This document shows positions 1 through 64,000 of a stretch of DNA of 64,000 nt, piece after piece; the stretch's first letter is position 1, and each line of letters opens with the position of its first letter. The position numbers were made by a program, and so were the translations under genes. This DNA is from Octopus sinensis (Eukaryota). The notes below the pieces were generated by a model, which was given only the letters and a program-made list of their open reading frames with translations, was not told the DNA's origin and searched no databases. The stretch lies in contig NC_043014.1 in NCBI RefSeq assembly GCF_006345805.1, positions 29,946,001 to 30,010,000 of the forward strand, read 5' to 3'.

Positions 1-465
1 CTGGTCGGTGTCCGTGCAACATCGATATTTCTCCCTCTGTCTGTGAAATCTTCTATCCCTGCTGTAAGGCTTCATTTTCACACACGTCAGCCTAATTTAA
101 TTCGTCATAAGTCGAAAGACACCTGTTGTTATGTCCTGTTATTATTTTTATTTTAGTGTAACATTGTCCGTTTTTTTTCCGTCCTTGTTTTTGTACACAT
201 TCACTGCTTTCTTCCAAGGAATCTAATGCTCTTAGCTTAGTTTTTCCTTGGGGCTGGCCAGATTGGAGCAATCTTGAGTATAATCAGCCGAAATTGCGAA
301 GATAATCTGGTACTTGACTGAGGAAAGAAAACTTCGACTGACCCGTCATTCTTTTCTTTGTATCGTCTATCTGGATGTTTTGTTGTCCCATTTTTGTATC
401 ACCTAACTGTCTGGATGTTTTGCGTTCTTGTCCCATTTTGTATTTATATATATATATATATATAT

Positions 466-1745
466 AACTTAAAATAACTTAGAAAGGTTTCGGCCAGTAT
501 TGGCCCAGGCCATGTCTAACTTCAGAGCACCACCTGGCGAAGTCTTTCAATTCAGGATTTGGGCACCAAGGCCCATTCGAGAAGAGAGTTATTGTTTGCG
601 GAAACATATTGGGATGTGGGTGGTTTGTCCAGGACTGCTTGGAGGAATTTGTCCAAAGACTTCTTGAATTTTGTGTGGTCAGTTTCTGTTTTGATGTGTC
701 CTGGTGTAATGTTGAAGAGAGTTGGGTGATGCCAACATCATTTGGACAGTGCTGATGGAATATTTTCCACATTATACAAATAATGTAGTGCTCACGGCAT
801 CATTGGAGTGAATAGAGTTTCAGCTTTTCTAATTGACCCCAGCAGTCGAGGTCTGACATGCCATCTATCTTTTTCATGATTGCCCTTTGGGGAGCTTCAA
901 TTTTCATAATGTTTTGTTTCGTGTAGGGGGACCACAGTGGACAGCAGTATTCAAGGTGGGGGTCGGGCAAAAGTGGAGAAGAGAAGGATAATGGTGTGGG
1001 AATCACTTGACTGGAAGGTTCTGAGAATCCAGGAACACATTCTGCAGGCTATGTCAACTTTGCTGCTTATATGTGTAGCCCAGCTTATGTTGTTGTCCAC
1101 AGTTACTCCCAAGTTTCTGATGTTGTTAGATGCCATGAGAATTTCACCAGAAAGAAGGGAGTTTCAGAGCGTCCTCCCTTCAAAAGTGGATCAGTTCGAA
1201 TTTGCCTTTGCTTAGCAACATGTTGTTCCTTTCCGCCCGTTGGACAACAGCCAGTAGGTCTGACTGAAGGCTTATCTGGTCATCCATACCATTGATGACC
1301 TTCTGGAGCTTGGAATCATCAGCGAACATTCTGATGTTACTGTGTTTGATGATATCAGTAATGTCATTAATATAGATGAAGAGAAGTGGGCCCAACACAG
1401 TGCCTTGTGGGACACCACTACTGACTTTGGCTGGGCTGGATTTGACTCCTTTGACTACAACATGTAGGGTTCTGTTTAACAAGAAGCACTTGATCCACTG
1501 CAGCAGCTTTCCAGTGACACCAATATTGGACAGCTTTCTAAAAAAGGATCTTATGATCAACACTTTCAAAGGCCTTGCTGAACTCGAACCCTCCCCCAAG
1601 GCTCTCAAAATGTCATCAAAATGATGCAGTAGCTGCATCAGGCAATCCCTTCCATTACGGAATCCATGCTGGTTGGAGTTCAGCATATTATTGCTCTCAA
1701 GGAAGTGAGTCATTCGCGATCTCACCACTCACACAAATACCTTAA
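466..1745 (-). mobile_element. CR1/L2-type (Jockey group) LINE, 5'-truncated, frameshifted RT and 3' end
   Basis: Consecutive minus-strand ORF pieces give HGFRNGRDC, GVPQGTVLGPLLF, FADDSKL, LGVTVDNNISW and LEYCCPLWSPY...QRA, the canonical RT and C-terminal motifs of this group in the right order. Confidence 0.92.
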
Positions 1746-1771
1746 TGATATGAGAGATGAACACATACGTC

Positions 1772-2136
1772 ATCATCATCATCGTTTAACGTCCGCTTTC
1801 CACGCTAGCACGGGTTGGATGGTTCGACTGGGGTCTGGGAAGCCAGGGGCTGCACCAGGCTCCAGTCTGATCTGGCAGAGTTTCTACAGCTGGATGCCCT
1901 TCCTAACGCCAACCACTCCACGAGTGTAGTGGATGCTTTTTACGTGCCACCTGCACAGGTGCCGGGGGGGGTTCCGGCATCAGCCACGATCGGTTGGAGC
2001 TTTTAACGTGCCACCGGCACGGAAGCCAGCCAAGGCGGCGCTGGCAATGGCCACGTTCGGATGGTGCTTTTTATGTGCCACCGGCACTGGAGCCAGTCGA
2101 GGCAGCGCTGGCATCGTGGCTGATGCCAGCGCCACC
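1772..2136 (-). mobile_element. RTE LINE 3' UTR fragment (or RTE-tail SINE)
   Basis: Starts with a (CAT)n tail and contains GGATGCCCTTCCTAACGCCAACC and TTTTTACGTGCCACC subrepeats. The same sequence family follows the RTE RT at 39360-39860. Confidence 0.85.
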
Positions 2137-2187
2137 ATGTGTATATATATATATATACACATATATATATATTCACATATACATATG

Positions 2188-2576
2188 GGCACAGAAGTGG
2201 CTGTGTGGTAAGTAGCTTGCTAATCAGCCACATGGTTCTGGGTTCGGTCCCACTGCATGGCACTTTGGGCAAGCGTCGTCTTGTATAGCCTCGTGCTGAC
2301 CATAGCTTTGTGAGTGGATTTGGTAGATGGAAACTGAAAGAAGCCCGTCGTAAAGATATATAGATATATATGAATATGTTTGTGTCTGTCTTTGTCCCCC
2401 CACCATCACTTGACAACCGATGCTGGTGTGTTTACATCCCCGTAACTTACTGATTTGGCAAAAGACACCAATATACTACTACGCCAACAAAGAATAAGTC
2501 CTGGGGTCCAATTACTTGACTAAATGTGGTGCTCTAGCATGGCTGCAGTCAAATGACTGAAACAAATAAAAGAATA
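2188..2576 (+). mobile_element. tRNA-derived SINE, family 1 (GTGGCTGTGTGGTAAG head, internal TA-rich microsatellite)
   Basis: A-box/B-box-like head (TGGCTGTGTGG ... GGTTCGGTCCC), conserved body and GACTGAAACAAATAAAAGA tail. At least 5 further copies occur in the window. Confidence 0.85.
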
Positions 2577-2625
2577 AATGAAATATAAACACATATACAT
2601 ATATAATAGAAGAAAATATAGAGTG

Positions 2626-3245
2626 CTCTATTTCTCTTCTGGCTGCAATCATCAGCTGAGTGCCGTGTTTCGACAAGATTTTGGTCCATCAAGCTCAGTA
2701 TCTCTCCCCACGGTGGGCCTGCAACAGCTGGACGCATTGTGTTGCAACCAACTCATGACAATTCTCTGGTCTTATCCGCATTCATAAACCTCCTGGTAAT
2801 GTAAGCACTACCCTCAACTGCTTCCTCCCCACATTCCTTGATGGTCTTCCTCACAGTAGACACACCAGCCACCTTCAGAAACCTCCTGGGAGAAGCTGCT
2901 GGTAATCCCTTGCAGCCGATCTCAAATGCAACCAGCTCACAGATGTAACCCTTCACCCGAATCTCAACTACCAGCTCTTCATAGCGCAACAGCTTCTGCT
3001 CATGGGCCTCCCATGGCACAGTAAGCTTCCCATGGACCACATGTCTCTGACACTCATCTGCCAAAACCAGGAGTGCTGACACAATGATGCTTTCATGCAA
3101 TGGCTTGTTCATGAACACCTCCCATTTTCTGTCTTCAGCCTGCCGAGATTTCTGTCTCTTTGGCCTCATACCTTGCTTCACAAACGCTGTCTTGAGCAAA
3201 CTCGGTTCAGGCACTTAGACCCTCTCTTGCAGCTGAAGCAATAAC
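2626..3245 (-). mobile_element. HERO/NeSL-like restriction-like-endonuclease (RLE) non-LTR retrotransposon, 3' fragment
   Basis: ORF 2753-3214 contains KLTVPWE-AHEQKLLRYEEL...FEIGCKG, matching the ELTVPWE...HERK..KY..L...EVGCRG signature of the RLE domain. The catalytic RPD is missing. Confidence 0.75.
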
Positions 3246-3269
3246 GTTTAGCACTAAATTATGTCTAAA

Positions 3270-5599
<2,330 letters not shown>

Positions 5600-5940
5600 A
5601 TGGGTCATTGTTCAAATCCTTCAGCTCTAATATATGTAAATGTAACACACTCTACTGAATTCATATTTTGTATTGAGCTCTTAAATGTTTATCGTATATT
5701 TGTTGTTATATTATCAATGATCTAGCAAACCAATATTAAGAGGAGTTCCAAGCATGACCATCCGTATTTTATTCAGTCTACATTAGTGTCCTATATTTAA
5801 GAAAAAGAGTAAAAATAAAAGCAGTTGGGTGTGATTTGTCGATTTATCTAGTATTTTTTGCAGATCTAGTCGAGGAACTACGTAGGGTTCTCTGAATAAA
5901 CTCAATATTGAGTTCTCTTCCTACAGTTCGTGTGTGTGTG

Positions 5941-6005
<65 letters not shown>

Positions 6006-6163
6006 ATATATATATATATACACACACATACATATACTATATATATACACACCACATACATATATATATTATACACACACAACATATATATATATTATAC
6101 ACACACATACATATATATATATACACACACATACATATATTATATATACCACACATACATATA

Positions 6164-6201
<38 letters not shown>

Positions 6202-6530
6202 CACACATACATTATATATATATACACACATACAATATATATATATATACACACATACATATATATATATATACACACAACATATATATATATACACACA
6301 CATATATATATATACACACATACATATATATATACACACATACATATATTATACACACATACATATATATACACACATACATATATATATACACACAGAC
6401 ATATATATATATACACATACATAATATATACACACATACATATATATATACACATACATATATATTATACACATACATATATATTATACACATACATATA
6501 TATATACCACATACATATATATATATATAT

Positions 6531-6561
<31 letters not shown>

Positions 6562-6586
6562 CACACTACATATATATATTATATAT

Positions 6587-6630
<44 letters not shown>

Positions 6631-7082
6631 ACATATATATATATTATATACACCACACATATATATATATAATATATATATATATACACACATACATCTA
6701 TATATATATATATATATACACACACACATACTATATATATATATATATATACACACATACACATATATATATATATATATACACACCTACATATATATAT
6801 ATATATACACACATACATATTATATATATATAATACACACACATACATATATATATATATATTATACACACACATACATATATAATATATATATATACAC
6901 CACATACATATATATATTATATAATATATATATATATATACACACACATACATATATATATATAATATATATATATATACACACACATACATATATATTA
7001 TATATACACACACATACATATATATATATATATACACACACATACATATATATTATACACACACACATACATATATAGATAT

Positions 7083-7118
<36 letters not shown>

Positions 7119-7172
7119 ACACCAATACATATATATATATATATATTATATATATATATACACACACATACA

Positions 7173-7263
<91 letters not shown>

Positions 7264-7510
7264 CACACACATACATATATATATACACACATAACATATA
7301 TATATACACACATACATATATATATAACACACATACATATATATATATACACACATACATATATACACAATACATATATATATATATATACACACATACA
7401 TATATATAGACACATACATATATATACACACATACATATATATATACACATATACATATATATACACACATATACTATATATATACACATACATATATAT
7501 ATACACATAC

Positions 7511-7541
<31 letters not shown>

Positions 7542-7552
7542 TATACATACAC

Positions 7553-7609
<57 letters not shown>

Positions 7610-7936
7610 GGGTCATTGTTCAAATCCTTCAGCTCTAATATATGTAAATGTAACACACTCTACTGAATTCATATTTTGTATTGAGCTCTTAAATGTTTAT
7701 CGTATATTTGTTGTTATATTATCAATGATCTAGCAAACCAATATTAGAGGAGTTCCAAGCATGACCATCCGTATTTTATTCAGTCTACATTAGTGTCCTA
7801 TATTTAAGAAAAAGAGTAAAAATAAAAGCAGTTGGTGTGATTTGTCGATTTATCTAGTATTTTTTGCAGATCTAGTCGAGGAACTACGTAGGGTTCTCTG
7901 AATAAACTCAATATTGAGTTCTCTTCCTACAGTTCG
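5600..7936. repeat. Tandem duplication with ~2008-bp period: unique 330-bp segment at 5600-5930 and 7608-7936, separated by a second ~1.7-kb TA/CA array
   Basis: ATGGGTCATTGTTC...CTACAGTTCG occurs twice, and the ~250 bp of array preceding each copy also match. The differences I could see are single-base indels. Confidence 0.93.
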
Positions 7937-7946
7937 TGTGTGTGTG

Positions 7947-7998
<52 letters not shown>

Positions 7999-8151
7999 AG
8001 TGTGTGTGTGTGTGTGTGTTCGCGGCGTATGTGTATATATGTGATCTAAGTGTCTTCACACACAAGACATACAATCAAACAGTACTTAAACCAAAGGCTG
8101 ATTTCAAGCTACCCACTCAGAAAATATGATTGAATTTTGATATCTAGTAAC

Positions 8152-8204
8152 TTAACGCGGTTGTGAGAGAATACTCAGCTCTCGGAACAGTTCTTTCAAA
8201 TTAT
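8152..8204 (-). CDS. Possible second coding exon (DNLKELFRELSILSQPR*) following the 10314-10377 exon
   Basis: Strong pyrimidine-rich acceptor TTCTTTGGGTTTCCCTACCCTGCAG on the minus strand, and the frame is open in phase 1. No homology evidence. Confidence 0.2.
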
Positions 8205-8487
8205 CTGCAGGGTAGGGAAACCCAAAGAAGGTTCATACGACGGTTTTTAAAATACAAAAAGAGGGAACACACACACACATTTATTTGTGTAGGTGTTTGT
8301 GTGATACATGATTTCGTTGTTTAGGAAATTATCATTTGAATGAGAGAGAGAGAGAGAGAGAGAGAAGGGGGGAGACCAATAACAATAGATTCACAAAAAC
8401 ATAACATTAAAAGAAATAAAAGGTCAATGACGTTAATAACCATATGAGACATAAGGCACACAGTCTTCTAAAACATATTTTTTAATC

Positions 8488-8590
8488 TTGTTTCAGGGTT
8501 TAGACTGCGGCCATGCTGGAGCACTGCCTCGAGGAAATTTAGTCGAACTAATCGACCACAGTACTTATTTCCTTTTTAAGCATGGTACTT
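8488..8590 (-). mobile_element. SINE family 1, 3' fragment
   Basis: TTGTTTCAG...GACTGCGGCCATGCTGGAGCAC is the reverse complement of the family-1 tail. Confidence 0.7.
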
Positions 8591-8650
8591 AATGCGTGAC
8601 ACACACACACACACTATATATATATATATATTATAATATATATATATATA

Positions 8651-9302
8651 TGGATCTATACAGGCGGGGAAGTAAAAGTGACAAATGCAAACAAAGAATT
8701 ATAATAATAATAATAATAAATAAAAATTTTCTCATTCGAGAAATTATACGAAGCCTAACACGTGCTAAGGGCCAACGGAGAAAGCCTTTTGTTGTCGTAA
8801 TCCCTACTTCCACGCAATCCCTTCTTCCATATCACATACACCCTTATATCTACACTACTCTTCTGCACGCGCGCTCTTTAAAACAGTACACGCACTTACA
8901 GCTAGTATATATTTAGTCGTTTACGTTATATAAACATATTTTCATGCATATGTGAGTATGCATTCTCCTTCTAATTTCTTCTATGGTTGGTTGGATCGTC
9001 TATCTGGTTGATTCGTATACGTATTTTAATTATATGTGGTGGAGTGTGTGCGTGTGTAGATAAAACATGTGTATGACAATCGGTCTACTAGTACAGTATT
9101 TAAAGAATTTGGAGTTGTTAGGTATGCACCAGCACAGATCTATACAGGGGTGTGTACATTATATACACAAGTATGTATTATTCCCGTGTGGTATATGAGT
9201 TTATATATAAATCAGATACTAGAGACGTACAGATGAAAGAGAATAGCAGATATTACTAGGTGATTAATATGACCTTTGTTTATAGACCTCTCTCTCTCTC
9301 TC

Positions 9303-9365
<63 letters not shown>

Positions 9366-10023
9366 TATATATATGGATCTATACAGGCGGGGAAGTAAAA
9401 GTGACAAATGCAAACAAAGAATTATAATAATAATAATAATAAATAAAAATTTTCTCATTCGAGAAATTATACGAAGCCTAACACGTGCTAAGGGCCAACG
9501 GAGAAAGCCTTTTGTTGTCGTAATCCCTACTTCCACGCAATCCCTTCTTCCATATCACATACACCCTTATATCTACACTACTCTTCTGCACGCGCGCTCT
9601 TTAAAACAGTACACGCACTTACAGCTAGTATATATTTAGTCGTTTACGTTATATAAACATATTTTCATGCATATGTGAGTATGCATTCTCCTTCTAATTT
9701 CTTCTATGGTTGGTTGGATCGTCTATCTGGTTGATTCGTATACGTATTTTAATTATATGTGGTGGAGTGTGTGCGTGTGTAGATAAAACATGTGTATGAC
9801 AATCGGTCTACTAGTACAGTATTTAAAGAATTTGGAGTTGTTAGGTATGCACCAGCACAGATCTATACAGGGGTGTGTACATTATATACACAAGTATGTA
9901 TTATTCCCGTGTGGTATATGAGTTTATATATAAATCAGATACTAGAGACGTACAGATGAAAGAGAATAGCAGATATTACTAGGTGATTAATATGACCTTT
10001 GTTTATAGACCTCTCTCTCTCTC

Positions 10024-10050
<27 letters not shown>
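8651..10050. repeat. Tandem duplication, 723-bp period (8651-9373 / 9374-~10050)
   Basis: TGGATCTATACAGGCGGGG at 8651 and 9374; GAATAGCAGA at 9241 and 9964. Both ends lie in (TA)n runs. Confidence 0.95.
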
Positions 10051-10058
<8 letters not shown>

Positions 10059-10313
10059 GTACTAGTATCGTAGACTGGTCCCCATATATATATATAGTGT
10101 GTGTGTGTATTGGATGTCGGTTTCGTGTATTTGTATGTACATACTCAAACCTTGTTTGGAAAATATTTAAATATTTGTGCATACCTTTCTTGCATATAAA
10201 CGTTAGTTAACATGTAAGTATGTTTCATACAAATATGTATGTTTGTGAAAATCACATATATATATATTTAAATCAAACAAATAAAAAGGTAGTAAATGAC
10301 AATGAATGCTAAC

Positions 10314-10377
10314 CTTTTACCATAACATAATTTTCCAGTAAAAGCAGGCAGAGAACGAGCAGTATTCCATTCGCCAT
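10314..10377 (-). CDS. Candidate first coding exon encoding a signal peptide (MANGILLVLCLLLLENYVMVK, phase-1 intron follows)
   Basis: GCAGCCATGG Kozak context, preceded by a CT-rich tract ending in CAG (possible acceptor). Hydrophobic h-region ILLVLCLLLL and donor AAAG|GTTAGC. Lies in non-repeat sequence. Confidence 0.45.
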
Positions 10378-10439
10378 GGCTGCAAGGTGTGAAATGCGAG
10401 CGGGGAGAGAGAGAGTGTATATATATATGAGCGACGGTT

Positions 10440-11360
10440 GTGTCAATTTTTATTATTGTTGTACTAATTGTTGTTGCTGATGGTAGTCATTGTGGTTGCA
10501 GTGATGAATGCAGTGGTGGTGGTGGTGGTAACAGTGGCCTTCGTAGTGATAATGGTGGTGGAGGAGGTGGTCATGTGCTGATAATGCTGGTGGTGGTGGT
10601 GGTAGTGGTGGTAATGATGACGGTGGCGATGATAATGATTGTGAGTGATAAGTAGTGGTAGAGACGGTGACAGAGACAGTCGTGGTGGTGGCTATTTGGC
10701 TAATGTATTTTTTAACTTTATTTTATTTTAAAACTATTTTTATGTTTATTTTTATTTTTTTTAAGGCATCCGCTTGTTACAATTGGTAAAAAAAATGTAG
10801 TCAGAGTTAAATAAAATGAAAACCTCCACCACCACCTATTGTTGTAAGGTGTGAATAAGAGTGAAAGTGGGAGACTTAGAGAGAGAAAGACTATTAGTTG
10901 TAGTCGTAGTAGAAATAGAGATATGCAGTGGATTTAAATAAGAGTGGGGAGAGAGTCGGGGCGACAGACAAGAGAGGACAAAAAAAAAGGAATAATAAAA
11001 ATATATAGAGGTGATTGTAGAGATAGAGCGAGTGATTGTAGAGAGAGAGAGAGAAAATAGAAATAGTAGCAAAAAAAGGTGGGGGGTAAACAGAATGAAA
11101 GATTAAAGACAGGACGAAGGGAAAAGGAGAAGAAAATGAACGAAGATGTTTATACACAAGGGAAAATAAAAGGTAGAAACATAGAGGGAAATGGAGAGGA
11201 GAGAGAGTGCGTATGGGTATATGAGACAGAGAGAAACATAAAAAGCACAGATAGAAAATAGAGGAGTGCTATAGAGAATGGTGGTGGTAGTTGTAATCTT
11301 TATGGGAGTGGTAACAGGAGAAGAAAAAGGAGAGTATAGCGCAACATAGAAGGGGAAAGA
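10440..11360. repeat. Low-complexity (GGT)n and GA-rich tracts
   Basis: Directly visible trinucleotide and purine-rich runs. Confidence 0.85.
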
Positions 11361-12061
11361 AGGTAATGCAAGCGTAACGGGTTTTCATTTTACAACAGTA
11401 ACACAGGTCAGATGAGTGATTGTTAGTGCTTAAGGTTTAAAACCGGCTCAATAAGACATAAGCTCACATATTAAATGAGCAGACGACCTCTTTGATGGAA
11501 GTTAATGGGCAGACTTTTCGATTTGGCAATGAAAATTGAAATAATAAAATATTAACAAGAAGCCGTTTTTCAGTTGAACCTACTCTAATGATTGGACATT
11601 GTTTATATATATATTTGTTTTATGATTAAGCTAAACTACTATTCATTGATTCTTAATTCTAAAGAAATCATAATTAGATAAAGAAATCATTAAACGCACA
11701 CAAAAATCATTATTAACCTCTAATGCCAAGTAGTATTTCATTGGGGCTATTTACATTTTAATTTCGAAGCCCTCCGAGATCAGCTTGCCTTTCATCATAC
11801 CGCAATCGATAAAATAAACACCAGTCAAGTCCTCAGTCAATACAATCAACTACATCCCACAAAATGCATGACCCTGTGCCTACACTAAAAATCAACCTCA
11901 AACGGCGTAAATTGTAAGAAACGTTAGAACACTAAGTAAAATGACTAACTGTATCATACAAATAAAAGGAGCTTCTTACACTGTCGTTTGATCTGCTAGA
12001 AGTAGCAGTCAAAATCTCTCTCAAATCATCGTTTTAAAATAGAACATGTTAGATAAAGTAG

Positions 12062-12270
12062 ACCTGTGATCCCTGTAAAAAGAAAAAAGACAGGATGGCC
12101 ACAGCTAGAGAACCTTCTTAGGAAGTTTGTTCTGGGGTTTATAAGTAAATTGCGGTGTACACGCTCTACCTGTGATCCCTGTAAAAAGAAAAAAGACAGG
12201 ATGGCCACAGCTAGAGAACCTTCTTAGGAAGGTTGTTCTGGAGTTTATAAGCAAATTTCGGTGTGCACGT
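12062..12270. repeat. 106-bp diverged tandem duplication
   Basis: ACCTGTGATCCCTGTAAAAAGAAAAAAGACAGGATGGCCACAGCTAGAGAACCTTCTTAGGAAG at 12062 and 12168. Confidence 0.9.
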
Positions 12271-12329
12271 TTTCAGGCAGCTGTGGTTAAATTTGTCATC
12301 GTTATTTGGAGCAGTGTCAATTGGCTGAA

Positions 12330-13240
12330 TACTAGGGACAATTTAATCCCCTCTACCCTCCTTCCGCGAGACTTTGTGCAAATATTAGAAATCAATATTT
12401 TTAGATTCAAATCCCGTCAAGTTGAACTTTGGTTTTCATCCTTCCTGTGGTGATAAAATAAAGTACCAATCAAATCCTGAAGTCGATTTATTCAACTAAT
12501 CCTCCCATTAAATTTTGAACCTTGTGCCTATGTTAGAAACAATCGTTATTATGACAGTAAGCTGGCACAATCGTCAGCGAGCAGACAAAATGCTTCGCTG
12601 CATTTCTTCCAGCTATGCGTTCTGATTTCTAAAGTCAACTTTGCCTTTCGTTCTTTCGGGGTCGATAAAATAAGTACCAGTTGGACACTGGGGTAGATGT
12701 AATTGATTCATCCTCCCCTAAAATTGCTGGCCTTATACCAAAATTTGAACCCGTTATTATAATTATTATTATTGTTGTTGTTATTGTAAAGGAGAACCGG
12801 TAGAACGTCTGATAAAAGGTTGCAATATTTGTTCCGATAAAAACGGCCAACTGGCAGAGTCGTTAGCACGCCGGACAAAATTCTTAGCAGTATTTCGTCT
12901 GTCTTAACGTTCTGAGTTAAAGTTCCGTCGAAGTCGACTCTGCCCTTCATCCTTTGGGGATCGATAAAATAAGTACAATCTGAACACTGAAGTCGATGTA
13001 ATCGACTTACCCCATTCCCCGAACTTGCTGGCTTAGTGCCAAAATTTGAAACCGATACTTGTTTCGGTTCTTCACACTCTGAGTTCAAATCCTGTTGACA
13101 TAAAACTTTTGCCTTTCCTTCTTTCAGAGTCGATAAAATTCCAGTCAAGTATTGAGATTGATGCCATCAACTAACCCCCCAAATTGCCCCTCAAAATTGC
13201 TGGCCTTGAACCGATATTAGAAATAATAATTATCATTGCG
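12330..13240 (+). mobile_element. Cluster of SINE family 2 copies (GGCGAGCTGGCAGAATCGTTAGCACGCCG head), about 4 full or partial copies
   Basis: Repeated GTTCTGAGTTCAAAT / GTCGATAAAATAAGTACCAG / TGCTGGCCTT...CCAAAATTTGAAACC blocks at ~12555, 12843 and 13075. Confidence 0.8.
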
Positions 13241-13594
13241 ACTGGTTAGTTATATTCGCGTGTGGCTGCGTGAAAATGATAAAACAATACCAAGCAATCG
13301 TTTAACAGTAACTTTCATTTCACCGCACGAGTGATATATTTAAGTTAGTCATGAATTATGAAGTTTCAACATCAGGTCAACACAATTGAAGAAAGAATTC
13401 TGGAGTATTCGCAATTAACTGATTAGAAAAAGCTCTTTACTGAAGTTTGTCAAAAGAGGAGGAATTATACATAGGATTGCTAATGCGCTTCGATAATTTC
13501 TCTTGGCACCCATCGCGCACAGACTTTACGGAAGCGATTTTATGGAAAGTACCAATCAAATCCTACAGTCGATGATTTCGTATGCAGAACCATG

Positions 13595-15882
13595 CAGTGG
13601 CGAATCTACAATATTGGAGCCCTGAAGCTCAAAATGTTATGTGGGTCCCCTTGATACTGTTCTCATCAAATTCTGAACTGTTCATCAATTCTGAGAGAAA
13701 CTTGAACCTTTTCGCAATCTGCTCACATGGGTCCATCCTCTTGCTTAACTGGATTATCAAGCAGCCATAGACTTGATTTAGAACACCTAACCTAAATTTT
13801 TCAGCTCCTTTCAAAGAAGCCCTATCGCTTGTTCTATCTGCAAATTTATTTGTAACAACACGTTTGGAAACATCAGAATAATTTGAAGTGATATATTCAC
13901 GTAAACTTTTTGCTACTGATTCATAGTGTGCAATCCTGTCGGCTGAATTTTACCGTAGTTCTTTAACAAATGAAAGCAAAGATGCTAGCAGAAGGTAACC
14001 TTCAAATACATCAAAACCAGGGATTTGGAGTTTCTTACTTGTTTTCTTAAAACGCTCCATAACTTCTTCCCAAACAACTGTTAAGACAGCATATTCCAAT
14101 TTTTACCAACTTGTGGTATAAATTCTTTGATCCCGCTTTGATTCAGACATCTCTTCTGAGTCTTTATACATGTTTGAGAGTTTGTAAAATATCCCTACAT
14201 CCATTTTTAATTGCCTGGACTACTTCATTAGTATGCAGACCATCTAGTTACACTTAAGCTCTTTAGAGAAAAAGCTAGATTGCTCTGTGTGTTCAAAATT
14301 CTCCGTATTCGAAGAGATCCAGAAAAGAAAACATACAGCTGCTGCAAGATGCCAAAATAGTCAATAACTTCAGGCACAGTAGACACTGCCTTTTACCAAA
14401 CAAGGTGAGTGAATGGCTTCCACATGGCACATAGTCTACATACCTGTTAATGTTTTTAAGAAGTGCTTGCAGCCCTTTCTCCGAGCTCTTCATGTTGGAA
14501 GCATTATCGTACGACTGACCACGGATATTGCTATTTTGTTGAACAAGGTCGTGGATGAATGGTTTTCTTTTGGCAAAAATGTTAAAAATCTCAGACACAG
14601 GGTTTTCCATTATAACAGTATCGAATCACAATTACCAGCTGGTCAACATGCGTTATATCAGGTGTAAAGTCAACAATAATTGAGTAGTATTTGATGTCTA
14701 GGTTGTTGATCTGCTTCACCACTTCATCTTTCACATGTTTTCCCATGATTTCTATCCATTATGCATGCACAGATTTAGATAGGTACGTAATATTTACTTT
14801 TTCATTTTTACATTTCTCTAAATGTTCATGTAAAAATGGGTCAAACTCCGCAATAAGCTGAATGGCCCTCGTGAAATTTCCATTGTTTGGGGAGCCCCAC
14901 TTTTCCTAATGACCTCTAAATGCTAAGCCTCTTTCACTTAAAAACTTTATAACTGCTACAACTCTTTTTTAGTAATTCAAAATAGAACTGCATGTTTTTT
15001 CTCAACTGTTCCTAAAGTTGCTGATCCACAGTGTTTTTATTTGACTTTCGTGTTAGCCAACTCACCATCGCCATTATGTTCCATGCTGTTTTCATGATTT
15101 TCTAGAGTTCTGAGTATATACATCCAGCTAGAAAACCCACCCGTTGTAAGTGATATTTGTCATTTAGAAAAGAGTTTGCTCTTTGAATAAACTAACCAGG
15201 ATCTCATCACAGTCTGACAATTTTTCAAACTTTCTTTCAAAGTACTTGTTTGAGAAACTTTGATTTTGCTGTTTGTAAATCTTGTTGGATTCAATATACA
15301 TTATCAGGGTTTTTTTTTTTTTTACAAAAAACTCATGTCTCGCATTTTAATAGTTTTGTATGAAATCATTATCAATTGTCACGGGCCAGTTTGCCAGGAC
15401 ACTGTATTCTTTGAAATCACTAAATTTGGTTCCTGTTTCCTGTTTCTGCTCTCTCTTTTCTCGAAGTTCTTGACCACCTTGATCATCATCTGCACCAAAA
15501 GTGTCAACAGTAGGTTGACTATTGCTAAACAGAGCACTCATGGTTTGCGCACTATCATTGACTTCACTGGTGCTTGCATGGCTAGTTTCAGCTGCAGGTG
15601 ATAACAAACTTTTACTTGACATTGTAAAATAATTTGATAGTTTTTGTCATTTAGAAATTTCGTTAGATTGCTTTTCCTTGAGTTAGCGTTAAGTACTTTC
15701 TTGAATTAAGTACTTTCTTGAAGACATTGCTATTCATCTTGGGGTAATAGCAATCTGCATAGCAAAATAAAAAAACAAAAAAAATTGATAGAATGAAAAA
15801 ATTAAGTTGCTTCAGAGGGGCCCTTCCGGGATTAGTGGCCCTGAAGCTTAAGCTTCATTAGTTTTATGGTAGACCCACACTG
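13595..15882 (-). mobile_element. hAT DNA transposon (ZMYM1/DUF4371-type transposase remnant), 2288 bp, 8-bp TSD GAACCATG
   Basis: GAACCATG at 13587-13594 and 15883-15890. Imperfect TIRs CAGTGGCGAATCTAC / CAGTGTGGGTCTAC. Peptide RGQSYDNASNM...GLQALLK...YVPCGSHSL. Confidence 0.9.
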
Positions 15883-15959
15883 GAACCATGATTAATTTTC
15901 AGAGAATATGCAACCTTATCGCTGGTCACTTGTTAGTTCGCCAGAACCTTCTCTCGTCC

Positions 15960-16110
15960 TTGTTGAATCTTCCCGTCAGTGGTTCACACTTATCCGGCCA
16001 TTTTGAACCTTCTCCAGCCTCTTATATACACTTCTACGCGATAGAGCGCTGTCTTCGTATTGTACTGAAAGTCTGCAATGAATTTCAGCATCTGACACAC
16101 CTTCAGCGAA
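15960..16110 (-). mobile_element. Mariner transposase N-terminal HTH remnant
   Basis: Manual translation gives AEGVSDAEIHCRLSVQYEDSALSRRSVYKRLEKVQNGRISV, matching the mariner/SETMAR HTH_48 pattern AEG...AEIHRRL...YG..AL.RR.VY.W...FKNGR.S. Confidence 0.75.
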
Positions 16111-16234
16111 GCAACCAAGACAGAAAACTGGAGTGATTCCGGTCAAACCATGGTTACATAACTACAAGAGTACCACCTTTTGGCACACAAACACTGAAGG
16201 TAGTGTGTGATTGTGTGTGTCTGCGTGTGTGCGT

Positions 16235-16235
<1 letters not shown>

Positions 16236-16310
<75 letters not shown>
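16236..16310. repeat. (GATA)n microsatellite
   Basis: Directly visible. Confidence 0.97.
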
Positions 16311-16820
16311 GTGTAGAAAATAGTACTTAAATTTCAAAGGAAGAGCAAAATATTGCGTCCTGGTGAAGCTGTTTACTCTATACTTTACGAAACTATACTT
16401 ACGAATCATTAGATAGAAACGAACTTTTGGAACATTACATTGGTTGTTCAAAAAGTGTAGTGAGGATCAGTTGGCAAATAATCAAATAAAGATTTAAAAG
16501 CAGACTGGACAGGAGTGAGGCTTTCAAAAGTATTGGAATTTGTTCGATAACACAACTGATCGTTCACGAAGAGCAATATGTCATATAAATTCGACAGAAA
16601 TGACAATAAATACAAGCGTTAAAGGAAACACTTAGTATCGGTATCGGGAAATAGTTATGGTATTTACTGCCAAAGAAAACTTCCAGGCTGGGACCGCTTT
16701 AAAATTGAAGAAACATAGACGGAGCAAATCGACAATAAAATTAAAAGGGAAAAATAAGTAATAAAAATGAGGGCAAATGAATTTCAGGTAAATAAATAGA
16801 TGAATAATAGATTGGGAAAT

Positions 16821-18140
16821 TGTGGTGTTATGAGCCAGGCTGTGTTATAGGAAAGGATCGGAAGTGAGGGGGTTGGCATGACCTGTTGGAAGTGGGGCCT
16901 GTGGATTCCACCGGAAGTGCCGCGGTGGACATGCGGCATCAGCGAAGCACGTGGAGCCAGTCGACGGCGAACAGCACATCAGAACGGATGTGTGAGACTG
17001 TACAGCGACGGATAGGGCACGCGGATGTGGGGTGAACTTCGGAGATTGAGACAGCACGTGGATGTTGAAAGCGACCCTTTTTTCTGGACGACAGGTAAGA
17101 CTTCCGTAATTCTCTCTTCGCTTCCGTCTTTTTCGTCCGTTACATCACAAGCTATTTCGGCTAAAACAAAAATGATAGGTATGGTCCGTGTTTCGAATGA
17201 GACGGTTAGGCCATTTTGTGACGAGGGAGATGTGACCGCTTGCCTGCAAAAAATTAAGTTGGTGGCAAGACTCAAAAGTATAGATAATCTAGCGAGTTTA
17301 ATACCGTTGTACCTCGATGGATCGGCGTTGGCGCTATACCTGGAAATGGAAGAGAAGGACCAGTTGAGCGTAGAAAAAATAGAAGGCTGATGGAGGCTTT
17401 CACAGGCATATGGTTGACCGGGGAAAGCAAAGTGGATGGGCGAACAGGTCGATGTCTTTACCAACGAAATCAGGAGATTGGCTAGACTCGTGTGATATAG
17501 AGATGGCGCATTAGAACAAACCGTAAAATTAGCCTTTGTGACAGGATTTCCTAACCACGTGTCGGTCGAGCTGCAAAAGCTGCCTAACATTCACTCTATG
17601 GCAATGTGAAAAGGCATCATCGTACCATCAAGACCATAGCAGAGAGGGGCCACATCTCACCGGTCGAGGTCGTTTTTTTTTTGGTATAATATGCCGTCCA
17701 GGACGGGACAAGCTGAGGAGTCAGTACCACACAGGGCAATATTCAAGTACGAGTGGAGGCATCCATGTACTGCATCGCCGCATCCCGCAGAAGAGAAAGA
17801 GCATGCCTTTGTGCAGGTCGGGAAAGAAGTCTGGGTTAAACCCCCAAATGCGCGGTGCACATCACAGTGGGGAAAGGTGACAATAACCTCTGTGAATTCG
17901 AGGAACAACGTATCCGTAGATGGCATGCCACGACATGTTTTGGTTGTGCGCAGGATCATCGCTGCGACGGAGGATGGGGCCAACAGTAATGGACAAGAGG
18001 ACGAAGCCGGCAGGAACATGCCAGGAACTGAGGCCAGTCCTGAAGTCCCACGGCGGTCACAGAGGGAGCGGTGCCCTCCTCGCTTGTTGGCTGATTACGA
18101 GACAAGTTAAGGCGTGTCGTCGGGGTTGAGAAGAGGGCGT
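16821..18140 (+). mobile_element. Gypsy LTR retrotransposon, internally deleted (5' LTR + gag + integrase C-terminus)
   Basis: LTR-like 16821-17149 with TGTGGTGTTA...TTACATCACA inverted ends. Gag LVARLKSIDNLASLIPLYLDGSALALYLEME, then directly RHHRTIK...WYN...VWVKPPNARCTSQW...RRSQRERCPP...DY. Purine-rich PPT-like tract at ~18128. Confidence 0.8.
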
Positions 18141-18440
18141 GGGCAGGTTGGTTGAAACAAGCTCTGACAGGAGACAGACAAGAATGCGTCCAATCCCTGT
18201 GACTAATCAGAGAGAAAGAAGGAAATTCAAGTTAGGAGAAAAAAGATGGCCGATGGTCACGTGCGAGTTATGTATGTATGTATGTATGTATGTATGTATG
18301 TATGTATGTATGTATGTATGGTCACAATGAGGATATTTAAACCTTTTATAGGTTTTATTCAAGAAACACTGGTTTAATATTGTATTTTGAAGAGATATTT
18401 CTTCAATGAATATATTATATAAAATATCGTAAAATACCAA

Positions 18441-18688
18441 ATATTATCGAGTTTGAAGCAGAAAGATCTACTGGATACAAATTAATTTATTAATTAATTA
18501 ACATATTCACCTACAATTGTTTCATTTCTCAACCCAAATTAAAACTACAAAACAAAAATATATAATTTTGCATTTTAAAATACCTTGGAGGGAAAATCAT
18601 CCGGGTGCACAAAGGACAATATAAGGATTACATTATGATCCGTTGAGATATTCAGAATATATATAGTCCTGTTTATTATGTGTGTATG

Positions 18689-18755
<67 letters not shown>

Positions 18756-19380
18756 GTGCGCGTGTGTGTATACGCTTTCATATACATACACATATGGTGG
18801 AAGCACTCCGTCGGTTACGACGACGAGGGTTCCGGTTGATCCGAATCAACGGAACAGCCTGCTTGTGAAATTAACGTGTAAGTGGCTGAGCACTCCACAG
18901 ACACGTGTACCCTTAACGTAGTTCTCGGGGATATTCAGCGTGACAAGGCCGGCCCTTTGAAATACAGGTACAACAGAAACAAGAAGTAAGAGTGAGAGAA
19001 AGTTGTGGTGAAAGAGTACAGCAGGGATCACCACCATCCCCTGCCGGAGCCTCGTGGAGCTTTAGGTGTTTTCGCTCAATAAACACTCACAACGCCCGGT
19101 CTGGGAATCGAAATCGCGCCTCCACATATACACACATAATAAACAGGACTATATATATTCTGAATATCTCAACGGATCATAATGTAATCCTTATATTCTC
19201 CCTTGTGTACACTGATGATTTTCCATCCAAGGTATCTTAAAATACAAAATTATATATTTATATATGTTTTGTAGTTTTAATTTTAGTTGAGAGATGAAAC
19301 AATTGTTGGTGAATATGTTAATTAATTAATAAAATTAATCTGTATCCATTAGATCTCTCTGTTTTCAAACTCGATAATAT
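18441..19380. repeat. Inverted repeat with ~250-bp arms (18441-~18690 / ~19126-19380) enclosing (TG)n and a SINE
   Basis: ATATTATCGAGTTTG... pairs with ...CAAACTCGATAATAT, and GTCCTGTTTATTATG pairs with CATAATAAACAGGAC. Moderately diverged. Confidence 0.88.
18795..19125 (-). mobile_element. tRNA-derived SINE family 3 (GTGGAGGCGC head) with a deletion in the tRNA region
   Basis: The reverse complement begins GTGGAGGCGCGATTTCGATTCCCAGACC. Compared with the copy at 19949, roughly 40 bp spanning the A-box and anticodon arm are deleted. Confidence 0.85.
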
Positions 19381-19407
19381 ATATATATACAGAGAGAGGG
19401 GGAGAGA

Positions 19408-19540
<133 letters not shown>

Positions 19541-19948
19541 CATAAGTGTTTTGTAAACTTTCGAGACAAGCTGAAACAAATTTTTCAATATCTCGAAGCA
19601 CACACATAAAGCTATAAATATTAACATATGACTATTGGGTTCAAGGATCCTTTGGATGGAAAAAGTTGGTCTTTAGTATTAGGTACATATTTGAAGAGCT
19701 TCATTTTCTGAAGTTATTATGATCACATCTTAAAAAAAAAAGAAAGACAAAAACTAAACAATTCTAACGCAAGTGAATATATTTTAAAGAAATACTCATT
19801 TCGAAAACTTAACAGTGAAAACGAGTATGTCAATGCTTAAAAATCACTTATTTAAGGGTCATTTTTACAACTTCGAATTCCGCCGAAGTCGACTTTGCTT
19901 TTTATCATTTCGAGGTCTATAAAATAAGTACCAGTATAGCACTAACTG

Positions 19949-20266
19949 TGGAGGCGCAATGGCCCAGTGGTTAGGGTAGCGGACTCGTATTCGGAGGATC
20001 GCGGTTTCGATTCCCAGACCGCGCGTTGTGTGTGTTTATTGAGTTGAAAACACCTAAAAGCTCCACGAGGCTCCAGCAGGGAGTGGTGGCGACCCCTGTT
20101 GTACTCTTTCGCCACAACTTTCTCTCACTCTCTCTTCCTGTTTCTTGAGTAACGCTGCGATGGATTGGCGTCCCGTCCAGCTGGGGGGAACAAATACGCC
20201 ACAGAAACCGGGAAACCGAGCCCATGAGACTGGCTAGGCTTGAAAAGGGGCGAGTTTTTTTCTTTT
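19949..20266 (+). mobile_element. SINE family 3 (tRNA-Arg-like head, alternative tail) nested in a family-2 SINE, 14-bp TSD
   Basis: TATAGCACTAACTG (19935-19948) and TATAGCACTCACTG (20267-20280) flank it. Head TGGCCCAGTGGTTAGGG...GGTTTCGATTCCC. Confidence 0.88.
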
Positions 20267-20280
20267 TATAGCACTCACTG

Positions 20281-21330
20281 GGGTCAATGTAATCAACTTA
20301 CCCCCTACTCCGAAACTGCTGGCCTTATGCAAAAATTTGAAACCATTATTACAACTTTAATTTTCATGCCTCTGGGATCGATAAAATAAAGTACCAGTCA
20401 AGTACTGAATCAATATAATGGACTTAGCGCTCTCTCTCTAAATTTGCTGGCTTTGGGCCAAAATTTGAAACAGTTGTAACGGATTTCACTTTCTTTTTTT
20501 GTCTTTTTTTTTTACTAACTAACCTAATTTTCTGAAGTTTATGATACGATCGTAGAAAAGAAAACATTTGTTATAAGACAAAATTTTGAAAGTAATTTAT
20601 ATATTTTTAATGTTTTCTTTCTTCCGATGCTAGCGTAATATAATTTCAAGAATTTGGCTGTTCAACAACATAAAGATAATTCAGCAATAATTCTTTCAGA
20701 TTTTGGCAGAACGCCGGAAATATTATGCGTAAGGTATTTATCTTTTACATCGACCCCAGTGCTCGACTAAAATTCATTTTATCGACTGAAAATATAAAAG
20801 GTAAACTCTATTTTGGCGACATTCGAACTCAGAACGTAAAACCGGAAGAAATACCGCCAAGTATTTTGTTTGGTGTGCAAACAATTCCGCCATATCACCG
20901 CTTTGGAGAAAGGTTAAATCATCCCTTCTACTAGAGGCACAAATCCTGAAATTTTGTTAGGGAAGGGGACTAGTTGGTTATTGGTACTTCTTTTATCGAC
21001 CCTGAAAGGATGAAAGGCAAAATCGATCTCAGTGGAATTTGAACTCAGAACGTAAAACCGAAGCATTTTATTCAGCGTGCTAACGGTTCTGCCAACACGG
21101 CACCTTAGAGAAAGCAGTAATATTAGTTTTAAATGTTGGTACTAGGCCAGCAGTTTCGGAGAAGGGAATAAGTCGATTATATCGAATCCAGTGTTCAACT
21201 GGTACGCAATTTACCGACTCTGAAAGGATGACAGTCAAGTTCTGCGGAATTTGAATTTGGAACGGAAAGGCGGACGAAATATCGCTAGGCTTTTTGCTCA
21301 CCGTGCTAACGATTCTGCCAACTTATTAGA
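20281..21330. mobile_element. Cluster of decayed SINE family 2 copies on both strands
   Basis: Recurrent TTTATCGACC...GAAAGGATGA...GAATTTGAACTCAGAACGTA blocks. Confidence 0.75.
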
Positions 21331-21429
21331 GAAAATAATAATAAAATTTGGTAAGTAAATTTTAAGCATCTTACACTTACACGAGCACCGAAGATCATTT
21401 TTGGGTGTTATTTGATTCTTTCACCCGTA

Positions 21430-21830
21430 CGATTTTCACTAAGAAAAAAAAAAGAACCCGGATTTTTTTGTGTGGAATCAGGTACTCTGACTTCCTAATA
21501 TGCTACAAACTCCTTATTTTTGTTCGGAGAAAAAGAGGTGCCCCCCCATACCCTGGAATCATTGGAAATTTTTTTGTCGTTGAATGAATTCCGGTGACTT
21601 CCTAATATACTACAAATCCCTCTTTTGAGGTTCCGGAAAACGGGATGGGGTGAGGTGGAAGCCTCGGAAATTTCACCTCCATCGATCTTTTCACTAAGAA
21701 AAAAAAGAAACTTGGATTTTCTGCATGGAATCAAGTACCCTGATCTAATATGCAGCAAACCCCTTATTTTTGCTCGGAAAAAAGGTGGAGTGGGAAAACC
21801 AGACCCCACCCCATATCCCAGAATCATTGC
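21430..21830. repeat. Diverged tandem repeat, ~255-bp period, unclassified
   Basis: TTTTCACTAAGAAAAAAAA...GGAATCA.GTAC.CTGA...CTAATATGC...CCAGAATCATTG occurs twice, with a partial third GACTTCCTAATAT block between. Confidence 0.65.
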
Positions 21831-21831
21831 C

Positions 21832-22085
21832 AGTGCCGACGGCACGTAAAAAGTACCATTCGAGCGTGATCGGTGCTAGTGCCATCTGACTGATCCCTGT
21901 GCCAGTCACACTTGAAAAGCACTCACTATACTCTCGGAGTGGTTGGCGTTAGGAAGGGCATCCAGCTATAGAAACCTTACCAGAACAGACTGCATTCTCA
22001 TTGCAGTCTCCTGGCTTGCCAGTCCTCAGTCAAACCGTCCAACCCATGCCAGCATGGAACGCAGACATTAAACGATGATGATGAT
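21832..22085 (+). mobile_element. RTE 3' UTR fragment with (GAT)n tail
   Basis: GGTTGGCGTTAGGAAGGGCATCCAGC...CCAACCCATGCCAGCATGG...AAACGATGATGATG. Confidence 0.85.
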
Positions 22086-22656
22086 GTATAATGATATATA
22101 TAATTATGATAGATTGTTACCCATTCAATGTTTAGGCAAACTTCATCACCTACTCACTCTCTTTCTCTTACTCGCTCTTTCTCTCTCACTCATTCCCCCC
22201 ACACACATAAAAATGAAACGCATTTCGGCGCCAAAAATTGTAAAGGAAAAAAATCTATATTCGGGATTATTATATATATTATATCCAGTGATTTTAAAAG
22301 GTATGAAAAAGATATTGTTGTTTTAATATACTTTTACTTGTTTCATACACATACACAAACTAACGAGTTTTTATTTTTAGAATAATTATTTATCATTCGT
22401 TATCTCTCCACTGACTTCGGTACCACTAACTTCTATAACCTCTGCATTTTCACTTATTCATTTCAAACTTCTTTGAATTTTCAATTTAATGTAATCCACA
22501 CTCTCTCGAAAACGTATTTCTGCAAAATGCTATCTAAAATTATGGGTAAAGAAAGAAATGGCAAAAAAATATTTGAAAATGGGGGTGGGGGTGAAATTGC
22601 TGAGGGTTCGACCGTTAGTGAGGTCCTGTACCCATATATGCATGTATATATATATA

Positions 22657-23211
22657 CAGGGTCAGGCAAAATGATCTGACACATTTGTAGGTTAAATAAA
22701 ATGCATTGTTTTTCGTTTCTTTTTCAGTTGCTGCCATGAATTTGACTGGTGAGCATCGCGCTTTCATTGTGGAAACGTTTATCAAAACAAACGATTCTGT
22801 AACTGCAACACAAAGAGCGTTCCGTTTGCACTTCAATCTTGGTAGACATGATCCCGTACCAGCTCGAAACACGATCTTGTTATGGGTTACCAACTTCAGA
22901 GCTACTGGATCTGCATTGAAACGAAAATCAACCGGCTGACCTCGCACCGCCAGAACTTAAAGATGCAATTCATCAAGAAATTACTGCCATTCCACATGAA
23001 ATGACCCGCCGAGTTATTGACAACTTTCGTGAACGCCTTCGACAGTGTGTGGACAATAATGGATCCCATTTGACTGATTTAATTTTTAAAACATAATGAA
23101 ACAAAATGGCATTATATGTACTTTTCAAAAATAAAAACACTTTTTTGTTTCTTTACTTCATTTGCCTTTTATTTAACCTACAAATGTGTCAGATCATTTT
23201 GCCTGACCCTG
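22657..23211 (+). mobile_element. Internally deleted Tc1/mariner element (DUF4817-type HTH), 555 bp, TA TSD, 45-bp perfect TIRs
   Basis: CAGGGTCAGGCAAAATGATCTGACACATTTGTAGGTTAAATAAAA at both ends, inverted. N-terminus MNLTGEHRAFIVETF...TQRAFRLHF is joined to C-terminus LKDAIHQEITAIP...RLRQCVDNNGSHL. Confidence 0.92.
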
Positions 23212-23569
23212 TATATCATGAAGTATGTTTGCCACCTAAATGTGGATGACTCATATGGGACGATATAGTCCCAAGAAGACATCTCCTCCAGTTGGCTAAT
23301 GACACACTGTCTGTGCCCGATCAGTATTTGCGAAAGGGAAATCATTGTTCCCATCTCTAGCCTTACGTGATACACACGGACCCGGGTTTCTGAATAGTAA
23401 CCCGTCATCAGCGTGTGACAATCACCAGCTAGGGATTGATTCTTTATTATGATCACGTGAATCGAACATAGAAGGGACAGCACAGGGTGTTTCAAAGCAT
23501 AAAAATTGTGAGTTCGTTTGCAATAAGCGAATGATGTATTTACAATGAATATATTTACAATTTTAATGA

Positions 23570-25303
23570 AATTTTTTTTAACATTTTGGCCGGGGTGTCC
23601 ACCGGCTACACCGTATAGATTTACTATGTATTTAAGCAGGGTCTCTCACACCCAACTTCTTCGCCACATTTTTCCATCTTTTCTCGTATATACTTCGCGA
23701 CAGGCGTCCTCTCTCCAGCCCTATCTTGCTCTTCAGATGATATCTGAAATAGTAGAGCAAACCAGGCCCGGAGATAAAGGTTCTCGTCGCGACTCCTTTC
23801 ACCCTCGTTTTCCATATGCACTCATTCAGAGTGGCAACTGGCCTCCCTTTCCTTTGACAGTCCGGGTGGCGGTACAATCTTAGTCATACACTCAGCTGAT
23901 AGCTTTACTCTTCCTAAATGCGACAGCATGTGTTCCACCTAAACTATCAGGCTTGAAATCTTCGGATAATGAACAAGGGCGTGCGGGACAGTTTCTCGTC
24001 CCGCCTGCACCTTGGGCAAGCCGGTGGTACGGACATGCCGTGTCTGGACAGTCTATCATGAAAAGTTAAAGCGTTCCTATAGTACTGCCAAGTCAGTGAT
24101 TTCTGGTAGTTATCCAGGTAACCCGACCCGAAAGTTCTTTTAAACAGGTTGGCCAGCTGGTCCTCATCGAGTCCCAGAGCTTCTCCCAGGACGTCATCCC
24201 TCTTGGACTCTACCAGCCCGCTATAGAGTACTGAGGTGGTGTTCTTGCTCTTGGTCTTGCCCGCCTTGTGGATTAGCACGAGAACCTGTCGGCACTCTTT
24301 TTGACACTCGGTAAAATTGCGTCTTTTCACGGAACAAGGTTTAAATTCCTCCAAGGAGGCCAGTCGCGGAAAGAACGTCTCCGCCAGCGAATTCCATACC
24401 TGGTCACCGTCCAGGTAGAGCGAAAGGTGCCTCAGCGCATGATCAGCCACGGCATCCCTAACCCATCCTTAAGCGGGTTTTGGCAGCAAGCAGAGCGCCT
24501 CACAAGCGGTTTTCCTCCCTTCCACAAAAAGCGAAAGAGGAGGCGCTCCAACTTGGTTAGCCACGAATCGAGGCAAGGGACAACGGTCAGACGGTAGGTG
24601 ATAACATATGCGATATACACCTGCACCACCTCCGCCCTCCCTTTCAAGGACTGCGCCCTTCCGGACAAGGTCCGGACTAGAGCCTCCACCTTGCCTTCCA
24701 CTTCACTCCAATCCTTCTCTGTTTGGGAGTCCGGTCCAAACCAAACTCCTAGCAACTTAACAGGACCTTCCGTCCAGTGTCCCACGACACTGGACATTAT
24801 CGTTTTGCCACTCCAGGTGCCGATGGACTTGTCCTTGTTAATTTTTACCCCTTCCACCGCCTCGTAACATTTGATTGCCTCCTCTACATGGGGTAGCTGA
24901 GTTTCATCCGCTACGGTGATGGTGACGTCATCCGCATAAGCAGAAAAGCACTTACCACATCCCAGTCTGTTGGAGATGCACTCCCAAATTCTCCAACTTG
25001 CATAGCAATGGCTCCAGAGCCAGTACATAGAGAAGCGGAGACAGAACGGAGCACTCGATCTTAAACGGCACGGGCAGCTATCCGTTTTTCTGAACCGTAG
25101 ATTTGATGTCACCATAAATGGCGGTGATCCAGCCGCGGACGTCAAGGCCCAGCCCAGCCGCCTTGAGGACCGCCGCTAGATACTGGTGGTCTACCCTGTC
25201 AAATGCTTTACTTTGGTCTAAATGGACCACTGCTCCACCTTTACCGGATAAATTAGCCACCCTGTCTAAGGTGAAGCGCAGGAGATGGAGATTGTCCTGG
25301 ATC
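23570..25303 (-). mobile_element. Tx1-clade (L1 group) LINE, 5'-truncated
   Basis: IQDNLHLLR...LDQSKAFDRVDH, YADDVT, KLLGVWFG, LSLKG-like segment, GLGMPWL, and a zf-RVT-type CPRC. T-rich tail at ~23570. Confidence 0.9.
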
Positions 25304-25934
25304 AGTTACCAGCTAGGAATGAGAAGTGATTCCGAACGCAAAATACGATATGCTTTTTCCAGTGACAAACCGTCGCTGATCTCGAAAAAAGTGAAACAAG
25401 CAATAATAAATCTCTGAGCGAGATGTGGACAGTAGTAGCACGACATCGTGAAGTATGTTTGCCACTGCTTATTTCTCCTTTTTCGAGATCATGTGTCTGG
25501 CGCTGTTGTGGGTAATTACTGAGATCAGCAAGGACGACAGTGTAGCATGCTGGAGTGATGCGCGAGACAGGTAATTTTCTCCATTCATTACATGACCAAA
25601 CTGGTCTAACAGAGGGAAATTATTTCTAACATGAGCGCAGAGCGTGTGAACATCCGACGTGTATCGAGTCGGGAAAAGAGTTGAGCTGGCATAGACGTGT
25701 TGAAAAACAAGGCAGTAGAGGTATAATAGAGGTGCGTGAGTGTGTGTACAAAATGGCTTGTAAGGCTGAGGCAGTAATGCTGGTGCATTGATTACAAATA
25801 CAGTGTACAGTGTTGCATATGCCAGTGATTAAGGTACTGCTGAATATGCCAGCCAATGCATGAGGTATTAAATGCTTTGAATGTGCAGGAGTAAAAGTGT
25901 GACATGCTGGCGCGTTGTAAGGGACAAACAACTT

Positions 25935-26170
25935 TCTCTATGTATACCTATTTCTTTATTGCCCACAAGGGGCTAAACATAGAGGGGACAGACAAAGGGA
26001 GTAAGTCGATTATATCGACCCCAGTGCAAAACTGGTACTTTATTTATCGACCCCGAAAGGATGAAAGGTAAAGTCGACCTCGGCAGAATTTGAACTCACA
26101 ACGTAACGGCAGACGAAATACCGCTAAGCATTTCGCCAGGCGCGCTTACGTGTCTGCCAGCTCGCCGCCG
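25935..26170 (-). mobile_element. SINE family 2, full length with alternative tail
   Basis: Reverse complement reads GGCGGCGAGCTGGCAGACACGTAAGCGCGCC...TTTAGCCCCTTGTGGGCAATAAAGAAATAG. Confidence 0.85.
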
Positions 26171-26463
26171 TATATACGTGACCGACCTAGGGTCTTACAG
26201 AGACGAGTTGTGTCTACAAGAGTGCAGGGAGCATAAAAAACAAGCGAGAAAGGCATGTGTGATGCATGAATGTGACAGTGTTAACATGTATGTGTGCATG
26301 AACAATGTGTGCAGATGCGTACACAAGGCCAGACGCCGAGGAAAGGTATATGCGTGTGTGTATGTAACAATACAAACATTTTCAAATTGAACGAAAAAAA
26401 TGTACATGCAAAATATGAATAACACTAGAATATCCAAAAAGATATGCACATGAATTTATTTGT

Positions 26464-26687
26464 CGCGGCATTTGTGCATTGCGGAATATGTGCATCGTGG
26501 AATATGTGCATCGCGGAATATGTGCATCGTGGAATATGTGCATCGTGGAATATGTGCATCGTGGAATATGTGCATCGCGGAATATGTGCATCGTGGAATA
26601 TGTGCATCGTGGAAAATGTGCATCGCGGAATATGTGCATTGCGGAATATGTGCATCGTGGAATATGTGCATCGCAGTATATGTGCAT
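26464..26687. repeat. 16-bp minisatellite, ~14 copies, consensus CG(T/C)GGAATATGTGCAT
   Basis: Directly visible contiguous units with no spacers. Confidence 0.95.
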
Positions 26688-27454
26688 CATGTAATGTGTG
26701 TAACTCGTAGACAATTGAAAGTGTGCAGTACAAACAGAAGAGAATAAAATAAGCAAAAATGACAAACTTCGCTGAAAATAGTGTCCTTTATTTAAAGTCT
26801 ACTGCTGATAGTGAAAAGATGTGCATTCAGAAAAAGAAAAAAATGATTTGTTGAAAGTCTATGTGGGAATCTTATACACGTGCAAAAGTTCGTAGACAAT
26901 GCAGGGTCTGTACGTCGGGGTGAGACGAAAAGCGTGTGCGTGCCGAAAAGGTTGCATGTGCGGGCTTCCGTATTTTCTTCCAGTTAGTTTCAGGGGTGGC
27001 AAACTTAGCTGTCAAAATGTTGCGCTTATAGGCTTTCATGATCGGCGAATTCCTTGTGCGTCGGCAGTGTTGCATTGTTGTGAAGTGCATCGCAGTATAG
27101 TGCTTTCTGTTACGCGTATTGTAACAAGTGGAACGAGGGTGCATCTTGGTGGTGACAAAGGTTGTCATTCTTTAGCTCGGGGATCAGCAAAATGTAGCAA
27201 TAGAAAGTAGCAATTGTTTTTAGACGGGGGCAACAGTGTAATCGATGGATGTGACAACTGTTCATGCGAAGGTGAAGGCTGCAGTTCTTTAACTCGGGGT
27301 CAGCAATTGTAAAGGTAATGTTTTTCGTTGAAGTCGAGGACCACCAATTATAACGGTTAAATAATAATTGATAAACAATAGGATGAAACGTCGGTGTCGT
27401 CAACAATTGTAACGGTTGTGTTGTTAAGGTGCTGGTTGCCAGTATGCAGGATGG

Positions 27455-27768
27455 AAGAAATAATAATGAAATTATTGTATACAGTGCTCAGGTGCACCAC
27501 AACTTGTCAGAGTATATGCAGTAATGTACAAATGTCTGGAAAGCGAACAATGCATGAGTCAGATACTTGCTTGAGTGTGTATGGAGGGGAGAAAATCAGG
27601 TGTAGTGTTGGCGAATTTCAGGAAGCATAGAAGTTTTGAAGGATGCAGTGCTCCGACAACTAACAACTGATGCCGGCAGTTTGTTCCATGCTTCAGCAAC
27701 TCTCAGCGTGAAAAAATGTTTCCTGAAGTCATGGGAGCTGTGCTGTTTTCTGACTTTGTAAATATGCG
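27455..27768 (-). mobile_element. CR1-type LINE 3' end
   Basis: Reverse complement of 38010-38340 (KHFFTLRVAEAWNxLPASVV family) including the 3' UTR. Confidence 0.88.
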
Positions 27769-28444
27769 ATCGAAATTTTAAAGAAATATTTATTTACCGT
27801 TACCTTGTATAATGCCTTGCCTCGACGGGCAGGTGATAAAATCGTAAAGCATGCGAAGTAAATTCTAGTATTTGTAACTATCCAAAACTAGTTAGAAAGA
27901 TGGACATATTATTGAGAACACTAGATTTCGTTGGCGGTCTGTTATCTCTATTCTAGCTTTTGGTGAAATAGAAGAGGTTAGAGGGGTCAAGTGACAAAAA
28001 CATTATTCTGCTTAGCAAAGGCATCTATCTGGCAAAGGTAACTTACTAAATTTACGTGTCCGAAAATGTAAACTCTATCAGCTCTTGAAAGTCATCTATA
28101 AAATTAAGATTTAGTTGTTGAAGATTATCGTCTTGGAGTCGTTACAAAAGACAAATCAAGTTTGCTTGGGTGCATATTTAGTACAACAGGTACCTCAAGC
28201 TGATTAAGCAAACTTATGCTCAAATGTGCAAGAAAACTAAAAAAAAAAAACCTACTATACAGTGAAACACCCAATGTTGATATAAAATACAAATAATGAC
28301 AACACTAATATGTCTCATCGTGTTTCATGCTTATCATAAGGCTACTGTGAACCAATAAACGTAGACTCAAGTCATATGAATACTCACTTAAGCAGCGAAA
28401 TTTCAGTTCATACTTAATTTTCTTCGCTTGTAAGATGTGTTATT

Positions 28445-28850
28445 AAAGGCAGTGAGCTGGCAGAATCGTTAAGCACGCCGGGCAAAATGCTCGGCGATAT
28501 TTCGTCCGTCTTCAAGTTCTGAGTTCAAATTCCGTTGAGGTCGACTTTGCCTTTCATATTTTCGGAGTGGATAAAATAAGTACCAGTTGAGCACTGGGGT
28601 CGATGTAATTTCAGACCTTGTGCCTATAGTAGAAAGGCTTATTAAAGCAGCGAGTTGGCAAAGTTGCCAAATGGCTGCTTTGGCAGAATCATTAGCACGT
28701 TGGGAAATATTCTTAACTGCATTTCGTCCGTCTTTACGTTCTGAGTTCAAATTCCGCCGAAGTCGACAATGTTTGTTGGGGTCGGTAAAATAAGTACCAG
28801 GTGAGAACTGGACTCGATGTAATCGACTTTTCTACCCAACCAAAATATTT
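28445..28850 (+). mobile_element. Two tandem SINE family 2 copies
   Basis: GGCAGTGAGCTGGCAGAATCGTT at ~28448 and GCAGCGAGTTGGCAAAG at ~28648, each followed by the conserved body. Confidence 0.8.
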
Positions 28851-29492
28851 CAAATTTTGTACCGATAGCCAAAAGGTGCATCTATTTTGAATATACCTCT
28901 AGCAGTGACTAAACATTGTCAACCAAAAGCTTCTCTGCATAGCCTCTATTCTGAGTAAATATACTTTTACTGATGTAAGAAAAAAAAAAAAAGATTGTTA
29001 ATATCGCGTTGCGTTTTCAGAGCACCCTTATGGAAAATGAATATATTTATATGACTTGATATAAAATAAATAAATAAAACATAGCGAAACCTGGAGATTA
29101 AAGTAATGGAAAATATTGTGCATTATGTTACGTAGATGTAGTGCTGATGATGGTGATGGTAGCGATGGTGGTGATGATAGTGGTGATGGTGTAAGGGTAA
29201 TAATGATATTGGTGAAGTGGTGAAGAGAATGGTAATGATAGTTGTGGTGGTGGCGGCAAATAATATTGGTGGTGGTGTTTGAGAGAATAGTGTTAGCGAT
29301 TGGGATTGTGATAATTGTGGCTGCGGTATTTTGCATTTCTTTAACACGTAAATATGTTAAGTCGAAGCTGAAGGACTCAACATCGATTGACAAAAGTATG
29401 ATAGAATTCTATAGATAATAATATAATTATCATCAACATCTCAACAAGAAATTAGATAAGTTGAAATAAAGAAACGAAACATGCAAAATGAG

Positions 29493-29835
29493 GACGGCGT
29501 GGCTTTGTGGCAAGAAGTTTGCTTTCCAGTCACAATGGTGCCGGGTTCAGTTCTATTGCGTGGTACTTCGGACCCGTGCCCCGAGCCAACCAAAGCTTTG
29601 TGAGTGACAGAAATAGAAAGAAGACCATCATGTGTGTGTGTGACCACCGCTTGACAACTGGTATTGGTTTGTTTACGTTCTTGTAAATTAGCGGTTCGGC
29701 AAAAGACACTGATAGAATAAGTACCAGGCTTAAAAGATAGTTCTGGGGTCGATTTGTTCGACTAAATGCTTCAAGGCGGTGTCCCAGCATGGCCGCAGTC
29801 CAATGAGTGAAACAAATAAAAGATAAAAGATTAAA
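29493..29835 (+). mobile_element. SINE family 1, diverged
   Basis: GGCGTGGCTTTGTGG head and GGCGGTGTCCCAGCATGGCCGCAG...GAAACAAATAAAAGA tail. Confidence 0.8.
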
Positions 29836-30715
29836 GATATCTAAAATAATAAACCAGTTTATTTACTCAGAGACGTCATCAACATGAAAATCAGTAGTTA
29901 AGTTGTTAATAAATTGAATGTAATTGGGAACATCAAATACCTAATTAGAAATACATCAGATCAATATCATTGTATTTGCTTCAGCAGGTACGGGGTGAGG
30001 AAACAATGTTCCGGTCTCATTAGACCTCCAGGCTCAACCCCACTGTTTAGGAACCTAAACAGAGAATCAATAGAGGTGCGAAAAATTAGCATATGTTACA
30101 AAATGAACCACTGAGGTAGACTAATCGCTCGGAGATGCTTAATATTACGTTAATCCTTTTGTTAAGTAGAAAATATTAATATTGGACATGCTTCAGTATT
30201 ATTAAAACTCCTCAGTAAATTATACATTGCCTTTGTCACGAGGGTGTGAGTAATACATATTATGTAGGTCATAGAATGAAAGATAGATGCTGGTGGTGGA
30301 ACTGAGTTCTGTTCTGGCTGCGTGTAAATGATGCACAACACTAGGGAACAATTTTACAGTAACTTTATTCACAAAATATCTTTTACGTTGGTTTTGAATT
30401 AATAATACAACAAAGCATACAAACTGAAAAAGATGATTCTGTAGTTATTACAAAATAGTTGGTTAAATAGGACCTGTTAATATGTTATCACGATGGAAGA
30501 AAAACAAGTAAAAGAATATTCTCAAGATCTCCTTAACAATCTGAAGATTTTTAATCCAGTTAAATCCAATCATAAGTGAGTCATAAAATATCTCAGGAAA
30601 ATATGGCGTCTGAGAAAGCTAAGAGCAGATGGGCAGACAGAAAATGACTTGTCTGTTCCCAGACACATTTATGGTCATCAGCTATTGGAATAGACGAATG
30701 AGGAAAACATATTTA

Positions 30716-32042
30716 GGTACTTGTCTATTGTCGTGGTCCCGGTTTCTCACACGCGAATTCGCCAGACGTAGGTACTCGATACTCGAGATCCTACGAGGTG
30801 ACTTGCGCATGCGCAGTGCAGAATTCGCGCATGCGCGTTAAACCCCCCCCCAAAAAAAAGGTGTTGGATTTCACTAAAAATATGTGTGTGTGTGTATATA
30901 TATAACATTTTCAATTTTACACAAAAAAATTACATAGTCGCTTTCCTCGCGGATTTACAGATAAATGAATTAATTACTATTTTACAGAATAAAATTAATG
31001 AATTAATTATATAAATTAAATAATTCTTGAAAATTAATTAATATTAATAATTTTTTTGAACAAAGTAAATAATTTATAAAACTTGGTTAATAATTTTTTT
31101 TACACAAACGCGAACGTATATAATTTGTGAAACTTTTTTTTTTTTACAGACGTATATAATTTGGTAAACTTAATGAATTAATTTCTTCTCATCATCATCA
31201 TCGTTTAACGTCCGTTCTCCATGCCAGCATGGGTTGGACGGTTCGACCGGGGATCTGGGAAGCCAGAAGGCTGCACCAGACTCCAGTCTTATCTGGCAAT
31301 GTTTCTACAGCTGGATGCCCTTCCTAACGCCAACCACTCCGAGAGTGTAGTGGGTGCTTTTTACATGCCACCCGCACAGGTGCCAGGAGAGGCTGGCAAC
31401 GGCCACGGTCGGATTGGTGCCAGTCGAGGCGGCTCTGGCATCGGCCACGATTCGGATAGTGCTTTTTACGTACCACCAGTCCAGGGGTCCTGGCATTTGC
31501 CGGGTGCCACACTTGCCCCAACATGTCTTCGCAAGCAAAGGGGGTTGGCGTGGGTGCCTGTCGTGGGATGAGGTTCGATATCAACTTCGCTTGCCTCAAC
31601 AGGTCTTTGTGTATAAATGTATAAATTGTTCGCACTAAATTCTTTCCGTAGAATTTATCAAAAAACGCGCAAAATTATTCCGTAGAATTTATCAAATTAA
31701 AAAACGCAAAATTAATATTTTTTGAAATTGCAAATTATTTAGAATATAAAACAAATGAAGTTAAATTTTAAAAATAAATGTCATATACTTATACTCTGTA
31801 AGGTGCTGTGTTCACACTTCAATTTACTATTTTCTAGAAATGTTGCTTTTCTAATTGAAACAATTTTTCTCAATCTCCATTTAAAAGTCCATAATGCCTC
31901 TTGAGACATATCAAAATGAACAACTTTGAATTACGCGGCGGCGGTGGTGGTGGTGGTGTGAGGTTCTAATTTTTTTTCTGATCTCTCTTTGCCCCCCTAG
32001 ATGGAGGTGTGGTGGGGAGACAGATGAAAGATGTTTCATTCT

Positions 32043-32093
<51 letters not shown>

Positions 32094-33589
32094 CTTAAAC
32101 CGACACGATATAGTCTATAAATTTGGGATGTTTTTGAAAGATATATATTTTGTCATCAGAATATATATACTTTCTCACACTACAATTAAGATATATTTAT
32201 TTTAAATCGTTCATCTTTTCCCGCGACAACAAAAATTGGGCGCGAAAATTTTTCTAAATATTAGCGGAATGAACAACTGAAATAAAGAGGGGGCAAAGAG
32301 AGATCAGAAAAAAAAATTAGAACCTCACACCACCACCACCACCGCCGCCGCGTAATTCAAAGTTGTTCATTTTGATATGGCTCAAGAGGCATTATGGACT
32401 TTTAAATGGAGATTGAGAAAAATTGTTTCAATTAGAAAAGCAACATTTCTAGAAAATAGTAAATTGAAGTGTGAACACAGCACCTTACAGAGTATAAGTA
32501 TATGACATTTATTTTTAAAATTTAACTTCATTTGTTTTATATTCTAAATAATTTGCAATTTCAAAAAATATATTAATTTTGCGTTTTTTAATTTGATAAA
32601 TTCTACGGAATAATTTTGCGCGTTTTTTGATAAATTCTACGGAAAGAATTTAGTGCGAACAATTTATACATTATACACAAAGACCTGTTGAGGCAAGCGA
32701 AGTTGATATCGAACCTCATCCCACGACAGGCACCCACGCCAACCCCCTTTGCTTGCGAAGACATGTTGGGGCAAGTGTGGCACCCGGCAAATGCCAGGAC
32801 CCCTGGACTGGTGGTACGTAAAAAGCACTATCCGAATCGTGGCCGATGCCAGAGCCGCCTCGACTGGCACCAATCCGACCGTGGCCGTTGCCAGCCTCTC
32901 CTGGCACCTGTGCGGGTGGCATGTAAAAAGCACCCACTACACTCTCGGAGTGGTTGGCGTTAGGAAGGGCATCCAGCTGTAGAAACATTGCCAGATAAGA
33001 CTGGAGTCTGGTGCAGCCTTCTGGCTTCCCAGATCCCCGGTCGAACCGTCCAACCCATGCTGGCATGGAGAACGGACGTTAAACGATGATGATGATGAGA
33101 AGAAATTAATTCATTAAGTTTACCAAATTATATACGTCTGTAAAAAAAAAAAAAGTTTCACAAATTATATACGTTCGCGTTTGTGTAAAAAAAATTATTA
33201 ACCAAGTTTTATAAATTATTTACTTTGTTCAAAAAATATTATTAATATTAATTAATTTTCAAGAATTATTTAATTTATATAATTAATTCATTAATTTTAT
33301 TCTGTAAAATAGTAATTAATTCATTTATCTGTAAATCCGCGAGGAAAGCGACTATGTAATTTTTTTGTGTAAAATTGAAAATGTTATATATACACACACA
33401 CACATATATATTTTTAGTGAAATCCAACACCTTTTTTTGGGGGGGGGGGTTAACGCGCATGCGCGAATTCTGCACTGCGCATGCGCAAGTCACCTCGTAG
33501 GATCTCGAGTATCGAGTACCTACGTCTGGTGCGCGCGCGCGCTCGAATTCGCGTGTGAGAAACCGGGACCACGACAATAGACAAGTACC
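30716..33589. mobile_element. Foldback DNA element, 2874 bp, ~1.28-kb near-identical TIRs, 8-bp TSD CATATTTA
   Basis: Arms at 30716-~31999 and ~32289-33589 begin and end GGTACTTGTCTATTGTCGTGG. CATATTTA at 30708-30715 and 33590-33597. The ~290-bp spacer contains (TA)n. No ORF. Confidence 0.9.
31192..31610 (-). mobile_element. RTE 3' UTR insertion in the left TIR, mirrored at 32675-33095 on the + strand
   Basis: (CAT)n + CGTTTAACGTCCG...GGATGCCCTTCCTAACGCCAACC; an exact-position inverted counterpart lies in the right arm. Confidence 0.9.
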
Positions 33590-33769
33590 CATATTTATTT
33601 CTAATTAGATTTTTGATGCTCACTATATTAAATCTGCTAAAACTTAAGCTAAAATGAGGGTTAGTTTAATTAAAGACTGTTTAAAAAGAATATTTATAAT
33701 CTTAGGCGCAGCAGTTTAACTACTTGTGAGCCAATTATTAATGAGAATGTATCAAGATCAGAAATGTTT

Positions 33770-34060
33770 ACCAGACCGCTCAGGCAATGGATGCAGTGAC
33801 CCAACTCAAGCTAATGTGGAAAAATAGTAACAAAATTATGAGGATCAAAATCAGATTCTTGTATGCACCGGAACTCTCCGTCTTCATGTTCGTATACATG
33901 GCGTGGGACTCTCTACAAAGATACAGAGAATGACACAGGCACTGAAAATGAGACGTCACGAAGCTATCCAACATCACACTGACCGCCATGAAGATCTTAC
34001 ACTGATAAAGGGAAGAAAGCTAGTATGCCATGGCTATGCAAGTAATCATCTTCATTAAAA
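33770..34060 (+). mobile_element. Highly decayed RTE-type RT C-terminal fragment
   Basis: AMDAVTQLKLMWKNS..IKIRFL and TLIKGRKLVCHGY resemble the RTE A...L..IWK....TKIR and VK.RKL.W.GH motifs. Confidence 0.5.
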
Positions 34061-34208
34061 AAAATTCGGTTTTACCTCGAAAACCTTCATGCGTGCGCGC
34101 AGGCGCACTGTTGTAAGGGAACATTGGACACAGTGGAACAACCCGTGTAACGTTGAAAATATAATATTCGATGGAAATAACGTGTAACTGCAGCATATGA
34201 CTCCGTCA

Positions 34209-34621
34209 GGGATCTTTTCGGTTTGAACGGCAGTTTTTTCTAGCGGTGTCATATAAAATTGTCACCCATAATTATGACCCTAGTATCGATCTATTTCATT
34301 TCAATCTGTTTTAGGGTTAGGGTTAGGGGGAAGGGCATCTTTTTTCTTCACAAATGTAAATAAACCCAATCTGTTTCTTAAACGAGGGTCATATTCATAT
34401 GGCACAGAATGTCTTCACCTCAATAGACGTCATTGATTGGTTGAAATTGCAGAAATTGAACAAAAAACAACAACAAATATCTTACATACTATAGAATTTT
34501 CTCAATAAAGCCAAGAAAAAAAGATGTTTTATAAACACATTCTACCAGTATACGAAGTTTAAAAGTGTTTAGTTACGTGGAAATTATTTTTAAAAACTGC
34601 CGTTCAAACCGAAAAGATCCC
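34209..34621. mobile_element. PIF/Harbinger-type MITE, 413 bp, 3-bp TSD TCA, ~28-bp TIR, internal (TTAGGG)3
   Basis: GGGATCTTTTCGGTTTGAACGGCAGTTTT at both ends, inverted. TCA at 34206-34208 and 34622-34624. Confidence 0.82.
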
Positions 34622-36002
34622 TCAGTCAGGAACGCCACGACATATCTTAAAAATTATATTACGCAGTCTTGACTCCAATGTGTGTGTGTGGTGTGTGTGC
34701 GCGCGTGCACATGTGCATATGTGTATTTATATGTGCTCAACACCACCTTTAGGTTGCTGCACTGAAGAAATGGGCCTATGCCTTGATCGAAATATGACGA
34801 AATTATATTATTCATGGGCCTACGGTCCTCCGGCTGTAGTTCTCACAACGCCTATTTTAAGATAATGAATTACATATCCGTGTGTTTGATATGTATGTAC
34901 GTATGTATGTATGTATGCATCCATGGATGTATAGTTAGCAACCATGAATTTATGTATATCATTAAAGCAGCAGATAAAATGCAAAGGGAGATTTGGCTAC
35001 TATTTCTTGCAAGTCAATCGACTATGTAGAAACTTTGTTGTAATTGTTTGTGCCTCAGGTTAACTCTGGTCTCGCAGACGTACAAGTGATTGGTTAAATA
35101 GTTAGGTGCAACCCAGAGATTCATTGCTTCAGTTACGCTACTCCACTACTCAGAGTCTCCAAGAACAATTTTTGTAGGGTGAAACAACTGCTTTTGGACT
35201 CATTGGTAGCTGGAGGGAGTCTTCTTGAAATTCAAGGAACCTGTGAAGTTTTTTTTAAAGAAAGGAACCGATCAGATATCCATGGTCCCGTCTTTGATTC
35301 TCCCATCCTTCACTTGCAGGCATTGTCACATACGGTGATTTATGATGTCATGTGTCAGTCCAAATATGTTACTTTTTACGTTACTGTCCTGTTTGATTTT
35401 ATACGTGGGTCCGTTGTTGCCCAGTAGTCACTTGGATAAATGATTAATTGGATATTTTGGTGATTTTGTTGCATGTTTTCCCCTTACAAAACCAAGTCCA
35501 TTTTCGATGAGACCATTTATTTATGCCTAAACATTACAATTATTACAAAAGTTATTCGCTGGAGGGTGTAGCACTGGCTACCGGTGGACAGTCATGTACT
35601 GTGTGCTTGGCCAAGAACTGGCTATTATATTCATATGGTGAAAAGTAGAAAATTTCGCATTCATCGTTGACAAGTGATCTTTTTTAATCTGAGGTCAAGC
35701 AACGATCAAGAATCCTATCCTCTGAGACACCCCTGAAACCACTACATTGACTTCCCACGCGTCTATATTTAGAGATATGTGTTGGCGGGAAGTCATGGAA
35801 ATTTTAACTCGAAATCGTACGATTAAATATTCGCTGCAGAAATTACCACTGGCTGACAATTCAGCTAACTTCGCCTGATATGCTGTACCCTATTTCTTGT
35901 TACTAAACTAACGCGATTTCAATTCTAAACCGCGTTACACTATAATCGAAAGTATTTTAGCCGTGACATTACCGTTTTTTATTCAATCATAGTATAATAT
36001 AG

Positions 36003-36271
36003 CAGCGGTTCCCAACTTTTTTTGCACCACAGACCGATTTTATGCACAGATCAGAGAATCACTCGCAAAACAAAGCACAAATGAAGTGCATAATACATAA
36101 TTTAGCTATACATACATACATGTATATTACACATACATACATACATACATACATACATAATGCAAAAACACTTGCAGATTGCAAGTCAGAATATGAATAA
36201 AATTTTTATTTATTCTTTCAAATAATCCTCGCTCTGGTACTAGTCCGTGACCCGATGGATGGGGTTCCCTG
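36003..36271. mobile_element. hAT-Charlie-like MITE (MER5/MER20-type ends), old
   Basis: CAGCGGTTCCCAACTTTTT start and GTCCGTGACCCG...GGGGTTCCCTG end. TSD not preserved. Confidence 0.5.
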
Positions 36272-37407
36272 CTATATAAGACTACGTAATTGAATGTGCC
36301 CTTCCGTTTATAAAGCTGTAAATTGCAATATTAGGTGGGATTTAGCTATTATTTCTAGCAAGCCAAGTGACCATATAGAAGCTCCCTAAATGACCAGATT
36401 TCTGACTTGTCGTTTGGCCTCAAATCAGCCCTGATCTAGCAGACAAATTGTGAAAGACGATCTAGTGGTAATCGTTCCGTCTCTTATTCTCTCATAAGAT
36501 ATCTACGACTACATGAACACATGTATCTTCCTCTTTTTAAAAATCGTTTGAGTGCAATTGGTTACTTTATTGTTGTCATCTGCCTTTACACTCCACCTGT
36601 CAATCCTGTTTGGCGATAGTTTCAGCATAGAGAAGGTGTATAGTAAAGAAACTCACAAAGAAATACAATTGATGTATATAGATTTTGAAAACAAGGTGGG
36701 CTGAATTTTGTTATGATAGAATCTATATTTCTATTTTCATTTAATGTTGACTTCGTTCCGTGATGAAAATGTAAACACAATGAGCAATTGTAACATGGAA
36801 ATTATTGTTTATTCTATCTTCCTCACTTTTACACACACACGCACACACACTTTCTTTCTCCCCCCTCTCTCTTTCTCTCTTTCCCTCTTTCATTTAACCC
36901 TGACCCACCACTTCCTCTTTGCTCTTTGTAACATTATTATTGTATTGTTAGTAGTCAAGTACTGGGGTGGATGTAATGACTTGCCCCCACTCCTCAAATT
37001 GCTGTCCTTATGCCAAAATTAGTAAGAATTGTATTGTAGTAGTCACTTCAAAGTTATTTGGATTAGTTGTGATCGGAAGTGAAGTAGCTTCATTCATCAT
37101 CAAAAATGTCGATTAAGAGTGAATTTCTTTAAATCATTGTGTTTTTGTCCTCAGTTTCTGTCTTGACAATCAAGTTACATGGGCGTGGGAAGAAAGTACA
37201 TATTAAGTCAACAACAGTTCAAGCTCATGTCATGGTCCACATTTATGTTGCCCAAATCTCCATATTGTGATTTATATATACCTAGCTGTTCTTTCTAGCG
37301 TGTTGAATCCCACGAGTGGATTCCTTATGTGTTTAAATGTACACTGTATTTTATGACTAATACATAGTCTTTGGACTAAATTTTTACACGCTAGGCCACT
37401 GGAAGTG

Positions 37408-37660
37408 AAAATTTCGGATCTTTTCCTTTTGAACGGCAGACAATTTCTAGTTAACTAAACACTTTAAAACTTCGTATACTGGTAGAATGTCTCAAAATAA
37501 AAGATTTTTTTCTCTTGGCTTTCTTGAGAAAATTGTAATTTGTTTGTTTCACGTAGTTTAATTTTTCGAATTTTAACCAATCCTATGCTCTCTTTTGAGC
37601 TAAAATCATTTGCTGCGTCTAAAACTGAGACAACATCCTGTCACTAACCCTAACCCTAAA
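37408..37660. mobile_element. Partial relative of the 34209 MITE in opposite orientation, with CCCTAACCCTAA
   Basis: GGATCTTTTCCTTTTGAACGGCAG and CTAAACACTTTAAAACTTCGTATACTGGTAGAATGT match the reverse complement of the 34209 element. Confidence 0.7.
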
Positions 37661-37760
37661 TTTTTTTTTCTTAATTGTTAAATTAATTTAATTGTTACAC
37701 GTGTAAAAAAAACGAAAGCAATGGAAAATAATTTAAACAATTAAATTAATTTAACAATTT

Positions 37761-38340
37761 GCATCACAGGTCTGGAACCCCTATCTTGCCCAGGATATTA
37801 ATTGTCTGGAAACCGTTCAGCGATGTGCAACCAAGAGAATACCCTCCATCAGGCATTTGTCATATTCTGAATGCCTTACTTTCCTGGGCATGGATACATT
37901 GATACTCCAACGTCTGGCAGCTGACTTGGCAGACACCTATAAAATTATTAACCATCTTACAAACAATAACTCTGAGCACCTTTTCAAACTCCACCTGTCT
38001 AACACCCGTGGACATGTTTACAAAATCAGAAAACAGCACAGCTCCCATGACTTTCAGAAACATTTTTTCACACTAAGAGTTGCTGAAGCATGGAACAGAC
38101 TGCCGGCATCAGTTGTTAGTTGTCGGAGCACTGCATCCTTCAAAACTTCCATGCTTCCTGAGATTCGCCAACACTACACCTGATTTTCTCCCCTCCATAC
38201 ACACGCAAGCATGTATCTGACTCATACACTGTTCGCTTTCCAGTCATTTGTACATTACTGCATATACTTTATATGCACTGTTTGACAAGTTGTATTGCAC
38301 CTGAGCACTGTATACAATAATTCATTATTATTATTATTAT
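37761..38340 (+). mobile_element. CR1-type LINE 3' end with (ATT)n tail
   Basis: ASQVWNPYL...ETVQRCATKRIP, then QRLAADLADTYKI...TRGHVYK...FFTLRVAEAWNRLP. Confidence 0.9.
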
Positions 38341-38386
38341 ACATACATACATACACACTCACACACACACACACACAAATGCACGT

Positions 38387-38419
<33 letters not shown>

Positions 38420-38454
38420 TATATATAGTCTTCCAAGTAATAATATAGGAATTC

Positions 38455-39860
38455 AAGACAGGCTGGCCTTAAGAGCTCCTCTATGCTGATGACTTTGCGC
38501 TTATACCTGAATCACTTCCTGAGCTAGAGAAGAAGTTCCAGGTATGGAATCAGGGTCTAGAATCAAAGGGCCTTAGAGTTAACCTAGCAAAAACCAAAGT
38601 CATAGTAAGTAGGAAGGCAGACAAATCACAAACCCCCTCAGGTAGATGGCTCTGCTCAATCCGTAGAAACTCCATTAGATGCACCCAGTGTAAGCTTTGG
38701 CTACACATCAAAGGAAGGTTAACAGAGAAATTAACTTTTGTATGTGGAAGGTGCACAGGCATAATAAATGCTGAACATGTGTGGAAAATAGACTCCATCA
38801 ACTGCCGGGGGGGGGGGCAAGCTAGAGGTAGTTGATAGCTTCCAGTATCTAGGCAACCAGGTTAGTAGTAGAAGTAGTTGTTCCAAAAGCATAGCTATGA
38901 GAATAAGATTAAGCTGGATAAGGTTCAGAGAGATTCCTGCCCCTGCTGGCAACAAAGATCTCTCCCTCAAAGTGAAAGGCAGATTGTTTGATGCCATACT
39001 GGGTGGTAGTGAAACATTGACTATGACAGCCAAGGACATGCATAGGCATGAGAGAAATGAAGCCAGTATGCTTCGCTGGATGTGCAATGTCAGTGTGCAT
39101 CTACAACAGAATGTAAGCATCTTGAGAGAAAAGTTAGGCATAAGAGGAATCAGATGTGGTATGCAAGAGAGACAACTGTGCTGATATGTTCATGTGATGC
39201 ATATGGATGAGGACTGTTGTGTAAAGAAGTGCCACGCTCTAACTGTGAAGGGAATCTGTGGTAGAGGTAGTCCCAGGGAAACATGGGACAATTTGGTGAA
39301 GCATGATCTTTGAACTTTGAACTTCACAGAGACAATGACTAGTGATTGAGACTTTTAGTGATGTTCTCTGCTTAAGAGGACCCGTCAAGTCAAGTGCACC
39401 CATGCTGGTGGCACGTAAAAAAAAAAATCAACCTTTGGACATTGGGCCTCATGGAGGCAAAGTGGCTGAGTACCTTTCGAGTGTTGAGCCTCATGGTGGC
39501 AAGGTGGCTGAGTTCCTTTTGAGCAGGCCTCACAGAGGTGAAGTGACTGAGTTCCTTTCGAGTGTTGGGCTTCATGGAGGCAATGACCAAGACCTTTGGC
39601 ATTATGTCGTTCTTGAGAAGAAGACCCATCAAGCTGAGCAAAATTGCAGTTGTGGCAGATATCGGTGTCACACAAATGGCACCTGTGCAGGTGGCACATA
39701 AAATCACCCATTACGCTCTCGGAATGGTTGGGGTTAGGAAGAGCATCCAGCCATAGAAAATCATACCAAATCAGACTGGAGTCTGGTGCAGCCTTCCAGT
39801 GTGCCAGCCCAGTCAAACCAGCTAACCCATGCCAGCATGGACAACAGACATTAAATGATG
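38455..39860 (+). mobile_element. RTE-clade LINE, 5'-truncated, with Cys-rich insert and full 3' UTR
   Basis: ELLYADDFALI...GLESKGLRVNLAKTK, RIRLSWIRFRE, EASMLRWMCNV; 3' UTR ends in (GAT)n. Confidence 0.92.
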
Positions 39861-39969
39861 ATGATAATATATATATATATGTATACACACTTAAATCATG
39901 CTTAACATGGCATGCATATATAGATTTAGATATACATACATACATACATACATATATCATATATATATA

Positions 39970-42900
39970 TATATTTATATGTATATGAATATGTATATAT
40001 ATGCATGCCATATTAAGCATGATTTAAGTATGCAGCAGCAAAAGCTGATAAAGTGCAACGATTATTGAGTTGCTGCTCAGAAAGTCAGAGTCCTTAAAGT
40101 AAATGTTCCATACCTGTGTCATTAAATATATATCTTCGTCATCGTTTTATATTCACTGTCTACACAGGAATACATTTGGATGTTGTCATTGCTTCTTTCT
40201 TAGATAAATAAGAGGATCACTTTCAGTCAGAAGTTTCATTTTCGATTTTTTATGTGGTTTCTCTGGCTGGTTGTCCTTCCTAATACCAATCACTTTACTT
40301 AGTGTACTGAGTATATTTTTTCATGACACTAGCTCTTGGGAGGTTGCTATGTCTTCAACAAGACTAAAGACCCCTCTCAACTCCACTCCTAACAGAATGT
40401 ACTGGGTGTAATTTATTGTGGTAAGAGTTATAGGGAAGACAGAAGTAAAAGAGAGCTAAACAGCAAGAGGTGGACAAAAGGCGAGTATGAATAATAGATA
40501 TTGATAGCAAACGAATAGGGGGTCGCAACATGAGTAGAACATATGTACATGCATACATGATGGGTCCCTTAAGTTTATATCTCATGATGGGCAAGAAAGT
40601 GATAAAGGTAAGAGAGAGCATTACAAGGTGAACAGTAAAAAAAATCTACTGCCATCCTTGAGTCTGAGCTTATATTTACTGGTGTAATGGGTGTGTTGAA
40701 TTTTGTTCCTTTATGACAAGAGGGCAACTTAGTCATTGGCTTGATCTGCTAGAAATAACAGCAAGCAAATCCTTCAAATCTTGTTATCTTAAAAGAGCAC
40801 ATTGAATAATGAGACCTACGTGCATGCCTTGTGCAATGGAAAAAGCGGTTATGAATGGGATAGGCATGGATGGGTTGGATTGTCCTTGATCATTTATTTG
40901 CTTGATCGGTTTCATTTGGAGTCTAAACAACAACAAAAAGCTTGTGATTTAATCATGATCATCATCATTCTCATCATGTAATAATTATTACTACTTCCAC
41001 CACCACCACCACCACTACCATCCCCATCATCGTTTTAATATAGCTGCCACCCTTCCCACCACCACTACCACTGTCACTATCATCAGTATCTTCGCTACTA
41101 TCAAAATCATCAACTTTACCATCACCACCCGCTCCCATTGATATAATAAGTAGAAGATTGATAACAGGCCTGAGTGAAGAAAGATAGAGAGAAAAATGAA
41201 AGAGAACAGAAACAAAGAAGTTATCAGTGTGAGAAGAAAAATATTAATGGCCTTTTGTAAAGTTATTTGCACAGTAAATTAAAAGTATTTATGTTCTTGA
41301 TATTTCAGCTGTTTCTGAATATTCTTTGCTTCTGTGTTACAGTTTATATAAACAGCAAAATACATTCACATTACTTTTTGTACTTCCTCTGTCAGGGAAT
41401 ATAACTTGGTTTTAGCTTTAATGTAACACCTGACTACTAGGAACAATGCACACACACACACACACACACATGTGTGTGTGTATATATATATATATAATAT
41501 ATATATATATATTTATATGTATATGAATATGTATATATATGCATGCCATATTAAGCATGATTTAAGTATGCAGCAGCAAAAGCTGATAAAGTGCAACGAT
41601 TATTGAGTTGCTGCTCAGAAAGTCAGAGTCCTTAAAGTAAATGTTCCATACCTGTGTCATTAAATATATATCTTCGTCATCGTTTTATATTCACTGTCTA
41701 CACAGGAATACATTTGGATGTTGTCATTGCTTCTTTCTTAGATAAATAAGAGGATCACTTTCAGTCAGAAGTTTCATTTTCGATTTTTTATGTGGTTTCT
41801 CTGGCTGGTTGTCCTTCCTAATACCAATCACTTTACTTAGTGTACTGAGTATATTTTTTCATGACACTAGCTCTTGGAAGGTTGCTATGTCTTCAACAAG
41901 ACTAAAGACCCCTCTCAACTCCACTCCTAACAGAATGTACTGGGTGTAATTTATTGTGGTAAGAGTTATAGGGAAGACAGAAGTAAAAGAGAGCTAAACA
42001 GCAAGAGGTGGACAAAAGGCGAGTATGAATAATAGATATTGATAGCAAACGAATAGGGGGTCGCAACATGAGTAGAACATATGTACATGCATACATGATG
42101 GGTCCCTTAAGTTTATATCTCATGATGGGCAAGAAAGTGATAAAGGTAAGAGAGAGCATTACAAGGTGAACAGTAAAAAAAATCTACTGCCATCCTTGAG
42201 TCTGAGCTTATATTTACTGGTGTAATGGGTGTGTTGAATTTTGTTCCTTTATGACAAGAGGGCAACTTAGTCATTGGCTTGATCTGCTAGAAATAACAGC
42301 AAGCAAATCCTTCAAATCTTGTTATCTTAAAAGAGCACATTGAATAATGAGACCTACGTGCATGCCTTGTGCAATGGAAAAAGCGGTTATGAATGGGATA
42401 GGCATGGATGGGTTGGATTGTCCTTGATCATTTATTTGCTTGATCGGTTTCATTTGGAGTCTAAACAACAACAAAAAGCTTGTGATTTAATCATGATCAT
42501 CATCATTCTCATCATGTAATAATTATTACTACTTCCACCACCACCACTACCATCCCCATCATCGTTTTAATATAGCTGCCACCCTTCCCACCACCACTAC
42601 CACTGTCACTATCATCAGTATCTTCGCTACTATCAAAATCATCAACTTTACCATCACCACCCGCTCCCATTGATATAATAAGTAGAAGATTGATAACAGG
42701 CCTGAGTGAAGAAAGATAGAGAGAAAAATGAGAGAGAACAGAAACAAAGAAGTTATCAGTGTGAGAAGAAAAATATTAATGGCCTTTTGTAAAGTTATTT
42801 GCACAGTAAATTAAAAGTATTTATGTTCTTGATATTTCAGCTGTTTCTGAATATTCTTTGCTTCTGTGTTACAGTTTATATAAACAGCAAAATACATTCA

Positions 42901-43008
42901 CATTACTTTTTGTACTTCCTCTGTCAGGGAATATAACTTGGTTTTAGCTTTAATGTAACACCTGACTACTAGGAACAATGCACACACACACACACACACA
43001 TACACACA

Positions 43009-43040
<32 letters not shown>
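39970..43040. repeat. Tandem duplication, ~1538-bp period (~39970-41500 / ~41501-43040)
   Basis: GCATGCCATA at 40003 and 41541. Both copies end in GGAACAATGCACACAC..(TG)(TA)n. Two substitutions and a shorter (CCA)n distinguish them. Confidence 0.95.
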
Positions 43041-43060
<20 letters not shown>

Positions 43061-43119
43061 TCAAAATCAAAATCAAACCAAATCAAATCAGATATCAGAA
43101 AGCAGAACCAAAATCGAAG

Positions 43120-43530
43120 TCGATCAACATCAATGGAAATTGCAGCTGTGGTACCAGTGCTGGTGACAAGTAAGCGAATCATCCGTTCGTGTCCGTTGCC
43201 AGCCTGGCCTGGCCCCCGTGCCAGTGGCATGTAGCACCTTCCATTCATGGCCGTTGCCAGCCTCGCCTGGCCCCCGTGCCGGTGGCATGTAAAAGCACCA
43301 TCCGTTCATGGCCGTTTGCCAGCTCCGTCTGGCACCTGTGCAGGTGTCACATAAAAAGCACCCACTACACTCATGGAGTGGTTGGCATTAGGAAGGGCAT
43401 CCAGCTGTAGAAACACTGCCAGATCAGACTGGGTCTGATGCAGCCTTCTGGCTTCACAGACCCCAGTTGAACCGTCCAACCCATGCTAGCATGGAAAGCA
43501 GACGCTAAATGATGATGATGATGATGATGA
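43120..43530 (+). mobile_element. RTE 3' UTR fragment with internal ~55-bp subrepeats
   Basis: CCGTTGCCAGCCT.GCCTGGCCCCCGTGCC.GTGGCATGTA occurs twice, followed by the standard tail and (GAT)n. Confidence 0.85.
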
Positions 43531-43961
43531 TATATATGGAAAAAAAGTCAAGATAGAAAATGCTAAAATAATTTTATAAAAAACATTTCAGTTTCATCTG
43601 TAAGTATGGAAAACAAATTTAGAAAAATTAAAAGAAAAGTTTTTTTTAAAGAATATTTGTATAGTGTTCAAATACAAGTGGCATTTTCCTTGTTTCTGCC
43701 TGTCTCTGTCTCTCTTGTTTACTCTTGTGGGTTTGAAGTCGTATATATATATATATATATATGTTATTTTGAGGATATAGATATCTAAGGGATGTTAACA
43801 TCCAAGTTACCCTGGTTTAAACTTATATATCGATGAAATACTCCATGCGGTTGGAAAGCAAATTTCTTACCACTCAGCCATGCTTGCGATGTTTGATGAG
43901 TTGATCGACAATCCTTTCAGAAGAAGACTACGGTGGGGGGTGGGGCGCTAAGTGATAAGGG

Positions 43962-44300
43962 AAATTGCAATGCTATTATGAGTTCGAATATTCTTGATGC
44001 ACGTTCGAACTGGGGAACAAGCATTTTGTCATGGAGAATATGTCTTGCTTGTTCTTGTTGACAAATGGTGTGTATACACCTAGATCAGCTCACAGCACCA
44101 CCTACCTAGACTGTGAGATGTTATCATTTCGGAGTAGTTGTCTCTTCATTGGTCACAGACACTAAGCAGACGCTGTGAGCTGATCTAGGTGTATACACAC
44201 CATTTGTCAACAAGCAAGATATATTCTCAGTGACAAAACACTTGTCCCCCAGTTTGGACATGCATCAAGCATATTCGGTCTGATAATAACATTGCAATTT
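43962..44300. repeat. Inverted repeat with ~135-bp arms, perfect inner 43 bp, 75-bp loop
   Basis: 44054-44096 is the exact reverse complement of 44172-44214. The outer arms are diverged. Confidence 0.9.
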
Positions 44301-44539
44301 AAAAAGAAGCTCATTCACAGTGCCAAAATTCATGCGATGGAACTGGTTAAGTCTATCACGTTTTTTGTAGACTTTGTAAAGTTTGTCAGCATCTTTTATT
44401 GGGGTTTGGAGATATGCATGGCTTTAAGTCAAGCCTACTTCGACTAACCTTTTTGACACCATTACTGATGTTCAGTGGAGAATATATGTCTAGTATGGTG
44501 AAAGGATTTATTGTTTAGAAACAATGAATTATTAGTTAG

Positions 44540-45125
44540 TTAGTTAATTTTTTGGCTCAAAAAGCAAAAAGCGAGGCCATGTAGGGGGACATGGAGTTAT
44601 GTACAGGGTGGTGTTCATGTAAAGAGTTCAGGCCACTTGTGGTCAAGGAAGACTTTGAACCGAGCGGTCGTCGGCATCTTTACCATCTCATTCGGCAGCT
44701 TATTCCACGGATCCGCAACCCGGACGGAGAAAGCCCCTCTCCTTGAGTGAGATGAAATCGTCGCAGATAGAGCTTTTCGGAATGACCCTGCAGCCAATGC
44801 TCTGGAGCAGGAGTGAAGAACAGCTCTTTCGAGAGGTTACACTTTCCGCTTATGATGTTGTGAGCAAGAATGAGATCACCACGGCGTCGGCGTTTTTCTA
44901 GAGAATAAAGGTCAAGCGTCTTCAGACTTTCTTCATAAGACAAATTCTTGAGACCAAGAACCATGCGGGTAGCCAGCTTCTGGACTCTTTCGAGATGCTG
45001 TATGTCTTTGAGGAGATAAAGAGAAGAGGCTTGAATCCCGTACTCCAATATGGATCTCACCAGCGTGACATAGAGCGGTAGGAATATGGCTGCTGTGAGC
45101 ATTCTGAATATGTGCACCCCATGCT
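44540..45125 (-). mobile_element. CR1-type LINE 3' end (distinct subfamily)
   Basis: LYVTLVRSILEYG...LERVQKLATRMV..L..LSYEE.LK.LDLYSLEKRRRRGDLI...RVADPWNKLP. Confidence 0.92.
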
Positions 45126-46500
45126 TTTTGCAGCTTCATTCTATGAAACTGGTGTTGTTTAATTCACCTCGATTTTAAGGCTGTAAACTTGCAATTAGGT
45201 GGCAGATTATCAAATAGTATGGGGTTGAGGGATTTTCATGACAGGCAGGTTATATATGGATGGAGATGGACAAGCACCTCTATTTATATTAGAATGTTGA
45301 TTTATGATAATTTTCTGTATGGTAAAATTGTTGTAAGATCATTTGGAAGGAGAATCCAGTGGGAGGATGAGGTAATGGCTGAGTTAACGATGTGGTCGTA
45401 TCTGCTTTTCTGAGTTTGGGAAGATACTGTGATTTGCTATACGTACACAAGATGCTTTGCTCATTATTACCAAAATTTCATTGTAAGATTTGCTTGTTAA
45501 TTTTTATAAGAACAGCAGACCAAGATTGTTAATTGCGTGTAGATTTACGCAACAAAACTGGACCTGGCAGGCAAAGTTTTGTACTCTCGACCATTACCAT
45601 ACACCATCCAGTTATAACACCAGAGCATAAATCGTTTAGAATTATAGGCCATACTTTATGATCATGAGGAAGGGATCGGTGAACAATTGAAGTCATTGAA
45701 AAGGTTCCGTTATGAGACTGAGATTTCCATCTGTATTTGGCTACAAGCATGGGATTTACAAAGCTTTGTGCATCACTAGTATCAAGAAGGGAATTTTATT
45801 GTTTAATTTAGCTGGTGCTATTTGTTAATTTATTTTATTTATTTATTTTGTATAGTTATTAAAAACAAAAAACAAAAGAAAGGGAAATTTTTTAAATGAT
45901 TAAAATGATGAATTAAATTTTCAAAAATTGAAATGAAAATTGAATTAAATTTTCTATGCACAAAATTTACAAAAAATATATAAATATAAAATAAAAGTTA
46001 AGATGAAAATGTTTATAAAGGAACTGAAAAGAAATAGGATAAGGGGAATGAGAGTGACTGGGTTAGTGTGATGGAGTGAATGTGTGAGTGGAGTGGGGTA
46101 AAATGATGAGACTAGATTAGTGACAGGAAAATGGAGATGAGCAATGATGTCAGGGTCATAGTGGAATGGTGGGAGTGGTGGTGTAGAGTAGTCGGCAGTT
46201 GTCGTGGGTGATGGTGAAGGTATAAGGGGAAAGGGGTGGGAAACATGATGCTGATTAGATTAAAAATATGGAATTGTATTAATGATTACTTCTGGTAATG
46301 ATTACTTTTAATGGTCACAAGGTCCAAGACGTTGGGAACAGTACAAAAGTAAAATATAACAAACAATAAACAGTAGGAATGGTGTTACATGGAGTAAAAG
46401 TGTGACATCAAAAATGCAATGAAAACACATCAATAGATGATAATAACAATAGTTGTACAGAACAAGAAAATAACAACAATGAAGGATCCCCAAATAGAAG

Positions 46501-46548
46501 GTCTTACAGCTGTTTTGAGGATATTTATTATATCCCTTCATTGGAGAC
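46501..46548 (-). ncRNA. Degenerate type I hammerhead ribozyme (core G5 and G12 lost)
   Basis: GTCT-CCAATGA-AGGGATAT aataa ATATCCTC-AAAA-C agct G-TA-AGAC. Stems are intact; both core changes are CpG-type transitions. Confidence 0.55.
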
Positions 46549-46589
46549 AATGTGAGAAAATAGTTAAGCAATAGTTAATTTAGATAAGA

Positions 46590-46982
46590 CTAGCAGTATC
46601 GCCCGGCGTTGTTCGGGTTTGTAAGGGAAATAACTATATAAGCATTTTTAGAGATGTAAAGTATAATAGCCATCTCAATATGGCTAACCACAAAGGGGGG
46701 TGTTACTGTAGCTTTTTACGTCCTGAGATTTAATAATACATTTTTAGAGAGTTACTTCCCTTGTATAATTGCAAAAAAATGCATTAAAAATGGGAAAATG
46801 ATGGTAAATTTTTTTTTAAATCGTAGACTCATTGTAGGCGCGCGCTAATACCCAGAAGGGCTCGATGTGAATCACGACTATAAGATACCCGCTTTTGGTT
46901 ACACATCACCACAAAATGTGGGAGTAGTTAGGAATCTAAATCGTAGGAGACAGACACACAACTTCACTTTTATATATAAAGA
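46590..46982 (-). mobile_element. Non-autonomous Helitron, 393 bp
   Basis: On the minus strand: 5' TC start, 3' CCCG-AACAACGC-CGGG hairpin then CTAG. Inserted between A and T with no TSD; the empty site is visible in the opposite arm. Confidence 0.88.
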
Positions 46983-47304
46983 TATGAAACAGAGAGTGAA
47001 GTGGAGGAATGAAAATAGATGTGAAATATGCAGGGATATTGCATTTGTAGATCCATTATTTAGGCAGAATGGTATACATATAAGATTCCAATGGTATACA
47101 TATAAGATTTACAATGACCAGTTTTAAATACTATTGGAATTTACTCACAAGGTATTGGAATCTTATATGTATACCATTCTGCCTAAATAATGGATCTACA
47201 AATGCAATATCCCTGCATATCTCACATCTATTTTCATTCCTCTACTTCACTCTCTATTTCGTATCTTATCTAAATTAACTATTGCTTAACCATTTTCTCA
47301 CACC

Positions 47305-47352
47305 ATCTCCGATGAAGAGATATAATAAATATCCTGGAAACAGCTGTAAGAT
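47305..47352 (+). ncRNA. Minimal type I hammerhead ribozyme motif (CCGAUGA core variant)
   Basis: ATCT-CCGATGA-stem II (GATAT/ATATC)-GAAA-C agct G-TA, then AGAT closing stem I. Palindromic tetraloop on stem III. Confidence 0.65.
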
Positions 47353-48254
47353 CTACTTATAAATGTTCTAAAATCTTCACAGCCTTGGTTTTTTATCTCA
47401 TTCTGAAAAAATTTTTTTATATATACGCATGCTGATATATGACCTACATTGAACTGCTTATTCGCATAATCACCGAACCTTTAGCTTAACTATGGTCTAT
47501 CCATAGCACTTACTCAGCATTACCTGACACTTTTGGGTCTTATTGACATCATTACCTCCCCCCCCTCTCTCTCTCTATATATATATATAAAAGAAATAAT
47601 TAAAATTCAGTTGAATTAGGTACTTAAGTTGAGGTACCAAGTCAGTTCGGTATTATCCGCACAGCTCAAAGTAAGGTGAATAAAAAGCGAACAAGTAATA
47701 AAGATCTCAAGTTATCAGTACATTACGCTGGTTTCAGGTGGCTCCACTTAATCGATCGATGCAAGCATTACATCAATTTGAAATATACCACCTTTTTCAG
47801 ATGCATACAACCCAGTGGCAACTCTGGCACTCACGCTGTTCAGGCTTAGCCCGAATATAAACTTAGTAAAGTGAACATGTATTTGTAAGCTGATTTAATT
47901 TCTACCAACACTGACTTCAAATATGTAATTGCAGCCAATAACTCGGGCTCCTTTTATTCAACCTTGTCGCAGTTCATTTATTTTTGTTCTGAGTTTGGCG
48001 GATGTCTTAGAGATGTCCTGTGTCAAAAAATATAGTTCATAGCAGATATTCTCACAAGATCGGTCACACAAGCCTGACTCACGTTTAGAAGTTACAGCCC
48101 GAGTTGTTATCTATAATCGTAAAAATTTAAAATAATTCAAATTCAATTTTTTCATGAAACAATAAATTTCTATAGAGATTAGGAGTTAAATTACAATCTA
48201 TGAAAAGTTTCCTTTCAACAATATTCTTAAAAAAACGAAAAATAATCCAGCATC

Positions 48255-48607
48255 TCGGGCTAATATGAATGAGCTTGGTAGGTGTAAAAGACTAACTGGT
48301 ATCTGCCATCCAACCAAAATGCAAATATATGGGAAACTACCACCTGTGTCATCTCTTGTGAAAGGTAGGAGAGTCCAGTTTGTTGGACATTGTTGTAAAG
48401 CCAAAAAAGAGGTAATTTCAACTCTTCTCCTCTGGAAGCCATCTACTCGCAATACCAGAAGGCGCACACTCTCCTACCCTGATGTAATCTCCAGGGATAC
48501 AAGCATCCAGCAACAGGACCTCTGTAATGCCATGATGGACTGTGAAGTCTGGCGTAGCATGATAAATTCCATTGTCTCGACCACGGTCGAACAATGATGA
48601 TGATGAT
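48255..48607 (+). mobile_element. RTE/RTEX-type LINE 3' end with (ATG)n tail
   Basis: HPTKMQIYGKLPPVS...RRVQFVGHC...LLLWKP...YPDVISRDT...AMMDCEVWR. Confidence 0.82.
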
Positions 48608-48833
48608 CTCTTGTCAAGAGTACGGGTGACAGTCAGATCACTGATGTTTGTTGCGCACCCCGCTGTTGTTATTTGATTGCTGTTATTTTGTGTGTCTGTA
48701 TGTAAAGATCAGTTGTGTTTTACAGGGTTGCTTTATTTTTACTCAGAATTATTTAAAAATGGAAAAAGACATAGTGTTAGATATAAAAAATAAACCATCT
48801 GATGTGATGCTGATGACCTGATACATAGAGCAT

Positions 48834-49333
48834 ACTCCATTATAAGTCTTTTAGCAAGAATGAAAGAATCATATGTCTGTTGCTATTCTTGTAGCAGAAT
48901 GAACTTAGGGAAAAAATACTTCAACTACAATTTGGAGTAGCAGAAGAGAATAACAATGGAGGTCATGCAATGGTAATATAGCTACATTTATCTATTTTCT
49001 TATCACCATCAAAAGATCTAATGCAGCTAGTATACTACGTCCACTAAGAATTAAAATCACAGCTAGAACTTAACTGTCAATTCCCAGTGGTTTTTAATTC
49101 TCAGTGGACATAGTATACTAGTTGCATTAGATCTTTTGATGATGATAAGGAGATAGATAAATGCAGCTATATTACCATCTCATGACCCCTATTGTTATTC
49201 GCTTCTGCCACTCCAAATTGTAGTTGAAGTATTTTCTCCTTACGTCCATTCTGCTACAATTATAGCAACAGGCATGTGATTCTTTTATTCTCTAGTTCTG
49301 ATGAAAAATTTGCTAAAAAAATTATAATGGAGT
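48834..49333. repeat. Inverted repeat with ~230-245-bp arms and 26-bp spacer
   Basis: ACTCCATTATAA...AGAATTAAAATCAC pairs with GTGGTTTTTAATTCT...TTATAATGGAGT; diverged. Confidence 0.88.
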
Positions 49334-49482
49334 GTCCTGTATGTCAAAAACTTATATGGTCTTACACATCCAAGGAAGGTGGTGTATTTCAAATTGATGC
49401 AATGCTTGCATTGATCGATTAAATGGAGCCACCTGAAACGGCCATAATGCACTAATACCTTGACATCCTTGTTACTTATTTG

Positions 49483-49530
<48 letters not shown>

Positions 49531-49604
49531 ATGTATGTATGTATATATATATATATACACATAAATTGATCAAAATAAAATAAAAACATGATGCGAAGGA
49601 TTCA

Positions 49605-49682
49605 GCGGTACATATGTTTCGGGCCTTTATTAGACAGATTTATAACAATGCATAATGTATGTCTGTGGCCTTCTTCAGCCGC
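49605..49682 (-). ncRNA. Minimal type I hammerhead ribozyme, copy 1
   Basis: GCGG-CTGAAGA-aGGCC...GGCCc-GAAA-C atat G-TA-CCGC on the minus strand. Confidence 0.72.
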
Positions 49683-52116
49683 GCACAACAGCTTCCACAA
49701 GGACATGTGTTACATCAAAAATTCTTGGTTGGGGATGCAAATCCTCTCATTCACGTACGACATAATGCGGCAGCAGCATAGAATTGAAGCGTCCATCTCT
49801 TTCTTCTCTCAATGTAGAATGAGGAAAATTGGATGTTGAGGTAATGTAAATAAATAAATACATATATAGAGGTGAAGATGGAGGGGCGAGAGTTCGGGAC
49901 GAGGGATAAAAAATGTATAAAAAGTGTAAGTATAGAATAATATAAAAATGTAGAGGATAAAGATATAAAGAGTTGTAAGGAGATGTAAAGGGGGTATAAA
50001 GAAATATAAATAAATGTAAAGGCATAAGGTTATAAAGTAAAAATAGAAATAGAAATAAAAGTAAAAAAACCTGATAAAAGCATGATAAAAGTGTAAAAGA
50101 ATGTAAAGATAAGGGATGTATAGAGGTTACAGACCAAGCATGGTGGTCAGGAGATTGATAAAATTTAGTTGTAGAATTGTCAGTAAATCAACAGTTTCGT
50201 CTGGGGACCTAATGCGTTGTAAATCAGAGCTGATGAGCATTTAATCTGGTTCCTTGAATTAAATGGACTTCTAGTACATACATATCATCATGGATACATA
50301 CACCCACATACACGCGTACACATACGCCTCCAAGCCTATAAGCATACACACGCACTCGCGTGTAAACACGTACATAAACACACACGCACCCACACGCACG
50401 CGCGTACACACACATACATACAACAGAATATCCGCATGTATACGCGGACATTATACGCGTACACACTCACATGTATATACGCGCGCCCATCACTACATAC
50501 ACACACGTAATGCCCACGCCTCTAGGTCTAGGTATAAGATATTAAAGGATGTGTATAAGAACGTATTTAAAGAATCCCGTACTCATGTCTATACGTGCAC
50601 GCACACACGGCTGTGTGTCCGTATGTGCGTGCACATATACACTCATATACAAACACAGAGACAGAGACACATGCGCACATGGGTATAGCTATAAGATATC
50701 GAAGTATGCATGTACATATATGCGTGTGCATATGTATGTATGCGTATACACACGTACGCGGACGCTCGTATAGTCAATAAGTGGATCCATAGGTAAGTAA
50801 ATAAACATATATAGAGGTTTAAAGCGATAAGTTATGGGTAAGAATGAGGGTAAGGGTAAAGATTAGAAATAAAAAATACAGTATAAAATAAGAAATACAA
50901 TGTAATAGTTAGAAATGAAATATAAGAATTATAAAAATTATAAGAGTTAAGGTAAGGGATGAAAATAAAAATGAGAATAAATGGAAGTAGAATAAAAGCA
51001 AAAATAAAATTAAAAATAAAGATAAATGGAAGTAGGATAAAAGTAAAAATAAAAGTAAAAAAAAAAATAAAAATAACATAAAATAAGATAAAAATATAAT
51101 TTGGTAAAGTTTAACATGAGAGATGAAGTTGGTTGAAAGTTAGAGGTGTGTGTTAAACGTAGGGGCGGGCGGGGGAACTGAAAATGGGAAGGGTGGGAAG
51201 TGGAAGTTGAGTTTGGCGGTGTGCGTTCGACATCCGAGTTAGAAATGTGAAAGGGTATAGATATAGGGAATTAAAGAGACTACATAGGGAGGATATGGGT
51301 GTAGGAGAAGAAATATTTAGGGAAAAGAAGTCATATATGGGAGACAAAATTTGTATATATAGGAGGAAAATGCAGGGAACCGTATATGCACATACACACA
51401 CCCACACACACACACACACACTCACCTGTACATATATGTATATATGTACACATACGTACACGTATGTGCACATACATACGCACACACACACACACATATA
51501 CACGCACATATAAGAAATCGGGATGTGCTGGAGCCGACAGGTTGCACCGGGTGGGAGGAAATTGCATGTGCAATATATATAATTCCCTATATCTATACCC
51601 TTTCACATTTCTAACTCTGATGTGCAAAGATCTAATGCAGCTAGTATACTACGTCCACTAAGAATTAAAATCACAGCTAGAACTTAACTGTCAATTCCCA
51701 GTGGTTTTTAATTCTCAGTGGACATAGTATACTAGTTGCATTAGATCTTTTGATGATGATAAGGAGATAGATAAATGCAGCTATATTACCATCTCATGAC
51801 CCCTATTGTTATTCGCTTCTGCCACTCCAAATTGTAGTTGAAGTATTTTCTCCTTACGTCCATTATGCTACAATTATAGCAACAGGCATGTGATTCTTTT
51901 ATTCTCTAGTTCTGATGAAAAATTTGCTAAAAAAATTATAATGGAGTGTCCTGTATGTCAAAAACTTATATGGTCTTACACATCCAAGGAAGGTGGTGTA
52001 TTTCAAATTGATGCAATGCTTGCATTGATCGATTAAATGGAGCCACCTGAAACGGCCATAATGCACTAATACCTTGACATCCTTGTTACTTATTTGTGTT
52101 TTATATTATAATATAT

Positions 52117-52169
<53 letters not shown>

Positions 52170-52246
52170 ATGTATGTATGTATATATATATATATATATA
52201 CACATAAATTGATCAAAATAAATAAAAACATGATGCGAAGGATTCA

Positions 52247-52324
52247 GCGGTACATATGTTTCGGGCCTTTATTAGACAGATTTATAACAATGCATAATGT
52301 ATGTCTGTGGTCTTCTTCAGCCAC
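52247..52324 (-). ncRNA. Minimal type I hammerhead ribozyme, copy 2 (one stem I G-U wobble, one stem II mismatch)
   Basis: GTGG-CTGAAGA-aGACC...GGCCc-GAAA-CATATG-TA-CCGC. Confidence 0.62.
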
Positions 52325-55300
52325 GCACAACAGCTTCCACAAGGACATGTGTTACATCAAAAATTCTTGGTTGGAGATGCAAATCCTCTCATTCACGTAC
52401 GACATAATGCGGCAGCAGCATAGAATTGAAGCGTCCATCTCTTTCTTCTCTCAATGTAGAATGAGGAATATTGGATGTTGAGGTAATGTAAATAAATAAA
52501 TACATATATAGAGGTGAAGATGGAGGGGCGAGAGTTCGGGACGAGGGATAAAAATGTATAAAAAGTGTAAGTATAGAATAATATAAATGTAGAGGATAAA
52601 GATATAAAGAGTTGTAAGGAGATGTAAAGGGGGTATAAAGAAATATAAAGAAATATAAATAAATATAAAGGCATAAGGTTATAAAGTAAAAATAGAAATA
52701 GAAATAAAGTAAAAAAACCTGATAAAAGCATGATAAAAGTGTAAAAGAATGTAAAGATAAGGGATGTATAGAGGTACAGACCAAGCATGGTGGTCAGGAG
52801 ATTGATAAATTTTTTGTAGAATTGTCAGTAAATCAACAGTTTCGTCTGGGGACCTAATGCGTTGTAAATCAGAGCTGATGAGCATTTAATCTGGTTCCTT
52901 GAATTAAATGGACTTCTAGTACATACATATCATCATGGATACATACACCCACATACACGCGTACACATACGCCTCCAGCCTATAAGCATACACACGCACT
53001 CGCGTGTAAACACGTACATAAACACACACGCACCCACACGCACGCGCGTACACACACATACATACAACAGAATATCCGCATGTATACGCGGACATTATAC
53101 GCTGTACACACTCACATGTATATACGCGCGCCCATCACTACATACACACACGTATATGCCCACGCCTCTAGGTCTAGGTATAAGATATTAAAGGATGTGT
53201 ATAAGAACGTATTTAAAGAATCCCGTACTCATGTCTATACGTGCACGCACACACGGCTGTGTGTCCGTATGTGCGTGCACATATACACTCATATACACAC
53301 ACAGAGACAGAGACACACGCGCACATGGGTATAGCTATAAGATATCGAAGTATGCATGTACATATATGCGTGTGCATATGTATGTATGCGTATACACACG
53401 TACGCGGACGCTCGTATAGTCAAAAAGTGGATCCATAGGTAAGTAAATAAACATATATAGAGGTGTAAAGCGATAAGTTATGGGTAAGAATGAGGGTAAG
53501 GGTAAAGATTAGAAATAAAAAATACAGTATAAAATAAGAAATACAATGTATAGTTAGAAATGAAATATAGAATTATAAAAATTATAAGAGTTAAGTAAGG
53601 GATGAAAAAAAAATGAGAATAAATGGAAGTAGAATAAAAGTAAAAATAAAATTAAAAATAAAGATAAATGGAAGTAGGATAAAGTAAAAATAAAAGTAAA
53701 AATAAAAATAAAAAATACATAAATAAGATAAAAATATATTTGGTAAAGTTTAACATGAGATGAAGTTGGTTGAAAGTTAGAGGTGTGTGTTAAACGTAGG
53801 GGCGGGGGGGGGGGAACTGAAAATTGGAAGGGTGGGAAGTGGAGTTTGGCGGTGTGCGTTCGACATCCGAGTTAGAAATGTGAAAGGGTATAGATATAGG
53901 GAATTAAAGAGACTACATAGGGAGGATATGGGTGTAGGAGAAAAATATTTAGGGAAAAGAAGTCATATATGGGAGACAAAATTTGTATATATAGGAGGAA
54001 AATGCAGGGACCGTATATGCACATACACACACCCACCACACACACACACATTCACATGTACATATATGTATATATGTACACATACGTACACGTATGTGCA
54101 CATACATACGCACACACACACACATACACATATACACGCACATATAGGAAATCGGGATGTGCTGGAGCCGACAGGTTGCACCGGGTGGGGAAATTGCACG
54201 TGCAATTCCTCCCACCCGGTGCAACCTGTCGGCTCCAGCACATCCCGATTTCCTATATGTGCGTGTATATGTGTATGTGTGTGTGTGTGGCGTATGTATG
54301 TGCACATACGTGTACGTATGTGTACATATATACATATATGTACATGTGAATGTGTGTGTGTGTGTGTGGGTGTGTGTATGTGCATATACGGTTCCCTGCA
54401 TTTTCCTCCTATATATACAAATTTTGTCTCCCATATATGACTTCTTTTCCCTAAATATTTCTTCTCCTACACCCATATCCTCCCTATGTAGTCTCTTTAA
54501 TTCCCTATATCTATACCCTTTCACATTTCTAACTCGGATGTCGAACGCACACCGCCAAACTCCACTTCCCACCCTTCCAATTTTCAGTTCCCCCCGCCCG
54601 CCCCTACGTTTAACACACACCTCTAACTTTCAACCAACTTCATCTCATGTTAAACTTTACCAAATTATATTTTTATCTTATTTTATGTTATTTTTATTTT
54701 TATTTTTAATTTTATTTTTACTTTTATTCTACTTCCATTTATTCTCATTTTTATTTTCATCCTTACCTTAACTCTTATAATTTTTATAATTCTTATATTT
54801 CATTTCTAACTATTACATTGTATTTCTTATTTTATACTGTATTTTTATTTCTAATCTTTACCCTTACCCTCTTCACCATAACTTATCGCTTTACACCTCT
54901 ATATATGTTTATTTACTTACCTATGGATCCACTTTTTGACTATACGAGCGTCCGCGTACGTGTGTATACGCATACATACATATGCACACGCATATATGTA
55001 CATGCATACTTCGATATCTTATAGCTATACCCATGTGCGCGTGTGTCTCTGTCTCTGTGTGTGTATATGAGTGTATATGTGCACGCACATACGGACACAC
55101 AGCCGTGTGTGCGTGCACGTATAGACATGAGTACGGGATTCTTAAATACGTTCTTATACACATCCTTTAATATCTTATACCTAGACCTAGAGGCGTGGGC
55201 ATATACGTGTGGTATGTAGTGATGGGCGCGCGTATATACATGTGAGTGTGTACGCGTATAATGTCCGCGTATACATGCGGATATTCTGTTGTATGTATGT

Positions 55301-56034
55301 GTGTGTACGCGCGTGCGTGTGGGTGCGTGTGTGTTTATGTACGTGTTTACACGCGAGTGCGTGTGTATGCTATAGGCTTGGAGGCGTATGTGTACGCATG
55401 TATGTGGGTGTATGTATCCATGATGATATGTATGTACTAGAAGTCCATTTAATTCAAGGAACCAGATTAAATGCTCATCAGCTCTGATTACAACGCATTA
55501 GGTCCCAGACGAAACTGTTGATTTACTGACAATTCTACAACTAAATTTTATCAATCTCCTGACCACCATGCTTGGTCTGTACCTCTATACATCCCTTATC
55601 TTTACATTCTTTTACACTTTTATCATGCTTTTATCAGGTTTTTTTACTTTTATTTCTATTTCTATTTTTACTTTATAACCTTATGCCTTTATATTTATTT
55701 ATATTTCTTTATATTTCTTTATACCCCCTTTACATCTCCTTACAACTCTTTATATCTTTATCCTCTACATTTTTATATTATTCTATACTTACACTTTTTA
55801 TACATTTTTTATCCCTCGTCCCGAACTCTCGCCCTCCATCTTCACCTCTATATATGTATTTATTTATTTACATTACCTCAACATCCAATTTTCCTCATTC
55901 TACATTGAGAGAAGAAAGAGATGGACGCTTCAATTCTATGCTGCTGCCGCATTATGTCGTACGTGAATGAGAGGATTTGCATCCCCAACCAAGAATTTTT
56001 GATGTAACACATGTCCTTGTGGAAGCTGTTGTGC

Positions 56035-56112
56035 GCGGCTGAAGAAGGCCACAGACATACATTATGCATTGTTATAAATCTGTCTAATAAAGGCCCGAAA
56101 CATATGTACCGC
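56035..56112 (+). ncRNA. Minimal type I hammerhead ribozyme, copy 3
   Basis: Stem I GCGG 56035-38 / CCGC 56109-12; CTGAAGA 56039-45; stem II GGCC/GGCC; GAAA 56097-100; C-ATAT-G; GTA cleavage triplet ending at 56108. Confidence 0.75.
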
Positions 56113-56959
56113 TGAATCCTTCGCATCATGTTTTTATTTTATTTTGATCAATTTACTCCAACACCTACACCACCAAACGGTATACACAGGTGCTTATAAT
56201 TATCAAGTACTCACCCCGAATTTCTATATATACACATATATATATAGACGTATAAGTGTTTAAGTATTTGAATTTTCAAATATGAAAATGTATTTATACT
56301 AGGAAAAACATTGCTCTCCAGACGCCCACTTCAAGGTGAGACAGAAGATAGCGTCAAATGCGTTGACAGCAGTTGGATCACATATATTTATTACTTGCCA
56401 GGTAACTTCATTAACGATTATACTATAGAATGCCTGCTATTTTTAACTATATTTTTTTCTCTCCATGAGCTACACCTTTGTAGCAATTAAGCCATTTCAT
56501 TTCTTTCAGCTGGTCAAGATGCCATGGGAAAGCATGAATTCAGTTGGACTTATTTTTTTTATTGTCATAGCCAAATCAATTACTTACTAATCATTATGAA
56601 TGATTATTTACTAATGAATCGATTATATGCAGAAATGATAAGTTATTAGTCTATATTATTAGTTGCTATATTTATTAGGCCAACATACTCTGAACCAGCT
56701 CATCAACAACTTCACAGCAGTTAAGACATTTAACTTCTCTCTATAACCAGTTATCAATATTTATGTACAATGCTGTTGATTGCTATTATCATTTATCATA
56801 AAATCGAAATTCTCAAAACAAGAGTGGTGTTGATATCGTAGTTATAGATTACTATAAAGAATTTTTTGTTTTTACTCAAACTGTTAGAAAATAATAATTA
56901 TGGAAAAACAAACAGTTATAAAAAATAGGAAACCTACTTGCTTTTTTGACTATGAACTG

Positions 56960-57380
56960 CAAATAGTTGGCCCCTAAAGAATTTGACTATAGAAGCAACT
57001 TCAGGTGCAAAACCAATAATTCATAATGTCTACCCAAAATACACAAAAGCAAAGCTATTAAGTGACGAAATACCATTTCCAGATAATTTGAAATTAAGAC
57101 CATATATCGCAAGCCTTATATGTGAAACACAAATGCTAAGTAATTTTTGGACATTATATTGGAGCATTATTTTTTTATTTGTTTCAGTCATTTGACTGCA
57201 GCCATGCTGGAGCACTGCCTTTAGTTGAGCAAATTGATCCCAGGACTTATTCTTTGCAAGCCTAGTATTTATTCTATCGGTATCTTTTGCCGAACCACTA
57301 AATTACAGGAACATAAACACACCAGCATTGGTTGTCAAGCGATATTGGGGGGACAAACACAGGCACACAAACATACATAT

Positions 57381-57414
<34 letters not shown>

Positions 57415-58420
57415 GAAGGGCTTCTTTCAGTTTCCATCTACCAAATCCACTCACAAGACTTTGGTCAGTCTGAGGTTATAGTAGAAGACACTTGCCCAAG
57501 GTGCCATGCACCTTGGGAACTATGTGGTTGGTAAGCAAGCTACTTACCACACAGCCACTCCTGCGCCTGTTACTTTAAAATTATACAAAATTCTTTAATC
57601 TTACCAAAAAGCAATGAGCCAAAATACAATTAATGATGCAGTAAATTTATATACTAATATTTTTCACAACTATGGAGTCAATGCGATTAAAGAAATGCTG
57701 AATATATACCAGTTTTAATTACCAGAATGCACTGAAAAGACTTTTTCAATGATGGGTTTCGATTCATATGGCAAAATTATTTCATACTCGATTAATCAAT
57801 ATATTAGCAAATATCAGAAGTGTCCATCAACATAGAGATAGGACACCACGAGAAGAAAATTTATGATGAATACTCACAAATAATTAGGAACATATTTTAC
57901 ACATATTAAAAAAAATAGAAAAAGCTGGAGTAGATATCTAGATTGCTCTTCCATTTTCATCGAAGGATAATCTTGTTAATCTTACAGAATTCAATAACCT
58001 TTTTAACAGCAAAAGCCATGATATTAAATAACCAATGGAATCCACTCAGGAGAAAATGGTGTTTTTAGACATTTTAATTATGAATACAAATGGGAAAATA
58101 CAGTCTCTTCGATACAAAGTACTGTAATCTTTTTACAACCTCCCATTCTAAAAATACAAGAACAAAAATTCAATTAAAATAAACAAAAATAAATTGTACA
58201 ATGTATTGAATCCAACTCAACGTAATCAAAGAATGAATTAAAAAGTATACTTGTTCAAACATCATTTCAAATTAGTCTAAATACAAATGGAATAGAAAGT
58301 GTAAACTGAATAGATAATCAAAATCTAAGGAGAGTAAAACTGAGAAAAAATGCTTTGCCATTTGTATTTTCATTTAACCGTACTCTCTGTTATTGCATAT
58401 TGACCAAGAATGTCTCAGAA
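56960..58420 (+). mobile_element. Penelope-like element RT remnant, split by a SINE
   Basis: DNLKLRPYIASLICETQMLSNF (cf. LRPIIAG..CET..LS.F), DAVNLYTNIFHNYGVNAI (cf. DV..LYTNIPH..G..AI), MESTQEKMVFLDILI (cf. ME.S...L.FLD.LI) and LPFVFSFN, in the expected order. Confidence 0.72.
57172..57567 (-). mobile_element. SINE family 1, full length
   Basis: Reverse complement starts GGCGCAGGAGTGGCTGTGTGGTAAG; internal (TA)n; standard tail. Confidence 0.88.
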
Positions 58421-58651
58421 CTAGACATTATGATAAACCAGATACGAAAAATATTTGTTTTATTAATATATCTTTGTGTATTTTTATGATCTTATCATGA
58501 ATTAGTCTATAATAACATGGGTCGGGAGTTAGTTGCTTCAACCACAAAAGTGCACCTATCCAAAATGCACTGATTATCGCTTGTGTTTGTATCACCATAC
58601 TATGAGGCTGTGTATTTTTTTTTATAGTTTTATGTACATGTACCTATCAAC

Positions 58652-59800
58652 ATGTCACCGGTGAAGAGAAAAATACAAAGGTGCAAATGAGTTTAATCTC
58701 AAAAGGAAAACGTAGAGATGATAATGAAAATACTTAACGGTGGAAGCTTTGCAGGTGTGAGCTGCAAGTTTGGTGCCAATGAATCTACTGTTCGTTTCAT
58801 TTGCAAATTACGTTAGGATTTCATGAAAGCATTCACAGACGCTGCCCCTAGATCAGGAAATTGAATCATCAGAGTGGATAAAGATGATTTTATTTAGCTC
58901 ATGCAAAAGCGAGTGTATATGTGGATGCAGGATTGTTGCAAGAAGTGGCTTCCTATGTCAATAAAATGTATCTAGAATTGTGTTGAGCAAATGTGTAAAA
59001 ACTTAGTCAAGCGTACTGATGTTGCTGATATGGATAAATATATTTTTCAAGATAGTACAGAAATTCATTGGAGAGAAAAATTGAGCCAGAAAAGTTGTTT
59101 CAGGTTAAGCAAGATCAGCAGATACCAAGGATGCTTGGTGTTCTCCTGAAGAATTTCGTAAAATGATGAACGATGGTGGATATTTAGGGTGCCAAGTTTT
59201 TAACTCAGATAAAACAACAATTTATTGGAAAAAGGTGCCAGAAAATTGCTACAAAGCTAAAGAGAAGGATGCCAGGCTTTAATGAGGCTCAAGACTGGGT
59301 TTCTCTACTGATCTATGGTAATGGTATTAGAGATTCTAAAGCTAAACCACTGTTTATAGACTATTCTACCTGATCTCGTCCCTTCATAAGCATTAGCATG
59401 TTAAATCTTTCTGTGCATTAGCATTCTAACAAAACAACACAAAATCGATAAATAAAAAGTAGTTTATAACCTACTTCCATGATGAAGTCAAAGACTATTT
59501 TGCCAGGAATATCACTTCATTGACAGAATTCTTATGCTAGACAATTATTCTGGTCACCCTACAAGCTTTAATGGCCTCCAAAATGAAATCATTGTGATTT
59601 GTCTACTACCTAACAACTCACTGTTGCAGCCAATAGACTAAGAAATGATGGCCACTTTTAAGCTTCTCTAGACATTGGTGGATGATGAGGAACTAACTGT
59701 TCAGCAATATTGGAAACGATTCAACATTCTTCACATTGTTCGCTTTATTGGCAAGGCTTGGCAAGCTTCATTAGGTTTGAAAAGGATCACATGACTTGAG
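58652..59800 (+). mobile_element. Tigger/pogo transposase remnant (CENP-B HTH + DDE_1)
   Basis: FGANESTVRFI, QVFNSDKT..WKKVP, PGF..AQDWVSLLI.GN, DNYSGHP and LLQPID, matching NESTVR, QVFNADETGL.WKK.P, PGFK..KDR.TLL..GN, DNA.GHP and LLQP.DQ. Confidence 0.8.
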
Positions 59801-60110
59801 TCCTGAACATGGCAAGAGCATTTCCTAGGGGTTTTCTTTTCAAGTGCTAGTGCAATAAAAGGACATTAAGAATGTGAAGGAAGCTCCTGATGGAGGAATT
59901 AAAAGACACAGCAGTCTTGGAATTTGTTGTATCCTCCATCTCCAATGTCGTGGTACCAGTGTAATGATGCAGCCGCAATAACAACGTAATGATCCAACAA
60001 TCTCTTCATGAACCAACAATTAATATTCCAATTGAACTAACCAGCTGACACCTTCCAACTTCACTGTGAACTCAACTCGAAATAACACACAAACTTCACT
60101 CTGACGGCTA

Positions 60111-60521
60111 CTCTCTTTACTCTTTTACTTGTTTCAGTCATTTCACTGTGGCGATGCTGGAGCACCGCCTTTAGTCGAGCAAATCGACCCCGGGATTTAT
60201 TCTTTGTAAGCCCAGTACTTATTCTATCGGTCTCTTTTGCCGACCCGCTAAGTGACAGCGATGTAAACTCACCAGCATCGGTTGTCAAGCAATGCTAGGG
60301 GGACAAACACAGACACAAACACATACACACACACATATATATATATATATATACATACATATACACGACGGGCTTCTTTCAGTTTCCGTCTACCAAATCC
60401 ACTCACAAGGCATTGGTCGGCCCGGGGCTATAGCAGAAGACACTTGCCCAAGATGCCACGCAGTGGGACTGAACCCGGAACCATGTGGTTGGTTAGCAAG
60501 CTACTTACCACACAGCCACTC
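60111..60521 (-). mobile_element. SINE family 1, full length
   Basis: Same head, body and tail as 2188 and 57172, in reverse. Confidence 0.88.
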
Positions 60522-60689
60522 ATGCTTGGTCCAGTCTATTTCTTGCAAGGGGGATCACGACTCTCATCACAACAGAATTATTTGATGTGGGACAAAATAA
60601 CATGTGTATAGATGATAATGATGATGACTGCTCAGAGTCTAGGTCAACATAAACATGCTGAACATAAAATAACAATAATAATTATCATT

Positions 60690-60896
60690 TCTATTATAGG
60701 CACAAGGCCTGAAATTTTGGAGGAGTATGTTAGTTGATTTCATTGACCCCAGTGCTTGACTGGTACTTATTTTATTGATCCGAAAAGATGATTAGCAATG
60801 TCGACCACGGCGGAATTTGAATTCAGAACATGAAGATGGACAAAATGCCGCTAAGCATTTCGCCCAGCATGTTAACGATTCTGCTAACATACTGCC

Positions 60897-60940
<44 letters not shown>

Positions 60941-61213
60941 CCTTTCTACTATAAGCACAAGGCCTGAAATTTTGGGTGAGGGTAGGGGGCCAGTCGATTA
61001 GATCGACTTAGTACACAACTTGTACTTAATTTATCGACCCCGAAAGGATGAAAAGCAAAGTCGACCTCAACGGAATTTGAACTCAGAACGTATGATCCGA
61101 AAAGATGATTAGCAATGTCGACCACGGCGGAATTTGAATTCAGAACATGAAGATGGACAAAATGCCGCTAAGCATTTCGCCCAGCATGTTAACGATTCTG
61201 CTAACATACTGCC

Positions 61214-61254
<41 letters not shown>

Positions 61255-61470
61255 CCTTTCTACTATAAGCACAAGGCCTGAAATTTTGGGTGAGGGTAGG
61301 GGGCCAGTCGATTAGATCGACTTAGTACACAACTTGTACTTAATTTATCGACCCCGAAAGGATGAAAAGCAAAGTCGACCTCAACGGAATTTGAACTCAG
61401 AACGTAAAGACACGAAATACCGCTATGCATTTCGCCCAGTATGCTAACGATTCTGCCAGCTTGCCACCTT
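60690..61470 (-). mobile_element. Head-to-tail SINE family 2 copies containing an exact 317-bp tandem duplication (60776-61092 / 61093-61406)
   Basis: TGATCCGAAAAGATGATTAGC at 60776 and 61093; the copies appear identical apart from (AAT)n length. Confidence 0.9.
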
Positions 61471-61598
61471 AATAATAATATCAGTTGACGGGAAAAGATC
61501 CATGGCATTGCACCTTACAAACAAATTTATAGGGAACAAGTATCTAGTAAGCAGTCCATGACAACTACTTCAGAAGTTTTTCTGATTCTCTTCATCAG

Positions 61599-61800
61599 CC
61601 CCTGTCCCAGCAGCATCTGCAGCACTCTCATCAGCACCGCAGCAAGTAGAACCAGTGCCGACTCTTCTGGAGTTATCATTGACAGGTCTTCTTCCTTTCA
61701 TGTCAGAAACAATGATAGTGACTTTCAGCCAGATGCTCCGGACACCCCTTCTCTAAGACCATCTTCAACAACTAGTGATAAGAAAGACAACACAAAATAT
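61599..61800 (+). CDS. Possible internal Ser/Thr-rich exon (PCPSSICST...FQPDAPDTPSLRPSSTTSDKKDNTKY)
   Basis: Acceptor TTTCTGATTCTCTTCATCAG at 61598, donor TAT|GTAGGT at 61801, open frame, GC higher than flanks. Could equally be a TE ORF remnant. Confidence 0.28.
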
Positions 61801-61904
61801 GTAGGTAACGATTCCATACTCGTGTAATTCCACCACACCACCTTAGACTACCCGTGTCCAGTGAATAAGGACTGCATGAGTAGGCCCATAATTGATATCT
61901 TTTA

Positions 61905-62328
61905 TCTTTCATTTGTTTCAGTCATTAGACTGTGGCTATTGGGGTACTACCTTGAGTTTTTAGTTGAACGAATCAAACCAAATACATTTTTAAAATCATG
62001 ATACTTATTCTATCGGCCTCTTTGGCTGAATCGCTAAATTATGGGTTGTCAAGCGGTGGTGGAAGAAAGGACAGACACAAAGACACACACACACACACGT
62101 ATGTATGTATGTTTGTATGTATGTATGTATGTATGTTTGTATGTATGTATGTATGCATGTATGTATGTGCATGCTCGATAGGCTTCTTTCAGTTTCCGTC
62201 TACCAAATCCACTCATAAAGCTTTGGTTGGCCTGAGGCTATGGTAGAAGACAATTGCCCAAGGTGCCCCGCGGTGGGACTGAACTTGGAACCATGTGGTT
62301 GGGAAGCAAACTTCTTACCATACAGCCA
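61905..62328 (-). mobile_element. SINE family 1 with internal (TATG)n
   Basis: CTTTCAGTTTCCGTCTACCAAATCCACTC...GGAACCATGTGGTTGGGAAGCAAAC body in reverse. Confidence 0.82.
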
Positions 62329-64000
62329 GGTTATTTTTATTTACTCATCATCTGTTATTAAAGTTTACTTTAAATATTTTCCAAACTTGGAGCAATATCG
62401 TTATGTATATTTAAAAACTGTTTGGTGTTGTTATTTGTCTAAGTTAGGGGGACAACTTAGGATCTCAGAACGAAATCTGTTTGTTCTGTATGTTCTGTTA
62501 TTCATTTGTCACCAATTCGTTTAACACGATGGAATCTTTTAAATCAAACACCTGTATCTGATCGTTGTTGTTTTCCATAATTGGAGAACACCTCCTCCTT
62601 TTAGAGTCTAAAATTTAGATGATGAGTGATAACACGTGATTCACCAGTGTAAGGGAACTTTGATAAAAAACAGTGTTTTGAGCTCGTGAATTATCTGTTT
62701 GGTAGGCATTGGTATGCATCAACAAATAATTTGTTCATTGATTCTTGTAAACAAGAGTTTGTACTCTTCTTATATTTGCCACTGGATGTTTGTCTTCGCT
62801 CGAATTGAACTGGTCAATGAAGATATATTTCCTTGGCTGCATTTATAATAACTGATGCAAACTTGCAAACATTTAACTGTAATGTTTATTGCTGGACATA
62901 AAGATATTTGGTGTTGGCAAATTACAATGAACAATATTAATAACTGCTGACTGGGAGAGAGAGAGAAAAGCCATGCTACATCTATAGAAGTTGCTTATGA
63001 GACATAGTGTAAATGTTCCGAAAGGGTCTATCTGAGAATCTGGAGTTGTCTGTGTAACCGTCTGCATGGCAAGGCTTTAGGCGCGTGAAGTAGTCAGCCA
63101 CCTTCAACACTGCCATTAATTGAGCACCAAGAACTTTTTATTGGAGATGAGAGGTTTTATTTGAGAACAATTGAGAAAACTATATTATGCCACAGTCTCA
63201 CACTGATTGATCAATTTAGAGACCGATCACGTGAAACTATGGTGGTTCACTCGTGGTGTCTGACTTAGTGTCTAGCGGTTTCGAATCACCAATACAAATA
63301 GCTTCATCACAGTTCTTTACGTAAAAGCATAAAGAATGAAATAATAAAATAAAGAATTTACATAGAAATACGTGCCAACATAAATCCAAAAAGAACAACA
63401 AAAAGAAAACATGCATTGAATTCAGAATAAATACTGAAAGAATGTCTAAATAACAATAAGTTCGTAAAATATACAAATTTCTGTATTTCTTTTACATTTT
63501 TTTCTTTGGAAATATAAAAAAGAAAAAATTTTCTTGGTGTAGAAAAATGTTAAAAATGCTTTGCATTCTCGATATGCACACAGGCTGAAAAACATTGATG
63601 TGAGAAAGGATATATATCCACAGCAAACTGTGAAATACAATCAAGGTATTGGGTGTCTTTTAAGGAGTATTTTTATCTGTGTTGGATAATATTGCATAAG
63701 TTTATGGTGTATGCTCATTATAACTGGTGAAAGTTCCTACTTCCAAGAAATGGTGTAAATGCTTGACTGACAAATAAGCTGCTGTTTTCCCATGTTTGAG
63801 TAACCAATTTGAAAGAATATAGTTGAATGAAATGATTGAATGATTTCTTAAAGTCCTTCAGCCATGAGAATCTGAGTGCACAGAATTGAGGTCATTGACA
63901 TTGCACGAGTCTGTCTGTCTGAATTTTGTCTTCAGTTGTCTCATAAAAAAATCACTTAGTTCAGAGGAAATAGAAGAGGAAATATCCATAATACCTTGTG

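What the first reader, a model, noticed from the sequence alone, without database searches (positions are those of the whole stretch)
30708..33597. 2.87-kb foldback transposon with 1.28-kb TIRs, an 8-bp TSD, and the same LINE insertion mirrored in both arms
Seen: CATATTTA flanks an element whose arms are near-identical inverted copies, and both arms contain the same ~420-bp RTE 3' UTR fragment at the mirror position. Two independent insertions at mirrored sites are implausible. Inference: either the arms were homogenised by intramolecular conversion or repair after the insertion, or one end was rebuilt by fold-back synthesis and the product then transposed, since the TSD is intact. GG termini with an 8-bp TSD fit Merlin or MULE/Foldback superfamilies, but no transposase is present to decide.
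Basis: partly seen in the sequence, partly recalled or inferred. Interest (0 to 1): 0.75.

Follow-up and report, generated by a model that had tools for sequence, protein, structure and literature searches.

The report
Octopus foldback transposon with mirrored retroposon
This is a real but fairly ordinary piece of octopus "jumping DNA": a 2.9-kb gene-less transposon made almost entirely of two mirror-image 1.3-kb arms, each holding the same older retroposon because one arm was copied onto the other.

Summary
An exact 8-bp direct repeat, CATATTTA (30708-30715 and 33590-33597), flanks a 2,874-bp element (30716-33589). Its arms (30716-31996 and 32289-33589) are inverted copies that differ by one substitution, a 14-bp (GC)n indel and a few length changes in simple-sequence runs. 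A 292-bp non-palindromic loop separates them.

Each arm holds the same ~430-bp retroposon at the mirror position, with no differences between the two copies. Protein hits show it belongs to an abundant Octopus repeat, so the window is octopus DNA. The "RTE 3' UTR" label could not be verified.

The element has no transposase and no Pfam domain in the three + strand frames. The terminal 21-mer occurs only at the two outer ends.

Best reading: a non-autonomous, foldback-type cut-and-paste transposon whose inverted repeats were extended or homogenised after the retroposon landed in one arm. This process is already described for Galileo in Drosophila. GG termini plus an 8-bp TSD fit Merlin best, but the superfamily is unproven.

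No second copy and no empty site could be found with the collections available. An assembly artefact is unlikely.

Verdict: new member of a known kind, moderate to low interest.

The parts
30708..30715 (.). Left copy of the 8-bp target-site duplication, CATATTTA
   Evidence: Sequence read. The chance of an exact 8/8 repeat at fixed positions is ~3-5e-5.
30716..33589 (.). Whole foldback-type non-autonomous element (2,874 bp)
   Evidence: No ORF longer than 116 aa, and the longest ORFs lie in the retroposon. No Pfam domain in the three + strand frames, which by symmetry cover both strands of the arms.
30716..31996 (+). Left arm (long terminal inverted repeat, 1,281 bp), starting GGTACTTGTCTATTGTCGTGG
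   Evidence: Global alignment to the reverse complement of the right arm shows 1 substitution plus low-complexity indels.
30716..30840 (+). GC-rich terminal domain with repeated or palindromic motifs: GGTACT(T/C)G at positions 1 and 56, CGCGAATTCG twice, GCGCATGCGC twice. These are candidate transposase-binding sites (inference).
   Evidence: k-mer analysis of the terminal 175 bp.
31185..31615 (-). Octopus retroposon nested in the left arm. Its sense strand is the minus strand, and its (GAT)n tail points to the left terminus.
   Evidence: 100% identical to the right-arm copy and 80-90% identical to dispersed copies in the window and in O. vulgaris. Its ORF hits Octopus vulgaris and O. bimaculoides proteins.
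31997..32288 (.). Non-palindromic loop (middle domain, 292 bp). It contains (TA)23.5 at 32045-32091 and a piece of another dispersed octopus repeat at 32081-32253.
   Evidence: 78.6-79.5% identity to L003:15073-15257 of O. vulgaris.
32289..33589 (-). Right arm (1,301 bp), the reverse complement of the left arm
32672..33102 (+). Mirror copy of the same retroposon in the right arm (sense strand +, tail towards the right terminus)
33530..33543 (.). 14-bp (GC)n-type insert present only in the right arm. It is the largest difference between the arms.
33590..33597 (.). Right copy of the 8-bp target-site duplication, CATATTTA

Best explanation
This is a genuine insertion of a non-autonomous, foldback-type (very long TIR) cut-and-paste DNA transposon in an octopus genome.

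Shown:
- Two identical GG-starting termini in inverted orientation are flanked by an exact 8-bp target-site duplication.
- The element has no coding capacity.
- About 90% of the element is two 1.28-1.30-kb mirror arms around a 292-bp unique middle.
- Each arm carries the same ~430-bp octopus retroposon at the mirror position, with its tail pointing outwards.

Inferred mechanism:
- A shorter-TIR ancestor carried internal sequence that had already received one retroposon insertion.
- Recombinational repair or gene conversion then used one arm as template for the other. The conversion tract ran past the original TIR into the interior, so internal sequence including the retroposon became part of both arms ("TIR extension by recruitment of internal sequence").
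- Whether this happened at this locus after insertion, or in a progenitor copy that then transposed here, cannot be decided from one copy.
- Mobilisation would need a transposase supplied in trans that binds the GC-rich terminal ~125 bp. GG termini plus an 8-bp TSD make Merlin the best-fitting superfamily and MULE the second.
- One substitution in 1,281 bp implies that the arms were last identical roughly 0.1 Myr ago. This is an order-of-magnitude figure, using the calibration JC 0.09 = 25 Myr from PMC13282606.
For: - Exact TSD and termini. Chance of the TSD is 3-5e-5.
- The terminal 21-mer occurs only at the two outer ends, with 0 expected by chance.
- The arm alignment shows 1 substitution plus low-complexity indels.
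- The flanks are unrelated to each other, and the loop is asymmetric.
- No ORF longer than 116 aa and no Pfam hit.
- The retroposon is a dispersed octopus repeat. The near-full-length relative L001:14360-13833 has the same 5' end.
- The arm copy carries subfamily variants and about 2-3 private variants, present in both arms.
- Literature: the Merlin definition is GG termini with an 8-9 bp TSD (PMC8101967). Merlin, hAT, Mutator and unclassified TIR families are recently active in O. vulgaris (PMC13282606). In Galileo, the TIRs within a copy are 98-100% identical and are extended by recruitment of internal sequence through DSB repair templated by the other TIR (PMC3573991). Foldback architecture arises independently in several superfamilies (PMC4079207).
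Against: - No second copy of the arm-specific sequence was found in the other 61 kb of the window, in 163 kb of O. vulgaris DNA, or in the protein, metagenome or prokaryote collections. These samples are tiny or irrelevant for an octopus genome of roughly 2.8 Gb (my figure, not from a tool), so family status and mobility are not demonstrated.
- No empty site was available.
- The arms lack the internal tandem sub-repeats typical of Drosophila FB and Galileo.
- Arms of 1.28 kb are far longer than the 24-462 bp reported for Merlin TIRs.
- The higher density of arm differences in the outer 185 bp may only reflect hypermutable tracts.
Confidence: 0.72

Rival explanations
1. One-ended fold-back (snap-back) synthesis. 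A broken element carrying one end, its interior and the retroposon folded back on itself and was copied. This created the second arm in one step, and the palindromic product then transposed to this site.
For: The arms are almost identical. Both outer ends are the same sequence. The same window holds a spacerless ~2-kb palindrome centred at ~54202, so fold-back duplication may occur in this genome.
Against: Snap-back products normally have a very short or absent spacer. Here the loop is 292 bp, is asymmetric, contains a piece of another dispersed repeat, and its centre (32142) does not coincide with the self-complementary (TA)n tract at 32045-32091. The intact TSD does not show that transposition followed arm formation.
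Confidence: 0.13
2. Composite of two complete copies of a ~1.4-kb element lying head-to-head, mobilised through their two outer ends (a double-Ds or macrotransposon type of structure).
For: Such composites are known for Ac/Ds and P elements (established knowledge). The outer ends are identical.
Against: Each unit would need its own inner terminus. The terminal 21-mer has no further match in the window even with 3 mismatches. The inner ends of the arms (...TCTCTTTGCCCCC) bear no resemblance to the termini.
Confidence: 0.03
3. Not a transposon: a local inverted duplication produced by replication template switching, with the 8-bp flanking repeat arising by chance or as junction microhomology.
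For: No second copy was found. Another inverted duplication lies 20 kb away.
Against: An exact 8-bp direct repeat that abuts both ends of the inverted repeat has a chance of ~3-5e-5. A template-switch duplication would invert pre-existing local sequence, yet neither flank continues into the arms. The GC-rich, motif-repeating termini look like transposase-binding ends.
Confidence: 0.05
4. Assembly artefact: a palindromic chimeric long read or a mis-join.
For: Palindromic artefacts exist in long-read data (general knowledge). A spacerless palindrome elsewhere in the window raises the question for this assembly.
Against: An artefactual fold-back would also invert the flank and would not rejoin a different right flank with a matching TSD. 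The arms differ by a 14-bp indel, a substitution and several tract lengths. The loop is 292 bp of unique sequence, not an adapter.
Confidence: 0.04
5. Two independent insertions of the same retroposon into the two arms.
For: The retroposon is very abundant: 45 HSPs of its core in 163 kb of O. vulgaris DNA, from loci that were chosen through this repeat.
Against: The two copies have exactly mirrored positions, identical 5' ends, identical sub-repeat number and 0 differences in 431 bp. Different genomic copies differ by 4-20% and in sub-repeat number.
Confidence: 0.01

Closest known systems
Galileo two-TIR elements ('2T' and '2RT' copies) of Drosophila (P superfamily; PMC3573991)
   Same: Non-autonomous copies made almost entirely of long TIRs of 0.3-1.25 kb. 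The arms of one copy are 98-100% identical. TIRs are extended by recruitment of internal sequence into both arms, giving TIR1-F1-F1'-TIR2 with a unique middle. This is exactly the architecture needed to mirror a nested insertion.
   Different: Galileo has 7-bp TSDs, a known P-like transposase and often tandem sub-repeats in the arms. Here the TSD is 8 bp, the termini start with GG, no tandem sub-repeats are present, the host is a cephalopod, and the recruited segment includes a retroposon.
Merlin superfamily non-autonomous elements (Feschotte 2004, as summarised in PMC8101967)
   Same: Conserved terminal 5'-GG-3' and an 8- or 9-bp TSD. Long TIRs (up to 462 bp) have been reported. Merlin families are recently active in O. 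vulgaris (PMC13282606, Table 1).
   Different: The arms here are about 3 times longer than the longest reported Merlin TIR. No DDE_Tnp_IS1595 transposase or cognate autonomous copy was found or could be searched for.
Foldback elements: Drosophila FB, Tetris, nematode Tm1 (mostly Mutator-related; PMC4079207, PMC3169594)
   Same: Element dominated by long inverted arms around a short middle domain. No ORF. TSDs of 8-10 bp in Tetris.
   Different: Classical FB and Tetris arms are built of tandem repeats and have 9-10-bp TSDs. The arms here are unique sequence plus a nested retroposon.
Octopus SINE-like and RTE-mobilised retroposons (PMC9115989, PMC13282606)
   Same: The nested insert is a high-copy octopus repeat with a trinucleotide (GAT)n tail. 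This is consistent with RTE-type 3' ends and with the SINE fraction that makes up ~11.6% of the O. vulgaris genome.
   Different: I could not align it to an RTE LINE 3' end. No tRNA-like head was detected, and the copies vary in an internal sub-repeat of ~65-94 bp.

Membership tests
Cut-and-paste TIR DNA transposon (non-autonomous) | Terminal inverted repeats at both ends | tested here: met
   The first 46 bp are identical at both ends, and the arms align over 1,281/1,301 bp.
Cut-and-paste TIR DNA transposon (non-autonomous) | Target-site duplication of fixed length directly abutting the termini | tested here: met
   CATATTTA is 8/8 identical on both sides. The chance is 3-5e-5.
Cut-and-paste TIR DNA transposon (non-autonomous) | Multiple dispersed copies sharing the termini, with different TSDs | tested here: inconclusive
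   None were found in the rest of the window or in 163 kb of O. vulgaris DNA. No octopus genome could be searched by DNA. The metagenome scans were empty and the prokaryote scans gave only chance 18-mer matches; neither collection would be expected to hold octopus DNA.
Cut-and-paste TIR DNA transposon (non-autonomous) | Empty site (a single CATATTTA) in an allele, paralogue or orthologue | not testable with these tools
   No paralogous site exists in the window. No orthologous locus was retrievable.
Foldback-type element (structural class) | Long inverted arms make up most of the element, with a short middle domain and no ORF | tested here: met
   Arms total 2,582 of 2,874 bp (90%) and the loop is 292 bp. 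No coding capacity.
Foldback-type element (structural class) | Arms internally made of tandem sub-repeats (Drosophila FB, Tetris, Galileo F/G) | tested here: not met
   TRF finds only microsatellites and very short repeats in the arms. The only other repeats are short duplicated motifs.
Merlin superfamily | 8- or 9-bp TSD | tested here: met
   The TSD is 8 bp. Definition from PMC8101967.
Merlin superfamily | Conserved terminal 5'-GG-3' | tested here: met
   Both ends read GGTACTTG.... Definition from PMC8101967.
Merlin superfamily | DDE_Tnp_IS1595 transposase in the element, or in a cognate autonomous copy sharing the TIRs | not testable with these tools
   The element itself has no Pfam hit. 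A cognate autonomous copy cannot be sought without a searchable octopus genome.
hAT superfamily | 8-bp TSD together with short TIRs that start with the YARNG motif | tested here: not met
   The TSD length fits, but the termini read GGTAC. The YARNG motif is taken from established knowledge, not from a tool.
Mutator/MULE (includes most foldback elements) | TSD usually 9-11 bp (8-10 bp in Tetris) | tested here: inconclusive
   8 bp is at the lower edge of the range (PMC4079207). One copy cannot give a TSD length distribution.
P superfamily (P element, Galileo) | 7-8-bp TSD, with THAP-transposase binding sites in the TIRs | tested here: inconclusive
   The TSD length is compatible with P (8 bp) but not with Galileo (7 bp; PMC3573991). 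No sequence similarity could be tested.
RTE-derived retroposon (the nested insert) | 3' end homologous to an RTE LINE 3' UTR | not testable with these tools
   No RTE sequence was at hand. The RTE-2_OV paper's supplements hold no matching sequence. RT fragments in the window are not joined to any copy of this repeat.
RTE-derived retroposon (the nested insert) | Dispersed high-copy repeat ending in a short simple-repeat tail | tested here: met
   Four other copies lie in the window and many in O. vulgaris loci, all ending in (GAT)n.

The most novel reading that the evidence does not exclude
The element belongs to a still-active, Merlin-mobilised foldback family in cephalopods, whose kilobase arms are kept identical by ongoing intra-element gene conversion. 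When transcribed, it forms a ~1.28-kb near-perfect RNA hairpin. The predicted MFE is -2429 kcal/mol and the longest perfect helix is 471 bp. Such a hairpin could serve as a strong substrate for the ADAR editing or small-RNA machinery that is unusually prominent in octopus.
Probability: 0.08. Interest if true: 0.55.

Novelty: new member of a known kind. Interest (0 to 1): 0.3.

Why it matters
If the family exists genome-wide, this copy is a clean natural example of how long inverted repeats grow. A nested retroposon acts as a built-in marker showing that interior sequence was copied from one arm to the other. The single arm-to-arm substitution dates that event to roughly the last 10^5 years.

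It would add a foldback-type DNA transposon to the octopus repeat catalogue. A full-text search for octopus, foldback and transposon together returned no paper. It would also give a candidate non-autonomous partner for the recently active Merlin or unclassified TIR families reported in O. vulgaris.

Long perfect palindromes are also hotspots for breakage, inversion and dsRNA formation, so such elements matter for genome stability and possibly for RNA editing. In itself, though, the structure is explained by mechanisms already described in Drosophila.

Tried and rejected
1. Looked for other copies through proteins.
- The 105-aa ORF over the right terminus (33275-33592, minus strand) is not on record and has no homologue among 5.8 billion proteins.

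2. Scanned for exact TIR k-mers.
- The metagenome collection gave 0 hits.
- The prokaryote genome collection gave 0 hits and then 4 hits. The 4 are chance matches of an 18-mer in 596 Gb: about 17 are expected, and they lie in unrelated MAGs.

3. Fetched eight 20-kb O. vulgaris loci through retroposon-derived proteins and searched them with BLAST.
- They contain no arm-specific match. The only hit is to a repeat piece in the loop.

4. Tried to reach an empty site.
- No paralogue of the joined flanks exists in the window.
- The nearby RT ORF has no orthologue; the best hit is 59% identical.
- Two further nearby ORFs are not on record.

5. Searched for a coding remnant.
- Pfam on the three + strand frames of the element found nothing. 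By symmetry these frames cover both strands of the arms.

6. Searched Rfam and tRNA models over the element.
- Rfam gave only one sub-threshold snoRNA-like chance hit at the left junction.
- No tRNA was found in the window.

7. Tried to date the retroposon against a consensus.
- The sample is too small and has subfamily structure. It gives only a weak hint that the insert predates the last arm homogenisation.

8. Searched literature full text for the TIR and retroposon k-mers, and the supplements of the RTE-2_OV paper. Nothing was found.

9. Rejected readings:
- head-to-head composite (no inner termini);
- two independent insertions;
- missed-adapter or chimeric-read palindrome (asymmetric loop, differing arms, distinct flanks with a TSD).
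Full report

Yes. The plain sequence shows ...GAGGAAAA-CATATTTA-GGTACTTGTCTATTG... on the left and ...CAATAGACAAGTACC-CATATTTA-TTTCTAAT... on the right. The 8-bp direct repeat therefore occupies 30708-30715 and 33590-33597, and the element spans 30716-33589 (2,874 bp).

The repeat finder reports long inverted pairs that are 100% complementary across this span. A global alignment of the left half against the reverse complement of the right half defines three parts:
- a left arm at 30716-31996 (1,281 bp);
- a right arm at 32289-33589 (1,301 bp);
- a loop at 31997-32288 (292 bp) that is not palindromic.

The arms differ by:
- one substitution (31906);
- a 14-bp (GC)n-type insert found only in the right arm (33530-33543);
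- six small length or phase differences, all in homopolymer, (TG)n/(TA)n or A/T runs.

An exact 8/8 direct repeat at fixed positions has a chance of about 3-5 x 10^-5 with the local base composition. The terminal 21-mer occurs only at the two ends of the element in the whole window, even when 3 mismatches are allowed, and none of 100 shuffles gave a match. The two flanks are unrelated to each other.

**2. The mirrored insert**

Left-arm bases ~31185-31615 and right-arm bases 32672-33102 are reverse complements with 0 differences in 431 bp. This segment matches four other places in the window at 80-87% identity: 1770-2116, 21896-22086, 39677-39868 and 43181-43524.

All copies end in a (GAT)n tail and share a ~190-230-bp 3' core. 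Upstream of the core lies a variable number of ~65-94-bp sub-repeats.

The 116-aa ORF of the segment hits eight "Hypothetical predicted protein [Octopus vulgaris]" entries and one O. bimaculoides entry. The window is therefore octopus DNA, and the insert is an abundant octopus retroposon.

In O. vulgaris DNA fetched through those proteins, L001:14360-13833 is a near-full-length relative. It has the same 5' start (...AAGACCTGTTGAGGCAAGCGAAG) and the same subfamily variants. The ~430-bp piece in the arms is therefore a near-complete unit with a genuine retroposon 5' boundary.

In both arms the tail points outwards. The two arm copies share position, 5' end, sub-repeat number and about 2-3 private variants, whereas independent copies differ by 4-20%. 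Two separate insertions can be dismissed.

I could not verify that the insert is an "RTE 3' UTR". None of the RT fragments in the window (1180-1728 and 23947-25145) is joined to a copy. No RTE sequence was available to me, and the RTE-2_OV paper's supplements hold no matching string. A trinucleotide tail is consistent with RTE-type mobilisation, but that rests on established knowledge, not on a test made here.

**3. Anatomy of the element**

- The outermost ~125 bp are GC-rich and carry repeated or palindromic motifs: GGTACT(T/C)G at positions 1 and 56, CGCGAATTCG twice and GCGCATGCGC twice. I take these as candidate transposase-binding sites. This is inference.
- Next come a C-run/A-run, a (TG)n(TA)n tract and AT-rich unique sequence.
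- The retroposon follows, and then ~380 bp of AT-rich unique sequence.
- The loop contains (TA)23.5 at 32045-32091. It also holds a ~175-bp piece that is 79% identical to L003:15073-15257 of O. vulgaris, which is another dispersed repeat.
- No ORF exceeds 116 aa, and the longest ones are retroposon ORFs.
- The three + strand frames, scanned with stops masked, hit no Pfam family. By symmetry these frames cover both strands of the arms.
- Rfam and tRNA scans are negative.

**4. What it is**

The combination of identical inverted termini, an exact abutting TSD, no coding capacity and arms making up 90% of the length is the signature of a non-autonomous cut-and-paste element with foldback architecture.

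An assembly artefact is unlikely for three reasons:
- A chimeric palindromic read would also invert the flank and would not rejoin a different right flank behind a matching TSD.
- The arms differ by a 14-bp indel, a substitution and several tract lengths.
- The loop is 292 bp of unique, asymmetric sequence.

A head-to-head pair of complete elements is rejected because there is no inner copy of the terminus. A transposon-independent inverted duplication would have to produce the 8-bp flanking repeat by chance, and it would not explain termini that are unrelated to either flank.

**5. How the mirror image arose**

The published behaviour of Galileo in Drosophila mojavensis fits point for point:
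- Its non-autonomous "2-TIR" copies are 1.7-2.2 kb.
- The two TIRs of one copy are 98-100% identical.
- TIRs grow by "recruitment of internal sequences". The authors explain this by repair of a break in one TIR using the other TIR as template, with a tract that runs on into the interior. The result is TIR1-F1-F1'-TIR2 around a remaining unique middle (PMC3573991).

Applied here, the sequence of events would be:
- A retroposon landed once in the interior next to one TIR.
- A later conversion or repair tract copied that interior, retroposon included, to the other side.
- The 292-bp loop is what is left of the original middle.

It normally leaves little or no spacer, and the centre of symmetry (32142) does not lie in the self-complementary (TA)n tract.

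In-situ extension after insertion leaves the TSD intact as well. Only other family members can order the events.

With one substitution in 1,281 bp, and the calibration in PMC13282606 (JC 0.09 = 25 Myr), the arms were last identical about 0.1 Myr ago. With a single event the range is roughly 0.003-0.6 Myr. This is a rough inference.

**6. Superfamily**

The Merlin superfamily is defined by TIRs of 24-462 bp with a conserved terminal 5'-GG-3' and an 8- or 9-bp TSD (PMC8101967). Both diagnostic features are met here.

O. vulgaris has two Merlin families with recent insertions. It also has 21 hAT, 21 Mutator and 49 unclassified TIR families (PMC13282606, Table 1).

- hAT shares the 8-bp TSD, but its YARNG termini are not present. 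That motif comes from established knowledge.
- MULE and foldback families usually give 9-11-bp TSDs, or 8-10 bp in Tetris (PMC4079207), so 8 bp is borderline.
- Foldback architecture evolves independently in different superfamilies (PMC4079207), so arm length says nothing about membership.

Without a cognate transposase, Merlin is a best guess (about 40-50%), not a classification.

**7. What could not be done**

No collection at hand allows a DNA search of an octopus genome. These routes were tried:
- ORF-based routes;
- k-mer scans of metagenomes and prokaryote genomes (the four 18-mer hits are chance);
- BLAST of 163 kb of O. vulgaris DNA;
- attempts to reach an orthologous locus.

None gave a second copy or an empty site. 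Family status, copy number, the distribution of the retroposon among copies and the autonomous partner remain open.

**8. Novelty and score**

The structure is real and neatly informative, because the nested retroposon marks the copied tract. Every component is already known: foldback-type non-autonomous elements, intra-element homogenisation, TIR extension by recruitment of interior sequence, and Merlin-like ends.

It appears undescribed for cephalopods; a full-text search for octopus, foldback and transposon together found no paper. I rate it a new member of a known kind, with interest about 0.3.

The most novel reading not excluded is an active, conversion-maintained foldback family whose transcripts form a ~1.28-kb perfect hairpin and feed octopus ADAR or small-RNA pathways. 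The predicted MFE is -2429 kcal/mol, 1,275 of 1,281 left-arm bases pair with the right arm, and the longest perfect helix is 471 bp. I give this reading about 8%.

Noticed in passing
window 48857-56155: A second, larger inverted-repeat complex. A ~2.6-kb unit is tandemly duplicated (49012-51574 and 51626-54206, 96% identical) and followed by an inverted copy (54193-56155, 97.8%). Together they form a spacerless palindrome centred at ~54202 on GCACGTGC. No TSD or termini were analysed. It could be a fold-back duplication, a satellite-like array or an assembly problem.
   Followed up: partly
window ~3260-7660: About 4.4 kb of compound (TA)n/(TG)n-type microsatellite with ~19% GC and strong strand skew. 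It produces long spurious ORFs rich in Y, I, C and V.
   Followed up: no
window 46979-47267; 48857-49291; 18556-19259: Three small hairpin or MITE-like inverted repeats, with arms of 114, 200 and 132 nt. Their termini are unrelated to the GGTACTTG ends of the studied element. No clear TSD was seen at the reported arm boundaries, on a brief look only.
   Followed up: partly
window 40364-40621 and 41902-42159: Identical 85-aa ORFs lie 1,538 bp apart, which indicates a recent tandem duplication of ~1.5 kb.
   Followed up: no
L002:3683-4597 (O. vulgaris OX597840.1): The 3' ~130 bp of the same retroposon is present as a head-to-tail array of ~137-bp units, at least six units at ~90% identity to the arm copy. 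This may be a small satellite born from the retroposon.
   Followed up: no
window 29648-29830, 57173-57341, 60114-60290, 61897-62041, 2402-2581, 8476-8591: A second dispersed repeat family of ~180 bp, with copies 72-79% identical. One copy lies ~900 bp left of the insertion site.
   Followed up: no
window 1180-1728 (-), 23947-25145 (-), 44680-45117 (-): Degraded non-LTR retrotransposon fragments. RVT_1 and zf-RVT Pfam hits occur in the first two, and 23947-25145 has a frameshift between two overlapping ORFs. The best database relative of the 24432-25145 ORF is only 59% identical.
   Followed up: partly
window 32081-32253 and L003:15073-15257: The loop of the element contains a ~175-bp piece of yet another octopus dispersed repeat, 79% identical to an O. 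vulgaris locus. The middle domain is therefore itself a mosaic.
   Followed up: partly
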